Source of the DNA: Dehalococcoidia bacterium
Lineage (GTDB): Bacteria > Chloroflexota > Dehalococcoidia > Lucifugimonadales > Australimonadaceae
Length of the DNA: 64,000 bases
Direction: 5' to 3'
Assembly: GCA_965201135.1 (NCBI GenBank)
Contig: OZ241751.1
Coordinates: 86,706-150,705 of the forward strand
This document shows, one piece after another, positions 1 to 64,000 of this stretch (positions are counted from its first letter, which is position 1; each line of letters starts with the position of its first letter). The translations under genes were made by a program, and so were the position numbers. The notes under the pieces were generated by a model. That model ran no database searches. It was not told the origin of the DNA and was given only the letters and a program-made list of their open reading frames with translations.

Positions 1-1535
1 TCACGCCGATGGAGATCGGCGGCGGATTCGGCGGCAAAATCCAACTCTACCTGGAGCCGCTCGCCGCCCTCCTCTCCAAGAAAGCCGCTCGCCCCGTCAA
101 AATGACGATGGACCGCAAAGCCGTGTTCGACGCGACCGGCCCCGGCCCCGGCGGCCGGGTGACCGTCAAGATGGGCGTGAACGCCGCCGGCGAAATCGTC
201 GCCGCGGCCGCCGACATCCGCTATATGGCCGGCGCCTACCCCGGCTCCTCCATCAGCGCCGCGTCCGTCGGCGTGTTCGCCTGCTACAAAGTCCCCAACC
301 TCCGCATAGACGCCTACGACGTCGTCATCAATATGTCCAAAACCGCCGCCTACCGCGCGCCCGGAACCCCGCAGGCCGCCTTCGCCAGCGAGTCCCTCGT
401 CTCCGAACTCTGCGAAATGATCGGCATGCCCTCGATGGACTTCCACCTCCTCAACGCCGCTGAAGAGGGGACGCGCAGGCCCGACGGCCCCGTCTTCCCC
501 CGCGTCGGCAACAAAGCCTGCATGGAGGCCGTCCGCGACTCCGACCACTTCCAAAGCGACCTCCAACGCGAAGGCCCGGACGGCAAACTCCGCGGGCGCG
601 GCATGGCCAGCGGCTTCTGGAACGGCATCGGCAACCGCTCCTCCGTAACCATCAACGTCAACGACGATGGCGTCGTCTCCCTCGTCGAGGGCAACCCCGA
701 CATCGGCGGAACGCGCGCCACCATCGCAATGCAGGCCGCCGAAATCCTCGGCCTCCCCGCCGAAGACGTCCATCCCGCCGTCGTCGACACCGACGCCATC
801 GGCTACAACGACCTCACCGCAGGCTCCCGCACCACCTACGCCAGCGGACAGGCCGCCATAGAGGCCGCCCGCCTCGTCGTCGAAGAGATGAAGAAGCGCA
901 TGGCCCTCGTCTGGGAGACGGAGCCCGACAACGTCGAATTCGAGAGCGGCGTCTTCCGCAACAAACTCGCCCCCGACCAGACGCTCGCCTTCAAGCAGGC
1001 CGCAGGCAAACTCGGCCAGACGGGCGGCCCCGTCGCCAAGACCGGCACGGTCAACGTGCGCGGCTCCGGCGGCGGCAGTTTCGCGACCCACCTCGCCGAC
1101 GTCGAGATCGACCCGGAGACGGGCAAGACGCAGGTCATCCGCTACACCGCCGCGCAAGACGCCGGCAAAGCCGTCCATCCCTCCTACGTCGAAGGCCAGT
1201 TCCAGGGCGGCGCCGCGCAAGGCATCGGCTGGGCGCTCAACGAGGAGTACTACACCAGCGGCGACGGCGTGATGCTCAACTCCTCCTTCCTCGACTACCG
1301 CATGCCCACCGCGCTCGACCTCCCGATGCTGGATGCGATCATCGTCGAGACGCCCAACGCCAACCACCCGTTCGGCGTGCGCGGCATCGGCGAGACGAGC
1401 ATCGTCCCCCCCGCGCCCGCCGTCGCCAACGCCATCGCCGACGCCATTGGCGTCAGGCTCTACCAAACGCCGATGAACCCCGCCCGCGTAATGGAGGCCC
1501 TCTCCGCCAAACGCAACGCCGCAAACGGGGGTTAG
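1..1535 (+). CDS. Molybdopterin-binding large subunit of a xanthine dehydrogenase / aldehyde oxidase / CoxL-like enzyme, C-terminal part (5' end outside window)
   Basis: ORF 9..1535 is open to the window edge. Blocks GGGFGGK, AYRAPG, GSGGGSFATH..EIDPETG, AQDAGKAVHP, QGGAAQGIGWAL, LDYRMPT and GVRGIGE are typical of the MoCo-binding domains of this family. Confidence 0.85.
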   Translation, partial: TPMEIGGGFGGKIQLYLEPLAALLSKKAARPVKMTMDRKAVFDATGPGPGGRVTVKMGVNAAGEIVAAAADIRYMAGAYPGSSISAASVGVFACYKVPNLRIDAYDVVINMSKTAAYRAPGTPQAAFASESLVSELCEMIGMPSMDFHLLNAAEEGTRRPDGPVFPRVGNKACMEAVRDSDHFQSDLQREGPDGKLRGRGMASGFWNGIGNRSSVTINVNDDGVVSLVEGNPDIGGTRATIAMQAAEILGLPAEDVHPAVVDTDAIGYNDLTAGSRTTYASGQAAIEAARLVVEEMKKRMALVWETEPDNVEFESGVFRNKLAPDQTLAFKQAAGKLGQTGGPVAKTGTVNVRGSGGGSFATHLADVEIDPETGKTQVIRYTAAQDAGKAVHPSYVEGQFQGGAAQGIGWALNEEYYTSGDGVMLNSSFLDYRMPTALDLPMLDAIIVETPNANHPFGVRGIGETSIVPPAPAVANAIADAIGVRLYQTPMNPARVMEALSAKRNAANGG

Positions 1536-1627
1536 GGACGAGAGAGGTCGCCGCGAAGCGGCGGAAGCCGGTACTGCGGCTGCGGACGCCGCGCCGAACG
1601 GCAACGGCGCCACGCTTCCCCCTTGCC

Positions 1628-1652
1628 GTCATTCCCGCGTAGGCGGGAATCT
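1628..1652. repeat. R1 hairpin repeat (GTCATTCCCGCG-TAG-GCGGGAAT)
   Basis: Palindromic TTCCCGC/GCGGGAA stem. The same unit recurs about 40 times in the window. Confidence 0.85.
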
Positions 1653-1687
1653 CGGCCCTTTGAGCGCGCAACGCGCCCGCATCCCTC

Positions 1688-2231
1688 TACGCGCGCCGGC
1701 GAGTTGGGCCATCTTGACTGCCATTACCTCGGCAAGGACCAGATCGTTGGGAGCAAGAGCCGCCGCTACCTCGTGTCCGTGGTGGACGCCTGCACGCGGC
1801 TGGTTTGGGCGGAGGCGGCGGACGACCTGAAGAGCCTGAGCGTGATGTTCGCGGCGCTCAAGAGCCTCAACCTGCTGAACGCGGAGTACGGGATTCGGTT
1901 CGAGGCCGTGTTGACGGACAACGGGGCGGAGGTGGCCTCGCGGGGGAACGTTGAGGGGCATCCGGTGGAGCGGCTGCTGGGGGAGTTGGGGATCAAGCAT
2001 CGCTACACGCGGCCGTACCGGCCGCAGACGAACGGGAAGGTGGAGCGGTTCTGGCGGACGCTGAACGAGGAGTTGCTGGAGGGGACGACGTTCGAGACGG
2101 CGGAGGAGTTGCGTGAGGAGTTGGCGCTCTACCTGCTGTACTACAACACGGCGCGTCCGCATCAGGGTTTGGGGGGCAAGACGCCCCTCCAGGCCCTGCA
2201 GGATCTGTCAACGAATTACTTGACATCTACA
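1688..2231 (+). mobile_element. 5'-truncated IS481-family copy (integrase-core half only)
   Basis: ORF 1623..2243 matches the C-terminal rve/DDE half of the full copy at 62654..63696 (GELGHLDC..RPYRPQTNGKVERF..ARPHQGLGG). It ends in the same terminal IR, TGTCAACGAATTACTTGACATCTACA (2206..2231). The N-terminal HTH part is absent, and the first residues of the ORF are a read-through of an R1 repeat. Confidence 0.8.
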
Positions 2232-2530
2232 ATTCCCGCGTAAGCGGGAACCTACCCCCAAGCGCCCCGTCATTCCCGCGTAAGCGGGAACCTACCCCCA
2301 AGCGCCCCGTCATTCCCGCGTAAGCGGGAACCTACCCCCAAGCGCCCCGTCATTCCCGCGTAAGCGGGAACCTACCCCCAAGCGCCCCGTCATTCCCGCG
2401 AAAGCGGGAACCTACCTCCACTGCCGTCATTCCCGCGAAGGCGGGAACCTACCTCCACTGCCGTCATTCCCGCGAAGGCGGGAACCTACCCCCTCTACCG
2501 TCATTCCGCGAAAGCGAGACCCTACCCCAC
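2232..2530. repeat. Tandem array of about 8 R1 hairpin units (5 x 40-bp period, then 37-38-bp variants)
   Basis: ATTCCCGCGTAAGCGGGAACCTACCCCCAAGCGCCCCGTC recurs at 2232, 2272, 2312, 2352 and 2392. Variant units with a GAAAG/GAAGG loop follow to about 2530. Confidence 0.9.
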
Positions 2531-2532
2531 CT

Positions 2533-2760
2533 GCGACAAACGCCCCTTGCGCCGCCGCCCCCTCTATCCCTTACGATGGATCACGCCGCGATCAGGCGGC
2601 GCAGGCGGACGCGGACGAGGCAGGCGAGAGGGGGCGCCTCATTCTGCATCATTTCCGCCTCAAATAGCCCCAAACCAGCCCCAAAACCGACTCAAAGGCG
2701 CCTCACGGCGAACCCGGCGCTAGGAGTAAATGAGTCAAAATGATGCAAAATGATGCAGCC
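2533..2760 (+). repeat. R5 repeat family (about 220 bp), copy A, divergent arms
   Basis: Shares GCGACAAACGCCCCTTGCGCCG.. at its start and ..ACCCGGCGCTAGGAGTAAAT near its end with the copies at 35930 and 60284. Its arms carry TGCATCATTT / AAATGATGCA instead of GGCACCATTT / AAATGGTGCC. Confidence 0.6.
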
Positions 2761-2779
2761 CTTAAGCAAAGCGCGGCCG

Positions 2780-2888
2780 GACGGGGCGCCTGCCCCGTCT
2801 CCCTCAATCCCCAGGCGCCTCGTCATTCCCGCGAAAGCGAGAACCTACCGGAGTGCGCGCCCCGTCCGCGAAAGCGGGAACCTACCGG
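2780..2888. repeat. Hairpin-repeat cluster (R4 GACGGGGC-N4-GCCCCGTC, one R1, one partial R1)
   Basis: Direct reading. R4 lies at 2780..2799, R1 at 2822..2848 and a partial R1 at 2866..2888. Confidence 0.7.
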
Positions 2889-2987
2889 AGCCGCCCGCGC
2901 CGTCGTGGTATGCTTCGCCGCGTATGGCACGCCTGCTCGAATTCGCAGATTCGCGCGACGCCGCGAACGGCCGCTAGGACGCGTGAG

Positions 2988-3263
2988 GTGGCGGTCGTCT
3001 ACATCCCCCTCCCCCTGCGCGCCTACGCCGGCGGCGAGGCCAAACTGGAGGCCCCCGGCGCGACGCTCCGCGCCCTCGTCCGCAACCTCGACGACCGCTG
3101 CCCAGGCCTCCGCGAGCGCGTCGTCCATCCCGACGACCCCGACCGCCTGATGCCGGGCCTCGCCGCCGTCGTGGACGGCGAGCCTACGAATATGGGCATG
3201 CTCACGCCGCTCGCCCCGGACTCCGAGGTCCACTTCCTGCCCGCCATCGCCGGAGGCGCCTAA
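2988..3263 (+). CDS. MoaD/ThiS/CysO-family ubiquitin-like sulfur-carrier protein (about 91 aa)
   Basis: The in-frame GTG at 2988 gives MAVVYIPLPLRAYAGGEAKLEAPGATLRALV..LDDRCPGLRERV..EVHFLPAIAGGA. Length, beta-grasp pattern and near-C-terminal GG fit the family. The longer track ORF from 2853 runs through repeats. Confidence 0.65.
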   Translation: MAVVYIPLPLRAYAGGEAKLEAPGATLRALVRNLDDRCPGLRERVVHPDDPDRLMPGLAAVVDGEPTNMGMLTPLAPDSEVHFLPAIAGGA

Positions 3264-4426
3264 TGCGCCTCGCATCCCGAATGGCGCTCCTCGGCACCGA
3301 AACCGCGTTCGAGGCGCTCGCCCGCGCCAAAGCCCTCGAGGCCCAGGGGCGCGACATCGTTTTCCTCGGCATCGGCGAGCCCGACTACGACACGCCTCCC
3401 CACATCGTCGATGCCGCCAAGGACGCGCTCGACGACGGCCACACCCACTACGTCCCCTCGCCGGGCCTCCCCGAAGCCCGCGAGGCCGTCGCCGCCGCCG
3501 TCGGGCGCAGGCTAAACTGCGAAATCCCCGCCTCCCGCGTCGTCATCACGCCCGGCGGCAAGCCCGTTATGTTCTTCGCCATCCTCGCGCTCGCCCAGGA
3601 AGGCGACGAGGTCGTCTACCCCAACCCCGGCTTCCCCATCTACGAGTCAATGATCCGGTTCGCGGGCGCGACCCCCGTGCCGATGCGCCTCCGCGAGGAA
3701 CTCGGCTACAACCCCGACCCCGACGAACTCGCATCCCTCGTGACCCCGCGAACGCGCCTCATCATCGTCAACTCCCCCAACAACCCCTGCGGAAGCGTGA
3801 TGCCCGCCGAGACGCTCCGCCGCGTCGCCGAACTCGCCGTCGAAGCGGACGCCGCCGTCCTCTCCGACGAAATCTACAAAGACTTCCATTACGACGGCGC
3901 GCATCTCTCCATCACGAGTTTCCCCGGCCTGTGGGAGCGAACCATCCTGCTGGACGGCCTCTCCAAAAGTTACGCGATGACCGGCTGGCGCATCGGCTAC
4001 GGCGTGCTCCCGGAGTCCCTCGTCGAGCCCGTCTCTCGCCTGATCACCAACAGCGTCTCCTGCACCGCGGCCTTCGGGCAGGTCGCCGCGATGACCGCGC
4101 TGCGAGCGCCGCAGGACTCCGTCCGCGAAATGGTCGCCGAGTTCGCAAAGCGCCGCGTCCTCCTCGTGGACGGCCTCAACCGGCTTCCCGGCGTCTCCTG
4201 CCCTATGCCCGGCGGCGCCTTCTACGCCTTCCCCAACGTCGCGGGCACGGGAATGACCAGCGCCGAATTCGAGCGCGGCGCGCTGGACGAGGCCGGCGTC
4301 TCCCTTCTCGCCGGAACCTCCTTCGGCGCCTACGGCGAGGGCTACGCTCGCATCTCCTTCGCCAACTCCCAAGCCAACATCCGCGAAGCCCTCGACCGCC
4401 TCGCCCGCTGGCTCGCCGCCCGCTAA
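3263..4426 (+). CDS. Class I/II PLP-dependent aminotransferase (aspartate/aromatic type)
   Basis: 387 aa with NPGFPIY, NSPNNPCG and SKSYAMTGWRIGY (PLP-lysine motif). Its ATG overlaps the upstream stop (TAATG). Confidence 0.85.
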   Translation: MRLASRMALLGTETAFEALARAKALEAQGRDIVFLGIGEPDYDTPPHIVDAAKDALDDGHTHYVPSPGLPEAREAVAAAVGRRLNCEIPASRVVITPGGKPVMFFAILALAQEGDEVVYPNPGFPIYESMIRFAGATPVPMRLREELGYNPDPDELASLVTPRTRLIIVNSPNNPCGSVMPAETLRRVAELAVEADAAVLSDEIYKDFHYDGAHLSITSFPGLWERTILLDGLSKSYAMTGWRIGYGVLPESLVEPVSRLITNSVSCTAAFGQVAAMTALRAPQDSVREMVAEFAKRRVLLVDGLNRLPGVSCPMPGGAFYAFPNVAGTGMTSAEFERGALDEAGVSLLAGTSFGAYGEGYARISFANSQANIREALDRLARWLAAR

Positions 4427-4484
4427 TTGCCTGCGGCGGCAAGTTGCGCCGCGCCCCTCCCCCCGTCAATCCCGCCCCTCCTCC

Positions 4485-4621
4485 GTCATTCCCGGCGAAA
4501 GCGGGAACCTACCCCGCGTCCCCGTCCCGCCCCCCGAACGGCGCTGCGTCCCCTTTGCCGTCATTCCGGCGTAGGCCGGAATCCAGAGGCGCGCAAGCGC
4601 CTAGCCCCCCCTCTCCCTATA
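4485..4621. repeat. Mosaic of hairpin repeats (R1, R1 variant, R3 GGCGCGCAAGCGCC, left half of R2)
   Basis: R1 lies at 4485..4513 and an R1 variant (GTCATTCCGGCGTAGGCCGGAATCC) at 4560..4584, followed by R3. The R2 left half CCCCCCTCTCCCTATA ends at 4621, where the IS5 element begins. Confidence 0.8.
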
Positions 4622-5827
4622 GAGACCTTTGCATAACCTTCCGCAATCGCGCACAATGACCGCAACCCGCAACCGCGAGGAGACTGCTATGCATCTCGAA
4701 GCCAGCGACCCCTCCTTCATCGACGCCTTCCTCCCTTTCAACGCAGGCCGCAACGACCGGCTCGACCGCATCGACCGCCTCATCGATTGGCCCAAAGTCG
4801 CAGCCCTACTCGACGATGTCCACGCCGCGCCCGAAGGACGGCCCGCCTACCGCCCGATCACGATGGTCAAGATCATCGTCCTCCAGCAGTGGTACGACTC
4901 CTCCGACGTCGGCATGGAGGAGGCGCTCCAAGACCGGCTGTCGTTCCGCCGCTTCGCGGAGCTCACGCTGACGGACGCGGTTCCCGACCACTCGACGATC
5001 AGCCGGTTTCGGAAGAAGATCACGGAGCGGGGGCTGGCGCGGGCGCTGTTCGCGGAAGTGAATCGGCAGTTGGAGGCGAAGGGCATGCTGGTGAAGCGCG
5101 GAACGCTGATCGACGCGACGATCATCGAGGCGCAGGCGCGGCGCCCGCATTCGGAGGCTGGAGCGCGGAGCGGAACGGACCCCGACGCCGCGTGGACGAA
5201 GAAGGGGAAGAAGTCGCATTTCGGCTACAAGATGCACATAGGGATGGACGCGGGGTCAGGGCTGGTGCGCGGGGTTGAGTTCACGCCTGCGAACGTTGCG
5301 GACACGGATGTTGCGGACGCGCTGATCATGGGGGACGAAGAGGCGGTGTACGCGGACAAGGCGTATGAGTCGAAGGAGCGTCGTGAGCGTCTGCGGGCGC
5401 AGGGCGTGAAGGATCGGATCATGCATCGGGGGCATAAGCATCAGACGGAGCTGCCGCATTGGCAGCGGCGGCGGAACGGGCTGCTGTCGAAGGTTCGGGC
5501 GCCGGTGGAGCAGGTGTTTGGGACGCTGAAGCGCAGCTATGGGTACTGGCGGGTTCGGTACATGGGGCTAATGAGGAACGAGGCGGAGGCGTTGTTCAAG
5601 GCGCTGGCGTACAACCTGCGGCGCGCGGACGGGTTGAGAGAGGGTTGCGCTGTGCATGGGTAGGGGCGTATTGCGCCCGTTGGGGGTACGAGGCCCTGCG
5701 AAGCCCCTAAATTGGGGGCGAGCAGGGGAGGTGGAGGCCGTTATCGGGGGATTTGGGCGGTTGAATGGCTGATTCCGGGGGCGCGGAACTGCCGATCGCG
5801 CTGATGCGAGGGTTATGCAAAGGACTC
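4622..5827 (+). mobile_element. Complete IS5-family insertion sequence (1206 bp)
   Basis: The TIRs GAGACCTTTGCATAACC (4622..4638) and GGTTATGCAAAGGACTC (5811..5827) match at 16 of 17 positions. Flanking 5-bp direct repeats CTATA lie at 4617..4621 and 5828..5832. The interior encodes a DDE transposase. Confidence 0.9.
4689..5663 (+). CDS. IS5-family DDE transposase (InsH-like N-terminal domain + DDE_Tnp_1)
   Basis: RPAYRPITMVKIIVLQQWY..LSFRRF, LIDATIIEA, HFGYKMHIGMD, AVYADKAY and VEQVFGTLKRSYGYWRVRYMGL. The ATG at 4689 follows GAGGAG; the track ORF starts at a TTG at 4629, inside the TIR. Confidence 0.9.
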   Translation: MHLEASDPSFIDAFLPFNAGRNDRLDRIDRLIDWPKVAALLDDVHAAPEGRPAYRPITMVKIIVLQQWYDSSDVGMEEALQDRLSFRRFAELTLTDAVPDHSTISRFRKKITERGLARALFAEVNRQLEAKGMLVKRGTLIDATIIEAQARRPHSEAGARSGTDPDAAWTKKGKKSHFGYKMHIGMDAGSGLVRGVEFTPANVADTDVADALIMGDEEAVYADKAYESKERRERLRAQGVKDRIMHRGHKHQTELPHWQRRRNGLLSKVRAPVEQVFGTLKRSYGYWRVRYMGLMRNEAEALFKALAYNLRRADGLREGCAVHG

Positions 5828-5932
5828 CTATAAGGGGAGAGGACGCCGCGAACGCGGCGGGAGAGGGTACTGCGTAGACGAGGCGCAGCCTCGTCTACGG
5901 GGGCGGGATTCCCGCCTACGCGGGAATGACGG
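5828..5932. repeat. Right half of the IS-split R2 repeat, a GTAGACGAGG/CCTCGTCTAC hairpin, and R1 (reverse)
   Basis: CTATAAGGGGAGAGGACGCCGCGAACGCGGCGGGAGAGGGTACTG lies at 5828..5872 and GGGATTCCCGCCTACGCGGGAATGACGG at 5905..5932. Confidence 0.8.
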
Positions 5933-6002
5933 GATGGGGCGCGGCGCGGAGAGCGAATGGCGGCGGGCGCGGAGAGAGGGGTAAGATTGCAACGGGGCGG
6001 CG

Positions 6003-6031
6003 TTGACAATATGCGCGGGCGCTGATAGAAA
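6003..6031 (+). promoter_or_regulatory. Putative sigma70-type promoter of surface-protein paralog 1
   Basis: TTGACA (6003..6008), 17 nt, TAGAAA (6026..6031), with TG one nt upstream of the -10. The identical arrangement and flanks recur at 15349..15377 upstream of paralog 3. Confidence 0.5.
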
Positions 6032-6186
6032 GGGGGTGCGCGCTAGACGCGGGGAGGCGAGGTTTGGCCGGAACTGCCCATCGCACCCTATTGCATAATG
6101 GGGCGGAGAGGTTGGACAATAGCGTCTCCTGCCGCGCCTTGCGCCCCGTGCATAGCGGGCAGGCGGTGTGATATAGTAGGGCGAGC

Positions 6187-6446
6187 GTGCGCCGAAACAG
6201 GGGCGCGGGCGCAGGATCAGAGGAACAGCGTCCGGGTAAGCCGGGCGCAAAGGACAACGAGACAGGCGCCGCGTCCAGGGTAAGCCGGGCGCGGAGGGAC
6301 AACGAGACAGGTGCCGCGTCCGGGGCAGCCGGGCGCGGAGGACAACGAGACAGGCGCCGCGTCCGGGGCAGCCGGGCGCGGAGGACAACGAGACAGGCGC
6401 CGCATCCGGGGCAGCCGGGCGCGGAGAACGGCGAGACAGACACCGG
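6187..6446. repeat. Tandem repeat of about 43 bp, 5-6 copies, each with a GC-rich hairpin
   Basis: Units start at 6230, 6273, 6318, 6361 and 6404, with a degenerate copy before 6230. The unit is GTCCGGGGCAGCCGGGCGCGGAGGACAACGAGACAGGCGCCGC, and CCGCGTCCGG..CCGGGCGCGG can pair. Confidence 0.85.
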
Positions 6447-6501
6447 CTCTCGGTGAGAGCGCCAAACCCATAGAGACTACGGCTCCACAAGGGGGGTAGA
6501 A

Positions 6502-9500
6502 GTGAGATTCACGAGGATTCCGCTCATAGCGACACTGCTGGCAGGGGCGCTCTCGCTGCTCGTCGTATTGCCCGCGATTGCCCAGAGCACGCTGGGCGAG
6601 GAGACCGACGGTCGGCTGAACGTGGCCGGCGCGTTAGAGGTTCAGGTCTACCAGAACATCGCGGACATCAGAGCGCGAGGCGTCGCCGCAGCGGACGCGG
6701 ACAGCTCCATCACGGAAGATGACGCGACTTCGCCTAACCCGGACGCTACGCCCCGCACCGCGGTGGAAGGCCCGACCACGACCACCATCGCCCGCGGCGA
6801 CCAGGCGCTGGGCCTGAGGGACAGCAGCGGCGACAACGCTTTCGACTACTCCCGCGTTCCCGACCCCCGGAACACCTACTTCAACCAGAATCTGTACGTC
6901 TCCAACGATGACGACGCGTACAACACGATTCTCATCACCGCTCAGGTCGCCGACTCCCGCGACAACAGCGCCTTGAGGAGACACGACGACGACCCTGACG
7001 GAGTGCCGGGGAACGACGACGACCACGTTGACGACCTGACCACGACGGAAGTGGACGAATCCAACGACGGGTGGGACGACCCCTTGACCGGCGCGGACTA
7101 TGACTGCGTCATTGCGGAGGCGAAGAACACGCGCTCCGGCAGAAAGGCGGAAGTGACGCTCCTCGCGGTGGGAGGCGCGGGCGACAGCGCCGTCCCTGCG
7201 AACTCCGCCGTCTACCAGGGCATTTTGACGGTCTGGGACCGGTCGACGGACCGGGTCGAGGAGCGCAATTCCCGTTGCGACAAGAGGCCGCTCGCCGACC
7301 CCGAGATCCAGCCTGACCCCGACAACCCTATCCCCTGGCGGACGGCCGGCGCCTCCGGCACCCAGCCTGCGGCGGTCGTCGCGGCGCGTGACGGAGACAC
7401 GATCGAGATCACGGTCGAAGGCATCCGGGGCCGGCTGCTGCTCACGGTTGACGGCGACGCCCCCACGGTGACCGGCCTGTCGCCGGAGGACGGCGGCACG
7501 ACGAACAGCGACCGCGTGACGCTCGGCCTCACGGTGAGCGACGACGGCGCCGGCCTGCGCTTCGACAGCGAGGACGGCTCCAGCGGGGACGGCGACTCCA
7601 GCCCCGCCAACGGCGACAACGACCAGAGGTTCAACGAGCCTCTGACCATCGCGGACAGCGACCCGGGCACGGCGGGATGGCAGGCGCCGTCCGGCGCAAC
7701 CTCGACGATCCAAGGCGCGACCGAGGACATTCAGATCTATTACGCGGACGACATCACGGACGGCACGATCGACGACCCCGCCGATGGCCAGGAGCACACG
7801 CTTGGGCATCAGCCGAACGTCCCCGCTCAGGAGTTCTCCGGCTACGGCACCAGCGGCTGGACGCAGGTCGACTTCGGGCGGTCGTACCGCCTCAGCATGG
7901 TCTTGAACAGCCAGGCGTTCGACTCGTATGAGTGGATGGTGGTCGCCCGGGACCGCGTGGGGAACTCCTTCACGACGGACGGCGACGACGACGAGAGCGG
8001 CCCGCAGCCGTTCACGTTCACCTTGGACGACGAGGACCCGACGGTCAACAACGTCCGGACGGGCGTGAAGTTCGACGCGAGCAGTTCCCCTCCGAAGGAG
8101 AAGGCGGACCGCTCGTGGCTTGCGCTGACGGTCGTGAACGAGGAGACCACGGGCACGGCGGACCGGGTTGACCGGTCGTCCGTCGAGGCTTCGGACTTCA
8201 CGGTGTCCGGCGCCACGGTGGTGGAGGCGGTCGTCCCGACGACCAAGAGGGTTTGCAAGACGCAGGACGAGGGCACGGAAGCGGACGAAACCGCGAAGAA
8301 CGTCCTCAACCTAGCCGGCGACTGCTTCTACCCGCGCGCGACGATCTACCTGCGGCTCTCCGAGGAGCTCGAGGCGGACGAGAAGCCGACGGTGCAGATG
8401 CTGGGTGGCGTGTTCAGAGACGTCGCGGGCAATCCGAACGAAGTGAAGCAACTGTCCGGGGCCAGCGTGGAGGACAAGATCGCCCCGCGCGTGTCCATCA
8501 CGGTCACGGCGAGCGGGGAGGCGACGAACCGCCCGGCGACGAACAGCAAGGGCGAGTTCACCATCCGCGTGACCTCCGACGAGGACTTGCGGCGATTCCC
8601 GACGGTCTACTTCGCGGAGATAGACGGGGTGGCCGACGCCGACGACGCAACCGTGGCCACGGGCCTGCAAGTGGACGCCGGCGTTCAGTCCATCACGCCC
8701 ACCGAGTTGGAGCGCAACGTTTGGGAGCGGAAAATCAAAGCCGACTCCGACGACCTTCCCGGCGCCGGTTCGCGGCTGATCGCGGTTCTCGTGGCCGCCG
8801 AGGACGAGGACCAGAACAGGGGCAACAGCGCCGGATGGACGCCGCATGCGACTCTGGGAACCGCGCCCGAAGGCACGAACTTGGACTTCAAGAAACTGGC
8901 GGACGGCGGCTACCTGATCGAGATTGACAACGCGCTGGCGGTCCCCGCCTCGGCGAACGTCACGGTGCAGCCGGCCGTCGAAGGCGAGTCGAAGGTCACG
9001 GAGAGCCTGACGCCCTACGTGGAGATCAAGTTCGAGGGAGAGAAGAACGAGTACGGCATCGCCGCCCGCGCTGGAGACGGACCCTTCTACAAGGCCGACG
9101 CCGGCGACGACGAGGACCCGATCAAGACGGACTCCCACGAGGGCGTAACGCTCACGAAACTGACCGTGGACGGCGAGGACCGCCTGGCCGACGTCCGGCG
9201 CGTGGGCTCCGAAAAGGGCCGGTTCATCCTGGCCTTCGTCGAGGGCTTGTCCCTCGGCAAGCACACGGTCGTCTACGCGGCGAAGGACGACGTCGGCAAC
9301 GAGTTCTCCGCGAACTCCGCCGGCGCGAAGGAGCGCAGTTTCTCCTTCACGGTTCGGGCGCGCGCCGGCTACAAAGTGAACATCCGGCCGGGCTGGAACC
9401 TGATCTCGCTGCCCGGCACGCCGACCAACCCCGCGGTTTCGGCGGTGCTGGAAGGCTTGCAGGCGAACACGGCCCTGTCCTACCAGAACGGCGAATGGCT

Positions 9501-9900
9501 GAGTGCCCTTCGCGGAGAAGACGGCGAGTGGCAGGGCACGCTCGAGCAGATCGCGGGCGGCTACGGCTACTGGATTCAGACCACCGCCGCCGAGACGATC
9601 ACCACGGTGATTCCGCCCACGCTGCCGAACCAGGTGCTGCCCACCGTGCCGATCACGTCGGGCTGGAACCTGGTGGGCGTGATTGACGCCGGGCAGAGGA
9701 GCGCAGGCACGACGCAAGACCCGGACAGGTACTTCGTCAACGTGAGTTGGCGGGTCGCCTACGGGTTCGACACGGCGGGCAGCCGCTGGACGAAGATCCT
9801 GCCGGCGCCTTCGACCGACGACAACCTCAACGACTCCGCCATCGCCAACGGCAAGGGCTACTGGCTCTGGAGCACGGAGCCCGGGACGCTGGTCCCGTAA
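6502..9900 (+). CDS. Giant secreted acidic surface protein, paralog 1 (S-layer-like; Ig-like repeats; conserved C-terminal domain)
   Basis: GTG start after AAGGGGGGTAGAA. Signal peptide MRFTRIPLIATLLAGALSLLVVLPAIAQ. SbsA-type Ig motifs are present (FRDVAGNPNE, ARDRVGNSF, AKDDVGNEF). The C-terminal blocks are PGWNLISLPG, YQNGEW, GGYGYWIQT, GWNLVGVID and NGKGYWLW..PGTLVP. Confidence 0.8.
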   Translation: MRFTRIPLIATLLAGALSLLVVLPAIAQSTLGEETDGRLNVAGALEVQVYQNIADIRARGVAAADADSSITEDDATSPNPDATPRTAVEGPTTTTIARGDQALGLRDSSGDNAFDYSRVPDPRNTYFNQNLYVSNDDDAYNTILITAQVADSRDNSALRRHDDDPDGVPGNDDDHVDDLTTTEVDESNDGWDDPLTGADYDCVIAEAKNTRSGRKAEVTLLAVGGAGDSAVPANSAVYQGILTVWDRSTDRVEERNSRCDKRPLADPEIQPDPDNPIPWRTAGASGTQPAAVVAARDGDTIEITVEGIRGRLLLTVDGDAPTVTGLSPEDGGTTNSDRVTLGLTVSDDGAGLRFDSEDGSSGDGDSSPANGDNDQRFNEPLTIADSDPGTAGWQAPSGATSTIQGATEDIQIYYADDITDGTIDDPADGQEHTLGHQPNVPAQEFSGYGTSGWTQVDFGRSYRLSMVLNSQAFDSYEWMVVARDRVGNSFTTDGDDDESGPQPFTFTLDDEDPTVNNVRTGVKFDASSSPPKEKADRSWLALTVVNEETTGTADRVDRSSVEASDFTVSGATVVEAVVPTTKRVCKTQDEGTEADETAKNVLNLAGDCFYPRATIYLRLSEELEADEKPTVQMLGGVFRDVAGNPNEVKQLSGASVEDKIAPRVSITVTASGEATNRPATNSKGEFTIRVTSDEDLRRFPTVYFAEIDGVADADDATVATGLQVDAGVQSITPTELERNVWERKIKADSDDLPGAGSRLIAVLVAAEDEDQNRGNSAGWTPHATLGTAPEGTNLDFKKLADGGYLIEIDNALAVPASANVTVQPAVEGESKVTESLTPYVEIKFEGEKNEYGIAARAGDGPFYKADAGDDEDPIKTDSHEGVTLTKLTVDGEDRLADVRRVGSEKGRFILAFVEGLSLGKHTVVYAAKDDVGNEFSANSAGAKERSFSFTVRARAGYKVNIRPGWNLISLPGTPTNPAVSAVLEGLQANTALSYQNGEWLSALRGEDGEWQGTLEQIAGGYGYWIQTTAAETITTVIPPTLPNQVLPTVPITSGWNLVGVIDAGQRSAGTTQDPDRYFVNVSWRVAYGFDTAGSRWTKILPAPSTDDNLNDSAIANGKGYWLWSTEPGTLVP

Positions 9901-9922
9901 GACCGGGGAACGAAAGAACGAC

Positions 9923-9949
9923 GCGCCCCCTCCCGCGCGGAGGGGGCGC
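9923..9949 (+). terminator. GC-rich hairpin after paralog 1 (no U-tract)
   Basis: GCGCCCCCTCC-CGCGC-GGAGGGGGCGC, 23 nt after the stop codon. Confidence 0.4.
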
Positions 9950-10038
9950 GGAAAGCGCAGAGAGACGCGCCAACTACCGGCTCTCAAACGCGAGAGCGCC
10001 AAAACTTAGAGCCTACAGCTCCATCAAGGGGGGTAGAA

Positions 10039-12945
10039 GTGAGATTCACGAAGGTTCCGCTGATAGCGACACTGGCGGCAGGGGCGCTCTCGCTGCTCGT
10101 CGTCTTGCCCGCGCTCGCGCAGAACGACACGCGAGGGCGGATCATCGACGGCAACAACTTCATGGTGGAGGTGTTCAAGACGCGCGCGGACGCCACGGAC
10201 TCGACCGACCCCGTGGCCGCCCCGTCGACGACGTACTTCAACGGCGTCCTCTACGCCTCGAACGCCAACGGCGTCGAACGCGACCCCGACGAGAACTCGG
10301 ACGCCGAAGCCGACCTCTCGGAGATCGCCAACCTGCTCAAGGTCACGGTCAACGTCGCCGAAGACGACCAAGAAGACTTGACCGACCCGGACGGCAACGA
10401 GGTTAAGTGCGTCGAAGTGATAGTGACGAACCGGCGGAGCGGACAGAAGAGCACGGCGCGCGCCCCGATCACGGACGACGGGTCCACCACCTTTTTGGAC
10501 GAGCGCTTTGCGCTGTTCGAGGTGATCCCCTACGGCCAGGAGAACAGGAACTCGGCCGGCTGCTGGTCGGCGGCCACCACCCCCGCTTCCGGCACCGTGG
10601 ACAAGGCGGTGGCGCAGATCACGGCGCGCGACGGCGACGTTCTGCGCGTTACGGCGACGGGAGCCATCGGCTCCGCCGACCTCACGGTCGACGGCGAGGG
10701 CCCCGTGTTCACCGAGATATCCCCCGCCCACAAGTCCTACAGCAGTTCCACCTCCTCCCGCTTCCAGTTCACCGTCACCGACAGCGGCTCCGGCCTCCGG
10801 CACGACGGCGAGTTCACGTATGGGGAAGGGGACCTTGACCCCGAGAACGAGGACAAGGACAGGGACGGCATCCGGGGCAACGAGCCGCTCTCGAGGGACC
10901 GCGACTCCGGCTCGCTGGGAGAAGCCGCGGACATTGCGTTGGAGTTGCCGGTCGGCGACGCCAACAACCAACTCAACTTGGGAACGAACCGCTGGCGCCG
11001 GATCGAGGTCGGCAGGTCGTACTCGATGGACGTGAGCCTCGCGTTGACGGAAGGCGCCAACGAGTGGAAGTTGGAGGCGACCGACCGCGTCGGAAACACC
11101 ACGGAGACCAGGGACCAGAACTCGGACGCGAGCGGCTACCAGGGCTACAGAATCACCGTGGACACCGGCAAGCCGGTCCTCTCCGACGCCCGGACGGGCA
11201 TCGCCTTCAGCGAAAGCAAGAAGAAGGAAGTGGTGGACCGCTCGTCCGTCGCCGTCACGCTTCAGGACGGGCAGGCGGGCGGCGACGAGAGTCTGAGCGC
11301 GGTCGACCACAACGACTTCCGCGTCGCCGGCCACGCGGTCACGGGCGCCAGCCTGATCAGCCTGTCCGCCGACTGCGACGACGACACCCCCACGCCGACC
11401 GACTTGGGCGGAACCTGCATCGAGAACCCGAAGGCGCGCGTCTACCTGCAACTGGCCGACGAACTCGAGCCGGACGAAACCCCCGAAGTGCAGATCCTCG
11501 GCGGAGCGGTCATCGACCTCGCCGGGAACTCCAACGACCCCGGCAAGTTCGTGTCGGCCGACAAGATCGCCCCGAGTCTGACCGTGACGATCAACCCCGG
11601 CTCGGAAGCCTCCGGCCGGCCGGCCATCCGCAAGACGGGCGAGGTCGCCATTCGCGTGGTTTCGGACGAGGACCTGCGCCGCCGCCCGTCGGTCTACTTC
11701 GCCACGATGAAGAACATCGCAACCAAGACTGCGGCGGACATCAGGATCGAACTCGCCCGCGCGGGCGGAAACATCACCGCGCAGACCGCCGCGAACACGT
11801 GGGAGCGCGTCTACCGCGCCAACGCGCAAGGACTCTCCGGAACGGACGGCCTCGTCGCGGTCGTCGTGTTCGGCCAAGACGACGCCGGCAACACCGGCTC
11901 CTCCGACGGCGTAACGCTCGGGTCGGACGGCGTCCCCACCGTCGACGACAAACTCAAACTCGACGACCTCGTCGCGGGCGCCCTCCTCATCGAGGTGGAC
12001 GACAACCTCCCGAACCCGACCTTCGCGCTCTCCCCCTACCTCGACAGCGACAACCAGACCAAGACGGAGAGTTCGCGCCCGTTCATCACGATAGAGTTTG
12101 CGGAAGCGAACGAAGCCGTCTACGACGTGGGCGCCACGGACGCCGACTCGGACGAGAACGTCACGAAGGTTCGCCTCTCCGACGACGACGACGACATTGA
12201 GTTGGACTCCCACAAGGGCGTCCGGATCACGTCGGTGACGCTGGACGGCGAGAACGTCTCGGACGACCTCTCCGCGATCAGTTCCCGCAAGTACACCCTG
12301 GCCACCAGCGGACTCTCCGTCGGCAGGCACACGCTGCGCGTGACGGCCGCGGACGACGCGGGGAACGTCAACGCGAAGAAGGACTTCAACTTCGACGTGC
12401 AGGCGCGGCGCCCCTACGAGTTGAAACTCACGCCGGGCTGGAACCTCGTCTCGCTGCCCGGCACGCCGACGGACTCGACCGTCGGCGCCGTGACCAGCGG
12501 CGTCCCGCAGGCCAAGATCGTGCTGTCCTACCAAAACGACGCGTGGACCACCGCGGTCCGCGTCGAGGACGGCGGCTGGCAGGGCACGCTCACCGACATC
12601 GTCGGCGGCTACGGCTACTGGATCCAGACCACCGCCTTCGAGACGCTCAGGACCTCCATCCCGGAGACGGACACATCCTCGGTGCTCCCGACGGCGCAAG
12701 TCTCGACGGGCTGGAACCTGCTCGGCGTCGTGGACGTCGAACAGGCCAAGGCCGGAAACGCCCCGAACGGCGGCGGCGACGCCGACGACTACTTCTCCAA
12801 CATCCGCTGGAGCGTCGCCTACTCCTACGACACCCGCCAGAACGACTGGACGCGCATCCTGCCGAGCGGCGCCAACAGCGACGCCATCTCGAACGGCAAG
12901 GGCTACTGGGTCTGGGCCACCGCCCCCGGCACGCTCGTCCCGTAA
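10039..12945 (+). CDS. Giant secreted acidic surface protein, paralog 2
   Basis: Same RBS, GTG start and signal peptide (MRFTKVPLIATLAAGALSLLVVLPALAQ). Motifs TDSGSGLRHDGEF, ATDRVGNTT, VIDLAGNSND and AADDAGNVN. The C-terminal domain (PGWNLVSLPG .. GGYGYWIQT .. GWNLLGVVD .. NGKGYWVW..PGTLVP) matches paralogs 1 and 3. Confidence 0.8.
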   Translation: MRFTKVPLIATLAAGALSLLVVLPALAQNDTRGRIIDGNNFMVEVFKTRADATDSTDPVAAPSTTYFNGVLYASNANGVERDPDENSDAEADLSEIANLLKVTVNVAEDDQEDLTDPDGNEVKCVEVIVTNRRSGQKSTARAPITDDGSTTFLDERFALFEVIPYGQENRNSAGCWSAATTPASGTVDKAVAQITARDGDVLRVTATGAIGSADLTVDGEGPVFTEISPAHKSYSSSTSSRFQFTVTDSGSGLRHDGEFTYGEGDLDPENEDKDRDGIRGNEPLSRDRDSGSLGEAADIALELPVGDANNQLNLGTNRWRRIEVGRSYSMDVSLALTEGANEWKLEATDRVGNTTETRDQNSDASGYQGYRITVDTGKPVLSDARTGIAFSESKKKEVVDRSSVAVTLQDGQAGGDESLSAVDHNDFRVAGHAVTGASLISLSADCDDDTPTPTDLGGTCIENPKARVYLQLADELEPDETPEVQILGGAVIDLAGNSNDPGKFVSADKIAPSLTVTINPGSEASGRPAIRKTGEVAIRVVSDEDLRRRPSVYFATMKNIATKTAADIRIELARAGGNITAQTAANTWERVYRANAQGLSGTDGLVAVVVFGQDDAGNTGSSDGVTLGSDGVPTVDDKLKLDDLVAGALLIEVDDNLPNPTFALSPYLDSDNQTKTESSRPFITIEFAEANEAVYDVGATDADSDENVTKVRLSDDDDDIELDSHKGVRITSVTLDGENVSDDLSAISSRKYTLATSGLSVGRHTLRVTAADDAGNVNAKKDFNFDVQARRPYELKLTPGWNLVSLPGTPTDSTVGAVTSGVPQAKIVLSYQNDAWTTAVRVEDGGWQGTLTDIVGGYGYWIQTTAFETLRTSIPETDTSSVLPTAQVSTGWNLLGVVDVEQAKAGNAPNGGGDADDYFSNIRWSVAYSYDTRQNDWTRILPSGANSDAISNGKGYWVWATAPGTLVP

Positions 12946-13016
12946 GCTCCGCGCAGCCTCCCCGCGCAGCCCCCAACGCGGGACTGCCGCAGCCCTCGAC
13001 GGACTGCGAAAAGGAA

Positions 13017-13040
13017 GCCCCCGCCGACATCGGCGGGGGC
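13017..13040 (+). terminator. Rho-independent-type terminator after paralog 2
   Basis: GCCCCCGCCG-ACAT-CGGCGGGGGC followed by TTTCCCTTT. An identical hairpin follows paralog 3. Confidence 0.65.
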
Positions 13041-13075
13041 TTTCCCTTTGAGGCGCGGCGAGCGCGCCCCATACA

Positions 13076-13198
13076 GGCGCGCAAGCGCCGAATCCCCCCT
13101 CTCCCTATAAGGGGAGAGGACGCCGCGAACGCGGCGGGAGAGGGTACTGGGAGCGCCTCGCCCACCATGGCCGTCATTCCCGCGTAGGCAGGAATCCC
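13076..13198. repeat. Repeat mosaic R3-R2-R1, left flank of darTG
   Basis: GGCGCGCAAGCGCC lies at 13076..13089. R2 (CCCCTCTCCCTATAAGGGGAGAGGACGCCGCGAACGCGGCGGGAGAGGGTACTG) lies at about 13095..13149. R1 lies at 13173..13198. Confidence 0.85.
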
Positions 13199-13232
13199 GC
13201 CCCTGATAACCTAGAACCAGAGAGGAGACGCT

Positions 13233-13874
13233 ATGCCCGTTCCGGCCAACCCGAAGATCTACCACATCGTTCACATAGACCGGCTGCCGTCCATCATCGC
13301 GGACGGCTTCTTGTGGAGCGATGCCGAGGCGACCCGGCGCGGCGCGCCCGGCACGACGATTGGCATGGACAAAATCAAGCGGCGGCGCCTGAACGAATTG
13401 CAGTTGGAGAGCCACGCAGGGTTGCACGTGGGCGAATGCGCCCCGTTCTACTTCTGTCCGCGCTCCGTGATGCTCCACCGAATCCATATGGGGAACGACT
13501 CTGAACTGGCCTACCAAGGCGGGCAGGGCCCAATCGTTCATCTGCAGGCCGACCTTCGCCAAGCCGTTGCTTGGGCGGACTCAAAGGGTCGCCGATGGGC
13601 GTTCACAGCCTCCAGTGCCGCCTCCTATCGCTTTAAGGATTACTGCGATTTGTCTCAATTGGACAAGGTTGACTGGAACGTGGTGGGGGCTCGCTTCTGG
13701 CAAGGCTTCCGCGATGCGAAGCAAGCGGAATTCTTGATGGAGCGTTCCTTCCCGTGGGAACTTGTCGAGTTCATCGGCGTCCTCTCGCCGGAGATCCGTG
13801 ATAGAGTGCGGGCGGCGATGCTAGGAGCGGGACATCAGCCCGTTGCGGCGATAATGCCGGGCTGGTACTACTAA
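13233..13874 (+). CDS. darT: DarT toxin (DUF4433 family; ssDNA thymidine ADP-ribosyltransferase)
   Basis: 213 aa with IYHIVHIDRLPSI, APFYFCPRSVMLH, AKQAEFLMERSFPWELV (catalytic Glu context) and C-terminal PGWYY. SD GAGAGGAG lies upstream. Confidence 0.85.
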   Translation: MPVPANPKIYHIVHIDRLPSIIADGFLWSDAEATRRGAPGTTIGMDKIKRRRLNELQLESHAGLHVGECAPFYFCPRSVMLHRIHMGNDSELAYQGGQGPIVHLQADLRQAVAWADSKGRRWAFTASSAASYRFKDYCDLSQLDKVDWNVVGARFWQGFRDAKQAEFLMERSFPWELVEFIGVLSPEIRDRVRAAMLGAGHQPVAAIMPGWYY

Positions 13875-13889
13875 GGAGAGGCTGCGCCG

Positions 13890-14945
13890 ATGATCGAATA
13901 CAAGACAGGCGACATCACGGGCGAGGACGCCGAGGCGCTCGTCAACACGGTCAACTGCGTCGGCGCGATGGGCAGAGGCGTCGCCTTGAGATTCAAGGAA
14001 GCCTTTCCCGACAACGCGCGGGCGTATGCGCGGGCTTGCGAACGCAAGGAGGTCGAGCCCGGGCGCATGTTCGTCTTCGAGACGAAGTCGCTCGCCAACC
14101 CGCGCTACATCATCAACTTCCCCACCAAACGCCACTGGCGCGGCAAGAGCCGTATGGAGGACATCGAGTCCGGCCTCGCGGCGCTCGCCGAAGAAGCGCG
14201 AAGCCGGGAGATACGCTCCCTCGCCCTTCCGCCGCTCGGCAGCGGGCTCGGCGGACTGGACTGGCGCGAAGTGCGCCCCCGCATCGAGAAAACCCTCGCC
14301 GCGATGGAGGGCGTCAGAGCCGTCGTCTACGAGCCGAACGGACAGGAGCAGCCGTTCGCTCCCAGAGCCCAAGCGCCGGCGATGACGCTAGGCCGCGCCG
14401 CAGTCGTCGCGCTGATCGACCGCTACCTCGCCGGCCTGCTCGATCCGTTCGTGACGCTGCTGGAGATCCACAAACTGATGTACTTTATGCAAGAGGCGGG
14501 CGAGCCGCTGAAACTGAACTTCCAACCGGATCGCTATGGCCCCTACGCCGGCAACCTGCGCCACCTCCTGAAAGCGATTGAAGGCCATCTCACATCGGGC
14601 TACGCCGGCCGCGACGCGCCGGACGAGACCATCGACCTCGTGCCCGGCGCAGTCGCGGACGCCAACGCCTTCCTAGAAGAGCGCCCAGAGACCTGCGTGC
14701 GGTTCGCCCGCGTGAGCGACCTCGTCGACGGCTTTGAGTCGCCGTTGGGCTTGGAACTCCTCGCGACGACGCACTGGGTCGCCTCGCGCTCCGCCCCGAG
14801 GCCCGCGTCGACCGAAGAGATCATTGCCGGCGTCTACGCTTGGGGCGAGCGCAAGCGGCAGTTCTCCGAGAGAGAAATCCGCATCGCCTTGGAGTTTCTC
14901 GAAAAGAAAGGCTGGCTTCCCTCCCCCGCCTCGCCCTCCCCGTGA
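13890..14945 (+). CDS. darG: DarG antitoxin (N-terminal macrodomain + C-terminal DarT-binding domain)
   Basis: 351 aa with GDITGEDAEALVNTVNCVGAMGRGVALRFKEAFP, INFPTKRHWRGKS and LPPLGSGLGGLDW. It lies immediately downstream of darT, with SD AAGGAGAG. Confidence 0.85.
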   Translation: MIEYKTGDITGEDAEALVNTVNCVGAMGRGVALRFKEAFPDNARAYARACERKEVEPGRMFVFETKSLANPRYIINFPTKRHWRGKSRMEDIESGLAALAEEARSREIRSLALPPLGSGLGGLDWREVRPRIEKTLAAMEGVRAVVYEPNGQEQPFAPRAQAPAMTLGRAAVVALIDRYLAGLLDPFVTLLEIHKLMYFMQEAGEPLKLNFQPDRYGPYAGNLRHLLKAIEGHLTSGYAGRDAPDETIDLVPGAVADANAFLEERPETCVRFARVSDLVDGFESPLGLELLATTHWVASRSAPRPASTEEIIAGVYAWGERKRQFSEREIRIALEFLEKKGWLPSPASPSP

Positions 14946-14947
14946 CC

Positions 14948-15105
14948 GTCATTCCCGCGTAGGCGGGAATCCCGCCCCCATTGAGTCGCCCGCCCAATTG
15001 GAGGCGCGCAAGCGCCCAGATCCCCCTCTCCCTATAAGGGGAGAGGACGCCGCGAACGCGGCGGGAGAGGGTACTGCGGTCGGGGCGCAACGCGCCCCGT
15101 CTCCA
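14948..15105. repeat. Repeat mosaic R1-R3-R2-R4, right flank of darTG
   Basis: R1 at 14948..14973, R3 at 15003..15016, R2 at 15022..15077 and an R4-like hairpin at 15081..15099. Confidence 0.85.
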
Positions 15106-15123
15106 TGTATCCCCCGGGGCCTC

Positions 15124-15273
15124 GTCATTCCCGCGAAAGCGGGAACCTACCCATCCCCCGCCCTCCCCGCCCGCCCCCATGACCGTCATTCCCGCGAAAG
15201 CGGGAACCTACCCATCCCCCGCCCTCCCCGCCCGCCCCCATGACCGTCATTCCCGCGAAAGCGGGAACCTACC
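15124..15273. repeat. Tandem repeat, 61-bp period, about 2.5 copies, each containing an R1 hairpin
   Basis: GACCGTCATTCCCGCGAAAGCGGGAACCTACCCATCCCCCGCCCTCCCCGCCCGCCCCCAT repeats, with R1 units at 15124, 15185 and 15246. Confidence 0.85.
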
Positions 15274-15348
15274 CCCAAGCGCCGCGCCCGCCGATAGCGT
15301 AGAATCTCCCCCGCGCCCCAGCCGCGCGAGGTTGCAGGGCGCAAGGCG

Positions 15349-15377
15349 TTGACACGGACGCCAATTGCTGATAGAAA
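15349..15377 (+). promoter_or_regulatory. Putative sigma70-type promoter of surface-protein paralog 3
   Basis: TTGACA-17 nt-TAGAAA with TG one nt upstream of the -10. It is followed by about 100 nt conserved with the paralog 1 leader (GGTTTGGCCGGAACTGCCCATCGCACCCTATTGCATAATG..GACAATAGCGTCTCCTGCCGCG). Confidence 0.5.
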
Positions 15378-15587
15378 GGGGTTGCGCGTTTGCGCGGGAG
15401 GGCGCGGTTTGGCCGGAACTGCCCATCGCACCCTATTGCATAATGCGGGCGTTAGGTTAGACAATAGCGTCTCCTGCCGCGTTCGGCGTCCGCCCAACGC
15501 GCGCGCAAGTTGGAGAAACACGAAGGAACCTTGCTCCCCAGGCGGGAGCGCGCAGCCTAGAACCACAGCTCCGTAAGGGGGGTAGAA

Positions 15588-18500
15588 GTGAGATTCACGA
15601 AGATTCCGCTCATAGCGACACTGCTGGCAGGGGCGCTCTCGCTGCTCTTCCTGTTGCCCGCGTTCGGCCAAACCTCCGGCGAGATCGAACGAACGGAAGG
15701 CAGGGTGACCTCAGGCGACCTCCAAGTCGGCGTCTACGAGAACCTCGCGGACGCCAAGGTGGCGAAACTGGTGGAGGACACCTATCCCCCCTCCGCCAGC
15801 AAGGGCGACGCTGGCAGCAGAACGTTCTACCGCCCCCCCACCACAGCCACTGAGGCCACGGGAGGGCTTTCGGGCGTCAACGTCGGCAGTGAGATTGTCT
15901 CAGGTCTGGTCGCCGGCGCGATGAGGACCGCGGACCCCGCTTACGGGATCAGCCCGTACACCGCCACGCGCAACACCTTCTTCGACTCGTCGCTCTACAT
16001 CGGCGGCGGGAAGACCGGCAGTTACAACACGGCGCTCATCACGCTCCGCACCGACCTGGTCGCCGACGCTTGCGACGCCGGCACGGACGACCCCGATACT
16101 GCAGTAGACGAGTCCACGCTTCCCGATGCCGCCGCGGACTACCCGGTCGCCAAGGTCACCAACCCCAGCCGCGGCTACGACATTGACGTTCCGCTGGCTC
16201 CCGCCGCCTTCCCGGAGGACTCCACCCCGTTTATTTCAGGCCAGACCGGATACGGAACCTCGCCCACCGAGACCTACGTTCAGGCGTTCTTCAATGTCGT
16301 GGACGACACGGACGACTCCTTGTCCCGCGCGGACAAGATGGTGGACGGCCCCAACTGCTTCTACTACGCGAGGGCGAACGGGAGCATGGAGTTCGGCCAG
16401 ATCGGGGCGCGCCACGGCGACCGCCTGACTGTCCGCATCACCGGCCAGGCCAGCAACATCAGCCTCATCGTCGACGCCGAAGGCCCCGAGATCAACCTGA
16501 TTAGCCCGGTCGACACGAGCGTCGTCAAGTCGAGCAACCTCTCCTTCCGCTTCGACGTCCGCGACCCCGACTCCGGCCTCCGCCACGACGGCGAGTACAC
16601 GCTGAGCAACGACGGCGACCCCACCTCCGTCAACCCCGACCGCGACGCCAACCGCGGCTCCGAGCCCCGCTCCGAGTCGGCGCCTAGCCTCTTCGGCGTC
16701 GGCAACGGCAAAGCCGCCGACATCCAAGCCGTCTACTGGAGCATCGAGAACACCCAAACCTCCGACGTCAGCGACCGCCTCACCGACTCCGTCCGCGACA
16801 CCCAAGCGGGCGGCATCGACATCACCGACCAGGGCAGGTGGGCCATCATCGGCGGTCGCGCCGGAGTCGGCTACTCCTTCTCGGCGACGGGCAACAACTT
16901 CGACTCCGCCAAGAACGCGCTGCAGTTCACCGCGACGGACCGCGTCGGGAATATGACCACCTCGGACGCGGACCTGGAGCGGACCGGGAACCAGCCCTAC
17001 ATCTTCGAAGTGGACGACAATAAGCCCACCATCGAAAACATCGACGTTCGCACGGGCATCTCCTACGACAACTCCGACAGCGAGGAGGAGGTGAACCGCT
17101 CCGCCATCGCCCTCAAGTTCAGCGAGCCGATCAAGTCCGGCGACATCGCGGTCAGCCGCATCACGGTCGCGGGCAACAGCGTCACGGGCGTCATTCAGCC
17201 TAACGGCGCGCCGATCGTCTACCGCGCGCAGTCGGGCGACGCGGATCCCGCCGACTGCACGCTCGACGAGCGCGTGTCGCAAGACCACGACGACAATCCT
17301 GACACCCCCAACGTCATGGTCGCCAACCCGAACAAGTGCCCCGGCACGGACATTCAGGACGAGAAGATCGCCGACACGCGCAGCCTCGTGTTCCTGCAGT
17401 TGGAGGACGCCCTCGAGGCGGACGAGGATCCTGCGGTGACGCTGCTTTCCGGCGCCGTCCAAGACCTCGCCGGCAACTCCGTGAACACCACCTCGCTGGA
17501 GTCGGAAGACTGGATCGCGCCCACGCTCACGGTCTCCGTGACCGGAACCAAGGGCGACCGCCCGGTCGCCAACGATGACGGCGCGTTCGTGATCGCAGTG
17601 ACTTCGGACGAAGACCTGAGCGGGCGCCCCCGCGTGGTGTTCGCGGAGATCAGGGCGACGGCCAACGCCGCCGATGCCGACAACCCATACTCGTACTCCG
17701 TCGGGCCCGACATCTCCAACGAAAGAGACTGCAACCTCACGCCAGATGAGACCGACCGCTCTTGGAGCCGCTCCTGCGGAGTGGGCGAGCAGATCGTGGA
17801 CGGCATAACCGGAATGGTCGGCGTGTTCGTTTTGGCGAAGGACGAGGACGACAACCTCGCCGTCGTGCCCACGCGGTGGACCCCCCAAGGCGATCCGCCC
17901 CCGAACACCCCCGGCCACCGCGCGGCGGGCTCGCCGCCGAAGCCGATTGATGGCAACGCGGTTGACGTCCAGGAACTCCAGGACGCCGGCCTGCTGATAG
18001 AGATCGACAACATCTTCAACTCGGACGGCGAAGACGCGCCCGCGCAGCAAGACCCGACCGAGAGCGTCACGCCGCAGAGCGGCGACGACGCGAAGAAGAC
18101 GGAGAGCCCCAACCCGTTCATCCACATCGACTTCGAGGGCGAGGCGTCCGAATACGACCGAGGGGACTTCAAGGACTCCCACGGCACGGTGACGATCACC
18201 GAGATCAAGTTGGGCGACGACGACGCGACGGACCGCCTGAGCCGCGTGGACAGGGACGAGTTCTCCATAGTGCTCCGCGACCTCGCGGTCGGCAAGTACA
18301 CGCTGACCTACAAGGCCGAGGACGACGCGGGGAACGAGTACAACAACGGCGAGTTCAAGTTCGAGGTGCTCGCGCGCAAGCCCTACAAGGTGAACGTCAA
18401 GCCGGGCTGGAACCTGATCTCGCTGCCGGGCGCTCCCGAAAACTCCGGCATCGCGGACGTGCTCTCCAGCACAGAATTCCTCACCCCCGTGCTCGCCTAC

Positions 18501-18965
18501 CAGAACGGCGACTGGCTGACGGCCCGCCGAACGGACGACGGCTGGGACGGAAGCCTGACGGACATCGAGGCCGGCTACGGCTACTGGGTGCACGCCCAGA
18601 CCTTCGAGACGATCTCGACGCTCCTGACGGAGATCGACCCGGCGTCCGTCCCGCCGACGGTGCCGGTCACCCGAGGCTGGAACCTGCTCGGCGTCATAGA
18701 CGTCGACCAAAGCAGCGCCGGCAGTGCGCCCGGAACCGGCGACAACGCCGACGAAGCCGACAACTACTTCGGCAGCATCCCGTGGAAGGTCGCCTACTCC
18801 TACAACACGCAGATGAGCACCTGGCAGCGGTACACCCCGAAGACGGAGATCGGCTGCGTGACGTCCGGCACAGGCGAGGACGCGGTGGAGACCTGCGCCG
18901 CGGAAATCCTGAACGGCCAGGGCTACTGGGTCTGGTCCGAGCGGCCCAGCACGCTCGTCCCGTAA
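15588..18965 (+). CDS. Giant secreted acidic surface protein, paralog 3
   Basis: Same RBS and GTG start. Signal peptide MRFTKIPLIATLLAGALSLLFLLPAFGQ. Motifs RDPDSGLRHDGEY, ATDRVGNMT, VQDLAGNSVN and AEDDAGNEY. The C-terminal domain is PGWNLISLPG .. AGYGYWVHA .. GWNLLGVID .. NGQGYWVW..PSTLVP. Confidence 0.8.
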   Translation: MRFTKIPLIATLLAGALSLLFLLPAFGQTSGEIERTEGRVTSGDLQVGVYENLADAKVAKLVEDTYPPSASKGDAGSRTFYRPPTTATEATGGLSGVNVGSEIVSGLVAGAMRTADPAYGISPYTATRNTFFDSSLYIGGGKTGSYNTALITLRTDLVADACDAGTDDPDTAVDESTLPDAAADYPVAKVTNPSRGYDIDVPLAPAAFPEDSTPFISGQTGYGTSPTETYVQAFFNVVDDTDDSLSRADKMVDGPNCFYYARANGSMEFGQIGARHGDRLTVRITGQASNISLIVDAEGPEINLISPVDTSVVKSSNLSFRFDVRDPDSGLRHDGEYTLSNDGDPTSVNPDRDANRGSEPRSESAPSLFGVGNGKAADIQAVYWSIENTQTSDVSDRLTDSVRDTQAGGIDITDQGRWAIIGGRAGVGYSFSATGNNFDSAKNALQFTATDRVGNMTTSDADLERTGNQPYIFEVDDNKPTIENIDVRTGISYDNSDSEEEVNRSAIALKFSEPIKSGDIAVSRITVAGNSVTGVIQPNGAPIVYRAQSGDADPADCTLDERVSQDHDDNPDTPNVMVANPNKCPGTDIQDEKIADTRSLVFLQLEDALEADEDPAVTLLSGAVQDLAGNSVNTTSLESEDWIAPTLTVSVTGTKGDRPVANDDGAFVIAVTSDEDLSGRPRVVFAEIRATANAADADNPYSYSVGPDISNERDCNLTPDETDRSWSRSCGVGEQIVDGITGMVGVFVLAKDEDDNLAVVPTRWTPQGDPPPNTPGHRAAGSPPKPIDGNAVDVQELQDAGLLIEIDNIFNSDGEDAPAQQDPTESVTPQSGDDAKKTESPNPFIHIDFEGEASEYDRGDFKDSHGTVTITEIKLGDDDATDRLSRVDRDEFSIVLRDLAVGKYTLTYKAEDDAGNEYNNGEFKFEVLARKPYKVNVKPGWNLISLPGAPENSGIADVLSSTEFLTPVLAYQNGDWLTARRTDDGWDGSLTDIEAGYGYWVHAQTFETISTLLTEIDPASVPPTVPVTRGWNLLGVIDVDQSSAGSAPGTGDNADEADNYFGSIPWKVAYSYNTQMSTWQRYTPKTEIGCVTSGTGEDAVETCAAEILNGQGYWVWSERPSTLVP

Positions 18966-18999
18966 GCGCCGAGCGCGCAAACGCGAAAGCGAAAGAGAA

Positions 19000-19023
19000 G
19001 CCCCCGCCGACATCGGCGGGGGC
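19000..19023 (+). terminator. Rho-independent-type terminator after paralog 3
   Basis: GCCCCCGCCG-ACAT-CGGCGGGGGC followed by TTTCTCTTC. Same hairpin as 13017..13040. Confidence 0.65.
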
Positions 19024-19091
19024 TTTCTCTTCGCCCCCCGCGCGGCGCTTGCGCCCCTCGCCACAAGCGCCCGCGCCCGCGGGCGTCGGAT

Positions 19092-19312
19092 CCCCCTCTC
19101 CCTATAAGGGGAGAGGACGCCGCGAATGCGGCGGGAGAGGGTACTGGCGGACGGGCGCTCGCGGCGCTTGCGCGCCTCAATGGGGCGAGATTCCCGCCTA
19201 CGCGGGAATGACGATTAGGGGAGGAATGGAGATCAGCGAGCGCCGCGAGCTCCGGACCCCCTCTCCCTACAAGGGGAGAGGACGCCGCGAATGCGGCGGG
19301 AGAGGGTACTGC
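19092..19312. repeat. Repeat mosaic (R2, R1 reverse, R2)
   Basis: R2 copies at about 19092..19146 and 19257..19312. R1 (GAGATTCCCGCCTACGCGGGAATGACG) at 19187..19213. Confidence 0.8.
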
Positions 19313-19371
19313 GGACGGGGCGCTCGCCGAGCGCCGCGACTCTCTCGGACCGCCTCCTCCGCGCGCCCTAT

Positions 19372-19377
19372 GTATAA
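19372..19377 (+). promoter_or_regulatory. Possible -10 box (TATAAT) upstream of the O-antigen-ligase-like gene
   Basis: Perfect TATAAT preceded by TG, about 33 nt upstream of GTG 19410. No good -35 was seen. Confidence 0.3.
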
Positions 19378-19409
19378 TCTCCGGCGAACGCTTGGGAGGG
19401 CCGCGAACT

Positions 19410-21485
19410 GTGCGTAGAGCCGTCAGCGGGCGCGGCCCGGCCTCGAGGGCGCCCCGAACGCAATCTCCGTCCGCCGCGCCCTCGACTGCGGACGCGGGCC
19501 TGCTGTGGGGCGTTCGCGCCGCCCTCCTCGCCGTTCTCTTCATCCCCCTCCTCGTAACCACGAACAGCATGTTTCCCTACGTCGTGGGGAAGGCGCTGTT
19601 CGCCCGCGCCGCCATCGAGGTCGCGTTCGCGCTCTGGCTCATTCTGCTGATCCGCAATCCCGCCTATCGCCCCGCGAAGTCGTGGGTCGTCATTGCGTTC
19701 GCGGGATGGCTGCTCGTCTCGCTTGCGGCGTCGTTCACGGGCGTCAGCGTCACGCGCAGCCTCTGGTCGAGTTACGAGCGAATGCAGGGCGTCGTGGACT
19801 TGGCGCACTGGTTCGCGTTCGCGCTCGCGGCGGCGTCGGCGTTCCGAACGATCGCGGACTGGCGGCTGCTCTTCACGGTCAACGCGGGCGTGTGCAGCGT
19901 CGCGTCTGCGGTGGGGCTCGCGAGGTACTACGGGCTCACGGACTGGGCGCTGGCGACGGTGCGCGAGGGGCGGATCGAGTCGCTGCTCGGCAACGCGACG
20001 TTCTTGGGCGCGTACACCGTCGTGAGTCTGCTGCTCGCGCTGGGGATGCTTCTGCAGTCCGTGGGGCGCGGGCGGACGGCCTCCGCGCCGCAGGATGCGG
20101 GCAACAGAGAGTCGCGCCGGGCACGGCGAGCGCGCAACAGGGCGGCGGACGCCGGAGTCGGATTCGACGCGGAGCCGTGGCTGCGGGCGCTATGGGGGAT
20201 GTCGGCGGCGCTCTCGTTCTGGGCGATGTGGTTCACCGGATCGCGGGGCGCGATGGCGGGGCTTATGGCGGGCGCGGCGGTCTTCGTCGTCGGCTACGCG
20301 CTCTGGGGAGCGTCGCGCCGCGCGAGGCGCGTAATCCTGGCCGGAGGCGCGGCGGCGCTGGCGGCGGGCGGACTGGCGGCGGGCGTATTGCTCACGAGCG
20401 GCGTTCCGTCGTTCCTGCAACCGGCGCTGGACGCGACCCCGACGCTGCAGCGGCTCGCGTCGTTCAGCACGCGGGAGACGAGCATCCTGGGGCGAATTGA
20501 GGCGTTCGAGACGGCGTCGGACGCTTTCCTGGCGCGGCCGCTGCTGGGCTGGGGCCCCGAGAACTATCTCGTCGCGTGGGGTTTGCACTCCACGTTTGAC
20601 GAGGCGATTGAGATCTATGATCAAGCGCACAACAAGGCGCTGGAGGCGCTCGTCACGACGGGCGGCGTCGGGCTGTTGGCGCACCTAGCGCTGTGGGGGG
20701 CGATGGGGTGGGCGCTGCTGCGCGCCGCGCGGCGCGGAGAGGGCGGCGACCGCATGCTCGCGCTAGGGGTCGCCGGCGCCGCCGCCGCCTACTTCACGCA
20801 GAATATGTTTCTCTTCGACAGCCCGGTCACCGTGATGTTGTTCGCTATGCTCGCGGCGTTCGCGGCGTGGGAGGAGGGGCAGGCGCGCGCGGCGCGGGGA
20901 GATCCGCGTCTGGCGGAGCGCGGGGGCGGCGTCGCGCCGTTGGGGGCCGCCGGACGCTTGCTGAGCGCGTCCGCAGGGCGAACGCTGCTCATCGGCCTCG
21001 TCGTCGCGCTGACGGCGTTTCTCGCGCTCTTCTCCGCGTTCCGGCCCTACGCGGCGGCGGCGGACACGGCCAGCGCCGACTTTGCGGACTCGTGGAGCGA
21101 GTCCGAGGCGTACTTCGAGCGCGCCATCGCGGGGTTTCCGCCGCTCGCCAACTATCCCCGCGTCTATATGACGCGCCGCGCGACGTCGAGCATCGAAACG
21201 CTCACGGACGCCGAGTACGCCCGCGTCGTCGACCTCGTGACGTCGGAGGGGGAGCGGGCGCTCGAGTTGGAGCCGCGGAATTGGTGGATTCACGCGAACT
21301 TGGCGCAGTTCCATCAGGCTGCCTCGCTGCGGGACGCTCGGCGCCTCGCCTCGGCGCGGACGCACGTCGACGAGTTGCTCCGCCTCGCTCCGCAGACGAA
21401 CTTCGCCGCCGACGTCGCGGCTCAGCAGGAGCGTATGGAGGAGGCGCTTGCGCGTCAGTTGGGCGCGCCGGGGGCCGGGGGCTAG
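19410..21485 (+). CDS. O-antigen ligase (Wzy_C)-family polytopic membrane protein with C-terminal TPR-like soluble domain
   Basis: Multiple TM segments. FTGSRGAMAGLMAG and YDQAHNKALEALVTTGGVGLL are typical of the O-antigen ligase/WaaL family. The start is set at GTG 19410, 9 nt after GGGAGGG; the track ORF starts at TTG 19392. Confidence 0.7.
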   Translation: MRRAVSGRGPASRAPRTQSPSAAPSTADAGLLWGVRAALLAVLFIPLLVTTNSMFPYVVGKALFARAAIEVAFALWLILLIRNPAYRPAKSWVVIAFAGWLLVSLAASFTGVSVTRSLWSSYERMQGVVDLAHWFAFALAAASAFRTIADWRLLFTVNAGVCSVASAVGLARYYGLTDWALATVREGRIESLLGNATFLGAYTVVSLLLALGMLLQSVGRGRTASAPQDAGNRESRRARRARNRAADAGVGFDAEPWLRALWGMSAALSFWAMWFTGSRGAMAGLMAGAAVFVVGYALWGASRRARRVILAGGAAALAAGGLAAGVLLTSGVPSFLQPALDATPTLQRLASFSTRETSILGRIEAFETASDAFLARPLLGWGPENYLVAWGLHSTFDEAIEIYDQAHNKALEALVTTGGVGLLAHLALWGAMGWALLRAARRGEGGDRMLALGVAGAAAAYFTQNMFLFDSPVTVMLFAMLAAFAAWEEGQARAARGDPRLAERGGGVAPLGAAGRLLSASAGRTLLIGLVVALTAFLALFSAFRPYAAAADTASADFADSWSESEAYFERAIAGFPPLANYPRVYMTRRATSSIETLTDAEYARVVDLVTSEGERALELEPRNWWIHANLAQFHQAASLRDARRLASARTHVDELLRLAPQTNFAADVAAQQERMEEALARQLGAPGAGG

Positions 21486-23410
21486 GGCGCGTCCTCGACG
21501 ACGCGAACGAGAATCCAATCGTCCGCCTCCACGATGACGGGGAAAGAGAAGGAGTCGCCGTGGAGAACGGCGTACTGGAACCCGTACTGCGCTTGGAGCG
21601 CGAGCAACTCATCCTTCGTTATGTCGTAAGGATAGCCCGCGCCTTCGTTAGGATCGTAGATGGCGAGGTAACGCCTACGCCACTCCTTCAGGGCGTTCCT
21701 ATTGAATGGATTGCCCTTCCTGTCCACTACAATGGCTCGTTCGGCGAAGATGCGCCAAGTGCGCCACTCCCACGGAATGAGAAACACTACGTCAAGTTCC
21801 GTCGCTTGTTTCGCGGCCAACGCCAATTGCGTTGATGGACGCCCGGCTTCTCTGTTCGCGTATTCGTCAATCGTGAGCGCTGGCTGAATGAAGCGAACAT
21901 AAGCGGAAACCCGGGGTATTTGGGGCAGCGCGCCGGAGCGGTCCAGCGCGAATACGGCGATGGCGAACAAGAGCGCGCATAGGAGAGCGCCAAGCGCAGC
22001 CCGCATGAGACGGGGACGCAGCGCGGCGACGGAGGCGACCCCAAAGGCCAATCCTATTTGCCACACGTCGTGCAGAAGGGTAGAGCGATTGGGAGTCGCC
22101 AAGTCCAGTACGACGACCACCGCCAGCGCCACTACGCCAAAGAATACCGGCGAACGCATCGCGGATCCTCTTCGGATGCGGGACGCGGTGAAAATGGACG
22201 CCGTGCAGATGAGCAAGGCAGGCGCGGCTGCGGCGCTGGCCAGCGTCAACGTCGACCATCGCCAATCTTTACGAACGAGCATGTCCGCAATGCTCCACGC
22301 GATGAGCATCCATCCAAGCCAAGCGACGATCCGAACCAAACGAAAAACTTGCGCTATGACGCCCAACTGCGTAGGCGCAACGTCAACGAGGATCCATCCC
22401 GCGAACAGCGCGGCGATGGCGGCGGCGAGCGCGACCGTCAGGGTTATTCCTTCAGCCTTGCGTTCATTGCTCGATCGCCCGTCGTCGTGGAAGGGGCCGG
22501 GTCGTATGAACCCGACGAGCGCGAAGAAAACGGCGAACAAGAATGCACCGCTAACGAGGAAGTCGCTGATGGGCCAAGTGCTCGGCGTCAAGTGGTGCGA
22601 ATTCCGGAAATGCGCTGAAATATGAAAGTATTCTTGATCCGACAGCGCGTACGCCCCAACCGAAAGAGTCGGAATAATCCAAAAGATGGCGACCGACCCT
22701 GAGAGAATGAGCGCCGCGCTGGATAACTTGCCCCCCCTTATGCCTTTAATGGCGCCCTTGCGTTTTGACAAGAGCATGCGTCTCGCTCCTGCGGTAAGCA
22801 AGGCAATTACGCCCACTTCCGCTCCAAAGACGGGGTGCATCAGAATTGCCGGAACCGATGCCGCTGATGCTTGCAAGGCTTCTCCTTTCATGCCGCGCCA
22901 AAGCGCGATCAGCGCGAAAGGCATCGCCAGAGATATAGGAATTGGGTAAATCGCCACCGTAGCGACGGTCCCCAAGTTGAAAGGCTGCAGCGACGCGGCC
23001 AAGCCTGCGGCGATTACGCCGACGACTGCGGAGCCCGTGATGTCCCTGGCTGCGAATGCAGTGACGGCGGTGACCGCAACGTATATCGCAAGGTGGAGAC
23101 TAGCGAACAACAGAGGGATGGGGATGAATTCGCCGAATGCGGCGAGCAGCCGGTCGTAGTAAAACCTGATGCCGAAACCAGTCTCGGCGGTTACGTAGAA
23201 ATCGTTGATAAGGTAATTGGAGTCCATTGCCCGGAAGAGGGTTGGGAGTTGGATGCTGAGACTCTCCGTTCCGAAGATGTAACCGCTGAGCGTCGCCGCC
23301 AAGAGGCCGAACAGCAGCGAGAACAAAGCCAGCATGAGCCGGTCGTCAAAGGGCTTGGCAAGCGGCGGCGCCGCCTCGGGACCCGGCGCAATGCGAGGCG
23401 GCGCGTTCAT
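21482..23410 (-). CDS. Large polytopic membrane protein, possible GT-C-type glycosyltransferase (function unknown)
   Basis: 642 aa with more than 10 predicted hydrophobic helices and a soluble C-terminal segment. The region looks visibly less GC-rich than its neighbours. No diagnostic motif was recognised. Confidence 0.45.
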   Translation of the reverse strand: MNAPPRIAPGPEAAPPLAKPFDDRLMLALFSLLFGLLAATLSGYIFGTESLSIQLPTLFRAMDSNYLINDFYVTAETGFGIRFYYDRLLAAFGEFIPIPLLFASLHLAIYVAVTAVTAFAARDITGSAVVGVIAAGLAASLQPFNLGTVATVAIYPIPISLAMPFALIALWRGMKGEALQASAASVPAILMHPVFGAEVGVIALLTAGARRMLLSKRKGAIKGIRGGKLSSAALILSGSVAIFWIIPTLSVGAYALSDQEYFHISAHFRNSHHLTPSTWPISDFLVSGAFLFAVFFALVGFIRPGPFHDDGRSSNERKAEGITLTVALAAAIAALFAGWILVDVAPTQLGVIAQVFRLVRIVAWLGWMLIAWSIADMLVRKDWRWSTLTLASAAAAPALLICTASIFTASRIRRGSAMRSPVFFGVVALAVVVVLDLATPNRSTLLHDVWQIGLAFGVASVAALRPRLMRAALGALLCALLFAIAVFALDRSGALPQIPRVSAYVRFIQPALTIDEYANREAGRPSTQLALAAKQATELDVVFLIPWEWRTWRIFAERAIVVDRKGNPFNRNALKEWRRRYLAIYDPNEGAGYPYDITKDELLALQAQYGFQYAVLHGDSFSFPVIVEADDWILVRVVEDAP

Positions 23411-23447
23411 GGGAATGAGTCCGCTGCGGATGGCTAGGGCGAGCGCG

Positions 23448-25961
23448 CTACTTCGCAGCGGCCACGGCTTTGCGCCGGCGCGGGGCGGGCGGCTCCGGGG
23501 CGTCGTCGACCGGGTCGGGCGCGATGCGGACGGAGAGTTTGCCGCCGTCCTCGTGCAGGTCGACGCGGACGGTCTGCCCCGGCTCGTAGCGGCCGGCGAT
23601 GACCTCTTCGGAGAGAGGGTCTTCCAGTTCGCGCTCGATGAGCCGGCGGAGGGGGCGCGCGCCGAAGAGCGGGTCGAACCCCTTCTCGCCCATCCACTCC
23701 TTCGCGGCGGACGCGACCTCTAGGCTGAGGCCTTTTTCGAGGAGCGGCTTGCGGACGTCGTTCAGCATCAGATCAACGATGCTCACGATGTGCTCTTTGT
23801 TGAGGGCGTGAAAGACGATTTGGCCGTCCACGCGGTTGAGGAACTCGGGGCGGAAGAAGCGCTTGACCTCCTCCTCGACCTTGCTCTTCATTTTGCCGTA
23901 GGCGTTCTCCTCCATCTTGGCCTGGTTGGCGGTCGTGAAGCCGAGCGAGGAGTCGCGCCGGATCAGGTCGGAGCCGATGTTGGAGGTCATCACGATGATC
24001 GTGTTGCGGAAGTCGACCCTGTGCCCCTTGGCGTCGGTGAGGTGGCCGTCGTCGAAGAGTTGGAGGAGGATGTTGAACACCTCGGGATGGGCCTTCTCGA
24101 TCTCGTCGAGTAGGATGCAGGTATAGGAGCGGCGGCGGACGGCGTTCGTCAACTGGCCGCCCTCGTCGGAGCCGATGTAGCCCGGGGGAGAGCCGATGAG
24201 GCGGGCGACGGTGTGGCGCTCCGCGAACTCGGACATATCGAGGCGCACCATCGCGTCCTCGGAGCCGAACATAAACTCCGCGAGCGCCTTGACGAGTTCC
24301 GTCTTGCCGACGCCGGTGGGGCCGAGGAAGAGGAAACTGCCGATGGGGCGGCGCGGGTCTTTGAGCCCGGCGCGGGCGCGGCGGACGGCTTTGGCGATGG
24401 CGATGATCGCCTCTTCCTGGCCGACAATGCGCCGGTGGATGTTCTCCTCCATATGCAGGAGGCGCTCGATCTCCTCGACCGCCATGTGGGTTACGGGAAT
24501 GCCCGTCCACATACTGACGACCTCGGCGATCTCCTCCTCCGTCACGGAGGCGCGGTCTTCTTCGGACGCGCTCTCCATTTCGGACTGCAACTGGCGGAGT
24601 TTGTCGGCGAGTTTGACCTCGCGGTCGCGGAGTTCGGCGGCGTACTCGTACTGCTGCTGGGCGATGGCCTCGTCCTTCTCGCGGCGGACGGTCTCCAGCC
24701 CTTTCATCGACTCCTTGACGGAGAGCGGCGCGCCGCTCATCCGTATGCGGACGCGGGAGCCGGCCTCGTCCATCAGGTCGATCGCCTTGTCGGGGAGGTG
24801 CCTGTCGGCGATGTAGCGCGAGGCGAGGCTCGCGGCGGCCTGGAGGGCTTCGTCGCTGATCTGAACGCCGTGGTACTCGGCGAACTTGGGGCGGATGCCC
24901 TTGAGAATTTCTATGGTCTCCTCAACGGATGGCTCGTCGACGGCGACGGGCTGGAACCTGCGCTCGAGGGCGGGGTCGCGCTCGACGTACTTGCGGTAGT
25001 CGTCGAGCGTGGTGGCGCCGATGCATTGGAGTTCGCCGCGCGCGAGGGAGGGCTTGAGGATGTTGGCGGCGTCCACGGCGCCCTCGGCGGCGCCCGCCCC
25101 GACCATCGTGTGCATCTCGTCTATGAAGAGGATGCAGTTGGCGGAGGACTTGATCTCGTCCACGATCTTCTTGAGGCGCTCCTCGAATTCGCCGCGGTAC
25201 TTGGTGCCCGCGACGAGCGCGCCCATATCCAGGGTTATGACGCGACGGCCGTTGAGGTGATCGGGGGCCTCGCCGGAGGTGATCTGCTGGGCGAGCGCCT
25301 CCACGATGGCGGTCTTCCCCACGCCGGGGGGGCCGACCAGCACGGGGTTGTTCTTGCGCCGACGGCTCAGCACCTGCACGACGCGCGAGATCTCCCGGCT
25401 GCGCCCCACGACGCTGTCGAGTTTGCCGTCGCGGGCGTAGGCGGTGAGGTCTATGCCGAACTGGTCGAGCACCGGAGTGCGGCGCCCGGAGCGGCTTTGC
25501 CCCTGGCTCTGCGAGACGCTCTGATTCAGGATGCGGGTGGTCTCGGCCCTGGACTTTTCGAGCGTCACGCCGAGGCTTTCGAGAACGCCGGCGGCGACGC
25601 CCTCCCCCTCGCGCATAATGCCGATGAGGATGTGCTCCGTGCCGATGTAGTGGTGGGAGAGGCGCCGGGCCTCGTCCACGGCGAGTTCGATGACCTTTTT
25701 CGCGCGCGGCGTCAGCCCCATGTCGCCGGGGGAGGGGCGCTCGCCGCGCCCGATGATGAATTCGACGGCGGAGCGCACCTTCGGCAGTTCCACGTTCAGG
25801 CTGTTGAGGACGCGGGCGGCGACGCCGTCGGTTTCCCGGACCAAGCCCAGCAGGATGTGCTCCGTCCCGATGTAGTTGTGGTTGAACCGCTGCGCCTCTT
25901 CCTGCGCGAGCGACAGCACCCGGCGGGCTCGTTCCGAGAACTTTTCGAATCTGCTGGCCAT
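23448..25961 (-). CDS. clpC: ATP-dependent Clp protease ATP-binding subunit ClpC
   Basis: 837 aa. It has N-terminal Clp_N repeats ([33 protein letters not shown]) and two AAA+ modules (GPPGVGKT and GPTGVGKTE Walker A). A UVR-like linker and the ClpB_D2-small end are also present. Confidence 0.92.
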
Positions 25962-25996
25962 GTCGCCTCCCGCCCCCTAGTAAATCACAACCCGGC

Positions 25997-27178
25997 TCAT
26001 TCCGCGAGCCCGCCCTCTTGGCCGAAGTCCATAAAGGAGCGGGGCTCCACCGGATCGCGGTGCTCGGTCGGCGTCTCGGTCTCTTCGACGCGCCTGAGGC
26101 TGAGGCCCAAGCGGTGGCGCTCCGGGTCGATGCTCACGACCTGCAGCGTCATCGTAGCGCCGATGCTCACGACTTCGCGCGGATGCCGAACGTGCGAATC
26201 GGAGAGTTCGGAAACGTGAATGAGCCCCTCGATGCCGTCCTCCACGCGGGCGAACGCCCCGAAGTCCGCGAAGTTGGTGATGGTGCCCGTGACCAGTTGG
26301 CCGACGCGGAGGTTGCGCGCCGCGGACTCCCACGGAGTCGGAACGAGGCGCCGGATGCTGAGCGCGATGCGCCTGTTCTCGCGGTCCACGCGCAGCACTT
26401 GCACGTCCACTTCCTGCCCCACGCTGAGGACGTCCGCCACGTTGCTGACGGGCGACCATGAGACCTCGGACACGTGCACGAGGCCGTCCGCCCCGCCGAT
26501 GTCCACGAAAGCGCCGAAGTTGGATATGCCGGAGACGCGCCCGCTCCGGACGTCGCCCTCCTGCAGCGTGTCCAGCAACTGATCCTTCAGCCCTTCGCGC
26601 TGCTCTTTGAGCGCGCCGCGCTCCGAGAGAACGACGCGGTTCCGCTTGCGGTTCACCTCGACGATCTTGAGGCGCACCTCCTCTCCGACGCGGTTGGCGA
26701 GGGCCGACGCGGGGTCGGAGCCCGGCGGGATGACCACTTGAGAGAGCGGAACGAAGCCCTGCAGGCCGTCCAAGTCCACGACGGCGCCGCCTTTGTTGTG
26801 CCCGGATATTTTCGCCGTGATGAATCCCTCGCCCTGCTCCGCCTCTTCGAGTTGCGTCCACGCGCCGTAGGCGCGGGCGCGGTCGACCGAGAGACGCGCC
26901 TGCCCCTCGGACCCTGATGCGTCCATCACGTAGACGTGGATGGCGTCGCCGACGCCGTAGTGCGCCGTCGGGTCGGGCGCGAGCGTCCGCATCTCGCGGG
27001 CGGGAACGATGCCCTCCGACTTGTAGCCCACGGAGACGAGGATGCCGTCGTGGTCGATCCCCATCACCTGGCCCTGAACGATGTCGCCGCGCCGAAGTTC
27101 CTGGGGGAGGGTCTCCTCCTGCAGGAGTTCGGCCATTGTGATTTCGCCGGGGCTGCCGGCGCCGGTCTGCTCGGTCAC
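25997..27178 (-). CDS. rpsA: 30S ribosomal protein S1-like (four S1 RNA-binding domains)
   Basis: 393 aa with repeated S1 OB-fold blocks: GDIVQGQVMGID..GILVSVG, ITAKISGHNKGGAVVDL, GRVSGISNFGAFVDIGG..GLVHVSE and VTGTITNFADFGAFARVE..GLIHVSE. Confidence 0.85.
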   Translation of the reverse strand: MTEQTGAGSPGEITMAELLQEETLPQELRRGDIVQGQVMGIDHDGILVSVGYKSEGIVPAREMRTLAPDPTAHYGVGDAIHVYVMDASGSEGQARLSVDRARAYGAWTQLEEAEQGEGFITAKISGHNKGGAVVDLDGLQGFVPLSQVVIPPGSDPASALANRVGEEVRLKIVEVNRKRNRVVLSERGALKEQREGLKDQLLDTLQEGDVRSGRVSGISNFGAFVDIGGADGLVHVSEVSWSPVSNVADVLSVGQEVDVQVLRVDRENRRIALSIRRLVPTPWESAARNLRVGQLVTGTITNFADFGAFARVEDGIEGLIHVSELSDSHVRHPREVVSIGATMTLQVVSIDPERHRLGLSLRRVEETETPTEHRDPVEPRSFMDFGQEGGLAE

Positions 27179-27357
27179 GATAACTCCGATGGATGCGAAC
27201 GCTCCAATAATAGCATTGTACGGAAGCGCGGCGGCGTTTGCCTACCCCCATCGGCGGCGTATTCATGCGTCAAACGGCGCGGCGTCCTCAATCAGCGCGC
27301 TCCAGCGCCGCTCGCCTCCGCCTCATGCCGGTTTCCAAACTATTCGCGGCGCCGCCC

Positions 27358-28155
27358 TTACCTCCCCGGGAACTGCGGCGCGCGTCTCTCGCGGAAAGCG
27401 CGAACGCCCTCGAGGAAGTCCGCGCTCGCGTCCGCTTCGTCCAGAGCGGCGAGACGCTCCGGCGGGACTTGCGCCGCCGCCCCGAACTCCAGTAAGTCGC
27501 GCAGAACCTGCTTATGCATCCGGTGCGACGTCGGCGAGAGCGACGCGACCTCATCCGCCAGTTCGCGTGCGCGGCCCGCCAACTCTTCAGGCTTCACGAC
27601 CATGTTGATCAGCCCGATTTCGGCGGCCCGCCTCGCCGGAATCGCCTGGCCGCTCAGCAGAAGGAGCGCCGTCTCCCCCGGCCCGGCGATCCGCAGCAAT
27701 CGGTCGACGTGGGCGTGAGAGATCGCAATGCCGCGCCGCGCGGCGGGAAGCCCGAACGAGGCGTCGATCGACGCGACGCGGATGTCGGCGCAGAGCGCCA
27801 GTTCCAACCCTCCCCCCAGACAGACCCCGCCCACGACGGCGATCGTCGGCTTGGAGAGACTCGCCAGCGCGTCGCACGCCGCGTGAACCGCCCGCCGGTA
27901 CTCCCTGGCGCGCTCCGGAGAACTCCGCGTCTCTTCGAAATCCGCGATGTCCGCCCCTGCGGAAAACGCCTGCGCGCCCGCCCCCGTCACGAGCGCGACG
28001 CGAACGGCGCCGTCCGCGTCCAACTGCGCCAGCAACTCAGGGAGCCGCAGCCACATTGCGTAGGATATGGCGTTGCGCTTCTCCGGGCGGTTGAGCGTGA
28101 GCGTTCCCACTGCGCCGTCGCGCTCCGTCAATAGCGCGTCTCGTCCATCGTTCAT
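27358..28155 (-). CDS. Enoyl-CoA hydratase/isomerase (crotonase) family protein
   Basis: 265 aa with GTLTLNRPEKRNAIS, TGAGAQAFSAGADI and VGGVCLGGGLELALCADIRVA. Confidence 0.85.
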   Translation of the reverse strand: MNDGRDALLTERDGAVGTLTLNRPEKRNAISYAMWLRLPELLAQLDADGAVRVALVTGAGAQAFSAGADIADFEETRSSPERAREYRRAVHAACDALASLSKPTIAVVGGVCLGGGLELALCADIRVASIDASFGLPAARRGIAISHAHVDRLLRIAGPGETALLLLSGQAIPARRAAEIGLINMVVKPEELAGRARELADEVASLSPTSHRMHKQVLRDLLEFGAAAQVPPERLAALDEADASADFLEGVRAFRERRAPQFPGR

Positions 28156-28205
28156 GCGCGCACTATATCAGCGTTCCGTCTCGCCCTTCGCGTGCAGGCG
28201 GTTGA

Positions 28206-29636
28206 TCACGCGCCGCCTCCGGATGCGCGACGCTCTCCTCGCAGCAGCGGAAGGAGCGCGCCGACGTCCGGCAAATCATCGAGGCTCTCCACTGCGGCGA
28301 TGACCTCGCCAATTGCCCGGTCGTCGAGGGGAGTTCCGGCGTGGAGGGCGCAATCGCGGAATTTTTGACGGCGCTGGCCGTCGGCGAGCGGGTTGTCGCG
28401 GTGGCCTCGCGGGGCGTCCACGCGCGCGCTGAACGTCTCGCCGCTCTCCAGCGTGACCTCCACCACGCCGGACTTGCCCAGGGACTCGTCCACTTCGTAC
28501 TCGGTTCGGTTGGCGACGCGGAGCGCGGACTCATCGAACAGCCCTTGCGCGGTGGGCTGAAGGTCGGCGAGCGTGACGCCGCCGGCGATGAGGGCGCGCG
28601 CGGTTGCGAAGATGACGGAGTCCTCCGCCTCGACGGGCGACCGGGGGTTGCGGCGAACCTGCAGCGGCTCGCAGAACGTTCGAATATGCGGCTCGCCGCG
28701 CACAAGCACGCGCGCGACGACGGACGGCGGCGGCGAATGGGCGGCCCGAATGTTCGCGGCGGCTTCGATGAAGACGTGCGCGACCCCGGTCGTGGGCCAC
28801 GGCTTCAGCCCTGTGTTCAGCAGAAGCCACTCGCCGCCGAGTCCGTCGCTCATCACGGGGCGATGGAACGCGCCGCCGTAGTAGGTGGGGAAGAAGCCCG
28901 CCTTGCCCTCGAAGGCGTCGCAGTCTCCCAGCAGCCCCTCGCGCGCCAGCAGCGCGCTCAACATCCCGGCGTGGCAGGAGAATGCGGCGTAGACCGCCTT
29001 GGCGGGACGCCCCTCGAGCACGGGCTGGCGTCCGCCGGACGCTTGCATAAAGGCGAGGCCGAGCGCCGAATGCGTCTCTTGGGGCGTGAAGCCCAGCGCG
29101 CGGGACGCGCTCATCGCGGCGGCGAAACAGCCCGGCATCTGCGTAGGCTGCGGTTTGGATTCGGTGAACGCGCTCCCCGCCGCAGCCAGCGACGCCCCGA
29201 TGCGCGCCATCAACTCCATCCCCACGGCAAGCGCCGCCATAAACTCCTTGCCGGACACGCCGCCCCGCAACTCGGCGGCGGCGAGCGCGGTCGGGAGCGT
29301 GACGGGCCCGAGGTGGCCGGAGCCGACGGCAGTCGTGTCGTCGAAGTTGAGCGCGTGCGCCATCCCGCCGTTGACCATCGCCGCGGATGCCGCCGGCAGC
29401 GCGTCCGGCAGGCCGATGAGCGAGGCTTGGGGCGCGCCCCCCGCCGTCCGAGCCCACGCAAGCAACTGAGGGACGCCCACTCCGAGCGTGTTGGCGGCGA
29501 GCGCGACGCCCAGCGTGTCGAGCGTCAGGTCGCGGACGGTTCGGCGCGCCTGCTCCGGCAGGTCGTCGTAGGTCAGTTCCGCGCCGAATCGCGCCCAAAG
29601 CGAAGCCAGTTCTTCCGCGCCTCCGCGCCGCGCCAT
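28206..29636 (-). CDS. MmgE/PrpD-family protein (2-methylcitrate dehydratase-like)
   Basis: 476 aa with N-terminal DLPEQARRTVRDLTLDTLGVALA and NGGMAHALNFDD. Size and layout fit the family. Confidence 0.8.
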   Translation of the reverse strand: MARRGGAEELASLWARFGAELTYDDLPEQARRTVRDLTLDTLGVALAANTLGVGVPQLLAWARTAGGAPQASLIGLPDALPAASAAMVNGGMAHALNFDDTTAVGSGHLGPVTLPTALAAAELRGGVSGKEFMAALAVGMELMARIGASLAAAGSAFTESKPQPTQMPGCFAAAMSASRALGFTPQETHSALGLAFMQASGGRQPVLEGRPAKAVYAAFSCHAGMLSALLAREGLLGDCDAFEGKAGFFPTYYGGAFHRPVMSDGLGGEWLLLNTGLKPWPTTGVAHVFIEAAANIRAAHSPPPSVVARVLVRGEPHIRTFCEPLQVRRNPRSPVEAEDSVIFATARALIAGGVTLADLQPTAQGLFDESALRVANRTEYEVDESLGKSGVVEVTLESGETFSARVDAPRGHRDNPLADGQRRQKFRDCALHAGTPLDDRAIGEVIAAVESLDDLPDVGALLPLLRGERRASGGGA

Positions 29637-29664
29637 ACAGATTCTCCTCGCATGCGCTCTCAGA

Positions 29665-30696
29665 TCACCGATCGTAGGCCGGAACGGTGTCGATCCACAG
29701 CCCCCCGGTTTCCGCGATGTAGGCGATCTTCTTTACGTCGGCTATGTCCATGCCGTAAGGGATTGCCCTGTAGATTGCGAACTGCTCCCTGTCGGAGTCG
29801 CTGACGTCGCGGCGGTTGTAACTGCTGTAGCGCGCCATCAGGCTCGGCCCCGTCACGTGCCCCATCGCCGTCAGCGCGTGCACCAGTTCGTGCGTGATCG
29901 TCGCGTTCAGGTTGCTGCTTTGCCCCGCCACGACGATGCGCGCGACCGCGAACTTGTGCCGGTAGCGCCACCACTCCGCGTACCCCAGCCGGTCGCTGCC
30001 TAAGAGGTCGTCGTCTCTGAACTCCACGAGGATGGCGTTGTCGCCGAGAACCTCGTTGTAGTTGTCGCGATCGGCCTTGCTCATATCGCTCGCGTCGATC
30101 ACGTTGAACTCGTAGCCAAGCAATTCGCCCAACTGCTCCAGCGCGTTGTCCAGCCTGTTCCTGAAGCCCACCTCCGTGTAGAAGTGAACGTCAATCGTCC
30201 CGGGCCATTTCAGCACGACGTCGAAACGCCAACCGCACGCGCCGTCCGACCCGTCCTCCGGCCTGTCGAAGAAGCAGTTCCACGCCTTCTTCGTCGCGTA
30301 GATCGGCATCGGCGTCGGGGTAGGCGACGGCGTAGGCGTGAAGGTTGGCGTCGCCGTCGGCGTCGGCGTGAGCGTAGGAGTCGGCGACGGCGTAGGCGTA
30401 ATCGTAGGCGTCGCCGTCGGGGTAGGCGTGAGCGTTGGGGTCGGCGACGGCGTGGGCGTGAGCGTTGGCGTCGGGGTAAGCGTCGGCGTGGAGGTGGGAG
30501 TCGCCGTCGGCGTAGGCGTGGGGATTGGCGACGGCGTCGGGGTAAGCGTCGGGGTCGGCGTGAGCGTGAGCGTTGGGGACGGCGCAGGCGCGATCGTGGC
30601 GGTCGGGGGCGGCGTCGGCGTGGGAGCGCTTTGGCAGGCCGCGAGCGCGGCGGCGAGGGAGAGAACGCAGGCGGGAAGGAGGGCGGCGCGGCGCAT
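29665..30696 (-). CDS. Lipoprotein with a long Pro/Thr-rich linker and a C-terminal HExxH putative zinc-metallopeptidase domain
   Basis: Signal + lipobox [21 protein letters not shown]. About 110 aa of PTPT/PSPT repeats, then [14 protein letters not shown]. Confidence 0.6.
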
Positions 30697-30746
30697 AACG
30701 CGAGTCTAGCATAGCTCCGGGTCGCCTCTGCTAGACTGCGCCCGCA

Positions 30747-31886
30747 ATGACTCGCCCCGGCGGCAAAGCGGCCTACGTCTACGCCGACGCGCTTTCGCGC
30801 CACGTCCTGCGCGACGACCATCCGATGCGCCCCGTCCGCCTGCGCCATACGCACGCGCTCCTCGAATCCTACGGCGCGTTCGAGGACGAGCGCGCAATGC
30901 TCGTTCCGCCGCGCCCCGCGACCGTTGAGGAGTTGACGACGTTCCATACGGAGGAGTACGTCGAGGCGGTCAGACGTCTCAGCGGCGGCGAGAACGACCC
31001 GGAGGCGGCGGAGCGGCACGGCTTCTCGGCGGAGGGCGACAACCCCGTCTACGCAGGAATGTACGAGGCGGCGCTGCTCTCGACCGGCGCGTCCGTTCAG
31101 GCGGCGGAGTTGATCGCCGACGGCGCGGCGCAAGCGGCGTTCGCCCCGGCCGGCGGCCTGCACCACGCGATGCGCGGCTGGGCGTCCGGCTTCTGCGTCT
31201 TCAACGACCCGGTCGTCGCCATTAACGCGCTCCGCAAACGCGGCCTCCGCGTCGCCTACGTGGACATTGACGCGCACCATGGCGACGGCGTGCAAGCCGC
31301 CTTCTACCGCGACGCAGACGTTCTCACGATCTCCGTGCACGAGGGCGGGCGGTGGCTCTTCCCCGGCACGGGCGCGGTCGCGGAGACCGGCGCGGGCGAA
31401 GGCGCGGGCTTCTCCGTCAATCTCCCGCTCTTCCCCTACACCGGAGACGACGCGTACCTCGAGGCGTTCGACGCGGTCGTTCCGCCGCTGATCGAGGCGT
31501 TCGCGCCGGACGTTCTCGCCGCGCAACTTGGCGCCGACGCATACGTGAACGATCCGCTGACGCATCTCGCGCTCAGCGCGCAGGGATACGCGGCGGTCGT
31601 GGAGCGCTTGGGCGCGACGGGGCTGCCGTTGCTCGCGTTCGGCGGAGGCGGATACGACCTCGACGCTACGCCGCGCTGCTGGACGCTCGCCTACGGCGTT
31701 ATGCTGGACCGCCATTGGCCGGACGAATTGCCGGAAGGGGCGGACGCCTTTCTGCGGAGCCCGCGCCTGCGGGACGCCGACCCGCCGGCGCTTGACCCGG
31801 CGACGCAGGAGAAGGCGCGGGACTACGCGATGCGGCAAGTCGCCGAGTTGCGGCGGCTCGTCTTTCCCGCGCATGGGCTCGCCTGA
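30747..31886 (+). CDS. Histone deacetylase-superfamily enzyme (AcuC / acetoin-utilisation-type deacetylase)
   Basis: 379 aa with PAGGLHHA, SGFCVFND and VDIDAHHGDGVQAAFY. Confidence 0.85.
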   Translation: MTRPGGKAAYVYADALSRHVLRDDHPMRPVRLRHTHALLESYGAFEDERAMLVPPRPATVEELTTFHTEEYVEAVRRLSGGENDPEAAERHGFSAEGDNPVYAGMYEAALLSTGASVQAAELIADGAAQAAFAPAGGLHHAMRGWASGFCVFNDPVVAINALRKRGLRVAYVDIDAHHGDGVQAAFYRDADVLTISVHEGGRWLFPGTGAVAETGAGEGAGFSVNLPLFPYTGDDAYLEAFDAVVPPLIEAFAPDVLAAQLGADAYVNDPLTHLALSAQGYAAVVERLGATGLPLLAFGGGGYDLDATPRCWTLAYGVMLDRHWPDELPEGADAFLRSPRLRDADPPALDPATQEKARDYAMRQVAELRRLVFPAHGLA

Positions 31887-31926
31887 CCCGCTCAGACGGC
31901 AGGCGAAAGCGGTAGAATCGGGCGCC

Positions 31927-32277
31927 GTGAAGGTGGGCGACGCGATAAAGAAGCCGTGGGGCGGCGAGGTCATCCTCGACCTCTGCGCCGCCTATTGCGT
32001 CAAGCATCTGCGCGTCCGGCGAGGCCATCGCCTCAGCCTGCAGTACCACGAGCGCAAGCGCGAGACGCTGACGCTCATCAGCGGCGAGGCCATGCTTACG
32101 CTCGTCGTGGACGGCGTCCGCCGGGAGATTCCGATGCGGCGCGGCGAGTCCTGCGTCATCGAGCCGGGCGTCGTCCACCGTGTCGCGGGCGTCTCCGAAG
32201 AGGACGCCGTCATTCTCGAGGTCAGCACGACGGAGTTGGACGACGTCGTGCGCCTCGAGGACGACTACGGACGATAG
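31927..32277 (+). CDS. Cupin-domain protein (mannose-6-phosphate isomerase type II C-terminal-like)
   Basis: KKPWGGEVIL..VKHLRVRRGHRLSLQYHERKRETLTLISGEA..VHRV..ILEVSTTELDDVVRLEDDYGR. The start is set at the in-frame GTG at 31927, after the upstream gene ends. The track ORF from 31792 overlaps that gene. Confidence 0.7.
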   Translation: MKVGDAIKKPWGGEVILDLCAAYCVKHLRVRRGHRLSLQYHERKRETLTLISGEAMLTLVVDGVRREIPMRRGESCVIEPGVVHRVAGVSEEDAVILEVSTTELDDVVRLEDDYGR

Positions 32278-32309
32278 GCGGCGCGGCTAGCCCGACCGCA
32301 GGGACTCGG

Positions 32310-34229
<1,920 letters not shown>

Positions 34230-34258
34230 TGCTCGATGCGCTCCTTGCGTTCCGAATG

Positions 34259-34807
34259 TTAGGTATTGTCGTTGTTCGCGCCGCCGCTTGCGGGGTCCGG
34301 GGCGCCGCCGGAGACGACGACCTGGGCGGCGCGCAGCACGCGGTCGGCGCCGCTGTAGCCCGGGCTGACGGTTTCGAGGACGGCGCCCGCCGGATGCTCC
34401 GCGCTGGGGCGGGACGCGACGGCCTCCTGCCGCGCCGGATCGAACGGGTCGCCGGGCGCGGGCTCGTAGGGCGTCACGCCTTCCGACTCCAGCAGCGCGA
34501 GCGCGTTCTGCCGGATGAGGCGGGCGCCGGCGGCCCACTCGCCGGGCGCGTCCGGCGGGAGGGCGTCCACGGCGCGGCGGAGGTCGTCCACGATGGGCAG
34601 CAGTTTGGCGATGACGACGCGGGAGGCGCTGCGCGCCAGCGCCCATCGCTCCTCCTCCGTTCTGCGCTTGTAGTTCACGAGGTCGGCTTGGGCGCGCTGA
34701 GCGACCGCTTTCATCTCGTCGCGCTCGCGCTCCGCTCGGGCCAGGGGGTCTTCAGGGGCCGCGCCGCCGTCCTCGCCGTGCTGGGTCTGCTCTTCTTGCG
34801 TAGTCAT
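34259..34807 (-). CDS. grpE: Nucleotide exchange factor GrpE
   Basis: 182 aa with [18 protein letters not shown] and [11 protein letters not shown]. It lies immediately upstream of dnaK. Confidence 0.9.
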
Positions 34808-35346
34808 TCGCTTCGCCCGTCGTCCCCCGCGCCGGGCCGCTTGACCGCGCCCGCTCCGAGGAACATCTCGATAATGTCTTGCATCGCCTGCTCGAAGGGG
34901 AGCGCGCCGCGCTGGGGCGAGGAGCGCCGGGCGGGGGCGCGGGCGGCCTCCGCCGCCTCCGCGAGCCGGTCGAACACGGCCATCGCCATCTCCACGCCCG
35001 CGAGGTTCAGGCGGGCGTTGTCCACGAGGTGCTTGATCATCCGCAGTTTGGCGATGTCGCGCTCCGAGTAGAGGCGGAGCATTCCGATGGTTCGCGTGGG
35101 ACGGATGAGTCCGGCGCGCTCGTACTTGCGGAGCGTTTGGGGGTGCATCCGCAGGATGCGGGCGGCGACGCTGATGATGTAGAGGCCCTCTTCCGGCGCA
35201 TCCGCGGCTTCGGGGCGCGGCGCGGCGCCGGGGGGCGCTTGAGGCGTCCGCCTCGCCGGGGGAGCGGCGCGCTCTCCTTCGCCGAAGGTTACGCGAAAGA
35301 CGGGCGCGACGCGCTCCGCGCTCGTAGGTCTGCGTCTCTCCTGCAT
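34804..35346 (-). CDS. hspR: MerR-family heat-shock repressor HspR
   Basis: LYIISVAARILRMHPQTLRKYERAGLIRPTRTIGMLRLYSERDIAKLRMIKHL. Its stop overlaps the grpE start (ATGA). The ATG at 35346 is preferred, because the longer ORF to 35412 runs through a degenerate R1 repeat. Confidence 0.8.
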   Translation of the reverse strand: MQERRRPTSAERVAPVFRVTFGEGERAAPPARRTPQAPPGAAPRPEAADAPEEGLYIISVAARILRMHPQTLRKYERAGLIRPTRTIGMLRLYSERDIAKLRMIKHLVDNARLNLAGVEMAMAVFDRLAEAAEAARAPARRSSPQRGALPFEQAMQDIIEMFLGAGAVKRPGAGDDGRSE

Positions 35347-35469
35347 TGCCGTCCTCTCGGAATCGGAGCGTCCGAGGCGCCCTTGCGCCGTCCGCCGGAT
35401 TCCCGCCCGCACGGGAACGACGATTCTAGGCCGCGCGAGGGCTCTTCGTGAATTCGCGGGACAACTCGT

Positions 35470-35508
35470 ATGCTACACGTTGACATAGCGCGTGTCAAGC
35501 CTTATCAT
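35470..35508. promoter_or_regulatory. Palindromic divergent promoter pair with a HAIR-like HspR operator
   Basis: TTGACA-TAGCGCG-TGTCAA lies at 35480..35498. On the minus strand it reads CTTGACA-N7-TGTCAAC, compared with the HAIR consensus CTTGAGT-N7-ACTCAAG. Plus strand: TTGACA-17 nt-TATCAT (35503..35508). Minus strand: TTGACA-17 nt-TAGCAT (35475..35470). Confidence 0.55.
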
Positions 35509-35612
35509 ACGCAATGAGCGACGCGGGCGAGCCTTCGTCTGACCGGGAAATCCAAACCGCCCGCCGGAGCGTAATTGCCGTCACAAGGATCAGACGAGGG
35601 AGGAGGTAGGCG

Positions 35613-35810
35613 ATGATGGTCTATATGAAAGCGTGCCAGCGGTGCCGGGGCGACCTGCGGAAGTCCGGCGATATGTACGGCCCGTACCTGCAGTGCGTGC
35701 AGTGCGGCCGCATCGTCGACCTCCCGGACGACCGGCTCGCCAAGACCGCCGCGGCCAAGTCCCTGGTTCGGCTGCACAGCGGCGCCGCCTCCAAGAGGCC
35801 CGCCGCCTAG
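35613..35810 (+). CDS. Small zinc-ribbon protein (65 aa), function unknown
   Basis: Strong SD GGGAGGAGG lies 6 nt before the ATG. CQRCRG..(17 aa)..CVQCG forms a CxxC-CxxC pair. Confidence 0.6.
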   Translation: MMVYMKACQRCRGDLRKSGDMYGPYLQCVQCGRIVDLPDDRLAKTAAAKSLVRLHSGAASKRPAA

Positions 35811-35862
35811 CCGGGCCGCCGCGACGGCTGCGTGCCCTTCACCCTCCGCTTCGTGGCGTAGA

Positions 35863-35900
35863 GAGAGGCGGATCCGGCGCCTGCGCGCCATCCGCCTCTC
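35863..35900 (+). terminator. Long perfect hairpin downstream of the zinc-ribbon ORF
   Basis: GAGAGGCGGAT..(inner GGCGC-CTGC-GCGCC)..ATCCGCCTCTC. There is no U-tract. Confidence 0.35.
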
Positions 35901-35929
35901 GCCTACGCGGGAACCTGCCCAAGCCCAAT

Positions 35930-36145
35930 GCGACATCCGCCCCTTGCGCCGTCCGCCCCGCCTCCTCTACGCTGGCTCTATGACCCCGCGCTCGAACCCA
36001 ACGACGGACGGACGCCCCCTGACGGCGGGTGGCACCATTTGGCCCCATTTCCGCTCCAAACGCCCCCATTTCCGCCCCAAAACGGCCCCAAACAGGCCCT
36101 CCAGCGGACCCGGCGCTAGGAGTAAATGGTGCCAAATGGAGCCAC
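35930..36145 (+). repeat. R5 repeat family (about 220 bp), copy B
   Basis: Starts GCGACATCCGCCCCTTGCGCCGTCCGCC. The inner element is bounded by 22-nt inverted arms: GTGGCACCATTTGGCCCCATTT (36029..36050) and AAATGGTGCCAAATGGAGCCAC (36124..36145). Confidence 0.7.
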
Positions 36146-36280
36146 AATTAAGGCAGAGTGTCCCCCTTGCCCCGCTCCCCCCCCAGCCCCACGCCGCCCC
36201 TTGCGCCGCCCGCCCATACTCCGTACACTAGGGCGCGGCCCGACAAGACCGGCGCTTGGCGCGCCAGGAGTTGCAATCCG

Positions 36281-36481
36281 ATGAACGCCCGATCTCTGCT
36301 GACGATGGCCGCCATCTGGCTGTTCCTCGTCGTCGTCCCCTACCTGCTCGGCCCGGTTTGGCTCGGCGGAAGCCTCGACGGCAGTTTCGTCGTCGCCTAT
36401 ATGATCTGGTTCGTCATCGCCGCCACGCTCACCGCCGCGGCCTACGCGATGCACGTTAGGGAGTCGCAACGCCGCGAGTAG
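36281..36481 (+). CDS. Small membrane protein (66 aa, two predicted TM helices)
   Basis: ATG 10 nt after AGGAG. MNARSLLTMAAIWLFLVVVPYLLGPVWLGG..FVVAYMIWFVIAATLTAAAYAM. The track ORF from 36158 runs through repeat R5. Confidence 0.5.
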   Translation: MNARSLLTMAAIWLFLVVVPYLLGPVWLGGSLDGSFVVAYMIWFVIAATLTAAAYAMHVRESQRRE

Positions 36482-36612
36482 CGAGCGCGCCCGGCGCAGG
36501 GGCAAGCGGCGCGAGTAGCGAGCGCGCCCGGCGCAGGGGCAAGCGGCGCGAGTAGCGAGCGCGCCCGGCGCATAGGCAAGCAGCGCGAGCCGCGTCCGGC
36601 GCATAGGAAGGG
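36475..36612. repeat. Tandem repeat, 37-bp period, about 3.7 copies
   Basis: GCGAGTAGCGAGCGCGCCCGGCGCAGGGGCAAGCGGC starts at 36475, 36512 and 36549, with a partial copy at 36586. Confidence 0.85.
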
Positions 36613-36620
36613 AGGCCGCC

Positions 36621-37907
36621 ATGCTCACGCAGGAGATGAACGACAGGCTTACCCGCGTCGGCCCCGGCTCGCCGATGGGCGACCTGATGCGCCGCTACTG
36701 GCACCCCGTCGCCGGCGGCGCCCAACTCGACGCCGACAATCCCACCCGCGAGATCCGACTCCTCGGCGAAGACCTCGTCCTCTACCGCGACGCATCAGGA
36801 ACGCTCGGCCTCGTCGAGCCCTCCTGCGCCCACCGCAAGGCCAGCCTCGCCTACGGCGTCCCCGAACCCAACGGCATACGCTGCGCCTACCACGGCTGGG
36901 TCTTCGACGCGCAAGGCCAGTGCGTAGATCAGCCGTCCGAGCCGGAAGGATCCAAGTTCAAGGACAAAGTTCGCATCAAGGCGTACCCCGTGCAGGAGTA
37001 CGCGGGCGCGGTTTGGGCGTACCTCGGCCCGCAGCCCGCGCCGCTCCTCCCGCGATGGGACGTCCTCGAGTGGGATGGGCGCAAGGAGTGGCAGTCACAC
37101 GCGCTCCCCTGCAACTGGCTGCAGTGCCAGGAAAACTCGCTCGACCCCCTGCACTTCCAGTGGCTGCACCGCTACTTCGGCGGTTGGATGATGAACCGCG
37201 GCAAGCCCCCCGAAGAGCGCGACGCTTGGAACGCCACCACCGGCGCCAAAGGCCGCGAGCACAAAAAGATCGGCTTCGACGTCACCGACTACGGCGTCAT
37301 CAAGCGCCGCCTCGTCGGCGACGAAACCGAAGACAGCGAGTTCTGGCGCATCGGCCACCCCGTGCTCTTTCCCAACATCCTCCGCGTCGCGCACGGCATG
37401 CAGTTCCGAACGCCCGTCGACGACACGCACACGCTGCACGTCTCGATGACCTTCCGCCCTCTGCGCGACGGCGAGGCGCCCCAGACCGAAATCCCCTACG
37501 TCGAGGAGCCCCTCTACGACGCCGACGGACGCATCCGCTACGACTACGTGCTCGCGCAAGACCAACTCGCGTGGGTCATTCAGGGGCCCATCTCCGACAG
37601 AACCACCGAGCGGCTCGGCGTCACCGACGTCGGCGTCATTATGTACCGGCGCTTGCTCGACGAGCAGGCCCGCGTCGTCGAGGACGGCGGCGAGCCGATG
37701 AACGTCCGCCGCGGCGAGGACGAAATCGTCGTCCTCCCCTGCGAATACTTCCAATACCCCGGCTACGAAGGCACCGGCGGCCCCTTCAAAGACGCCAAGC
37801 CCGCCCCCGCCGAGGTCGAGGCGGTCCTCTCCGGCGAGGGCGCCGCCCGCGAGGAATGGGCCGGCGTCCGAACCCTCACCGGCCAAGAGCGCTACGCCTT
37901 CCGCTAA
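36621..37907 (+). CDS. Rieske [2Fe-2S] non-heme-iron oxygenase, alpha-subunit type
   Basis: 428 aa with the Rieske motif CAHRKASL..(17 aa)..CAYHGWVF, and NWLQCQENSLDPLHFQWLH in the catalytic domain. Confidence 0.85.
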   Translation: MLTQEMNDRLTRVGPGSPMGDLMRRYWHPVAGGAQLDADNPTREIRLLGEDLVLYRDASGTLGLVEPSCAHRKASLAYGVPEPNGIRCAYHGWVFDAQGQCVDQPSEPEGSKFKDKVRIKAYPVQEYAGAVWAYLGPQPAPLLPRWDVLEWDGRKEWQSHALPCNWLQCQENSLDPLHFQWLHRYFGGWMMNRGKPPEERDAWNATTGAKGREHKKIGFDVTDYGVIKRRLVGDETEDSEFWRIGHPVLFPNILRVAHGMQFRTPVDDTHTLHVSMTFRPLRDGEAPQTEIPYVEEPLYDADGRIRYDYVLAQDQLAWVIQGPISDRTTERLGVTDVGVIMYRRLLDEQARVVEDGGEPMNVRRGEDEIVVLPCEYFQYPGYEGTGGPFKDAKPAPAEVEAVLSGEGAAREEWAGVRTLTGQERYAFR

Positions 37908-37913
37908 GAAATC

Positions 37914-38140
37914 GTCATTCCCGCGTAGGCGGGAATCTCGTATCCACCTCTCTCCAGAGAGGCCGTCGCATAATCTACCGTCATTCCGGCGTAGGCCGGA
38001 ATCCAGAGGCGCGCAAGCGCCGTATTCACCTCTCCCTATAAGGGGAGAGGACGCCGCGTAAGCGGCGGGAGAGGGTACTGGGAACGGCAGCCGAGAGGTT
38101 GCGCAAGGTCTCCCATCGGAGGCAGTTGCATAACCTGCAG
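37914..38140. repeat. Repeat mosaic (R1, CCTCTC/GAGAGG hairpin, R1 variant, R3, R2, degenerate IS5-TIR-like pieces, R1)
   Basis: R1 at 37914..37938, R1 variant + R3 + R2 at 37980..38080, GTTGCGCAAGGTCTCC and GCAGTTGCATAACC at about 38098..38135, then an R1 beginning at 38139. Confidence 0.8.
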
Positions 38141-38237
38141 TCATTCCCGCGTAGGCGGGAACCTCGCCCCCATCGGACGGGGGCGCGTCGCGCCCCGTCC
38201 CCACTACTCCCATCGCCTCCCGCGCGACGCGCCCCGG

Positions 38238-38266
38238 TTGACGGCGCGGCGCCTAATGGTTAGCCT
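38238..38266 (+). promoter_or_regulatory. Possible promoter of brnTA (would give a near-leaderless mRNA)
   Basis: TTGACG-17 nt-TAGCCT ends 6 nt before the brnT ATG at 38273. No SD was seen. Confidence 0.3.
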
Positions 38267-38272
38267 AGCCCT

Positions 38273-38533
38273 ATGCCTTACGAGTGGGACGAGGCCAAGC
38301 GGCGCGGCAACATCGCCAAGCACGGCATAGACTTCTCTGCGATCGAGCGCTTCCAATGGAGCGCCGCGCTCATCGAGCCGGACGACCGGCATAGCGAACC
38401 GCGATTCCGCGCGTTCGGCTACATAGAACTCCGTTTGCACACGGTCGTGTACACTGAACGCATGGGGAACACCCGGATCATCAGCATCCGCAAATCCAAC
38501 GCGAAGGAGATGGAACGCTATGCCGCCCCTTAA
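38273..38533 (+). CDS. brnT: BrnT-family (DUF497) type II toxin
   Basis: 86 aa with YEWDEAKRRGNIAKHGIDF..DDRHSEPRFRAFG..RLHTVVYTER..RIISIRKSNAKE. Confidence 0.8.
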   Translation: MPYEWDEAKRRGNIAKHGIDFSAIERFQWSAALIEPDDRHSEPRFRAFGYIELRLHTVVYTERMGNTRIISIRKSNAKEMERYAAP

Positions 38534-38825
38534 GCCCGGAACGATATGGCCTACGCCTGAGGAAGACGCGGCGATCAACGCAGGCATCGCCCTCGACCCC
38601 GACAACCCGGAGTTGACGGAGGAGGATTTCGCTCGGATGCGCCCCGCGATGGAGTTCGCGCACGCGCGGCGGCTGGAGGCGGAGCGCCTGGCGCGGGAGG
38701 CCGCCGGCAAGACGCGCGTGACGATCCGCCTTGACTCCGATGTCGTGTCCCGCCTGCGCGAGGACGGCCCCGGCTGGCAGGCGCGGGCGAACTCGGCGCT
38801 CCGGCAGGCCGTGCTCGGGGCGTGA
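38520..38825 (+). CDS. brnA: BrnA-family antitoxin
   Basis: 101 aa; overlaps brnT by 14 nt, with SD GAAGGAGA. The C-terminal KTRVTIRLDSDVVSRLREDGPGWQARANSALRQAV is typical of BrnA. Confidence 0.75.
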   Translation: MPPLKPGTIWPTPEEDAAINAGIALDPDNPELTEEDFARMRPAMEFAHARRLEAERLAREAAGKTRVTIRLDSDVVSRLREDGPGWQARANSALRQAVLGA

Positions 38826-38832
38826 TGCCTTC

Positions 38833-38945
38833 GTCATTCCCGCCTACGCGGGAATCTTGCCCCCACCTCTCCCTATAAGCGGAGAGGTCGCCGGCGAAGC
38901 CGGCGTGCGCGGGTACTGCGGACGGCAGCCGAGAGGTTGCGGCAA
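38833..38945. repeat. Repeat mosaic (R1, R2 variant, CGGCAGCCGAGAGGTTGCG module)
   Basis: GTCATTCCCGCCTACGCGGGAATC at 38833..38856 and an R2 variant at 38866..38918. The trailing module is shared with 38085..38105. Confidence 0.75.
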
Positions 38946-38977
38946 GGTAAGATAGAAGCGAACGAAAGGAGTAGACA

Positions 38978-40267
38978 GTGCCGGAGAACGAACTGGGCAG
39001 GCCGATGCCGGAATTGGGGAAGATCGAGCAGGTGGACATGCGCCTCATCTGGCCTCACGAGGCGCACGACTTCACGCCGTGGCTCGCGAACCGCCTGGAC
39101 TTGCTCGGCGACTCGCTTGGGATGGAGTTGGAAATTGTGCAGAGAGAGGCGGACATCGGCGGCTTCTCTCTCGACATTCTCGCGCAGAAGCGCGACACGG
39201 GTGAACTGGTCGCGATAGAGAATCAGTTGGAGTGGGCTGACCACCCCCACTTGGGGAAGCTCTTGACCTACGCGGCCGCCCTCGACGCTCGCGTCGTGAT
39301 ATGGGTGGCATCCTCATTCAGAGGCGAGCACCGCGCGACCATAGACTGGCTCAATGACTGGACGCCTGAAGAAATCAACTTCTACGGCGTGGAGGTGAGC
39401 GCAATCAGGATTGGCGAGTCGCTGCCCGCCCCCGTTTTTCGTCCGGTGGCGTTCCCCAACGATTGGTCGAAACAAAAAGTGGTTAGCGCGGATTCCCGGT
39501 ACAACGAGGGCCGGATTCGGTTCTACCAGCCTCTCGTTGACGCCTTGATAAAGCAAGGATTCCAAATGCAGCGAGAGGCGCATCCCTGGGTTAACAAAGT
39601 GCGGACAGCGTTCAACGGATTGTACTACTATCCTCACATCCCGAAGTCGCCAAAGTTATGGGGATCCGATTGGATGTGGGAAGTGTCGGTGAAACTCGCC
39701 ATTGACACCACTAGTAGGGAGCGTAACGTTCGAATTTTTAACGCGCTCAAACAAGAGCAAAACCAGATTCACAAAGAGTGCTACCCGGAGCCCGGAGTGG
39801 TCAAATGGGATGAGGGGAGGCACCGATCATGCACGGTGGAAGCAGGGGGGCTACACGTTAATGTATCTGATAACCTGCGTCGGCGCATGTCAATAGATGA
39901 GACGCTGGAACATTCGCCGAGGATCCGTGAGGCTATGCTAGCGGGCCTGCTGCGATTCATCGCTATCCTCACCCCCCGACTGGAGCGAATCATGGGCGAA
40001 TTGCAAGACGAGGAAGCGGAGCCTGATGCGTACCCCCGGCCTGCTGAAGCGGATGCCCGAAATCATCGAGCATCTGCAGCGGAAGGAGACCTAATGAGCC
40101 TGTCCGCTTACTGCGTAAAGTGCCGGGAGAAGCGGGACATGGCGAACGCGCGTGACGAGACGACCAAGAACGGCAAGCCCATCATCAAGGGCGCGTGCGC
40201 GATTTGCGGAACCGGCATAAACATCATCGGCAAGACGATGGCCAACATGAAGGAGAGCCATGAGTAA
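38978..40267 (+). CDS. NucS/PD-(D/E)XK-like nuclease-fold protein (DUF4268-like) with an in-frame C-terminal zinc ribbon (DUF5679-like)
   Basis: GTG 7 nt after AAAGGAG. The N-terminal WPHEAHDFTPWL..FSLDILAQKRDTGELVAIENQLEWADHPHLGKLLTYAA..VIWVA..EHRATIDWLN matches my recollection of this family. The C-terminal CVKCREKRDM..NGKPIIKGACAICGTGINIIGK is a CxxC..CxxC ribbon. Confidence 0.6.
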   Translation: MPENELGRPMPELGKIEQVDMRLIWPHEAHDFTPWLANRLDLLGDSLGMELEIVQREADIGGFSLDILAQKRDTGELVAIENQLEWADHPHLGKLLTYAAALDARVVIWVASSFRGEHRATIDWLNDWTPEEINFYGVEVSAIRIGESLPAPVFRPVAFPNDWSKQKVVSADSRYNEGRIRFYQPLVDALIKQGFQMQREAHPWVNKVRTAFNGLYYYPHIPKSPKLWGSDWMWEVSVKLAIDTTSRERNVRIFNALKQEQNQIHKECYPEPGVVKWDEGRHRSCTVEAGGLHVNVSDNLRRRMSIDETLEHSPRIREAMLAGLLRFIAILTPRLERIMGELQDEEAEPDAYPRPAEADARNHRASAAEGDLMSLSAYCVKCREKRDMANARDETTKNGKPIIKGACAICGTGINIIGKTMANMKESHE

Positions 40268-40925
40268 GTCCGATGGCCCGCAGCCCCGCGAGCATCCCTA
40301 CATCTGGGTCACGTGGATGCCGCGCCTCCTCTCCGGCAATCACCATTGCGAGTGGGCGTCGTGGTTCAAGACGCGGCACGACGGCAAGACGTGGCGGCGC
40401 GCCGTCCGCGATTTCGAGCCGACGTTGTGGGCGCTCAATCACAAAGCCCTCCTGCGGGAGGAGCGGAAGCGGCTGGAGGCGGACGGCGCGACCGTGAAGG
40501 TCGAGCGGCAAAACCAGTTCCGCTTGCGCGGCTGGAGCGCCGCGCTGGCCGGAATGCCCGACCTCGTGTCGCTCAAGGACGGGCAAGCGGTTATCCACGA
40601 CCTCAAGTCCGGCGAGCCCCACGAATACCACGCCATTCAGGTGATGCTCTATATGTGGGCGTTCCCGCTCGCGCGGCGCGAGTACGGCGGCCTGCCGCTT
40701 TCGGGGCGCGTCGTCTACCCCGACCACGCGGTGGACGTGCCGGGGTCGGCGATAGACCAGGCGTTCGTCGAGAGGGCGGTTGACCTGATCAAAACGCTCG
40801 CGGGCGAGGAGCCGCCGCCCCGGACGCCGAGCGCGTCCGAATGCTCCTTCTGCGACATCACCGCCGACGACTGCCCTGAGCGCGTAGAGGACGCGCCCGC
40901 CGAAGAGGAGACGGATCTGTTCTAG
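40260..40925 (+). CDS. Cas4/RecB-like PD-(D/E)XK nuclease with a 4-Cys (Fe-S) signature
   Basis: 221 aa; overlaps the upstream gene by 8 nt. It has PDLV..(10 aa)..HDLKSGE (D..DxK), QVMLY (QxxxY), one N-terminal Cys (HHCEW) and a C-terminal CSFCDITADDC. Confidence 0.65.
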   Translation: MSKSDGPQPREHPYIWVTWMPRLLSGNHHCEWASWFKTRHDGKTWRRAVRDFEPTLWALNHKALLREERKRLEADGATVKVERQNQFRLRGWSAALAGMPDLVSLKDGQAVIHDLKSGEPHEYHAIQVMLYMWAFPLARREYGGLPLSGRVVYPDHAVDVPGSAIDQAFVERAVDLIKTLAGEEPPPRTPSASECSFCDITADDCPERVEDAPAEEETDLF

Positions 40926-40954
40926 GTCGCCCCGGCAAGCGCCGCGTCTTCCGT

Positions 40955-42121
40955 TCAGTCCAAATGGAAGAACCGCTCCATATTGCCGCCGAGGATGTCG
41001 CGCTTCGCCTCTTCGCTCAAGCCATCCATCGTCTCGATGCCGGCGGCGGTGTTGGGGAACGTGGACGGCGGATGCGGGTAGTCGCTGCCCACGATGAAGT
41101 TGCGGCTGCCGATCGTCCGGACGGCGCCGACGATCGCCTGCTCGTCCGGCTCGACGGCGACGAGGCAACTCCGCGCGATCAGTTCGCTCGGCGGCTCGTC
41201 GCACCTCGCGCACTGCGGCTCGATCTGATAGACGCGGTCGAGCGTGTACATCGCCCACGGCAGCCAGGAGCCGCCCGACTCGAAGAACGCGAACCGCAGA
41301 TTCGGAAACTCCCGCAGAACGCCGCCGAGCGTCAGGCTCGCCATCGCCACGATGTACTCGAACGCGAAGCCGAGGTAGTTGCTGATGTGCAGGCGGCGCA
41401 TCCGCTCCCAGCCGAGCGTGTAATTCGTGGGCGCGTGGTCGTTCACCTGGCACTGAAACGGGTTGCCGTGCACGTAAAGCGGAGCGTCCAACTCCGCGGC
41501 GGCCCTCCAGAACGGATAGAGGTCTATGGCGTCCCAGTTGCGCCCGCGCCAGTTGCTGTTGATCGTGATGGCGCGGAGCCCCAACTCGACGACGGCGCGG
41601 CGCGCCTCCGCCGCGCACGCCTCGACGCTCTCCGTTCCGAACGGGACGACGCCCGTTCCGATGAACTCGCCGGGGCGGCGCCGCTGCGCCTCGGCGGTCG
41701 CGTTGTTGTAGCCCATGCAGAGCGCGAGGCGCAGCCCCGGATCCCAGTCGCGCTCGTTCGGCGCCCCGAACGGGTTGCCGTAGATGCCGTCCGGGATGAG
41801 GACTTGCATATCGAACCCCGTCTCCGGCAGCAGCCGCGCGCGCTGATTGACGGCGCCGTGCCCGACCGGCCCCGCGCCTTGCCCGGTCGTCGCGGCGGTG
41901 GGGTTGACCGCCCCGGCGCGCTTTCCGGCGGCGGATGCGCGGAACCCGCCACGGCGCGCCTCGCGGTCGGAGAAGAACGCCGCGTCGCGCAGCAGCATAT
42001 CCAGCGCCTCGTCCGAGACGCCTATGGCTTCCCCAACGCCGGTGAAGTCCGGCGGCGGGAAGAAGTGGCTGTCGCCGTCTATCTTGCGGAACGTCGCCGC
42101 CTGCGTCGCGGACTCGGCCAT
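40955..42121 (-). CDS. Amidohydrolase-2 family metal-dependent hydrolase/decarboxylase (ACMSD-like)
   Basis: 388 aa with IDGDSHFFPP at the N-terminus and the HGNPF and GSDYPHP motifs. Confidence 0.75.
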   Translation of the reverse strand: MAESATQAATFRKIDGDSHFFPPPDFTGVGEAIGVSDEALDMLLRDAAFFSDREARRGGFRASAAGKRAGAVNPTAATTGQGAGPVGHGAVNQRARLLPETGFDMQVLIPDGIYGNPFGAPNERDWDPGLRLALCMGYNNATAEAQRRRPGEFIGTGVVPFGTESVEACAAEARRAVVELGLRAITINSNWRGRNWDAIDLYPFWRAAAELDAPLYVHGNPFQCQVNDHAPTNYTLGWERMRRLHISNYLGFAFEYIVAMASLTLGGVLREFPNLRFAFFESGGSWLPWAMYTLDRVYQIEPQCARCDEPPSELIARSCLVAVEPDEQAIVGAVRTIGSRNFIVGSDYPHPPSTFPNTAAGIETMDGLSEEAKRDILGGNMERFFHLD

Positions 42122-42248
42122 CGCGCTCCCTCCTCGTTGATCCGAATGTTGCGGAACGCGCGCTATGTTACGCCGTCGGCGCGGTCAGCGTGGCGTGGCG
42201 GAGGCCGGTCGGCGGGCGATGAGGCTAACCCGCGTCGACGCGCCTCCT

Positions 42249-43743
42249 TCACGGCGTTTCGTAAGTACGAACGCCCGCGCCGTTCCTGTTCATGGTCACG
42301 ATGCCATCCCATCCATCATAGAAAGCAATCCGCGAACTATCCGGCGACCAGGCGGCTCTCATATATGAGAAATCCGCCTTAAGGGGCAATTCTAGGCGCC
42401 GCAGGCCGCTTCCATCCGGCCGAATGACACGGGCGGCGTCAGCAATGAACAGGATCTCTTCGCCGTCGGGCGACCATGTCACCTGAGAGATTGGCCTCGC
42501 GCTGTCGCCTTCCCATATCACCCGATCATTCGTTCCGTCTCGGCTGATTAAATGAACGCTCACGCTATCGTAGTCGCTGCTTCCGAATGCAAGGTCGCGG
42601 CCATCAGGCGACCACGACGGCCCGCCGAAAGTAATGGAATTGAGCCTAGTTTTACGTGGGACTCCGGAAGTCTCATAAGAGGTCGCGGATGCAATTTGCA
42701 AGGGTTCGATTTTATCAATTCCCGTGAGAAACACGCCTATTTCAACAACCTCTCCATAACCGGCGTCAGAATCGACGTTTATCGCATTGATAAACGCGAA
42801 TTCTTCGCTATTGGGCGACCAGGCAACCGGATAGAGCAATGCGCCGCGGCTCGAGGTTCTCAACTCGCCTTTCGCATTCGCCACGTTGATAACGACGCTG
42901 TTAGATGCGAAATTCCAAAGGCTTCCCCCTCTAACGCCAAGCCAAGAAAGGAATACGATATGCTTTCCGTCGCGTGACCACACAGGGAAAAAGTCATACG
43001 ATGCGTTGTCCGTCAGCCTTATTCGATTCGAGCGTAGTCCAATCGACTATCGCAATTTCCGGATCATGGTTTGACCTATAATTCGTCACGAATTCGCATG
43101 AAGTGTACGCAATAAGCGGTTCGGAAGGAGAGGGATCCAAATGCAAAGAGAATCTCCAACGATAAGGGCTTGCATTGATAATTGTCTCAACGATTTCCGT
43201 ATCCAACGAGAGTTTGCCTATCGAATCCGAAGCATTCCAGCCGATGCGGTTTTGTTGATAATCGAATACTAAATAGTCTCCTACTTCCGTGGTGATCCAA
43301 TGAACGAAACGCTCGGGATGAGGGAATCCTGGAGGTATAAGAGGGTGAAACCAACAGGCGGTAGGCTCTCCGTCGGGCACAGGGGTTTCCGGGGGCGGCG
43401 GCGGCCACGGAGTGGGCCATTGGGCAGGCGCGAGCGTTGCCGTGGGCCTAGGCGAGGCGGCAAAAGTGGGCGCTGGAGTGAGCGTAGGCGTGAACGTAGG
43501 CGTGAACGTAGGGGTTGGAGTAGGGGTAGGAATGGGCGTGAAAGTGGGCGTTGGGGTGAGCGTAGGCGTGAACGTAGGGGTTGGCGTAGGCATAGGGCTG
43601 GGCGTGAAAGCGGGGGTTGGGGTGAGGATAGGCGCAGGAGCAACAGTGGGCGTGGGCGCGGGCGACGCGCACGCGACCGCCGCAAGCGCCAAGAGCGCCC
43701 CCGTCGCCAAAACGCGCAGCCGCAAGACGATGATTGCGCTCAT
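42249..43743 (-). pseudogene. TolB-like beta-propeller lipoprotein with PT-rich linker, interrupted by a frameshift (or assembly error)
   Basis: ORF 42994..43743 (signal MSAIIVLRLRVLATGALLALAAVAC plus a PTPT linker) stops at 42994. The PD40 repeats (PVWSRDGKHIVF, WSPNSEEFAF, WSPDGRDLAF, WSPDGEEILF, WSPDSSRIAF) continue in another frame. That frame is open from about 43045. Confidence 0.6.
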
Positions 43744-44993
43744 TGGGGAACCTCCGTCCACTCGAAGGGTCCGAAGCCGGCAGGCGCTGGTTGGCCTTGC
43801 GCCGCTATCAGTCGGTTCGATCTATCATCCCATCTTACCAAAACGCGCAGGTCTGATCCGTCGGAGTTAACCGTGAAAAGTTTGACTCCACTGGCGCTAT
43901 CGGGGAGGAGCGCTGCAATCCGCGAACCATCCGGAGACCACGTAGCGTATGCGCCGGGCCCCGCGTCCGTTGTTTTTACGCTTGATCCATCAGCATCGAC
44001 TAACAAGAAAGGGCTTTTTTGGAAGAGAATTTGAGAGCCGTCAGGCGACCAAGAGATCCATCTACCCCGCGCATCGCCTGATGAAAGGTTTGAAGTTCCC
44101 ATTTGAGGAACAGTTGCTATATTCATCATATCGGTCCCGTTAGGGCGAACAGTCACAAGAGTTTCCAGGTCTTGCTGACTACGAACGAAGGCTATTCGGG
44201 CGCCATCAGGCGACCAAGTCGGCAGGCTTTCTGATTTGGATAAACGAAATGCTTCAGGATCATTAATATCCAATACGTAGAGGAAACCTGTTGGCATAGG
44301 TATGGAATTCCCGTCAATTTCCCCATCGGGCCGAACTACTACTTTAGCCCATTCGTTTCCAAAAAACACGATTCGTTGGCTATTAGGAGACCACGCAATA
44401 GGGTGAGCGTCGGCTCCGACAGTTGGAGCCAATCTCCGAATTTCAGTTTCACCTCTATGGGCTAGAAACAAGCCATCCCCTTGAGTTTCTGGAACAGGAC
44501 TATCGTCATAAGATCTGAATACGATGAGCGAGCCATCGGGAGACAGAGCAGGGTAAAACGGCGGATACGAACGATCTTCCGCGAAACGTTCACTATCGGA
44601 AGTGTCGAAAGACGACGTTTCTATGGTATATTCTCTATCGCGCCAGCCTACTCTACATGCAAATCTGCCGAAGCCAATCAATTCGTTGGAAGAAACGCTT
44701 ATTGCATGTTCGAGGCCAAGTTCGCCTCTGGCATGGGGGAGCGCATTTAAACTCGCGCCATCGCTAGCGGCGACATATACCCGCCTGTCCGCGTTAAATA
44801 CAATATGGCCTTCGGTCGACCACATAGGAGGCATGGGGTATTGAGCATGCCTGCCCTCGAGGTCGCCTTGATAGCCTCGCGGCGAACATCCGCAAGCAAT
44901 GGGCGTGAGCATGAAAGCGAGCAGCAAGAGCGTCAGCAGCGCCCCCGCGAGCGCTCCCAGCAGCGCGGAGACGTTTGCGGTTCGCTTTCGCAT
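43740..44993 (-). CDS. TolB-like beta-propeller (PD40 repeat) protein with an N-terminal membrane anchor
   Basis: The ATG at 44993 gives MRKRTANVSALLGALAGALLTLLLLAF. Repeats are LSPDGSLIVF, WSPNSQRIVF, WSPDGARIAF, WSPDGSQILF and WSPDGSRIAA. The track ORF to 45200 runs through repeats. Its stop overlaps the downstream ATG (ATGA). Confidence 0.7.
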   Translation of the reverse strand: MRKRTANVSALLGALAGALLTLLLLAFMLTPIACGCSPRGYQGDLEGRHAQYPMPPMWSTEGHIVFNADRRVYVAASDGASLNALPHARGELGLEHAISVSSNELIGFGRFACRVGWRDREYTIETSSFDTSDSERFAEDRSYPPFYPALSPDGSLIVFRSYDDSPVPETQGDGLFLAHRGETEIRRLAPTVGADAHPIAWSPNSQRIVFFGNEWAKVVVRPDGEIDGNSIPMPTGFLYVLDINDPEAFRLSKSESLPTWSPDGARIAFVRSQQDLETLVTVRPNGTDMMNIATVPQMGTSNLSSGDARGRWISWSPDGSQILFQKSPFLLVDADGSSVKTTDAGPGAYATWSPDGSRIAALLPDSASGVKLFTVNSDGSDLRVLVRWDDRSNRLIAAQGQPAPAGFGPFEWTEVPQ

Positions 44994-45074
44994 AGCGCAA
45001 GCGTATGCGGCGCGGCGGGGCAAGTCAAGCGCGACGGCGAGAGGGAGACGGGGCGCCATTGCGCCCTCGTCTGC

Positions 45075-45388
45075 AGCACCCTCTCCCGCCGCATTCGCGG
45101 CGTCCTCTCCCCTTCTAGGGAGAGGCGGAATGGGCGCTTGCGCGCCGCAGGGGGCGGGATTCCCGCCTACGCGGGAATGACGGTTGAGGGCAGGCGGCAA
45201 GGGGGTAGGTTCCCGCTTTCGCGGGAATGACGTGGCGCCTGGGGAACAAGGGAGACAGGACGCGACGCGCCCCGTCTATGGCGCTGTCGCGCCGAATGGA
45301 TTCCTGCCTACGCAGGAATGACGGTTGAGGGGCGCGTTGCGCCCGACCGCAGTACCCTCTCCCGCCGCGTTCGCGGCGTCCTCTCCGG
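45075..45388. repeat. Repeat mosaic (R2 reverse, R3, three R1 reverse, R4, truncated R2 reverse)
   Basis: R2 at 45075..45127. R1 copies at 45155..45182, 45204..45231 and 45296..45323. R4 at about 45251..45280, and truncated R2 at 45349..45388. Confidence 0.8.
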
Positions 45389-45470
45389 CCCGCGCGGCGA
45401 CGAAGGACTAAGTATGAGGAGCGCGAAGTTATGACGGCGGGCAAGTCGCCGCTTCGCGGACGTCCCCCGC

Positions 45471-45500
45471 TGGACGCCGCCCGCCGGTTGGCGCTATACT
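45471..45500 (+). promoter_or_regulatory. Possible tRNA-Pro promoter
   Basis: TGGACG-18 nt-TATACT ends 11 nt before the tRNA 5' end. Confidence 0.4.
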
Positions 45501-45511
45501 GCAGGCAGTGT

Positions 45512-45588
45512 CGGGGTGTGGCGCAGCCCGGAAGCGCACCTGCATGGGGTGCAGGGGGTCGTTGGTTCAAATCCAATCACCCCGACCA
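45512..45588 (+). tRNA. tRNA-Pro (anticodon GGG), CCA encoded
   Basis: Manual cloverleaf: acceptor CGGGGTG/CACCCCG, D arm GCGC-AGCCCGGAA-GCGC, anticodon arm CCTGC-AT GGG GT-GCAGG, T arm GTTGG-TTCAAAT-CCAAT, then ACCA. Confidence 0.9.
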
Positions 45589-45624
45589 GTTCTCTCATTC
45601 CTCATCTCGGATTAGGAGCGGCGA

Positions 45625-46050
45625 ATGACGACCTCAGGCGGAGCCCGCCCGTGGGTGCGGGAGCACTTGGAGCGCTACCTGCAAACCGACGGCGAGGACG
45701 GCCACATCTGGCGCGGCGTTCCGACGCTCCTGCTTACGACGACGGGGCGCAAGTCCGGCGAGCCGTACACGACGCCGCTCATCTACGGCGAGGACGCGGG
45801 CCGCTACGTGGTCGTCGCCTCGCGGGGCGGCGCTCCGACGCATCCGCAGTGGCACCTCAACCTCACCGCGAATCCGTCCGTCGGCGTGCAAGTCGCCGCC
45901 GACAAGTTTCAGGCGACGGCGCGAACCGCGTCTTCGGACGAGAAGCCCGCGCTATGGGCGCTGATGACCGGCATCTACCCGCCCTACGACGAGTATCAGG
46001 CGGCCACGGAGCGCGAGATTCCCGTCGTCATTCTCGAGCGCGCGGAGTAA
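45625..46050 (+). CDS. Deazaflavin (F420)-dependent nitroreductase-family protein (DUF385 type)
   Basis: 141 aa with LLLTTTGRKSGEPYTTPLIY..YVVVASRGGAPTHPQWHLNLTANP and EREIPVVILER. Confidence 0.8.
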   Translation: MTTSGGARPWVREHLERYLQTDGEDGHIWRGVPTLLLTTTGRKSGEPYTTPLIYGEDAGRYVVVASRGGAPTHPQWHLNLTANPSVGVQVAADKFQATARTASSDEKPALWALMTGIYPPYDEYQAATEREIPVVILERAE

Positions 46051-46096
46051 TCGCTTCGCCGACCAGGAGCGCCGCCCGCCGCGCAAGGAGACGCCG

Positions 46097-47044
46097 ATGA
46101 CCGACCGCCGACTCCCGACCGAAGAGGAAGTCCTCGGCTATTTCCAATCCCTCAGCAACTGGGGGCGATGGGGCGGCGACGACCAACTCGGCACGCTCAA
46201 CCTCATCACGCCGGAGAAGCGCAGGCAGGCCGCGGCCCTCGTGCGCGACGGCGTCAGCGTCGGATGCGCCCGCCCCGTCAGCACGCTGCACGCCGTCGAC
46301 CAGCCCATCACTCCCGTCCACGTGATGGTCGAGAGCGGCGAGGTCTACTGCCTTGACGACGGCCGCGAGTGGACCACGCAGCACTCGATGGACTACTTCG
46401 GCATGGCCATCCACGGCCCGGGGCAGACCCACCTCGACGCGCTCTGCCATCAGTTCTGGGGCGGCAAGATGTACAACGGACGCCCCGCGAGCGTCGTCTC
46501 ATCCGCCGGCAAAGCCGGGTTCGGCGCGGTCGACGGCATGAAGGACGGCGTCGTCACCAAAGGCGTTCTCCTCGACCTCGCCCGGATCCGCGGCGTGGAC
46601 TGGCACGAGCCCGGCGAGGCCGCCTACCCGGACGACCTCGAGGCCGCCGAGCGCGCCCACGGCGTCCGCGTCGAAGAGGGCGACGCCATCCTGCTGCGCT
46701 TCGGCTGGACGGCGCGGCGCAACGCGCTAGGCCCCGTCCCCCGCGACGGCGGGCGCGCCGGACTGCACGCCTCCTGCCTCCCGTGGCTTCACGAGCGGGG
46801 CGTTTCGGTTCTCGCCTGCGACAGCGCGCAGGAGGTCCGCCCCACCGGCTACGACCGGCTCTTCGGCCCCATTCACTCCGTCGGCCAGGTTGCGATGGGG
46901 CTCTGGCTGGTGGACAACGCCGATTTCGAGGCGCTTGGCGAAGCCTGCGCCGCCGCCGGGCGCTACGAATTCCTCTTCGCGCTCGCTCCGATGAACTTTC
47001 CGCTCGCCACTGGCTCTCCGCTGAACCCCATCGCGGTTCTCTGA
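46097..47044 (+). CDS. Cyclase-family protein (kynurenine-formamidase-like fold)
   Basis: 315 aa with NWGRWGGDDQLGTLNLITPE and HGPGQTHLDALCH. Confidence 0.75.
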   Translation: MTDRRLPTEEEVLGYFQSLSNWGRWGGDDQLGTLNLITPEKRRQAAALVRDGVSVGCARPVSTLHAVDQPITPVHVMVESGEVYCLDDGREWTTQHSMDYFGMAIHGPGQTHLDALCHQFWGGKMYNGRPASVVSSAGKAGFGAVDGMKDGVVTKGVLLDLARIRGVDWHEPGEAAYPDDLEAAERAHGVRVEEGDAILLRFGWTARRNALGPVPRDGGRAGLHASCLPWLHERGVSVLACDSAQEVRPTGYDRLFGPIHSVGQVAMGLWLVDNADFEALGEACAAAGRYEFLFALAPMNFPLATGSPLNPIAVL

Positions 47045-47093
47045 AACTTGGGGCATCCATAGCCTATCCACTGACTGACGCAGGCGTGAATCC

Positions 47094-47167
47094 GGCGGCG
47101 CGTAAGCGCCACATCCCCCTCTCCCTATAAGGGGAGAGGACGCCGCGAAGCGGCGGGTGAGGGTACT
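47094..47167. repeat. R3-like + R2 repeat
   Basis: GGCGGCGCGTAAGCGCC, then CCCCCTCTCCCTATAAGGGGAGAGGACGCCGCGAAGCGGCGGGTGAGGGTACTG. Confidence 0.8.
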
Positions 47168-47221
47168 GGAGACAGGAGCAGAGTGGCGCTGCGGACAATC
47201 AACTTGGCGGAAGCCTAGCCG

Positions 47222-49243
47222 ATGGCCGCCGTCGCCGAAGCGCTCGGCTACCTCGCGCAGCCGCTCTATTGGGGCGTCTTACTGAGCGTCGTCGCGCTCG
47301 CCGCCCTGGCAAGCGCCATCCCCGGCGTGAATTCCTTCCTCGTGATGGCCCTCGCGTTCCCGTTCATTCTCTTCCGCGTGGAGGAGCCGGCCATCGGCCT
47401 CGTCGCGCTCGCCACAATCAGCGGCGTCAGCAACACGCTCGACTCCGCCCCGGCCGTCCTCATCGGGCAGCCCAGCGCCGCGACGCAGGTCACGTTCCTG
47501 GAGGGGCACCAACTCGCCCGGCGCGGGCGCGCCGCGCATACGCTCGGCGCCATCTACGCCGTCTCCGCTCTCGGCGGGGTCGTCGGCGCGGCGATTCTGC
47601 TCGTCGTCATTCCGGTCGCCCGCCCGTTCGTGCTGCGCTTCAGTTTCTCGGAAATCGCCGCGACGGGGACGCTGGGCATCGCAATGGTCGTCGTGCTGAG
47701 CCGCGGCGCAATGGTGCGGGGCCTCGTCTCCGCGCTCGTCGGGATGCTGCTCGGCATCATCGGCTCGCTGGGGGGCAGGCTCACCGTCGACCCGTTCGTC
47801 CCGATGCCGCTCGTGCCGTTCATTTTGGGTCTGTTCGCGCTGCCGGAACTCGTCGATCTCATGATCAGCCGGAAGCCGGTCGCCGCCGGGGGCGCGAGCC
47901 TCGGGGCGGGCGAGGTTCTGCGCGGCGCCCGCTACGGATTCTCCCGGTGGCCGATGGTCGTCCGCCAATCCGCCTTCGGCGTCTTCCTCGGCGCGATCCC
48001 GGGCGTCGGCTCGTCGGTCGTGGACTGGCTGAGTTACGCCTTCGGCGTGATCCTCACGAAAGACCGCTCGCAGTTCGGCAAAGGATCGCTCGACGGCGCG
48101 CTGTTCGCGGAGTCCGCGCAGAACGCGAAAGAGGCCGGCGCGGGGCTGCCGACGCTCGCGCTCGGCGTTCCCGGCGCGCCCACCTGGGCGCTCGTCATAA
48201 CCGCGATGATTCCCTACGGCGTCGCGCCGGGCGCCCAAATGCTCGGACGCGACGCGCACATCACTATCCTGCTCGTCCTCACGCTCGGCCTGGCGAACCT
48301 CATAATGTCCGCCGTCGGCATCGGCGTCACCGGCTTCCTCGCGCGCCTCACCACCGTTCCCTATCCCATCATCGGCGCAATCGTCATTCCCATCCTCCTC
48401 CTCTCCGCGTTCGTGGACACCACAAGTTGGCGCGGCGTTCAGATCGCGCTCGGCGTCGGGGCGATGGGCTACGCGATGAAACGCTGGCGCTGGCCGCGTC
48501 CGCCGATGATCCTCGGCTTCATCCTGGTCGAGATCATCGAACTCAACCACTTCAACGCGGTCGCCATCCACGGCTACCGCGGCGCGCTCAGCCGGCCGCT
48601 CACCATCGCCATTCTCGCCGTCGCGCTCCTCATCGCCGTCACGCTCTTCCGCGCCGTCCGGCGCATGGAGCGCGCCGCGCCCCCCGACCAACTGCGCGGA
48701 GCGAACGCCCCGGCCCGCCGCCGCGTCCCGTGGACCGCCCGGCTCGGACGCGCCGACGTCCTCATTCCCCTCATCGTTATGGCCGGCGTCGGGCTGCTGC
48801 TCTCCGACCACCTCCTCAACCCCGTGCGCGACTCATGGCGCTTCACGACCTACCCCTTCTATCTATCGCTGCTTGCGCTTGCGCTCCTTGCGTTCGAACT
48901 ATGGCGCGGGCTCCGGGGGCGTCCGTCGCCGGCCACGCTGATGGACCTAGGGCTGATCAGCGGCGGGGACGCCGGCGCGCGCGCCGCGGCGGTCAAGACC
49001 GTCGGGCTGTTCGCGCTGTTTCTCCTCGTGGGCGTTACCGTTGGCCTCAAGTGGGGCGCGCTCGCGTTCGCCCTCGCCGCGCCGCCCGCGCTTCTGCGCG
49101 GCCCCGCGAGGTGGCCCGTCGCCCTCCTGACCGCCGCCATCGTCTGGATATTCATCTACGTCTTTCTCGACAACGTCCTCTACGTCCTCTACCCCGAGCC
49201 GTTCCTGCGCGGCCTCATCGCCGACGCGTTCGGGCGCTCGTGA
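47222..49243 (+). CDS. Tripartite tricarboxylate transporter TctA-family permease with extra C-terminal TM helices
   Basis: 673 aa and highly hydrophobic. FLEGHQLARRGRAAHTLGAIYAVSALGG and GAIPGVGSSVVDWLSYA resemble TctA signatures. About 170 additional C-terminal residues carry about 4 TM segments. Confidence 0.7.
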   Translation: MAAVAEALGYLAQPLYWGVLLSVVALAALASAIPGVNSFLVMALAFPFILFRVEEPAIGLVALATISGVSNTLDSAPAVLIGQPSAATQVTFLEGHQLARRGRAAHTLGAIYAVSALGGVVGAAILLVVIPVARPFVLRFSFSEIAATGTLGIAMVVVLSRGAMVRGLVSALVGMLLGIIGSLGGRLTVDPFVPMPLVPFILGLFALPELVDLMISRKPVAAGGASLGAGEVLRGARYGFSRWPMVVRQSAFGVFLGAIPGVGSSVVDWLSYAFGVILTKDRSQFGKGSLDGALFAESAQNAKEAGAGLPTLALGVPGAPTWALVITAMIPYGVAPGAQMLGRDAHITILLVLTLGLANLIMSAVGIGVTGFLARLTTVPYPIIGAIVIPILLLSAFVDTTSWRGVQIALGVGAMGYAMKRWRWPRPPMILGFILVEIIELNHFNAVAIHGYRGALSRPLTIAILAVALLIAVTLFRAVRRMERAAPPDQLRGANAPARRRVPWTARLGRADVLIPLIVMAGVGLLLSDHLLNPVRDSWRFTTYPFYLSLLALALLAFELWRGLRGRPSPATLMDLGLISGGDAGARAAAVKTVGLFALFLLVGVTVGLKWGALAFALAAPPALLRGPARWPVALLTAAIVWIFIYVFLDNVLYVLYPEPFLRGLIADAFGRS

Positions 49244-49310
49244 GCGGCGCGGGCGCGATGGGCGTATGATGGGCGCGTCCCCAAGACGAGATAGACGAGG
49301 AGGAGCGGCG

Positions 49311-49742
49311 ATGAGCGCAGCGCGAGAGGCCGTCGGGCAAATGGAGGTCGTCCGGTACGAGACGCCCGGGCTGGACGGCTTGCCGAAGAGGAATACCCAT
49401 GTCGCGGACAGCGGCCTGATCAGCGTGAACGTCCAACTCGTGAGCCGTGAGGGCGGCGAGACGAACCTGCACGCGCACTCCGGGCAGGACGCGGTGTGGT
49501 TCGTGCTGGCGGGGCGCGCCAAGTTCTACGGGAAGGACGGCGAGTCGGTCGAGTTGGGACCGAAGGACGCGCTCTTAATTCCGAAGGGCGTTCCCTACTG
49601 GTTCGAGTCGGTCAGCGACGAGCCGCTGGAGATTATGCGGAACGCCGCGACCGACCCGAACGTCCGCAACCAGCGGATCAACTACGAGGAGTTGCGCGAC
49701 CGCCAAAAGGACGGGCGCCACGCCGGCAGCGTGTACGTTTAG
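49311..49742 (+). CDS. Cupin-domain protein
   Basis: ATG after GAGGAGGAG. GETNLHAHSGQDAVWFVLAGRAKFYG..LLIPKGVPYWFES. Confidence 0.65.
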   Translation: MSAAREAVGQMEVVRYETPGLDGLPKRNTHVADSGLISVNVQLVSREGGETNLHAHSGQDAVWFVLAGRAKFYGKDGESVELGPKDALLIPKGVPYWFESVSDEPLEIMRNAATDPNVRNQRINYEELRDRQKDGRHAGSVYV

Positions 49743-49805
49743 GAGTCTCCCTGGCCGGCGCCGGCGGCGCCGGCGAACCCCGTCCCCGCGCGAAGGAGGA
49801 GAGCC

Positions 49806-50663
49806 ACGAGCATCCATACGCAGCGTTCGCGCGGCGTCGCCCTCGTCACCCTCGACCACCCGACGACGCGCAACGCCCTCAGCCCCGAAATGGCCGCCGA
49901 ACTCTACGCCGAACTCGACAGGTTCGAGGCCGACCCCGACGACCGCGCGCTCGTCCTCACCGGACGCGATCCCTCCTTCTGCTCAGGCGCCAACGTCAGG
50001 CGGTTCGACGAGACCATCGAGCGCCTCGAGCGCGAGCAGGCCGCGGGCGCGGACGCGCCCTCCCTGCCCTGGGGCGGAATGGAGGCGCGGCTGGCGCGGC
50101 GCGACGCGGACAAAGCGGAAGCCGGGTTCGGCTCCGTCTCCAATGTCCCCCTCCGCGTCAACCAAGTTCAGAAGCCGACCATCGCGGCGGTCAACGGCCA
50201 CGCCATAGGCGTCGGGCTCGGCCTCGCGCTCTCCTGCGACATCCGGCTCGCCTCCGAGCGCGCCGAATTCGCCGAGGCGTTCACCCGCATGGGCCTCGTC
50301 CCCGGCGACGGCTCCTGCTGGCAGTTGCCGCGCCTCATCGGCCTCAGCAACACGTACTATATGCAGTACACGGGCGACCGCGTCGGGGCTGACGACGCCC
50401 TTAGGATGGGCCTCGTCAGCAAAACGGCGCCCCACGCCGACCTCCTGCCCGCCGCGATGGAACTCGCGGAGCGGCTGGCGAGCGGCGCGACCTACGCGAT
50501 GTCGCTCACGAAATACCTCGTCCAGCAATCGTTCGGCATGGGGTTCGAGGAGAGTCTGCGCCTCGCGCAGACCGCCCAGGAACTGGCGCGGCGCTCCGCC
50601 GACCACAAGGAAGCCGCCCGGGCCTTTCTGGAGAAGCGAAAGCCCGAATTCAAAGGAAGGTGA
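49806..50663 (+). CDS. Enoyl-CoA hydratase/isomerase family protein (start codon uncertain, probably non-canonical)
   Basis: The frame is open from 49743. The conserved crotonase N-terminus GVALVTLDHPTTRNALS lies upstream of the first ATG (49890). SD GAAGGAGGAG (49792..49801) precedes ACG 49806 and ATC 49812. Downstream motifs are FCSGANV and VNGHAIGVGLGLALSCDIRLA. Confidence 0.7.
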   Translation, partial: TSIHTQRSRGVALVTLDHPTTRNALSPEMAAELYAELDRFEADPDDRALVLTGRDPSFCSGANVRRFDETIERLEREQAAGADAPSLPWGGMEARLARRDADKAEAGFGSVSNVPLRVNQVQKPTIAAVNGHAIGVGLGLALSCDIRLASERAEFAEAFTRMGLVPGDGSCWQLPRLIGLSNTYYMQYTGDRVGADDALRMGLVSKTAPHADLLPAAMELAERLASGATYAMSLTKYLVQQSFGMGFEESLRLAQTAQELARRSADHKEAARAFLEKRKPEFKGR

Positions 50664-50667
50664 CGCG

Positions 50668-51540
50668 ATGAAGATCGGCGTGGGGCTCCCGTTCAAAATG
50701 CCGACGGAGAGTTGGGGCTATATCTCGGAACTGGCGCGCCGCGCCGACGCCGGGCCGTACTCCTCATTCGCCGCGCTCGACCGGCTCGCCTACGACAACT
50801 ACGAGGCGATGGCGGAACTCGCGGCGGTCGCCGCCGTCACGCAACGGCTGCGCCTCGTCACCACGATCCTCCTCGCGCCCCTCCGCAACGCCGGCGTCCT
50901 CGCCAAGCAGGCCGCCACCATAGACGCCATATCCAACGGCAGGCTCTCGCTCGGCCTCGCCGTCGGCGGACGCGAGGACGACGCCGTCGTCGCTCCCGCG
51001 GACTTCCGCGGCAGGGGCCGCCGCTTCGAGGAGCAACTGACGATGATGCGCCGCATCTGGGCCGGCGAGATCCTCGAAGGCGCCCAGCGCCCCGTCGGGC
51101 CCGCGCCCGTCCAGCCTGGCGGCCCCGAGATCCTCATCGGCGGCACGCACCCCAAAGCCATCGACCGCGTCGGCAAGTTCGCGAGCGGCTACGTGATGGG
51201 CGGACGCGCCCTCGAGGCGGAGTGGGCGAAAGGCGTGATGACGCAAGTCGAGGAGTCGTGGGCGGCGCATGAGCGCGAGGGCAGGCCCCGCGTCGTCGTG
51301 ACGCTCCCCTGCGCGCTCGGCCCCGACGCGGAAGACGCCGTCGCCGGAGCGCTCGCCGACTACTACGGAGGCGACGGAAGGCCGGGCGCGTCGAGGCAAG
51401 GCCGGGGGCAGCCGACATCCCCGGAAATCATCCGCAACGCCGTCCGGATGCACGAGGACTTGGGCTCCGACGAAATCATCTTCCGCCCCGTTACGCCGGA
51501 CTTGGAGCAACTCGACCGCCTGACCGACGCGATAGCGTAG
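50668..51540 (+). CDS. Luciferase-like monooxygenase (LLM-class, F420/flavin-dependent) oxidoreductase
   Basis: 290 aa with LRLVTTILLAPLRN, ATIDAISNGRLSLGLAVGG and a TIM-barrel LLM pattern. Confidence 0.75.
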   Translation: MKIGVGLPFKMPTESWGYISELARRADAGPYSSFAALDRLAYDNYEAMAELAAVAAVTQRLRLVTTILLAPLRNAGVLAKQAATIDAISNGRLSLGLAVGGREDDAVVAPADFRGRGRRFEEQLTMMRRIWAGEILEGAQRPVGPAPVQPGGPEILIGGTHPKAIDRVGKFASGYVMGGRALEAEWAKGVMTQVEESWAAHEREGRPRVVVTLPCALGPDAEDAVAGALADYYGGDGRPGASRQGRGQPTSPEIIRNAVRMHEDLGSDEIIFRPVTPDLEQLDRLTDAIA

Positions 51541-51544
51541 CCCA

Positions 51545-52801
51545 ATGGCGGACGGCGGGCAGGGGCGGGCGGGAGGCTGGCGCGGCAACGAGGCGCTCCT
51601 CTCGCTGATGCTCCCCGCGTTCCTGCTGGGGCTTGGGCGCGGCTTCGCCGTCCCCGTTCTCCCCCTCCTGGCGATGCGGTTCGGCGCCGACGCTTCCCAG
51701 GCCGGCCTCACCGTCTTCGTTCCGATGCTGGGCGCCGTCTGCTCCACGCTGCCCGCCGGCTACCTGATGGACCGCATCGGGCGCCGCAAACTGCTCATCT
51801 CCAGCACCATTCTGATGTCCGCCTCCGCGCTCCTCGTCCTCCGCGCCGCCAGTTACGGCGAAATGCTCGCCTACCTCGGCGTCAGCGGCGCGGCGCAGCA
51901 GGTATGGCAAATGACGAGGCTCGCCGTCATCGCCGACTCCGGCGCGCAGAATCAGCGCGGACGCATGATCACGGGCATGGCCGGCGTGAACCGGGGCGGC
52001 ATTATGGCCGGGCCCGTGCTCGGCGGCGTTGTCGCCGAGTTCTTCGGCTTGCGCGCCCCGTTCCTCCTCTTCGGGATCGCCGCGTTCCTCGCAACGATTC
52101 CCGCCTACTTCCTCGTGCGCGAGACCGCCCCCGCCGTGCTCGCCAAGCGCGCCGGATCGAACGCCCCGACCGTGGACGTCTCATGGCGGCGGCTCATCAC
52201 GCGCTCCGCCGTCACGCTCTTCGCGGCGCAATTTATGGCGAACGTCGGGCGCGGAGGCGCGCAAGGACAGGGCGGCATCTACGTCATCTTCGCCGCCTAC
52301 GCCTACGGGCTGGGCGCCGGCGCGCTCGGCGGCGTCTCCTCCGCGATGGGCGTCGTCAGCATTCCCGTCACCCTCGTCGCCGGCCAAGTGATGGACCGGT
52401 TCGGGCGCAAGCGCACCGTCGTCCCCGCGAGCGCGCTGCTCGCCGTCGGCCTCTGGTGCATGGCCGGCGTCGCCTGGGGCGGTTTCGGCCTGCCTTTCTT
52501 CATCGGCGGATTCATCGTCATCAACCTCGCCGTGTCGTTTATGGCCGGCTCGATGCAGACGCTCGGCGCCGACGTCGCTCCTCCGGAGGCGCGGGGCAAG
52601 TTCTTCGGCGTCAACCGCCTCGTCGCGGAGGCGGGATCGATGGGCAACCCGGGCGTGTTCATCATCGCGACGGGCGCCGTCGCGGGCGCGGGCGGATTCG
52701 CCGCCGCGTTCGGAACGATGGGCGGTTTCGCGCTCGCCGGATCGCTGACGGTCGCGCTTCTTCTGCGCGAGACGCTCCGCCGCGACCGCCCCCCGGACTA
52801 G
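51545..52801 (+). CDS. MFS transporter
   Basis: 418 aa with about 12 hydrophobic segments and the loop motif GYLMDRIGRRK. Confidence 0.8.
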   Translation: MADGGQGRAGGWRGNEALLSLMLPAFLLGLGRGFAVPVLPLLAMRFGADASQAGLTVFVPMLGAVCSTLPAGYLMDRIGRRKLLISSTILMSASALLVLRAASYGEMLAYLGVSGAAQQVWQMTRLAVIADSGAQNQRGRMITGMAGVNRGGIMAGPVLGGVVAEFFGLRAPFLLFGIAAFLATIPAYFLVRETAPAVLAKRAGSNAPTVDVSWRRLITRSAVTLFAAQFMANVGRGGAQGQGGIYVIFAAYAYGLGAGALGGVSSAMGVVSIPVTLVAGQVMDRFGRKRTVVPASALLAVGLWCMAGVAWGGFGLPFFIGGFIVINLAVSFMAGSMQTLGADVAPPEARGKFFGVNRLVAEAGSMGNPGVFIIATGAVAGAGGFAAAFGTMGGFALAGSLTVALLLRETLRRDRPPD

Positions 52802-54027
52802 CGCGCGGCGACCGCCGGGAGGAGCGGCGCAGAAGCCGGCGGCCCCGCGCGCGGCGGCGCGATGGACCCGCCCTCCAAGTTCTCCACCGACATCGCGCTC
52901 GCCCCGTAAATGACCGACTCCTGCCCCGTTTGGAACCACTCGCCCCGGATCATTCCCGACAGCAATTGCGCCGCCCCGCGCCCCACCCTGCCGATGGGAA
53001 TCGTCACGAAGGTGAAGGGGCGCCGGTCAAGCCGCGGAACGAACTGCCGGTTCCCCAGCGAAACGATGCTCAACTCCTCCGGCCAGCGCAGACCCGCCGC
53101 GAAGCACGCCCGCGCTATCGTCGGCAAGTGCGACGGGGGCGTGAACACCGCCGTCGCTCCCGCGAGCGCGTCCGCGACCTCTTCCGGCGTCTCCCCGTCC
53201 TCCGCCCATATCACCGACTCCTCGTCGAACGGCAGCCCCAAGTTCGCCCACGCCTTGTCCAGCCCGCGATAGCGCCCGCCGAAGCCCGCGCCCGATCCCG
53301 CCAAGACCGCGCGCACGCGCCTATGCCCCGCGTCCAGCAGCAGTCCGCACGCCCGCTCGACCGCCGCCTGCGAGTCCCATCCGATGCTGCCCACGCCCTC
53401 GGGCATCGCCACCGACGCCCCCGTCCACGGCTTGAGCAGCGCGACCGGAACGCCCCCTGCGACCGCCGGCCGCAGCGAGGAGAACAGATCGTCGTCCGGG
53501 TCCGGCGCCTCGCCCGGCACGCCGCACAGCAGTAGACCGTCCGCCCCCGATGAGACCGCCCACGCGACGTAGGCGCGCCGGAGGCGGTGCTCCGCTCCGC
53601 AGTCCATAACGACGCACTGAAAGCCCGCGCCCTCCAGCGCCGCGCGCGCCACCTGCGAGATAGGCCCGAACAAACTGGGGCTCATCAGATTCCACGTCAC
53701 CAGCATCACGACGGGCTGCGCGCCCCGCGCCTTCCGGGCGAACCGCTCTTCCCGAAGCCCGCGCCGCTCCAACTCCCGCGCCGTCATCTGCGCCAGCGCG
53801 TCCGGCGGCGCCCCGAACTCCTCCAGCGCGTCGCACAGCGCCCCAAGGCGCTCCAGGGGAATGGGAACGCGCGCGCTGCACCAGTTGTGCACCGTCTGCG
53901 TCGAGACCCCCAAGCGGTGCGCGAGGCTCGCCCGCGAGATATGCCGCTCCTTCAGAATCGCTCCCAGCATCGCCGCTTCTCTCCACGTAGGGCTCGCCGC
54001 CGTCATTCCTAAATAAATGTTACGCAA
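52798..54027 (-). CDS. Transcriptional regulator: N-terminal HTH + LacI/periplasmic-binding-protein-type ligand domain
   Basis: The HTH is LKERHISRASLAHRLGVSTQTVHNWCS, followed by a PBP-like two-lobe region. The start may be an internal Met (53970). Confidence 0.6.
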   Translation of the reverse strand: MRNIYLGMTAASPTWREAAMLGAILKERHISRASLAHRLGVSTQTVHNWCSARVPIPLERLGALCDALEEFGAPPDALAQMTARELERRGLREERFARKARGAQPVVMLVTWNLMSPSLFGPISQVARAALEGAGFQCVVMDCGAEHRLRRAYVAWAVSSGADGLLLCGVPGEAPDPDDDLFSSLRPAVAGGVPVALLKPWTGASVAMPEGVGSIGWDSQAAVERACGLLLDAGHRRVRAVLAGSGAGFGGRYRGLDKAWANLGLPFDEESVIWAEDGETPEEVADALAGATAVFTPPSHLPTIARACFAAGLRWPEELSIVSLGNRQFVPRLDRRPFTFVTIPIGRVGRGAAQLLSGMIRGEWFQTGQESVIYGASAMSVENLEGGSIAPPRAGPPASAPLLPAVAAR

Positions 54028-54097
54028 TTCGTTGGATGAATCGGCCGAGGCTGTAGGCGGGCTCGGACGAAGAGGTAAGACGACCGCAGCGCGCCCG

Positions 54098-55435
54098 CTA
54101 AGGTCCGGCGTAGACGGTTGTCTCAGGCTTGAAGGCGGCCCACGCGAACCAGAAGTGGTCTTGCGCCTCGAGACGGGGCAACTGCGCTCCAGCGAGAGGG
54201 CCGCTGACCGCCGCGCCGAGGATGCTCCAGCCGCTGCCGGTTTCGGCGTCCACGAACGGGGGGCCGCCCTCCGCCGGATTCGGGGCGAACGTCAGCGCGC
54301 GTCCGTCGAGCAATGGACGAAATACGCCGGTCGCGCCGACGTCGGCGGCCTGCGCGATGGACGCCGCCCCAAGCGCCGACGCCGCGCCGAACTGAAAGAG
54401 GATGACGACCGGCTCGTCGCCGACCTCGGCGTGGACGACGCGCTCCTCCGCGAGGCGCGAGTAGGGGAAGGCGGCGGCCTCCCCGTTGATCTCGACCGCC
54501 GCGACGCGCTCCTTCGGCGGGAGGCGCGGGTCGGTCGGGAACGGATAGAGGAACGGCTGCGAATCGAGCGCGTCGTAGCCGACGTAGGGGTTGGAGCCGT
54601 AGCGTCCGCTCGCGTTGGGGCGGTCAAGGACGAGGCCGTCCGGGTAGGCTTCGGCGAAAACGCTCCACGGAACGATTTGGGCGGGAACGACGCGCAGTTG
54701 GGCGCCCGCGAGTTCCCCGGCGATGGCTTGCCCCGTGAGTTGCTGCCACCACGATTGCGTTTGCCTGTCCCACATAATGAGGTCGCTGTTGCGGAGATTG
54801 CCGGAGACGCCGAAATCGTAGAGCGCGCCGTCGAGCGTCCGCTCGAAGACGAGGGCGGAGTTGCAGAGCGGGCAGTAGGTCGCGGCGATGGGCAGCCCGG
54901 CGATGTCGTCGTTGACGATCTCGTGCCAGGTGAGGATTTGGAGGGGGTAGGCTTTGGCCTCGCCGCCGGCCTCGAGCGCGATGACGGGCTCCGCGTCCGC
55001 GAGCTGCTCGCCCGCCGCCGCGACGGAGACGAAAGACGGCTCGTCAATTGGAGGAATGCCGTCGCGCCCGACGCCGCCGGACAGAATCTCGCCGTAGGGA
55101 ACGAGGTGAAAGCGGAAGTCGGTCTCCCAGACGGCGGTTCTTACGCGGGATGCGGCGAGCGCTTCTTCGTAGTCGGGGTCGGCGGGGACGCCGTAAGCGT
55201 TGCGCTCCGCGCCCTGATCGTCCGGCGCGTCGGGTGGCGGCGTTGGGGATGCGGCGGGCGTCCGGGGAGCGAGCGTCGGCGCCGCACCCGGCGATGGGGT
55301 TCCGACGGCGGCTGGCGCCGGGGGAGGGGACGGCGTTTGCGGGGCGAGCTCCGTCGCGGGCGTATCGGCGCTGCAGGCGGCGAACGCCGCGAGGAGCGCG
55401 GCGAGGGCGAAAATCTGGACGGCGTGGTGGCGCAT
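54098..55435 (-). CDS. Secreted DUF3179-family protein
   Basis: Signal peptide plus a Pro/Ala-rich linker. GRDGIPPIDEPSF, WHEIVND..TYCPLCNSALVFER and FGVSGNLRNSDLIMWDRQTQSWWQQ. Confidence 0.75.
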   Translation of the reverse strand: MRHHAVQIFALAALLAAFAACSADTPATELAPQTPSPPPAPAAVGTPSPGAAPTLAPRTPAASPTPPPDAPDDQGAERNAYGVPADPDYEEALAASRVRTAVWETDFRFHLVPYGEILSGGVGRDGIPPIDEPSFVSVAAAGEQLADAEPVIALEAGGEAKAYPLQILTWHEIVNDDIAGLPIAATYCPLCNSALVFERTLDGALYDFGVSGNLRNSDLIMWDRQTQSWWQQLTGQAIAGELAGAQLRVVPAQIVPWSVFAEAYPDGLVLDRPNASGRYGSNPYVGYDALDSQPFLYPFPTDPRLPPKERVAAVEINGEAAAFPYSRLAEERVVHAEVGDEPVVILFQFGAASALGAASIAQAADVGATGVFRPLLDGRALTFAPNPAEGGPPFVDAETGSGWSILGAAVSGPLAGAQLPRLEAQDHFWFAWAAFKPETTVYAGP

Positions 55436-55439
55436 CGGC

Positions 55440-55904
55440 TTAGCGCGCTTGCGCGGGGCGGTCCGCCGTCGGCCTTGGGTTGCGGAACGTGACGCCGGAG
55501 GTGACGTAGGCGCCCTCCTCGTCCGCGCCCGCGACGTCGCGCAGAATATGCGTGATTTTCGCGTCCATCACGGCGAAATGCGGAGACGCCCCGGCGAGAT
55601 GCGCCGGCACCTCTTTCGTTCGCCCTTTCACGTAGTACGTCATTCGCTCGTCCACGAAGGCGAGCGTGATCTTGCCGTTCTCGCGCATATTGCGCGTCGT
55701 CGTGGAGCCCGCGTAGGTGACGACGCGAATCGTCTCGCGGTCGCGGGCGGCGACCTCCCTGAAGGACAGCAGCGCGGGATGCGGCCAGCCGTCGGCGTCG
55801 GCGGTGAGGATGAGGATGGCGCGCCCGCGCTCCGCGCTCACGTCCTCGCTCCACAGCGCGTCAAAGAGATCGTCCGGAAGTTCCTTGCCGACGTCGTCGG
55901 ACAT
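55440..55904 (-). CDS. Pyridoxamine 5'-phosphate oxidase-family (FMN-binding split-barrel) protein
   Basis: 154 aa. RGRAILILTADADGWPHPALLSF and the overall pattern fit the family. Assignment by resemblance only. Confidence 0.55.
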   Translation of the reverse strand: MSDDVGKELPDDLFDALWSEDVSAERGRAILILTADADGWPHPALLSFREVAARDRETIRVVTYAGSTTTRNMRENGKITLAFVDERMTYYVKGRTKEVPAHLAGASPHFAVMDAKITHILRDVAGADEEGAYVTSGVTFRNPRPTADRPAQAR

Positions 55905-55925
55905 AGCGCGCCCGCCCTCTCCCCG

Positions 55926-56507
55926 CTATTCGGCGGAAGGGTCCTTGCCCTCCCAGCGGCGGAACTTGTCGTTCTCCACGCCGAGGAGGTCGAGAATCTT
56001 GCCGACCGTGTGGTTGATGACGTCGTCAATCGTCTGCGGGCCGGAGTAGAAGCCGGGGATGGGGGGCAGGATCACGCCGCCCATATCGGTGACCGAGAGC
56101 ATATTGAGGAGGTGCCCGCGGTGCAGGGGCGTTTCACGCGCGACGACGATCAGCCGGCGGCGCTCCTTGAGGCACACGTCGGCGGCGCGGGTGATCAGGT
56201 CGTTGTTGTAGGAGTTGGCGATGCCCGCGAGCGTTTTCATCGAGCAGGGAACGACGGCCATGCCGTCCGTCTTAAATGAGCCGCTGGAGACGCTCGCCGC
56301 CATATTGCGCGGATCGTGAACGACGTCGGCCATCGCCTTGATCGCGTCCACCGTCCAGTCCGGCGCCTCGTACTTGATGGAGAGATGCGCCCCTTCCGAC
56401 AGTATGAGGTGCGTCTCGACGTCGGGCGCGTCGCGGAGGGCGCGGAGCGCGTAGACGCCGTAGAGCGGGGCGGACGACCCGGTGATGCCGACGATGATCC
56501 GGCGCAT
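55926..56507 (-). CDS. ubiX: Flavin prenyltransferase UbiX
   Basis: 193 aa with MRRIIVGITGSSAPLYG, PCSMKTLAGIANSYNNDLITRAADVCLKERRRL and PGFY. Confidence 0.88.
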   Translation of the reverse strand: MRRIIVGITGSSAPLYGVYALRALRDAPDVETHLILSEGAHLSIKYEAPDWTVDAIKAMADVVHDPRNMAASVSSGSFKTDGMAVVPCSMKTLAGIANSYNNDLITRAADVCLKERRRLIVVARETPLHRGHLLNMLSVTDMGGVILPPIPGFYSGPQTIDDVINHTVGKILDLLGVENDKFRRWEGKDPSAE

Positions 56508-56729
56508 ATCGCGGATTATACCCGCGCCGCCCTTACCTTGCGTAACTCCTGCCGCCCGCTTTGCGGCGACCTCTCCCGTTCTAGGGCGAGATGGATTCGG
56601 CGTTTGCGCGCAGATAGATTCCCGCGCGGTGTGGGAATGGCGATAGGGTTATGCTAAGGTCTCCGAATCGCCGCGAAACGGGGGGAGGGCGCTGCGGACA
56701 GGAGCCGAGGTTATGCGGAGGTTCTTCCC

Positions 56730-57551
56730 TCAGCCGCCGACGGGGCCGTCGTGGCGTTGCTGGGCGAGCCGGTTGTAGGTTACGGGCGTCGTCGTCAGCA
56801 GGCCGGCGTCGACGGGAAGCGTGACGCCGGTGACCCAGCGCGCCTCGTCGCTGGCGAGGTAGACCGCCGCCCAGGCGACGTCCCACGCCGTGCCCTCCGT
56901 GCCGAGCGGCGCCGCTTCCATGCGGACGCGCCGCAGATCGTCGTCCATTCGAGGCGCGACCATCGGCGTGTAGACGAGGCCGGGCGCGATGCAGTTCACG
57001 CGAATCCCGTCGCGCCCGTGATCGCCCGCCATTGACTTGGTGAGGCCGATGACCGCCGCTTTGGAGGTCGTGTAGGGGGCGCTGCTGTTGGCGCGCAGCC
57101 CCGCGATGGACGAGACGTTGATGATCGCGCCGCCCCCGCTCTTCTTCATCTCGGGAATGGCGCAGCGGGACGCGAGGACGATGCTCTTGACGTTCACGGC
57201 CATAATGTGGTCCCACTGCTCCTCCGTCACTTCGGTGACGTCGGCGCGGGTGGAGACTCCCACGTTGTTGTGGAGGACGTCGAGCCGTCCGTAGCGCTCC
57301 GCCGCGGCGCGCACCATCGCCTCGCAGTCGGCGGCGTTGGCGACGTCGGCGGCGATAGCGAAGGCTTCGCCTCCCTCCTCTTCGATGAGGGCGAGCGTTT
57401 CGTTGGCGCGGTCGAGGTCGCGGTCGGCGAGGAGAACGCGGGCGCCCTCGCGGGCGAAGAGGATCGCGGCGGCTTTGCCGTTGCCGACGCCCTCGCCGCT
57501 CGACCCCGCCCCGGTCACGATGGCCGTCTTGCCCGCCAGCCTGTCCGTCAC
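56730..57551 (-). CDS. Short-chain dehydrogenase/reductase (SDR)
   Basis: 273 aa with TGAGSSGEGVGNG (cofactor-binding), NNVG and SSIAG..YTTSKAAV (catalytic YxxxK). GTG start overlaps the upstream stop. Confidence 0.85.
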   Translation of the reverse strand: MTDRLAGKTAIVTGAGSSGEGVGNGKAAAILFAREGARVLLADRDLDRANETLALIEEEGGEAFAIAADVANAADCEAMVRAAAERYGRLDVLHNNVGVSTRADVTEVTEEQWDHIMAVNVKSIVLASRCAIPEMKKSGGGAIINVSSIAGLRANSSAPYTTSKAAVIGLTKSMAGDHGRDGIRVNCIAPGLVYTPMVAPRMDDDLRRVRMEAAPLGTEGTAWDVAWAAVYLASDEARWVTGVTLPVDAGLLTTTPVTYNRLAQQRHDGPVGG

Positions 57552-57772
57552 GACGATTCCTCCTGCGCCTCCTCGCCGTCGTCGGCGTCCGCGTTTGGAA
57601 CGGCGCGCCCGGCCAAGAGGTCGGACAGTTCGGTCACGCGCCCCTCGAACACCTGGCCTTCGTAGGCGGACTCGATTCGGGCGCGCCAGCCGTCGCTGAG
57701 TTTGGAGAGGTTGATGGTGAGATGGCCGTCCCTAACGACAATCTCGTCCGCCGCTTCGGGCCATTGCGTCAT
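57548..57772 (-). CDS. Small acidic hypothetical protein (about 74 aa)
   Basis: ORF translationally coupled (GTGA overlap) to the SDR gene. No recognisable motif. Confidence 0.35.
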   Translation of the reverse strand: MTQWPEAADEIVVRDGHLTINLSKLSDGWRARIESAYEGQVFEGRVTELSDLLAGRAVPNADADDGEEAQEESS

Positions 57773-58014
57773 TGCGCCCTCCGTTCGCGGGCAATCTTCT
57801 CCCATCGGAGGGCGGAGCGCAAGGGCGTGTACTCGTTCGGGGCGTCGCGCAAGCCCCGAATCAGCCTACGGGCATTGCCCGCAAGGTAGTCGTAAGGGCT
57901 CGCGAGCGCTCCAAGCGCCGCCGCGCCCTCTTGCCCTTCCTGCCGGGGGCGAGTTCTTCGCCGAACGTCAAGAGCGCTTGCGCGTTGGCGCAGTGATAGG
58001 ATTTCCACTATCCG

Positions 58015-58254
58015 CAGTACCCTCTCCCGCCGCGTTCGCGGCGTCCTCTCCCCTTGTAGGAGACCTTTGCATAACTCAGTTCTAGCCCGCAATTCCTCTT
58101 GGTGTTAGGAGTGAATTGGGGCGCCCCGGCCCTGCGGCAGGGGGTTATGCAAAGGACTCTGTAGGGAGAGGGGACGCGGGATTCCCGCCTACGCGGGAAT
58201 CCCGGTAGGAGGGGCGCTGGCGCGCCTCTGGATTCCGGCCTACGCCGGAATGAC
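58015..58254. repeat. Repeat mosaic (R2 reverse split by MITE-1, R1 reverse, R3, R1 variant reverse)
   Basis: The R2 reverse halves lie at 58015..58059 and 58160..58170. R1 copies lie at 58178..58202 and 58229..58254. Confidence 0.8.
58060..58159. mobile_element. MITE-1 (100 bp) with IS5-element TIRs
   Basis: GAGACCTTTGCATAAC .. GTTATGCAAAGGACTC. The flanking 5-bp direct repeat is TGTAG (58055..58059 and 58160..58164). No ORF. Confidence 0.85.
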
Positions 58255-58266
58255 GGCACAGGGCGC

Positions 58267-59640
58267 TTACGCTCCGGCGGGCGCGGGGCGCTCGCCGAGC
58301 GCGGCGATGAGTTCGGCGGTGTGCAGGACGCCGAGCCGGAAGTAGTCGAGGCGAATGTTCTCGTTCGGCGCGTGGATGCGGTTGCCGGGATAGTCAATGC
58401 CGCAGGAGGAGACGGGGACGCCGAGTATATGCTGCACGGGATGCTGCGGCCCGGTGCCGGTCATGCTCGGCATAAAGTAGGCGTCGCTTCCGTAGACGCT
58501 GCGGGCAGTCTCCGCGACGAGCGCGACGAACGGGTCGTCGAGCGGCGTGCGCGAGGGGCGCTCCGCGCTGAGGACGGAGACCTCGACGTCGCTGAAGCCG
58601 TGGGCGTCGAGATGCTTGCGGAGGCTCGCCGTAATCTCGTCGGGGTCTTGGTTGGGGACGAGGCGGAAGTCCATCTTCGCCGTCGCCGTAGCGGGCGTGA
58701 CCGTCTTGGCGCCCGCGCCGGTGTAGCCGGAGCCGAATCCCGCGATGTTGGCGGTGGGCTCCATAATGAGGCGGCGGCGGAATTCGTAGCCCGACGCCTC
58801 GCCGACGGCCATCTCGACGCCCAAGTCGTGCAGGAACTCGCGGGAGGTGTCGGGCAGGCCGGCGATGGCCTCGATCTCGCGCTCGAGGGCGGGGCGGACG
58901 CTGTCGTAGAAGCCGGGCACCGCGACGCGCTCGGCCGGGTCTTTGAGCGTGTTGAGCGCCCACACGAGGCGCCACGCCGGATTCGGCACGACGGGCGCGT
59001 AGGAGGAGTGCGAGTCGGTCGCGGCGGAGCGGCACGTCAACTCCACGTAGAGCAGCCCCTTGACGCCGAGCGTGATGAGCGGGCGCCCGTCCCAGTTGAC
59101 GCCGCCGCCTTCCCAAACGCAGGCGTCTGCCCGCAGGCGGTCGGCGTTCGCCTCGACGAAGTCGTGGAAGCCCGGGCTGCCGATCTCCTCCGCGCCCTCC
59201 ATGCACCAGCGAATCGTCACCGGCAGTTCGCCGACGGTCTCGCGGACGGCGCGGACGGCGGCGAGGCGCGCGATGATGGGGCCTTTGTCGTCCGAGACGC
59301 CGCGCCCGTAGAGATAGCCGCCGCGCTCCGTCGGCTCGAACGGGGGCGTTTCCCACTCGTCGAGCGGGTCGGGCGGCTGAACGTCGTAGTGGTTGTAGAA
59401 GAGGAGCGTCTTGTCGGAGGCGCCCTTCAGTTCGGCGATGATGCCGGGGTAGTCCGGGTCGGCGGTGGGGACGAGTTCGGCGTCGAAGCCGGCGTCGCGC
59501 AGCATATCGACCGTCATTTCGCCGCACTCGCGGACGCCGACGCGCTGCGCGCTCACGCTCGGCTGGCGCGTGAGCGTCTTGAGGCGCTCGATCGTCTCCG
59601 GAAGATGGGCGTCTATGTGGTCGGCGACGGCCTGTCGCAT
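58267..59640 (-). CDS. M20-family metallopeptidase (dipeptidase/deacylase type)
   Basis: The ATG at 59640 gives MRQAVADHIDAHLPETIERLKTL. Motifs are LLFYNHYDVQP, GRGVSDDKG and MEGAEEIGS. The track ORF to 59901 is an Arg-rich spurious extension. Confidence 0.85.
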   Translation of the reverse strand: MRQAVADHIDAHLPETIERLKTLTRQPSVSAQRVGVRECGEMTVDMLRDAGFDAELVPTADPDYPGIIAELKGASDKTLLFYNHYDVQPPDPLDEWETPPFEPTERGGYLYGRGVSDDKGPIIARLAAVRAVRETVGELPVTIRWCMEGAEEIGSPGFHDFVEANADRLRADACVWEGGGVNWDGRPLITLGVKGLLYVELTCRSAATDSHSSYAPVVPNPAWRLVWALNTLKDPAERVAVPGFYDSVRPALEREIEAIAGLPDTSREFLHDLGVEMAVGEASGYEFRRRLIMEPTANIAGFGSGYTGAGAKTVTPATATAKMDFRLVPNQDPDEITASLRKHLDAHGFSDVEVSVLSAERPSRTPLDDPFVALVAETARSVYGSDAYFMPSMTGTGPQHPVQHILGVPVSSCGIDYPGNRIHAPNENIRLDYFRLGVLHTAELIAALGERPAPAGA

Positions 59641-59666
59641 CGTGTCGCTCCTTTGCGGCGGGGCGC

Positions 59667-60176
59667 CTACGCCTTGCCGCGCCGCTGCCTGCGCCGTTCG
59701 GCGCGCGTCTCGTGAATAATGGGCCAAACGGACTCCGCCTCGCACTCCTCGCCCTCGCCGGCGTCGCGCAAGTCGGTCAGATAGACCTCGCGGGCGGGGT
59801 CGCCGGAGGCTTGGACGTCGTTGGCGTGCATCCACGAATGGACGGCGCGGTGGGCTTGGGCGATCTCCTCGTGCGGGCCGCGGTATCTGGCGACGGCGCA
59901 CTTGCCGCCGGGAATCGCGCCCGGCGCCACGCGCCCGTTGCCCTCGACGTCGGCCTCGACCGGGTAGCCGACTTCGAAGTCCACGAGGAAGGCGCCGACT
60001 TCGTAGTAGACGCCGACGCCGGGCCCGGCGGGGCGCGCGCCCACGGAGTCCAGGTACTCCGCCGCCTCGCGCAGGAGTTGCGCGACCTTCGGAGTCACCT
60101 TGTTAATGGTGGTCTTGGCGCGAATCGCCGCGATCTTCTGCGGCTTGCAGTCGCGTATTTCGATGCCGAAGTCCAC
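59667..60176 (-). CDS. GyrI-like small-molecule-binding domain protein
   Basis: 169 aa with a two-repeat beta-alpha-beta-beta pattern (IRDCKPQKIAAIR..; GKCAVARYRGPHEEIAQAHRAVHSWM). Confidence 0.6.
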   Translation of the reverse strand: MDFGIEIRDCKPQKIAAIRAKTTINKVTPKVAQLLREAAEYLDSVGARPAGPGVGVYYEVGAFLVDFEVGYPVEADVEGNGRVAPGAIPGGKCAVARYRGPHEEIAQAHRAVHSWMHANDVQASGDPAREVYLTDLRDAGEGEECEAESVWPIIHETRAERRRQRRGKA

Positions 60177-60283
60177 GCCGTCCGTCCCTCCTACGGAGCC
60201 TTGCGCCGTCTATTGTACTCTTCCGGCGAGCGGCGGGCGGGGCGGACAGAGCGAGCGGACGGCGCGCGCCTTTAACTTTAAAA

Positions 60284-60508
60284 GTGGCACCATTTGGCAC
60301 TATTTGGCACCATTTACTCCTACGCCCCGGCGGGCGATGGGGCCAGATTGAGGCGTTTTGGGGACGAAACAAGGCCGGCATGAGGCCGAAATGGGGCCAA
60401 ATGGAGCCACCACGTCAGGGGGCATCCAATCCGCCGCCGGGTTCAAGCGCTGGGTCATAAGGACAGCGTAGGGGAGAGGCGGCGGACGGCGCAAGGGGTG
60501 TTTGTCGC
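60284..60508 (-). repeat. R5 repeat family (about 220 bp), copy C (inverted relative to A and B)
   Basis: The arms are GTGGCACCATTTGGCACTATTTGGCACCATTT (60284..60315) and AAATGGGGCCAAATGGAGCCAC (60389..60410). ATTTACTCCTACGCC is the reverse of GGCG.TAGGAGTAAAT. The far end, GGGGTGTTTGTCGC, is the reverse of GCGACAAACACCCC. Confidence 0.7.
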
Positions 60509-60519
60509 GGTTGGGGTAG

Positions 60520-60792
60520 GGTAGGTTCCCGCTTTCGCGGGAATGGCGTGGCCCGGGGGTTATGGGGAGACGGGGCTAATGCCCCGTCTGTGGCGCTTGC
60601 GCGCCGAATGGATTTCTGCCTACGGAGACCTTTGCATAACTTCCTGCCGCAGGGCCGGGGCACCCCAATTCACTCCTAACAGCAGGAGGAATTGCAGGCT
60701 GGAACTGAGTTATGCAAAGGTCTCCTACGCAGGAATGACGGCACAGTGGGCGCTACGCGATGGGGGTAGGTTCCTGCCTACGCGGGAATGAC
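60520..60792. repeat. Repeat mosaic (R1 reverse, R4, R1 split by MITE-2, R1 reverse)
   Basis: R1 at 60520..60547 and R4 at about 60565..60590. The split R1 lies at 60610..60624 plus 60725..60741. A further R1 lies at 60764..60792. Confidence 0.8.
60625..60724. mobile_element. MITE-2 (100 bp), inverted relative to MITE-1
   Basis: GAGACCTTTGCATAAC .. GTTATGCAAAGGTCTC. The flanking direct repeat is CTACG (60620..60624 and 60725..60729). The interior is the reverse complement of the MITE-1 interior with a few substitutions. Confidence 0.85.
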
Positions 60793-60850
60793 GGTGAGGG
60801 GCGCAAAGGTCTTATGCAGGCGTTGGCGGTTGCGTTATGTCGCAAGGCGG

Positions 60851-61645
60851 CTAGTCGCGCGCAACCAGCGCACGGACGAACGCCTCCGCGCGCGGCGCGG
60901 CCTCGCCGGGCGGGGCGGCGCCTATCGCGTCAATGAGCGCGCTGCCGACGGCCGCCGCGTCGGCGATTTCCCCCACACGCTCCACGTGCCGGCGCTCCGA
61001 AACGCCGAAACCGACGGCGACGGGGAGGCTCGTATGCCGCCGAACGCGCTCGACGAAGCCGGGGAGGTCGTCCGGCAGGTCGCTCCGCGCTCCGGTGACG
61101 CCGGCGACGCTGACGCAGTAGACGAAGCCGTCGGAGGCGGCGCAGCCGAGCGCGACGCGGTCGTCGGTGCTCGTGGGTGCGAGCATGCTCACGAGCCCCA
61201 AGCCTCGCTTATGGAGGGCGTCCCGCAGTTCGCCGGCCTCGTCGGGCGGCAAGTCGGGGACGAGGAGAGCGTCCACGCCGGCCTCCGCGCAATCGGCGGC
61301 GTAGTCGGCGGGGCCGTAGCGGAGAATGGGGTTGTAGTAGCCCATAAAGACGAGGGGGGCGGCGACGCCGGCCCGCCTGAGCGCGCGGACGGCGTCGAGG
61401 CAGCCTCGCGCGGTCATTCCGCCTTGCAGGGCGCGATGGCTCGCCGCCTGGATCGTCGGGCCGTCCGCGAGCGGGTCGCTGTACGGAACGCCGAGTTCGA
61501 TGGCGTCGGCGCCCGCCCGCTCAATGGCGGGGACGACGGCGAGCGTGTCCTCGATCGTGGGGAACCCGATGGCGACGTAGGGAATGACGGCGGTTCGCCG
61601 TTCCTGCCGCGCGGCGGCCAGTGCGTGTTCGAGGCGGTCGAGCAT
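60851..61645 (-). CDS. trpA: Tryptophan synthase alpha chain
   Basis: 264 aa with IPYVAIGFP, GADAIELGVPYSDPLADGPTIQ and VGFGVS. Confidence 0.9.
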   Translation of the reverse strand: MLDRLEHALAAARQERRTAVIPYVAIGFPTIEDTLAVVPAIERAGADAIELGVPYSDPLADGPTIQAASHRALQGGMTARGCLDAVRALRRAGVAAPLVFMGYYNPILRYGPADYAADCAEAGVDALLVPDLPPDEAGELRDALHKRGLGLVSMLAPTSTDDRVALGCAASDGFVYCVSVAGVTGARSDLPDDLPGFVERVRRHTSLPVAVGFGVSERRHVERVGEIADAAAVGSALIDAIGAAPPGEAAPRAEAFVRALVARD

Positions 61646-61691
61646 AGGCGTAGTCTACTCTGTCGGGGGCGCGACGTGGGGGGATAGGGGC

Positions 61692-61796
61692 GAGGTTCCC
61701 GCTTTCGCGGGCGGGCGGCACAGGGGTAGGTTCCCGCTTTCGCGGGAATGACGCGGACCCGTGGATTCATGGAGACGGGGCGCGAGCCCCGTCTAT
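61692..61796. repeat. Repeat cluster (partial R1, R1 reverse, R4)
   Basis: GGTTCCCGCTTTCGCGGG at about 61692..61712, GTAGGTTCCCGCTTTCGCGGGAATGACG at 61725..61752 and GGAGACGGGGCGCGAGCCCCGTCT at about 61770..61794. Confidence 0.75.
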
Positions 61797-62203
61797 GGCG
61801 CTGGTGCTGCACCTGACTTGGGCGGCCTCCGCCGCTTTGGAGAGCGAGGGGCTGAGACGATGTAGGGGAAACCCCGCAACAGCGACGATAAGGGCCGTTG
61901 ACCCGGTCGATTCAGGAATGGGAGGCTCGTTCCTCTACAGGAATCGGCGTCAGTCGCTTAGCTGGTTGAGTCCGGTGGAGTACCTTGCGCTGCAGCGCCT
62001 GAAGGAGGCCTCCTACCCTTCGCTGTCTCAATATGCGCCGAACGAGCGCAACCCCTTGCCAAGCCTCAACGCTTAGGGTATAGTTGCGCCTGGCAGCCGC
62101 ATTGCGGGTTCGTCAGGCGCGATGGCGTTTGAAGTAGGCGTGGCGCGGCAAAGCCAATATCGCATCGGTTCGCGCCGCAGGCAGTTCGGAGGTCTCGGAG
62201 ACA

Positions 62204-62473
62204 GTGGCAGAAGACGTCAATCGCTTGTTTGTGGGAAACATCCCGTTCAGGATGACGCAGGACGAACTCTACGACCTGTTCGCCCAGGCCGGAGGCGTCG
62301 CCTCCGTGCACATCCCGACGGACAGGGAGACCGGCCGCCCGAGGGGGTTCGGTTTCGTTCAGATGGAGGACGAGGTCGGCAAGGACCAGGCCGTGCAGAT
62401 GTTCAACGGCTACTCGGTCGGCGGGAGGGCGCTCGTGGTGAACGAGGCGCGCCCCCGCGAGCCCCGGTTCTAG
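62204..62473 (+). CDS. RRM-type (RNP-1/RNP-2) RNA-binding protein
   Basis: 89 aa, GTG start. LFVGNIPF (RNP-2) and RGFGFVQM (RNP-1). Confidence 0.85.
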   Translation: MAEDVNRLFVGNIPFRMTQDELYDLFAQAGGVASVHIPTDRETGRPRGFGFVQMEDEVGKDQAVQMFNGYSVGGRALVVNEARPREPRF

Positions 62474-62596
62474 CCGCGCAAATCCCGCCGCCCGCGCCGG
62501 ATAAGGCGCTCCGCTCCGTCGCTCCGTCTCTCGCGTTGAGAGACGAGCGGCGTGGGCGCGTCCGCCGCTTCGTGCTAACGGGAACGCGACGCCTAC

Positions 62597-63633
62597 CTAT
62601 CGTCGTGAGCGCGCCTCCCTTCTCCGCCAACGGAGAGTGGCAGGCGTCATTCCTGTAGATGTCAAGTAATTCGTTGACAGATCCTGCAGGGCCTGGACGG
62701 GCGTCTTGCCCCCCAATCCCTGATGCGGACGCGCCGTGTCGGAGTACAGCAGGTAGAGCCCCAACTCCTCACGCAACTCCTCCGCCGTCTCGAACGTCGT
62801 CCCCTCCAGCAACTCCTCGTTCAGCGTCCGCCAGAACCGCTCCGCCTTCCCGTTCGTCCGCCGACGGTACGGCCGCGTGTACCTGTGCTTGATTCCCAAC
62901 TCCCCCAGCAACCGCTCCATCGGATGCCCCGCCAAGTTCCCCCGCGAGGCCGCCTCCGCCCCGTTGTCAGTCAGCGCCGCCTCGAACCGAATCCCGTACT
63001 CCGCGTTCAGCAGGTTGAGGCTCTTGAGCGCCGCGAACATCACGCTCAGACTCTTCAGGTCGTCCACCACCTCCGCCCACGCCAGCCGCGCGCGGGCGTC
63101 GAGCATGTCGACGAGGCAGCGGCGGCTCTTGCTTCCCACGATCTGGTCCTTGCCGAGGTAGCGGCAGTCGAGATGGCCCAACTCGCCGGCGCGCGTCTTG
63201 ATGATCTTGCGCTTGGACTGCTGCATCGGGGTCAGCCGGTTCATGCCGTGGCGTTGGCGGATGGCGTAGATGGCGGGGGCTTCGGGGCGCGGGCGCCCAG
63301 TTTGGGGAGGAGGATAGCGTAGGTCTCGTAGCGGTTGACGCCCTTGCGGCGCTGTTCGAGGACGAGCTGTTCGATGAAGGGAGGAGTCCGGCGGGACTTC
63401 CAGCGTGGGCCGCGCTTGGCGGGGAGGAGTGCGTTGGCGTCGCCGGACTCGCGGTGGCGGTTGTAGTACTTGGCGAAGGTCTGGCGGCTGACGCCGTGGA
63501 AGGGGTGGAAGTCCTGGACGAAGCGGAACTTGGGGCGCTCTTGGCCTTGACGAGTTGGTATTCGGCGATGAGGAATCGCCGCTTCTGGGTGTAGTTGCGC
63601 TCGATGGTGCGGGTCGTTGCGGTTGTCCTTCAT
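62597..63633 (-). pseudogene. IS481-family transposase, split by a frameshift at a homopolymer; the ORF reads through the terminal IR
   Basis: The HTH part (ORF 63241..63633: FHGVSRQTFAKYYNRH..) and the rve part (IYAIRQRHGMNRL..GELGHLDC..TNGKAERF..) are in different frames. They switch near the G5/C5 run at 63275..63279. The stop codon (62597) lies outside the IS in flanking DNA. Confidence 0.7.
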
Positions 63634-63696
63634 GGTTCGTCTCCAGATGGCCTGTCGCCTCGGCCAATTCTGTCAACGAATTACCTAACATCTACA
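62654..63696 (-). mobile_element. Full-length IS481-family insertion sequence (1043 bp)
   Basis: The terminal IRs TGTAGATGTCAAGTAATTCGTTGACA (62654..62679) and TGTCAACGAATTACCTAACATCTACA (63671..63696) match at 24 of 26 positions. The flanking 5-bp direct repeat is ATTCC (62649..62653 and 63697..63701), inside an R1 hairpin. Confidence 0.88.
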
Positions 63697-63748
63697 ATTC
63701 CCACGTAGGCGGGAATGACGGGGAAGGGGTAGGTTCCCGCTTTCGCGG
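63697..63748. repeat. R1 (right part of the IS481 target) and a second R1 reverse
   Basis: ATTCCCACGTAGGCGGGAATGACG at 63697..63720 and GGTAGGTTCCCGCTTTCGCGG at 63727..63748. Confidence 0.8.
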
Positions 63749-63813
63749 CCAGTGCAGGCGTCGGTCGGGCGCGAGGGGACAGGCGCCGCGTACTTCGCCC
63801 TGCCTCGCGGCGA

Positions 63814-64000
63814 TCAGAGCGGAGAGACGACGTCCAAGTACTTCTGGCCGGCGCCGGTGCAGAGAAGCAGCGTCTCCGTCTCGGGAGCGAGGAAGCCTGA
63901 GGCGCGCAGTTTCCGGTAGGCCGCGAGCGTGGCGGCCGCTTCCGGCGCGGCCCAGATGCCCTCCGTCTCCGCCAACTCGCGCATCGCGGCGAGAATCTCC
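63814..64000 (-). CDS. C-terminal end of a PLP-dependent beta-family enzyme (threonine-synthase-like); 5' part outside window
   Basis: The reverse translation EILAAMRELAETEGIWAAPEAAATLAAYRKLRASGFL..LLLCTGAGQKYLDVVSPL* resembles the C-terminus of threonine synthase and related enzymes. It is not in the ORF track because its start lies off-window. Confidence 0.5.
   Translation of the reverse strand, partial: EILAAMRELAETEGIWAAPEAAATLAAYRKLRASGFLAPETETLLLCTGAGQKYLDVVSPL

Follow-up and report, generated by a model that had tools for sequence, protein, structure and literature searches.

R5, a repeat of which three copies of about 220 bp lie in the window (the whole 64,000-nt stretch of DNA analysed here), is a real repeat family beyond chance. 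The best explanation is that GC-rich Dehalococcoidia harbour a modular, interspersed and non-coding repeat, either selfish or neutral, of which R5 is the local form. Tentatively, and with somewhat less than even confidence, we regard it as a selfish repeat of modular build that is specific to its lineage, is probably transcribed and falls among elements of the BOX/Correia/MITE kind; the family is previously undescribed and its kind is familiar. Should this reading be right, uncultured GC-rich Dehalococcoidia own a family of modular promoter-bearing intergenic repeats, and elements of this type shape the borders of operons and give rise to indels between strains.

Copies and layout of the repeat

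The three copies were read directly and aligned with each other, which bore out the sites named in a preliminary description of the window; copy C lies on the minus strand. Each copy opens, as had been noted, with GCGACA..CCCCTTGCGCCG (A at 2533, B at 35930, C at 60508 on the minus strand). On the element strand, the order is head, CCCCCTGACG (B and C only), left arm, core, TAGGAGTAAATG, right arm and TTAAG tail. The head reads GCGACA...CCCCTTGCGCC-N-CTACGCTG and contains the sigma70-like box TTGCGC-N18/19-TACGnT, i.e. TTGCGC, a spacer of 18 nt (19 nt in A) and TACGCT or TACGAT. About 45 nt follow the head, ending with CCCCCTGACG in B and C, and the similarity between the copies stops at the tail (TTAAGG, TTAAAGTT and TTAAGC). 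Pairwise likeness of the copies amounts to only ~72-81% and thus there is no sign of recent mobility in the window. The features are as follows:

2533-2767, plus strand: copy A, read and aligned with B and C
2533-2578, plus strand: copy A head, GCGACA and promoter-like box (TTGCGC 2547-2552, 19-nt spacer, TACGAT)
2633-2654, plus strand: copy A left arm, a degenerate unit followed by TGCATCATTT
2721-2767, plus strand: copy A TAGGAGTAAATG box, right arm (AAATGAGTCA AAATGATGCA AAATGATGCA) and tail CCCTTAAGC
35930-36153, plus strand: copy B, read and aligned with A and C
35930-35973, plus strand: copy B head, GCGACA and promoter-like box (TTGCGC 35944-35949, 18-nt spacer, TACGCT 35968-35973)
36016-36024, plus strand: copy B CCCCCTGACG box, immediately 5' of the left arm, also in C
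36029-36050, plus strand: copy B left arm, GTGGCACCATT TGGCCCCATTT, two 10-nt units
36051-36116, plus strand: copy B core, C/A-rich and G-poor with CCCCAAA(A)C motifs, internal 21-nt period (TRF)
36117-36128, plus strand: copy B invariant box TAGGAGTAAATG, SD-like plus ATG, overlapping the first right-arm unit
36124-36145, plus strand: copy B right arm, AAATGGTGCC AAATGGAGCC AC, complementary to the left arm at 20/22 positions
36146-36153, plus strand: copy B tail AATTAAGG, where likeness between the copies ends (compare GAATTAAAAGTT in the relative L102)
36201-36229, plus strand: native promoter of the small-ORF/Rieske operon, TTGCGC-N17-TACACT, outside the repeat, reference for the head-box reading
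60270-60509, minus strand: copy C, read and aligned with A and B
60465-60509, minus strand: copy C head, GCGACA and promoter-like box (TTGCGC 60494-60489, TACGCT 60470-60465)
60389-60422, minus strand: copy C CCCCCTGACG box (60422-60413) and left arm GTGGCTCCATTTGGCCCCATTT (60410-60389)
60270-60322, minus strand: copy C TAGGAGTAAATG (60322-60311), three-unit right arm (60315-60284) and tail CTTTTAAAGTTAAAG (60284-60270)

Arms, core and invariant box

The segment bounded by the inverted arms measures 120-128 bp (B 36029-36145, C 60284-60410, A 2633-2758), in agreement with the preliminary description, which had also given an arm match of 20 of 22 positions for copy B. This value holds for Watson-Crick complementarity; the corresponding values are 19/22 for C and 18/22 for A. 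The possibility that the arm similarity lies within the noise was tested with 200 shuffles of a 300-nt segment, in which the best complementarity was 16/22, against 18-20/22 in the real arms. The arms are built from 10-nt units at helical spacing as described, but the unit counts are unequal between the arms of A and C. Copy C carries two left-hand and three right-hand units, copy A one clean and one degenerate unit on the left and three on the right, the innermost with GAGTCA. The matched change that had been reported for copy A (TGCATCATTT on one side, AAATGATGCA on the other) was found again, while the two units per arm ascribed to this copy were not. Within the window, the double unit GGCNCCATTTGGCNCCATTT is restricted to B and C on both strands, and period-10 arrays of the AAAT type occur at these places alone according to TRF, with which a census by regular expression agrees.

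The arms would be micro-satellite-like (AAATGnnnnn)n arrays in which entire units are gained or lost and in which the units of one copy become homogenised. Such a turnover would account for the matched changes on both arms, and the co-variation of the arms is indeed best explained by units that were duplicated, lost and homogenised within each copy. A pressure keeping the two arrays complementary may act as well, because three different arm variants (the third stems from relatives, see below) all pair.

The inner box resembling a Shine-Dalgarno sequence plus ATG is conserved, as had been stated: TAGGAGTAAATG is invariant in all three copies and has three exact matches in the window, where none was expected from 100 shuffles. 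The pattern TAGGAGTAAATGNNNCNAAAT is likewise matched three times with an expectation of zero. In the core, CCCCAAAAC-type motifs are retained in all three copies while the remaining sequence diverges. The short ORFs downstream of the box are not conserved, a point of the preliminary description with which the direct reading of the three copies agrees. No reading frame can be maintained across 10-nt units, and R5, whose ORFs lack conservation, is non-coding. In B and C, the reading frames diverge from the left arm onwards, both in the direct reading and in the ORF lists. Protein coding by an ORF starting at ATGACC (leaderless) or at the ATG of the box was therefore rejected, as the frames differ between B and C and also between L007 and L047, two orthologues from related genomes which are 96% identical yet differ in frame. 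If the reading given at the outset is right, R5-type elements can pass for genes or sRNAs in the annotation of MAGs.

Relatives and the shared module

The closest relatives have Rieske proteins that are 76-85% identical to that of the window and belong to Chloroflexi/Dehalococcoidia assemblies. A scan of the genome collection with TAGGAGTAAATGNNNCNAAAT gave ~75 chance matches in AT-rich genomes and five real ones in two Dehalococcoidia MAGs, in which the combination of box and array is present at three loci. Scans for the R5 pattern in viral sequences and with a tighter pattern in metagenomes revealed chance matches only. Both MAGs also carry the REP family of the window. Their units, GGCACGAAAT, are present in two to four copies followed by a T-run, and a left arm is lacking; copy C is the only other one with a T-run behind its array. 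A second element in L001/L077 possesses inverted arms, TGTCGGATT (four and two times, respectively) and AATCCGACA (twice), around AGGAGTAAAT, and thus represents a third arm variant.

Decamer-array modules abound in L102, the relative with 85% identity, and in L106, a strain variant of L102. These modules consist of a purine-rich SD-like first unit (GATAGG, GAGAGG or TAGGAGT), (AAATGnnnnn)n with GCAACC, GGAACG, GAGACC, GAGCGG or GAGCC as the variable part, and GAATTAAAAGTT, often followed by ..CACTCCTGACGAGG. At least eight different unit sequences exist within a few tens of kb. Three R5-like cores (L102 6045-6231, L102 15989-15794 and L106 6045-5820) contain CCTGACG ... TAGGAGTAA(A) and units; in these, the stretch behind CCTGACG is a direct and not an inverted repeat of the array, and CACTCCTGACG takes the place of CCCCCTGACG. 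L104 follows the same grammar with TACGAGTAAAT. An SD-like box, (AAATGnnnnn)n and TTAAAAGTT thus recur in L102, L104, L106 and the two MAGs, the unit sequences being different. By contrast, L103 and L107-L110 revealed no such modules in the 4-21 kb examined per locus; the presence of the family among relatives is patchy.

Right arm, SD-like box and tail form a module that stands alone in related genomes, which the preliminary description, correct as to the inverted arms of the window copies, had left out. The arms of the relatives are inverted, direct or absent. Since head, SD-like box, array and tail are what the relatives keep, the left arm in inverted orientation counts as an addition specific to the lineage. 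The propagated unit would be the DNA from the head (GCGACA..TTGCGC-N17-19-TACnnT) to the tail (TTAAG/TTAAAAGTT) and not the segment bounded by the arms.

The MAG orthologue pairs L001/L077 and L007/L047 (89% and 96% identical) differ inside the arrays by entire units that were gained or lost (10 or 21 nt), and a strain variant has four units instead of three. Decamer arrays may serve as VNTR-like markers separating strains of this lineage. The intergenic identity of the MAG orthologues, 87% in a gapped global alignment to 89% by BLAST, is close to the 89% determined for third-codon positions, so that the elements drift almost neutrally. This drift, the labile unit number and the low identity of 72-81% between the copies would also suit a functionless relic, i.e. 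old segmental duplicates of intergenic DNA in which slippage-prone decamers expanded and which are inactive both as DNA and as RNA. We consider this explanation highly doubtful, since TAGGAGTAAATGG..C.AAAT is identical in the window and in MAGs whose flanks are unalignable, the linkage of head and array is complete in four genomes, and the arms are complementary in three different sequence variants.

A purely neutral element leaves the invariant TAGGAGTAAATG box, which is kept between unalignable genomes, unexplained. It is puzzling that an invariant SD-like box and labile, AAATG-punctuated decamers are tied to a promoter, and this box beside labile arrays is a testable feature of the R5 family. 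There is a slim chance that the promoter-driven decamer module (SD-like box, (AAATGnnnnn)n and TTAAAAGTT) is not junk but a functional device of a new type. One possibility would be a transcribed element that titrates ribosomes or a protein by AUGs in all three frames, set in 10-nt steps. Another is a switch tunable by copy number, in which gains and losses of units between strains and species would reset the expression of neighbouring genes.

The head box as a putative promoter

Judged by its sequence, the head box of R5 is probably a promoter of the sigma70 type. A box of this type, TTGCGC-N17-TACA[CG]T, occupies the orthologous site of the small-ORF/Rieske operon in the window as well as in L102 and L103; the three genomes share only ~80% identity, and the remaining intergenic DNA at this site is unalignable. 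The R5 head belongs to the same type and shares GCCCCTTGCGCCG.CCGCCC with the Rieske-operon promoter. The preliminary description, which had recorded the opening of the repeat correctly, missed that the head is promoter-like and of the same type as a conserved gene promoter. In the relatives, the heads read TTACGC-N18-TACATT (L102), TTGCCC-N17-TACACT (L104) and TTGCGC-N17-TACCCT (L001); throughout R5 and the relatives, the hexamers and their distance of 17-19 nt persist, whereas the sequence between them is free to vary. All ten head boxes found in the window, L001, L102 and L104 are followed by a decamer array on the same strand, 100-380 nt downstream.

Compared to the consensus, which is that of E. 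coli, the head box agrees at six of 12 positions, and for this reason a standard E. coli-style promoter scan did not call it. It is thus from the linkage and the conserved type that we infer promoter activity, and the 19-nt spacer of copy A counts against it. A sigma54 promoter (TGGCAC-N5-TTGC) was rejected, as the spacing is off by one to two bases in the direct reading. The head would fire into the element and yield a transcript of ~180-220 nt or, alternatively, a 5' leader reading into the next gene. In this transcript, the two inverted decamer arrays would close a long imperfect hairpin around the C-rich core. Two observations speak against such a transcript, namely the restriction of the T-run to copy C and the MAG copies and the inconspicuous fold z-scores of A and C (see below).

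Folding and searches for known families

The placement of R5 outside known families, as proposed in the preliminary description, was upheld by searches in Rfam and by BLAST of copy B against plasmids and phages, all without a match. Rfam scans of the window and of L001/L003/L007 at the gathering threshold detected tRNAs only. At E <= 10, copy B gave nothing but noise on a neighbouring REP hairpin, and at E <= 1, L102 showed an sX15-like match beside an IS110 and none on the arrays.

A promoter-like head that faces the hairpin in every copy raises the question of a trans-acting sRNA family, each copy being a stand-alone gene with a promoter and an RNA of ~190 nt that is closed by a long hairpin. 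The C-rich core (CCCCAAA(A)C) of such an RNA would pair with G-rich ribosome-binding sites or titrate an RNA-binding protein. The conservation of the CCCCAAAAC-type core motifs is in line with this idea, as are the T-run after the hairpin of copy C, the third arm variant of L001/L077 and three arm pairs of copy A which, according to RNAalifold, are compensatory relative to B and C. The transcript of copy B also folds better than shuffled sequences (z = -3.2). However, the z-scores of C (-0.3) and A (-0.4) are inconspicuous, the covariation term of alifold is +0.78 with only three sequences, and the mismatches of the arms are not G-U wobbles. Moreover, Rfam contains no match, the relatives retain box and array without the hairpin, and the MAG orthologues evolve near-neutrally. 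An sRNA family is therefore distinctly unlikely. The structured RNA suggested in the preliminary description fares similarly: the fold of copy B speaks for it, but its z-score is the only notable one, and the hairpin is not kept in relatives. A hammerhead ribozyme, to which CUGACGAG might point, was rejected. Its three-stem core (CUGANGA ... GAAA) is not kept; B and C contain CUGACGG and CUGACGU, and the copies of L102 have no GAAA after stem II.

Genomic setting

The window has a G+C content of 58-72% and many other repeats are present. A separate REP family, GTCATTCCCGCG.AGGCGGGAA, flanks every R5 copy, and a REP unit, CGCGAAAGCGGGAACCTACC, which belongs to a family other than R5, is located just upstream of all three. 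REP, BIME and REPIN sequences are based on a short GC-rich palindromic unit mobilised by RAYT, doublets of which form a hairpin. R5 was not assigned to them, since its arm units are not palindromic and the REP family of the window is distinct.

All three copies are oriented towards the next gene. Copy A lies between a molybdopterin-enzyme gene upstream and ThiS/aminotransferase downstream, copy B between a small CxxC gene and the small ORF/Rieske oxygenase operon, and copy C between a hypothetical ORF (60788-61687, plus strand, no Pfam match) and an M20 peptidase. Copy B ends 48 bp before the -35 region of the Rieske promoter. In B and C, an A/T-tract phasing of ~11 nt spans the full segment of arms and core, about 120 bp, and not the arms only; its power is 3.3-3.6, compared to a window-wide 99th percentile of 1.6, the latter at periods of 10-10.5. 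Orientation, position and phasing together would be compatible with host cis-regulatory DNA, in which phased A/T tracts and decamers form a curved or protein-wrapped segment upstream of a promoter. Proteins of the winged-helix, RHH or OmpR type would come into question as binders, as would a nucleoid protein. We regard this as very improbable because the downstream genes are unrelated, the orthologous Rieske promoters of L102 and L103 lack the element, the clusters of L102 point at the 3' ends of genes, and the unit sequences vary from copy to copy. The protein-bound regulatory element of the preliminary description is thus not established; the phasing agrees with it, the unrelated downstream genes do not.

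Copy A is part of a repeat cluster of ~1.45 kb, composed of an IS3 fragment, a 40-nt REP array, the copy itself and more REPs. In L103, only 5 nt separate the genes which flank this cluster in the window. Hence, copy A sits within inserted DNA. Together with a 1.39-kb segment that distinguishes L102 from L106 and the near-synonymous rate of evolution of the MAG elements, this cluster argues for the selfish, insertional behaviour of R5.

Mobility

The non-autonomous transposon with binding sites at its arm termini that had been considered in the preliminary description does not fit as stated, since conservation reaches ~100 bp past the left arm, into a region with the promoter-like box and the CCTGACG box. 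Target-site duplications, another feature expected of it, were absent at the boundaries of arms and of head and tail in A, B and C by direct reading. The outer ends of R5 (GCGACA and TTAAG) do not form a pair of inverted repeats. An autonomous partner with the same arms was not present in the window or in the fetched loci of relatives (~200 kb of the lineage), and the IS3, IS5 and IS110 genes of the window and the relatives are devoid of R5 arms. A classical MITE derived from a DDE transposase was rejected on all three grounds, i.e. terminal inverted repeats, target-site duplications and partner. IS110 was also rejected as a partner: the copies of L102 and L104 share the ends CCTTGTATCTTG ... 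ACAGTTGCT and, as far as can be seen by direct reading, appear to have a different REP-type hairpin, and not the arrays, as their site. The segment of 1.39 kb by which L102 and L106 differ holds an R5-like core and an IS110. The apparent empty site is CTCCTGAC joined to AGTCGTACC, the filled site CTCCTGAC joined to GAGGCC..., but a clean insertion would restore the downstream flank past the element, which is not the case here.

Three further candidates were discarded. An invertible promoter switch (inverton) is at odds with the single orientation of the inner segment relative to the head in all three copies, an integrase attP site with the absence of a recombinase gene adjoining the copies, and an integron attC site with the absence of an R' box.

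The cognate serine transposase of IS607 combines a MerR-like HTH with a resolvase domain. The sole MerR-type protein of the window (34804-35412, minus strand) has no resolvase domain, is encoded next to dnaK and looks like HspR. Elements of the IS607 family lack terminal inverted repeats and target duplications, their termini are GG, and they contain imperfect inverted repeats at variable distance from the ends (PMC6188088). Short direct motifs phased by one helical turn are located 20-60 bp from the end and are used by the serine transposase TnpA (PMC6188088). R5 resembles these ends in the absence of terminal inverted repeats and target duplications in helically phased direct motifs that are inverted between the ends, and in imperfect inverted repeats whose distance from the termini varies. 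It differs in having no TnpA/TnpB genes, in contiguous 10-mers that differ between copies, and in relatives with a single array or direct arrays.

It is conceivable that R5 is a non-autonomous DNA transposon whose decamer arrays are helically phased subterminal sites for the filament of an IS607-like recombinase. The different unit variants would then each have a cognate enzyme of their own, or else recognition by the enzyme would be limited to the constant AAATG. Each arm indeed comprises two to three contiguous 10-bp units, and in B and C the tail has GG at its end, 8-15 bp past the last unit, although the left terminus could not be located. In paired units of B and C, the bases at the centre of GGCNCC are complementary in no case (A.A, C.T, T.T, C.T), and such a free central base suits reading by a protein better than pairing. 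On the other hand, no array-flanked serine recombinase or other gene was detected in the window or the fetched relative loci, the unit variants are too numerous (at least eight sequences within a few tens of kb), the arrays of L102 are direct, and the MAG copies, which have no left arm, are found at orthologous sites in two species. The conservation beyond the left arm also stands against it. Although worth considering, this kind of transposition is in our view unlikely.

Comparison with other repeat elements

Among known systems, R5 appears most like BOX or Correia elements in being modular, hairpin-forming, promoter-bearing and without a transposase, an analogy that does not extend to the sequence, as R5 shares none with either. 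Pneumococcal BOX elements are modular intergenic repeats with tandem internal subunits of variable number, whose outer modules can pair as a long stem-loop. They are transcribed together with neighbouring genes, and no transposase is known for them. The modular intergenic layout and the variable tandem subunits are common to the BOX elements of Streptococcus pneumoniae and R5. However, BOX subunits comprise 45 nt, those of R5 10 nt, and only R5, whose host belongs to the Chloroflexota, has a promoter-like head and an SD-like box.

The Correia elements of Neisseria measure ~100-150 bp and consist of inverted arms of ~25 bp and a bendable centre. They contain promoter elements, form an RNA hairpin and occur among REP-like repeats. 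R5 has inverted arms around a bendable centre, promoter elements and REP-like surroundings in common with them. By contrast, Correia elements possess true terminal inverted repeats and a TA target duplication, neither of which R5 has, and the conservation of R5 passes the arms. Putative mobile promoters are near-identical promoter-bearing segments upstream of unrelated genes in one genome. R5 is similar as a promoter-type segment upstream of unrelated genes, but ~170 bp of structured sequence follow its promoter box, and other promoters and REPs intervene before the genes.

Another comparison concerns the TAACTGA arrays of Beggiatoaceae and cyanobacteria. These are intergenic short tandem direct repeats of variable number which were proposed to act after transcription (PMC4679880). 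Intergenic arrays of a short unit in variable number are what the two have in common, whereas R5 is distinguished by a 10-nt unit with a copy-specific variable part, by inverted arms and by its SD-like and promoter-like boxes.

Repeats and ORFs at the Rieske Operon

Copy B (35930-36153, plus strand) of the R5 repeats, in which two runs of 10-nt units stand inverted as arms, is directly followed by the Rieske operon, composed of a small ORF and Rieske oxygenase genes. From the ATG within its invariant SD-like box, an ORF of 52 codons (36126-36284) can be read. Its terminal TGA shares bases (ATGA) with the ATG start of the conserved small ORF that precedes the Rieske gene. This overlap is probably due to chance, with a likelihood of about 1 in 3 given that no earlier stops occur.

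Within the operon, a 37-nt tandem repeat (36466-36589; 3.4 copies, 94% matches) separates the Rieske gene from the small ORF. Since the orthologous spacer of the related contig L102 comprises only about 38 nt, the tandem repeat is considered an intra-operon insertion, which is reminiscent of MIRU. The gap between the Rieske and PD-(D/E)XK genes (37912-40270) measures about 2.4 kb, compared to 10-117 nt in the relatives L102 and L103. It contains REPs and a 429-aa ORF, which matches DUF5679 and, weakly, DUF4268.

Repeat Families, Transposase Genes and Paralogous ORFs

Repeats and genes of the window:
2232-2528, 15123-15274 and about 30 other sites, REP-like family GTCATTCCCGCG
4629-5663, IS5-type DDE transposase gene (DDE_Tnp_1, DUF772)
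5798-5872, 13075-13149, 15002-15076, 19072-19146, 19237-19311, 38006-38080 and 47095-47169, palindromic family CCCCTCTCCCTATAAGGGGAGAGGACGCCGCGAACGCGGCGGGAGAGGGTACTG
45074-45151 and 58011-58075, the same palindromic family, inverted copies
6228-6439, 43-nt tandem repeat (4.9 copies)
6502-9900 (1132 aa), 10039-12945 (968 aa) and 15588-18965 (1125 aa), three large paralogous ORFs
13233-14945, gene pair for DarT (ssDNA thymidine ADP-ribosyltransferase) and a macro-domain (DarG-like) protein

The abundant REP-like family has the consensus GTCATTCCCGCG(AAA/TAG)GCGGGAA(CCTACC/TC) and is partly arranged in tandem (40-nt period, 7.7 copies; 61-nt period, 2.5 copies). It was also detected at three loci of Dehalococcoidia MAGs (L001, L003, L077), and clusters of REPs flank the DarT/DarG-like gene pair. 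A second repeat family is palindromic (CCCCTCTCCCTATAAGGGGAGAGGACGCCGCGAACGCGGCGGGAGAGGGTACTG). A related hairpin of the CCCTCTGGGAGAGGG type in L102 appears to hold an IS110 inside. On the minus strand of the same contig (14587-14744), the Xanthomonas sRNA sX15 gave a sub-threshold Rfam hit (45 bits, E = 9e-5), which is located within the 5′ UTR of a transposase gene of the IS110 family.

Close to both ends of the window, a 543-nt inverted repeat (1689-2231 and 62654-63196, 92% complementary) consists of IS3-family transposase fragments (rve domains). The R5 copies A (2533-2767, plus strand) and C (60270-60509, minus strand) lie immediately internal to it in opposite orientation.

The three large paralogous ORFs have conserved C-terminal ends and share an upstream repeat of roughly 109 nt (at 6476, 10013 and 15562); the first (1132 aa) revealed no Pfam match. 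Imperfect long repeats with periods of 6, 12, 18 and 30 nt (GGCGTCGGCGTAGGCGTGAGC...) at 30261-30652 and 43383-43634 are probably coding repeats within large ORFs.

An Inverted Decamer Array in Saprospiraceae

A palindrome of roughly 250 bp was found on the minus strand of a Saprospiraceae MAG (JAEUUS010000466.1, about 1020-1270). Its 10-nt unit (GGGGTCATTT / AAATGACCCC) is present about 12 + 10 times around the centre TAGGAGTAAATGACC. The phylum is unrelated, but the inverted decamer array architecture is the same as in R5.

Follow-up and report, generated by a model that had tools for sequence, protein, structure and literature searches.

Two 100-bp elements beside an M20 peptidase and a GyrI-like gene

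The window, that is, the whole 64,000-nucleotide stretch of DNA that was analysed, has a G+C content of 67%, and homologues of its M20 peptidase (~78% identity) carry the NCBI name "Dehalococcoidia bacterium"; the source is accordingly treated as a Dehalococcoidia-like (Chloroflexota) bacterium that has not been cultured. Two of its proteins had no identical counterpart in an exact-match index. The genes and elements around the two 100-bp elements, named MITE-1 and MITE-2, are as follows.

55926-56507, minus strand: flavoprotein gene
56730-57551, minus strand: short-chain dehydrogenase gene
58017..58173, minus strand: palindromic repeat R2, reversed, its loop split by MITE-1; an intact counterpart is present in the related locus L025
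58055..58059: TGTAG, left copy of the MITE-1 target duplication
58060..58159, plus strand: MITE-1, 100 bp, a MITE-A copy that aligns end to end with the four others
58160..58164: TGTAG, right copy of the MITE-1 target duplication
58267 to ~59640, minus strand: M20 peptidase gene
59667-60176, minus strand: GyrI-like gene
60610..60739: R1-type hairpin GGATTTCTGC CTACG CAGGAATGAC, its loop split by MITE-2; its counterpart at the corresponding place in L025 is empty
60620..60624: CTACG, left copy of the MITE-2 target duplication
60625..60724, minus strand: MITE-2, 100 bp, a MITE-A copy opposite to MITE-1
60725..60729: CTACG, right copy of the MITE-2 target duplication
60851-61645, minus strand: TrpA gene

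MITE-1 lies 103 bp 3' (downstream) of the M20 stop codon, and MITE-2 lies 122 bp 3' (downstream) of the TrpA stop codon. A previous reading of the sequence alone (the sequence-only reading) had proposed two elements of exactly 100 bp bearing the 16-nt ends of an IS5-family insertion sequence (IS) found elsewhere in the window, and the coordinates 58060..58159 and 60625..60724 were confirmed. The left end of MITE-1 is GAGACCTTTGCATAAC and its right end, read on the other strand, is GAGTCCTTTGCATAAC; its terminal inverted repeats agree at 15 of 16 positions, the right end reading GAGTCC as in the IS. MITE-2 has GAGACC at both ends, and 18/18 of its terminal bases are complementary. The two were found to be near reverse complements, as had been proposed: once MITE-2 is reverse-complemented, 8 of its 100 positions disagree with MITE-1 (92% identity), compared with 49 differences when both are read in the same orientation. 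Given this 8% divergence, the pair does not stem from a single very recent burst. The proposed lack of coding capacity was likewise borne out for both.

Folding produced the long hairpin that the sequence-only reading had raised for each MITE. MITE-1 and MITE-2 fold into hairpins closed by their ends, with free energies of -50 to -53 kcal/mol and z scores of -5.7 to -6.7.

An intact IS5-family element with the same ends

The IS lies near the start of the window, within another copy of R2.

4610..4621, plus strand: left arm of R2 and CTATA (left duplication copy, 4617..4621)
4622..5827, plus strand: intact IS5-family IS, 1,206 bp, identified from sequence reading, end search and transposase profiles
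4689..5663, plus strand: transposase gene, 324 aa, identified with Pfam and NCBIfam profiles
5828..5870, plus strand: CTATA (right duplication copy, 5828..5832) and the remainder of R2

The left end of the IS is GAGACCTTTGCATAACC and the right end, on the opposite strand, is GAGTCCTTTGCATAACC; CTATA borders the element at 4617-4621 and 5828-5832. The terminal inverted repeats match at 16/17 positions (15/16 over 16 nt), the right end reading GAGTCC. The proposal that all three elements carry the same 16-nt ends thus held for the sharing of the ends with the IS, but the inverted repeats of the IS and of MITE-1 were not perfect. The transposase matched the NCBIfam profile transpos_IS5_4 with 316.8 bits (1.3e-94; cut-off, 140) and the Pfam profiles DDE_Tnp_1 (1.6e-32) and DUF772 (1e-25). 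With one ORF, a length of 1,206 bp and terminal inverted repeats, the element has the make-up of an IS5-family member.

P0001, a homologue of the transposase, matches the whole 324-aa protein of the window at 98% identity and is encoded five times, in identical copies, on the 2.96-Mb contig ctg394339 (ena:ERZ25070167). In their overlap (window 29664-30988 versus L014), the DNA of this contig and that of the window are ~95% identical. Among plasmid-borne relatives the closest transposase is less than 48% identical. At the DNA level the IS is 92-96% identical to six copies elsewhere, five in ctg394339 and one (L019, transposase 93% identical) in another assembly, all of which have flanking duplications; together with the window copy these form the IS set (n = 7). 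The five copies with an identical protein on the near-relative contig point to recent activity of the IS.

Copies of the elements in relatives were counted in 126 kb around IS copies; these loci were chosen via the IS gene, and copy densities in them need not be representative of the genome. Three further copies of the 100-bp element were present in this material, all in pieces of the near-relative contig.

L014:4602-4712: MITE-A copy, 111 bp
L017:16589-16700: MITE-A copy, 112 bp
L018:7132-7231: MITE-A copy, 100 bp

With the two in the window, they make up the MITE-A set (n = 5). The three are 86-93% identical to MITE-1 by BLAST over the aligned stretches, and MAFFT aligned all five copies (100-112 bp) over their full length, with an internal duplication of 11-12 bp in two of the three from relatives. 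None of the MITE-A copies holds a transposase gene or coding capacity. The flanking duplication is a perfect CTACA in L018 and has one mismatch in L017 (CTATA versus CTACA); the L014 copy has 2 extra bp (TC) ahead of its right-hand duplication.

The consensus of the five copies folds into an end stem and one invariant inner hairpin, in which no informative covariation was found among the five sequences; a selected RNA is not claimed for MITE-A. Rfam gave zero matches for the elements or the repeats, a sigma-70 promoter scan found nothing, and a terminator scan gave one match, below the shuffle mean.

The end 16-mer GAGWCCTTTGCATAAC, allowing three or fewer mismatches, matched the window eight times against an expected 0.28, and 0 of 100 shuffles reached eight. 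The ends were not restricted to the IS and the two MITEs, the three loci first reported; further copies with duplications were found elsewhere. MITE-1 repeats even the asymmetric right end of the IS, 18 nt GGGTTATGCAAAGGACTC (GGACTC), and behind the end comes a short subterminal motif, (C)TTCC(T)GC, which the IS has in common with MITE-A and with a second family, MITE-B (see below). Identity between MITE-A and the IS is confined to the terminal 16-19 nt, beyond which blastn-short detected no similarity. The earlier suggestion that the MITEs derive from the IS was therefore upheld in respect of the ends but not in respect of internal deletion: because similarity is limited to the ends, MITE-A is regarded as a partner with the same ends as the IS, for which an origin by internal deletion is not demonstrable.

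MITE-A has the size of a MITE, lacks a transposase gene, bears terminal inverted repeats that match those of an IS, is bordered by target duplications, recurs in homologous form at unrelated loci and, as described below, shows presence/absence polymorphism, and we refer to its copies as MITEs on these grounds.

Insertion into the loops of palindromic repeats

The spacers of the window contain repeats of three kinds, R1, R2 and R3, which are short imperfect extragenic palindromes, numerous and grouped into mosaic arrays of variable composition, and which accordingly resemble repeats of the REP/BIME type. As proposed, MITE-1 splits the loop of an R2 copy, with TGTAG perfect on both sides, and MITE-2 splits the loop of an R1 hairpin, with CTACG perfect on both sides. 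On the R2-forward strand the R2 insertion site reads CCTCTCC-CTAYA-AGGGGAGAGG, and the R1 site reads ATTCCCGC-CTACG-CGGGAAT. The IS minus one copy of its duplication gives an intact R2 sequence, and the pre-insertion sequence expected for R2 and for R1 is seen in their intact copies at other places in the window. R2 arms were considered as a part of the element and rejected, as empty R2 copies exist in the window and in L025.

The IS and MITE-A sets together give 12 insertions. Within the R2 loop, one and the same 5-bp site was hit by 7/7 IS copies and 4/5 MITE-A copies, that is, by 11/12 insertions, the elements facing either way relative to R2; the sole R1-loop insertion among the 12 is MITE-2, in a CTACG loop. 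A relative with a 76%-identical transposase also lies inside an R2-like hairpin, CCCTCTCC...GGGAGAGGG. The duplications of the seven IS copies are CTATA, TGTAG, TGTAG, TATAG, CTATA, CTATA(A) and CTAGA. Of the 12 insertions, 10 have a 5-bp duplication and one a duplication of 6 bp (CTATAA, at the IS copy 9934..11139 in L018, the same place as L012), and the CTA core is kept. A 5-bp duplication was adopted as the only length in agreement with every copy; under a 4-bp model, the element would have to end in a different outermost base at each target. The target rule CTAYR, put forward from the three insertions of the window, holds for the copies checked except the one IS copy with CTAGA.

We propose that the 100-bp elements are, very probably, non-autonomous elements that share their ends with the IS and are moved in trans by an IS5-family transposase into the loops of the repeats. 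The DDE transposase of the IS would bind the shared MITE ends in trans and, with cuts offset by 5 bp at a CTA-Y/G-R pentamer, would insert the MITE in the way in which it inserts the IS. This pentamer would lie in the loop of REP-like intergenic palindromes, R2 being strongly preferred and R1 used occasionally, and repair of the staggered cuts would produce the 5-bp duplications. The IS at 4622..5827 is the presumed source of transposase for the MITEs; that this very enzyme mobilises them is most likely, as judged from the shared ends only. Insertion into extragenic hairpins is probably nearly harmless.

The sequence-only reading had described the targets as hairpin loops. This was true of all copies, but not in the sense of any hairpin loop: R1 loops outnumber R2 loops, yet R2 takes 11/12, so that the preference is for R2 specifically. 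A pattern search found at least 7 intact R2 copies in the window, with ~7-8 free R2 loops, and at least 13 R1 copies, while intact R1 hairpins with a free CTACG loop numbered 15. At the p(R2) of ~0.385 computed from the free-loop counts, R2 would receive at least 11 of 12 insertions with a probability of ~2e-4.

An alternative is that the transposase recognises a structure, such as a cruciform that has been extruded or a hairpin in single-stranded DNA, for instance at a replication fork, with CTAYR playing a secondary part. R2 and R1 have unrelated stems and both are hit in or at the loop, and both fold strongly as single strands: -18.2 kcal/mol (z, -5.2) for an R2-containing stretch of two adjacent hairpins at 38020-38085 and -16.4 kcal/mol (z, -6.1) for the R1 hairpin at 58176-58205. 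Yet the insertion point is fixed to the R2 sequence and sits 1.5 nt off the axis of the R2 hairpin whichever way the element faces, and R1, which folds at least as well and is more numerous, received 1/12 insertions. An extended motif, CCTAYRNGGG, is moreover common to the R1 and R2 targets, and 20/22 of its occurrences in the window are these hairpins; sequence alone could thus explain the choice. We consider recognition of structure unlikely, while giving it real weight; with the present data, recognition of sequence and recognition of structure cannot be separated.

Near-random insertion at CTAYR, with selection sparing only the harmless insertions in hairpins, was considered very improbable. 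All copies are intergenic, in an apparently gene-dense genome with short spacers full of repeats, as such selection would predict, but a bias of this kind would scatter insertions over intergenic space and R1 loops rather than place 11/12 at the same 5 bp of R2, and the loops of hairpins with a stem of 6 bp or more hold just 25 of the 344 CTAYR sites in the window. We infer that the target is probably chosen by the transposase and not by selection after insertion.

Some further features of the repeats were observed. R2, for example at 38028..38078, contains three CTCTCC/GGAGAG motifs around a second small hairpin, CGCCGCG..CGCGGCG, which makes two alternative pairings possible. The tail of R2, GAGGGTACTGCGGTC, is loosely like the right end of the IS, GAGGGTTATGCAAAGGTC, a likeness that may be due to chance. 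At 2230..2550 of the window, overlapping matches to the R-type arrays of relatives suggest a tandem palindromic block.

Empty sites and gene order

The related locus L025 comes from the same sample as ctg394339 and is 92% identical to the window over 58213-60576. The GyrI-like gene and the M20 gene again form a pair there, among the same repeat arrays, and MITEs are absent. At the place of MITE-1, the R2 downstream of M20 is unbroken in L025 (CCTCTCCCCTTATAGGGAGAGG), and at the place of MITE-2, the R1 upstream of the GyrI-like gene is unbroken (GGGATTCCCGCCTACGCGGGAATGACGG). Both sites being empty in this 92%-identical relative, both insertions in the window are polymorphic. The empty sites were read by eye, as MAFFT misaligns the repeat arrays, and the arrays of the window and of L025 differ by whole repeat units. 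As gene order breaks just past R2, the empty R2 site is anchored on a single side.

The gene pair (window 58180..60198) is 92-97% identical between the window, L020 and L025 and has different neighbours in each of them. L020 is 96.5% identical over the pair, with gene order broken on both sides, and so provides no empty-site control. The breaks in gene order fall inside repeat arrays. At the breakpoint in L020, beside half an R2, are 110 bp left over from the left end of the IS (L020:5222-5332).

The changing neighbours of the pair, and the fact that two inverted MITEs bracket it, would suit a composite transposon that had brought in the 2.46-kb segment with these two genes. Each MITE is, however, flanked by a separate perfect duplication, and the outer flanks differ (TGTAG versus CTACG) where a composite transposon would be enclosed by a single outer duplication; L025, in addition, has the gene pair with the same arrays but without MITEs. 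The composite transposon was rejected as extremely unlikely. It is scarcely credible that the 100-bp units are chance similarities or immobile variants of the host repeats, plentiful as palindromic repeats are in this genome, for this is refuted by the match to the IS ends far above chance, by the perfect duplications, by a MITE-A core unrelated to the R repeats and by hairpins that are interrupted in the window where intact copies, and the empty sites of L025, run on.

Upstream of the GyrI-like gene, the window has a low-G+C intergenic stretch at 60270..60412, conserved in L025 at ~5180-5380. GGCACYATTT occurs in it as three direct repeats, followed after ~70 nt by two inverted copies of AAATGG type (three of AATGG type in L025). 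The stretch resembles a set of protein-binding sites.

A second family of elements with R-type cores

Degenerate ends elsewhere in the window belong to elements of, or resembling, another family, MITE-B.

37959..38112, plus strand: degenerate MITE-B-like element, consisting of a left-end-like piece (4 mismatches), R1, R3, R2 and a right-end-like piece, GGTTGCGCAAGGTCTC, at 38097..38112
38119..38165, plus strand: start of a second, adjacent MITE-B-like remnant, with the left end GAGGCAGTTGCATAACC (3 mismatches in the first 16 nt) followed directly by an R1 hairpin
56532..56663, minus strand: degenerate MITE-B, 132 bp, its layout matching the intact copy L022:136-277

Older remnants of the ends had been suspected at 38098..38135. 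Degenerate ends are indeed present there; read exactly, 38097..38135 comprises a right end, 6 bp and a left end and is the junction of two adjacent degenerate elements. The element at 56532..56663, between the flavoprotein and short-chain dehydrogenase genes, is closed by an end at 56647..56663 that the sequence-only reading had not listed. This end is near perfect (1 mismatch), that at 56532..56546 is decayed, and the core consists of R1-, R3- and R2-like hairpins.

The intact copy, L022:136-277, is 142 bp long and has perfect ends and a TTCTG duplication; it lies inside an R2-like loop, and its own core is built of R1 and R3 hairpins. A MITE-B-like element is also present in another Dehalococcoidia metagenome-assembled genome (MAG) (L005:1123-1227), and ~10 recurrent junctions of an element end and an R1 hairpin were found across loci. 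A MITE-B nhmmer profile gave 58 hits, most of them to the core only, without ends.

These observations raise the rather doubtful possibility that the R1-R3-R2 arrays, besides serving as landing pads, are cargo of MITE-B, spread between IS5-type ends, each copy supplying new R2 loops for the IS, MITE-A and MITE-B. The intact L022 copy, the L005 element and the end-R1 junctions would support such a reading, and the lack of any ends in most R arrays counts against it; the R arrays may descend from MITE-B, or MITE-B may have captured an array. If the cargo reading is true, one DDE transposase would run a self-reinforcing safe-haven system, and REP-like mosaics would have an origin independent of RAYT.

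Two loci showed one element end each. At L018:9202-9217 (the same place as L012:1702-1717), a perfect end flanked by CGTAG abuts the 3' end of a tRNA-like sequence, and a partner end was not found there at three or fewer mismatches. At L022:6289-6500, an insertion of ~115 bp has an element end on one side only and is flanked by a direct host duplication of ~40 bp (CATCGGGAGAGGGGGGTAGGGCATGGGGCCGGGGCGTGG), far beyond a normal target duplication.

Wider distribution of the ends

Genome collections were scanned with a pattern of end, 55-85 nt and end, the gap of which excludes the 142-bp MITE-B. The scan returned seven loci (L001-L007) and zero MITE-A copies; in each, the exact ends GAGACCTTTGCATAAC...GTTATGCAAAGGTCTC bracket a short element with an unrelated core, the bracketed stretches being 88-100 bp long. 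The loci come from Desulfobacterales, Nitrospinales, Dehalococcoidia and Gammaproteobacteria MAGs of 34-63% G+C. Duplications of 5 bp were seen in L006 (AACAT) and L007 (AACAC), and an apparent duplication of 9 bp in L003 (TTTATTGAG). The same pattern scan of JGI metagenomes gave one locus, a duplicate of one from the genome scan, and again zero MITE-A copies. Transposases 63-76% identical to that of the window carry identical element ends, and because these relatives and the other MAGs share them, the ends are those of a broad IS5-family lineage rather than of this genome alone.

Comparison with known systems

In the IS5 subgroup (ISfinder), ends start with GA or GG and the target has a CTA core, as in this IS, which also agrees with IS5 of Escherichia coli and its subgroup in transposase family (NCBIfam transpos_IS5_4) and approximate length. 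IS5 proper (ISfinder) makes a 4-bp duplication at YTAR, whereas the duplication here is 5 bp (CTAYR or CTAGA), which would place the IS outside the IS5 subgroup in the strict sense.

Several IS that insert into REP or BIME sequences have been described, namely, IS1397 and ISKpn1 (IS3), IS621, ISPpu9 and ISPpu10 (IS110) and ISRm22 (IS4) (Tobes and Pareja 2006, PMC1525189). All or nearly all copies of these lie inside an extragenic palindrome at a fixed position, as here, and the transposase is thought to set the specificity (PMC1525189). They belong to other families; in the present case it is an IS5-family DDE element, accompanied by a MITE partner that shares its target. With 7/7 IS copies at the same 5 bp of R2, the association is of "type 1" in the terms of Tobes and Pareja 2006. 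The IS5-family element of Neisseria meningitidis linked to REP-bearing spaces, ISNm1106/IS1106, has this link in 4/7 and 7/14 copies, as "type 2" only, which denotes a preference for REP-containing spaces (PMC1525189), in contrast to the 7/7 copies inside the repeat at the same 5 bp found here.

Among prokaryotic MITEs, those with the ends of a resident IS form a standard category (reviewed in Minnick 2024, PMC10969869). The MITE-A elements agree with these in their small size, terminal inverted repeats, duplications, lack of a transposase gene, intergenic location, presence in several copies and variation in size between copies (100-112 bp). They differ in having a core unrelated to the partner IS and in being nested strictly in the loop of a single palindromic repeat, for which a keyword search of that article gave no match (PMC10969869). 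QMITE2 of Coxiella burnetii, the truncated copies of which come to look like REPs on losing their ends (PMC10969869), offers a parallel to the degenerate MITE-B with R-type cores, with the difference that here the R arrays may instead have been captured between ends.

The combination of REP-loop targeting and an end-sharing MITE in an IS5-family element is thus the finding, rather than a new kind of mobile element. It adds a documented case of an IS5-family element and MITE partner inserting at one fixed position of a palindromic repeat to the loose IS5-REP link of the 2006 survey (PMC1525189). Recognition of sequence versus structure becomes directly testable with this system, as the stems of its two natural targets differ and their loop motif is common to both. 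Part of the dense intergenic repeat landscape of uncultured Dehalococcoidia-like bacteria is hereby explained, and the arrays that compose it mark breaks in gene order.

Follow-up and report, generated by a model that had tools for sequence, protein, structure and literature searches.

The two insertion sequences (ISs) in the window, that is the whole 64-kb stretch of DNA analysed, are very probably dead or truncated copies of an IS481-like element that homes to hairpin repeats, the stop codon of its transposase having been lost in a derived step and decay having come later. Judged by sequence comparison, target specificity is real and family-wide, and it reaches well beyond the two window copies on which the original prediction was based: 121 of 145 non-redundant IS ends located outside the window (83%) are flanked by an ATTCC-hairpin or by GGAATGAC, against 2.9% at random positions in the same loci. 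The window copy itself is unremarkable, a dead IS, and the interest lies in the behaviour of the family.

The full-length but decayed copy occupies 1,043 bp on the minus strand (62654..63696), compared with 1,047 bp in the active relatives L119, L120 and L137; it has inverted repeats, and both of its halves find their best NCBIfam match in IS481. The span first proposed, 62649..63701, holds good from duplication to duplication and is wider than the IS itself. In transposase sense the left inverted repeat (IRL; 63669..63696, minus strand) reads TGTAGATGTTAGGTAATTCGTTGACAGA and the right one (IRR; 62654..62681, minus strand) TCTGTCAACGAATTACTTGACATCTACA, the two 28-nt arms being 93% complementary. 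The termini, TGTAGATG...CATCTACA, have the TGT...ACA tips, and the element the length of ~1-1.3 kb, that are features of the IS481 family. One ATTCC repeat lies at 62649..62653 (plus strand), directly after the GTC of the hairpin 5' arm, and the other at 63697..63701 (plus strand), where the rest of the interrupted R1 hairpin, an NTS/SRM-type repeat, begins (ATTCCCACGTAGGCGGGAATGACG; 63697..63720, plus strand); the first part of this hairpin, CGTCATTCC, is found at 62645-62653. When the flanks are rejoined they give CGTCATTCC-CACGTAGGCGGGAATGACG, an R1 unit which as single-stranded DNA folds into a hairpin with a 10-bp stem (-10.8 kcal/mol, z = -4.0). The second copy (1688..2231, plus strand) is 5'-truncated, keeps 544 bp with the DDE half only and the IRR at 2204-2231, and is 98.2% identical to the intact L119 IS. 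It adjoins an R1 unit (2232..2250, plus strand) at the position used by the full copy, with the junction CATCTACA|ATTCCCGCGTAAGCGGGAA, and lies in the first unit of a tandem R1 array (2232..2528, plus strand) of 40-bp period and 7.7 copies. The IS orientation relative to the hairpin loop is opposite in the two copies. The direct repeats, the restored R1 unit and the common junction had all been put forward in the original prediction and are all present.

The 129 of 154 ends counted in target come from Chloroflexota, Dehalococcoidia, Nitrospirales, Balneolaceae, Gamma- and Betaproteobacteria and low-GC metagenome contigs, and an earlier, smaller set had given 81 of 91 IS-like ends in the target class. 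The target junction GTC|ATTCC recurs in genomes from 33% to 67% GC, and a tabulation of insertion sites relative to R1, as had been proposed, places it at 83% of the 145 ends. Just past the duplication the outer flanks read G, A and C at 59, 60 and 60 of 61 positions, and conservation past the duplication is limited to these three bases. The 5-bp duplication is perfect in 19 of 36 two-ended elements and has a one-base mismatch in 5 more; the intact copies L119 and L137 are at the same target with perfect duplications. With 83% of ends in target and the junction always GTC|ATTCC or its complement, the family corresponds to the functional class of REP-type hairpin-targeting ISs of Tobes & Pareja (2006), whose threshold is more than 45% of copies in the repeat, at a fixed position. 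Copies at sites other than R1 do occur: approximately 17% of ends are outside the target class as against the 83% within it, some of them belonging to degenerate or rearranged copies, and L120, at GGAAC|GAC with no evident hairpin, is the only clear non-hairpin insertion. Within the window GTCATTCC/GGAATGAC occurs 38 times where about 1.2 would be expected (an estimate from base composition), and by hand arithmetic the chance that two random insertions both fall at such a site is about (38/64000)^2, or ~4e-7. The core of the inverted repeat contains CGAATTAC, a 6/8 match to GGAATGAC which was considered as a target mimic and set aside; by hand estimate the chance of such a match somewhere in a 28-nt repeat is about 0.2.

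We infer that the site is chosen by the transposase itself. What it reads could be a structure, either an extruded cruciform or a single-stranded hairpin at the replication fork, rather than the duplex word GTCATTCC, although we regard this as unlikely. Nearly all of the targets are hairpin repeats that conserve base pairing despite differing in loop and inner stem, and the duplicated pentamer varies with the repeat of the host (ATTCC, ATCCC, GTTCC). There is also a parallel with SsnA, which is active only on a single-stranded hairpin and whose cleavage needs the same GTC and palindrome (PMC11893778). However, the regular 5-bp duplication is what staggered cutting of a duplex would leave, the L120 insertion has no evident hairpin, and beyond the duplication no more than the three outer bases are conserved. 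Moreover, the normal integration target of rve-type DDE transposases is double-stranded DNA. A strict hairpin test of the loop-side flanks (32/45 within 60 nt, 29/63 within 30 nt) is too crude to separate sequence from structure.

Relatives show the active element to have a single transposase with a 328-residue core, in which a weak N-terminal helix-turn-helix match accompanies an rve-type integrase core with conserved motifs; the inverted repeats at its two ends are 28 bp long, hardly vary and have TGT...ACA tips. It inserts in either orientation into the 5' arm of an NTS/SRM hairpin (CGTC-ATTCCCGCG-loop-CGCGGGAAT-C), with GTC on one side of the junction and ATTCC on the other, and ATTCC is duplicated. 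On the preferred reading the transposase would recognise the 8-bp word in double-stranded DNA and then carry out strand transfers with a 5-bp stagger, and the element would thus land in intergenic 'safe' sites of which there are many copies.

The transposase gene of the full copy (62597..63633, minus strand) starts with an ATG at 63633 and undergoes three frame changes. At the first (63611..63613, minus strand) there is one extra base, CCC compared with CC in the intact copy; at the second (63541..63543, minus strand) one base is missing, giving GGCCAAGAG compared with GGCCAAAAAG in the intact copy; and at the third (63275..63279, minus strand) the T of CCCTCC has been lost, leaving a C5/G5 run. 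The frame switch at this last site had been noted earlier and is real, but it had been taken for the only one. A 3-nt in-frame deletion (63228..63230, minus strand) has removed one Pro of ..LTPPMQQ.., and two motifs that are invariant in the homologues shown have changed, RPYRPQTNGKVER to RPYRRRTNGKAER and YYNT to YSDT. Given the three frameshifts, the deletion and the altered invariant motifs, this is therefore a pseudogene. The copy is 94.2% identical to the intact L119 IS and 95.3% to that of L137, and differs from active copies by 49-60 substitutions, which in the case of the 60 are split 22/14/24 over the three codon positions. Of the explanations that had been offered for the frame switch, an inactivating indel agrees with all of these features, the even spread of substitutions included, and the frameshift is ordinary decay, not slippage. 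The full copy has decayed since its insertion through three frameshifts, the 3-nt deletion and about 5-6% substitutions, the split frame being a sign of inactivation and no regulatory device.

It is very unlikely that the frameshifts are sequencing or assembly errors in a copy that is really intact. In principle assembly error might account for any one indel, and of the three single-base changes at least one is in a short homopolymer (CC/CCC run), but the third is a T lost between C runs and is joined by a 3-nt deletion. The substitutions relative to active copies, even over codon positions, and the replacement of residues that are invariant in all homologues shown argue in the same direction.

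Of 18 near-identical full-length copies in a sister metagenome, 17 are at the target position of the window, and their near-identity indicates that they are recent insertions. Over their 1,047 bp the elements of L119 and L120, which occupy different sites, are 100% identical, and the existence of many identical copies with different protein tails implies that the element still moves; 40-nt words from the flanks of L137 are absent from the window. Scarcely any credence can be given to the suggestion that insertion is random and that only copies in harmless intergenic hairpins survive. The R1 units are intergenic and numerous and insertions there should be tolerated, yet selection cannot account for base-pair precision, with GTC|ATTCC and the 5-bp duplication in 83% of 145 ends, nor does it fit the use of one junction by 17 of 18 near-identical copies while other intergenic DNA is unused. 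Programmed ribosomal or transcriptional slippage at the C5 frame switch, regulating the transposase as in IS3-type elements and also among the explanations first offered, can be practically dismissed, for although a -1 shift at a homopolymer run separates the frames of the N-terminal and DDE parts, the intact relatives, including the 100%-identical and recently transposed copies, have one continuous ORF and read AAGCCCTCCACC (CCCTCC) at this site with no run, the C5 of the window came from the loss of a T, two more frameshifts are found upstream in the same copy, and C5 is, on our reading of the sequence, no canonical X XXY YYZ heptamer. The slippery site is not conserved in functional copies, and comparison with the intact copies, a check suggested at the outset, showed them to have no frameshift.

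Read-through of the right inverted repeat was a further element of the original prediction. The DDE frame of the window copies indeed has no stop inside the IS, and the IRR encodes LSTNYLTST; the same is seen in intact and evidently active copies. Comparison with relatives indicates that the read-through is real but derived, not clade-wide. In relatives at 75-84% identity the right inverted repeat contains a TAG (AAT TAG), and in other relatives the stop is 29 nt before the IS end; in the window, L119, L120 and L020 the codon is TAC, and the intact L119 and L120 elements read through. Translation normally ends at this TAG, and with TAC in its place leaves the element and continues until a stop is met in the flank. 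As relatives carry TAG and the present lineage TAC, active copies have tails of 3 to 318 residues which are set by the flanking DNA. The fixed target allows these tails just two beginnings, GMT.. and IPA..; among the 18 full-length copies of the sister metagenome 10 start with GMT (GGAATGAC), 7 with IPA (ATTCCCGC), and 1 is off-target. The truncated copy stops, as was claimed, at the TAA in the R1 loop (2241-2243; ..TSTIPA-stop), which is in frame. Termination of the full copy in flanking DNA was also correctly foreseen; the tail (62597..62653, minus strand) has 18 further codons (GMTPATLRWRRREARSRR), followed by the stop TAG at 62597-62599, outside the IS.

The assignment to the IS481 family is upheld as a best match, with a score that falls just below the NCBIfam cut-off (213 vs 224 bits). 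The two window fragments match the IS481 model best at 135 and 155 bits, and three intact relatives reach 213.2, 205.2 and 207.3 bits where the curated cut-off is 224; the next-best family is IS3, with 78-89 bits for the intact relatives. The NCBIfam ISNCY_2 model, which we take to cover the IS1202 group, gives only 26 bits for the present transposases. In Pfam the rve, rve_3 and rve_2 models are above cut-off and helix-turn-helix matches are weak. Single ORFs encode the transposase P0001 and about 120 listed homologues, with lengths of 315-386 aa, mostly 323 aa. A tblastn search found no named close relative among annotated plasmids, where proteins annotated 'IS481 family transposase' are only 30-33% identical, and in public sources these transposases appear only as 'integrase core domain-containing protein' or 'InsO family'.

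The R1 repeat is, by its sequence and folding, a member of the published NTS/SRM hairpin class and no private repeat. The published degenerate SRM pattern has 23 matches in the window, whereas 50 shuffles gave a mean of 1.0 and a maximum of 3; R1 hairpins have folding energies of -8.5 to -13.4 kcal/mol (z = -4 to -5.4), and R1 has 2-3 mismatches to the NTS consensus of Neisseria, which is CGTCATTCCCGCGMAVGCGGGAATCYRG (PMC11893778). The GIY-YIG single-strand nuclease SsnA makes its cut in single-stranded DNA, a few bases upstream of the repeat; plant and animal symbionts are over-represented among species with >300 SRM elements, and an SsnA-type gene, typically with the repeats on its flanks, is associated with 81% of SRM-rich genomes (PMC11893778). 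No GIY-YIG-like ORF turned up when the six-frame ORFs of the 64-kb window were screened with a regular expression. The ORFs between closely spaced R1 units were considered as a possible nuclease and rejected, as they are a BrnT/BrnA pair. An SsnA nick as the insertion point of the IS was likewise rejected, since the IS junction is inside the motif.

Taken jointly, these results could describe a deep-branching, unnamed IS481-like clade, with a near-invariant 28-bp inverted repeat across 33%-67% GC and several phyla, that is an apparent dedicated parasite of the NTS/SRM network. It would read the determinants of SsnA (GTC and palindrome arm), insert between them, split and probably disable the SsnA substrate, and spawn MITE-like derivatives with the same homing. 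We advance this broader reading as tentative, somewhat short of an even chance. If it is true, SRM repeats would be both a nuclease substrate and a landing pad common to several phyla, and the transposase would be a DDE integrase that is site-specific by nature and has an 8-bp address. The behaviour of the family in itself brings an IS481-type DDE transposase into the short list of elements homing to extragenic hairpin repeats, and ties its homing to the NTS/SRM class, whose biology (Ssn single-strand nucleases, transformation control) was described only in 2025. A compact single-protein integrase of ~330 residues that has a precise address of 8 bp and duplicates a fixed 5 bp makes target recognition by rve-type enzymes directly testable. 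There are also consequences for annotation. These transposases are unnamed in public records, a stop outside the element leads to gene models with arbitrary C-termini, and MITE-like derivatives and SRM arrays will confuse repeat and gene calling in symbiont genomes.

IS481 itself targets NCTAGN, whereas the present clade homes to GTC|ATTCC in hairpin repeats. In other respects the element is like the IS481 family (ISfinder; NCBIfam NF033577), being ~1 kb long with a single ORF that encodes an N-terminal helix-turn-helix and an rve-type DDE domain and has no programmed frameshift, and having TGT...ACA termini and a short target duplication (PMC10045372), although the latter is 5 bp here and 6 bp in most members (family range 2-15 bp). 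The transposases of the IS1202 group, which targets XerCD (dif-like) sites, fall within the IS481 radiation (PMC10045372), and a subclass inserts beside a specific imperfect palindrome (10.1101/2022.12.17.520857); the group differs in its target and in its discrete duplication lengths of 5-6, 15-17 or 24-29 bp.

Searches of the published literature turned up no IS481-type element described as homing to hairpins. Those pairing IS481 with targets of REP, hairpin or palindromic type, or SsnA/NTS with insertion sequences, gave no account of the present homing, and full-text search for the inverted-repeat core led to no paper. The nearest counterparts are the REP-targeting ISs, namely IS1397, ISKpn1 and ISPsy8 (IS3), IS621, ISPa11, ISPpu9 and ISPpu10 (IS110) and ISRm22 (IS4), most or all copies of which are at a fixed position in a dispersed extragenic palindromic repeat (PMC1525189). 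That survey covers the five families IS3, IS110, IS4, IS256 and IS5, and IS481 is missing from it; the repeat used here is of the NTS/SRM class, not an enterobacterial or pseudomonad REP. IS110-type elements use a DEDD recombinase with a guide RNA (PMC11208160, PMC11187229), unlike the rve-type DDE transposase with 5-bp duplication found here. R1 has the same oriented layout as NTS, dRS3 and SRM repeats, CGTC and ATTCCC-N8-GGGAAT and C, but the SsnA/SRM study (PMC11893778) describes a nuclease and no IS that uses the repeat, and the IS junction GTC|ATTCC differs from the SsnA cut site. The loss of the stop has precedents in IS870, ISMt1, IS1547, IS1110 and IS1239, in which the transposase ORF has no internal stop, leaves the element and takes its stop from the flank; in group A Streptococcus a lineage-specific mutation has given IS1239 polymorphic C-termini while the element is still active (PMC13630536). 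The present lineage differs from these in that a TAG-to-TAC change inside the inverted repeat, and no 1-bp deletion, is responsible, and in that its target does not rebuild a stop, whereas a CTAG target can.

The full copy of the IS481-like element (62654..63696, transposase on the minus strand) has TGTAGATGTCAAGTAATTCGTTGACAGA and TCTGTCAACGAATTACCTAACATCTACA as its terminal inverted repeats, each of 28 nt and 93% complementary to each other, and ATTCC direct repeats adjoin both of its ends (62649-62653 and 63697-63701). Excision of the element with one ATTCC rebuilds CGTCATTCC-CACGTAGGCGGGAATGACG, a unit of the hairpin repeat R1, which as single-stranded DNA is predicted to form a hairpin with a 10-bp stem (-10.8 kcal/mol, z = -4.0). 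A truncated copy (1688..2231, plus strand), 92.1% identical to the full copy over 544 bp, lies in the first repeat of a hairpin array of 7.7 tandem copies, and its 3' end, CATCTACA|ATTCCCGCGTAAGCGGGAA, is the junction of the full copy, with the element turned the other way relative to the hairpin loop. No further copy of the inverted-repeat core is found within the window. The truncated copy starts abruptly at about 1688, 38 bp past another R1 unit (1627-1652), and no recognisable inverted repeat or duplication was found at this 5' edge (1653-1690).

The original prediction, that the element inserts at a fixed position in R1, was upheld by comparison outside the window. Exact matches to the 16-nt inverted-repeat core, sought in one genome per species, gave 118 loci, the majority in Chloroflexota and Dehalococcoidia MAGs and the remainder in Nitrospirales, Balneolaceae, Gammaproteobacteria and other taxa. 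Where the core carries an IS-like tip (..ACAYNTACA), the sequence continues either with ATTCC and the hairpin remainder or with GGAATGAC. In a first pass 81 of 91 IS-like ends lay in the target, as did 129 of 154 when the window, relatives and metagenome contigs (some of 33-41% GC) were included; for non-redundant flanks outside the window the figure is 121/145 (83%), against 2.9% for random positions in the same loci. An independent tally of protein tails, in which 10 of 18 start with GMT (GGA ATG AC.) and 7 with IPA (ATT CCC GC.), leaves a single case, protein P0002 in locus L120, for which the claim does not hold, as its site is GGAAC|GAC and no hairpin is evident there. For 36 elements both ends lie in a single locus; the 5-bp duplication is perfect in 19 of them and off by one base in 5 more, and the duplication tracks the host's own repeat variant (ATCCC, GTTCC). 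Intact copies in loci L119 and L137 lie at the target with perfect duplications. Both orientations are used, that with the left inverted repeat towards the loop being somewhat commoner (left ends 14 to 5, right ends 7 to 13). In two full-length copies (L018 3617-4662 and L039 2581-3627) the left flank is GTCATTCC and the right flank GGAATGAC; both are outer flanks and the duplication is missing, as would be expected from recombination between two copies, for example by inversion or deletion. Directly downstream of the intact copy in L119 are DarT and Macro-domain genes (4315-6024), which we take from their Pfam labels to be a DarTG-type toxin-antitoxin pair.

Outside the duplicated pentamer, conservation is confined to three outer bases (G 59/61, A 60/61, C 60/61). 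A less likely but still serious alternative is that an extruded or single-stranded hairpin is recognised instead of duplex sequence. We favour recognition of the duplex, in which the transposase itself would read GTCATTCC and the strand transfers would be staggered by 5 bp. The IS3 family, which is related to this element, moves by copy-out-paste-in, and by analogy mobility here is probably of the same kind.

The IS481 model is the best NCBIfam match for each half of the full copy (135 and 27 bits) and for the truncated copy (155 bits), and rve-type integrase-core domains, whose motifs are conserved in intact relatives, are present in the window copies. The intact relatives score 205-213 bits against this model, just under its curated cut-off of 224, with the next-best families far lower (IS3, 78-89 bits), and identity to the closest annotated plasmid transposases is only 30-33%. 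For these reasons the element is best regarded as IS481-like, on a deep branch that falls slightly below the curated score for formal membership. It agrees with the IS481 traits of TGT...ACA termini, a length of ~1 kb and a single ORF (PMC10045372); the usual duplication is 6 bp, whereas here it is 5 bp, inside the family range. In public sources such proteins are named 'integrase core domain-containing protein' or 'InsO family'.

A search with the frame-corrected conceptual protein (E <= 1e-10) retrieved 3,714 homologues, the top identity being 89%, and among those listed the transposases are single unbroken ORFs. Intact copies of the element read CCCTCC where the full copy has a C5 run at 63275-63279. 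Aligned to the intact L119 element, the full copy has lost a T from CCCTCC at this run; the predicted frameshift is thus real and inactivating, but it is one of three, the others being an extra base in a run at 63611-63613 and a missing base near 63542. There is also a 3-nt deletion near 63229, together with 60 substitutions spread 22/14/24 over the codon positions, as expected under neutral decay. Motifs invariant among the homologues listed are altered as well (RPYRPQTNGKVERFW to RPYRRRTNGKAERFW, YYNT to YSDT and VDACTRL to LDARARL), and on all these grounds the full copy is a pseudogene formed by ordinary decay. Assembly error could not have produced its substitutions. Programmed slippage is excluded, since the shift and the homopolymer are both absent from functional copies.

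Neither window copy has a stop in the DDE frame within the element, the right inverted repeat encoding LSTNYLTST; the truncated copy terminates at the TAA of the hairpin loop (..IPA*) and the full copy 19 codons past the element's end, stop counted. This reliance on a flank-supplied stop, as originally proposed, extends to active relatives. Relatives at 75-84% identity have AAT TAG 12 nt from the end, inside the right inverted repeat, and another subgroup has a stop 29 nt ahead of the element's end. As TAC replaces TAG in the window copies, L119, L120 and L020, the read-through is a derived, lineage-specific stop loss by a G-to-C change, which also renders the two inverted repeats identical at that position. 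Stop loss has not halted transposition: the elements of L119 and L120 occupy different sites yet share 100% identity across 1,047 bp, and two 90% clusters around them comprise 18 full-length proteins whose 328-residue cores are nearly identical and whose tails vary from 3 to 318 residues; such stop-less copies have been recently active. The longest tail, in P0146 (646 aa; contig ctg394290 of the sister metagenome assembly ERZ25070167), crosses the DUF772 domain of a neighbouring transposase, so that the called product is a fusion of the two. Flank-borrowed stops are already known in IS870, ISMt1, IS1547, IS1110 and IS1239 (PMC13630536).

MITE-like derivatives of 205-290 bp that keep the inverted repeats occur mostly in Chloroflexota MAGs (L017 1502-1755, L045 6613-6868, L056 6532-6768, L071 887-1120, L084 5692-5956, L086 3962-4201, L088 324-578, L103 4080-4321 and L104 4373-4577), with none in the window. 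Most occupy the hairpin at GTC|ATTCC and are flanked by 5-bp duplications, a clean duplication being missing in L017, L071 and L104. The 28-nt inverted repeat is the same, or almost so, in metagenome contigs (L121-L136, 33-57% GC) and in the window (67% GC), although the hosts differ widely in base composition and phylum, which suggests strong constraint and/or recent horizontal spread.

R1 units, with the consensus CGTCATTCCCGCG(T/A)A(G/A)GCGGGAA(T/C)C, are oriented and have GTC at one side only. This layout is that of the Neisseria Transformation Sequence (NTS), CGTCATTCCCGCGMAVGCGGGAATCYRG, and of the wider class of Ssn-related motif (SRM; PMC11893778), and the published degenerate SRM pattern matches 23 times in the window, the mean in shuffles being 1.0. 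The units also form tandem arrays with fixed spacers at 2232-2528 (40-bp period, 7.7 copies) and 15123-15274 (61-bp period, 2.5 copies); tandem repeats unrelated to R1 lie at 6228-6439 (43 bp x 4.9), 30305-30558 (18/30/60 bp), 36466-36589 (37 bp x 3.4) and 43477-43657 (66 bp). Hairpins at 38139 and 38833 bracket a BrnT toxin/BrnA antitoxin pair (38273-38825; Pfam 84 and 72 bits), an arrangement resembling the repeat-gene-repeat layout reported for ssnA. The GIY-YIG nuclease SsnA cleaves single-stranded DNA upstream of the repeat, relying mainly on three bases upstream of the palindrome (PMC11893778). The element's junction falls exactly between these bases, GTC, and the palindrome, and insertion probably disables the interrupted unit as an SsnA substrate, because it parts the two.

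The original observation and its main interpretation thus stand overall. What seems worth keeping is base-precise homing, kept across phyla, to NTS/SRM hairpins by an IS481-like clade, as yet unnamed, together with its MITE-like derivatives. Our literature searches found no account of IS481-type homing to this hairpin, and insertion sequences appear in PMC11893778 merely by analogy. Fixed-position targeting itself has precedent: the REP-targeting elements surveyed in 2006 came from the IS3, IS110, IS4, IS256 and IS5 families, IS481 being absent (PMC1525189), and the IS481-like case is a variant of such targeting.
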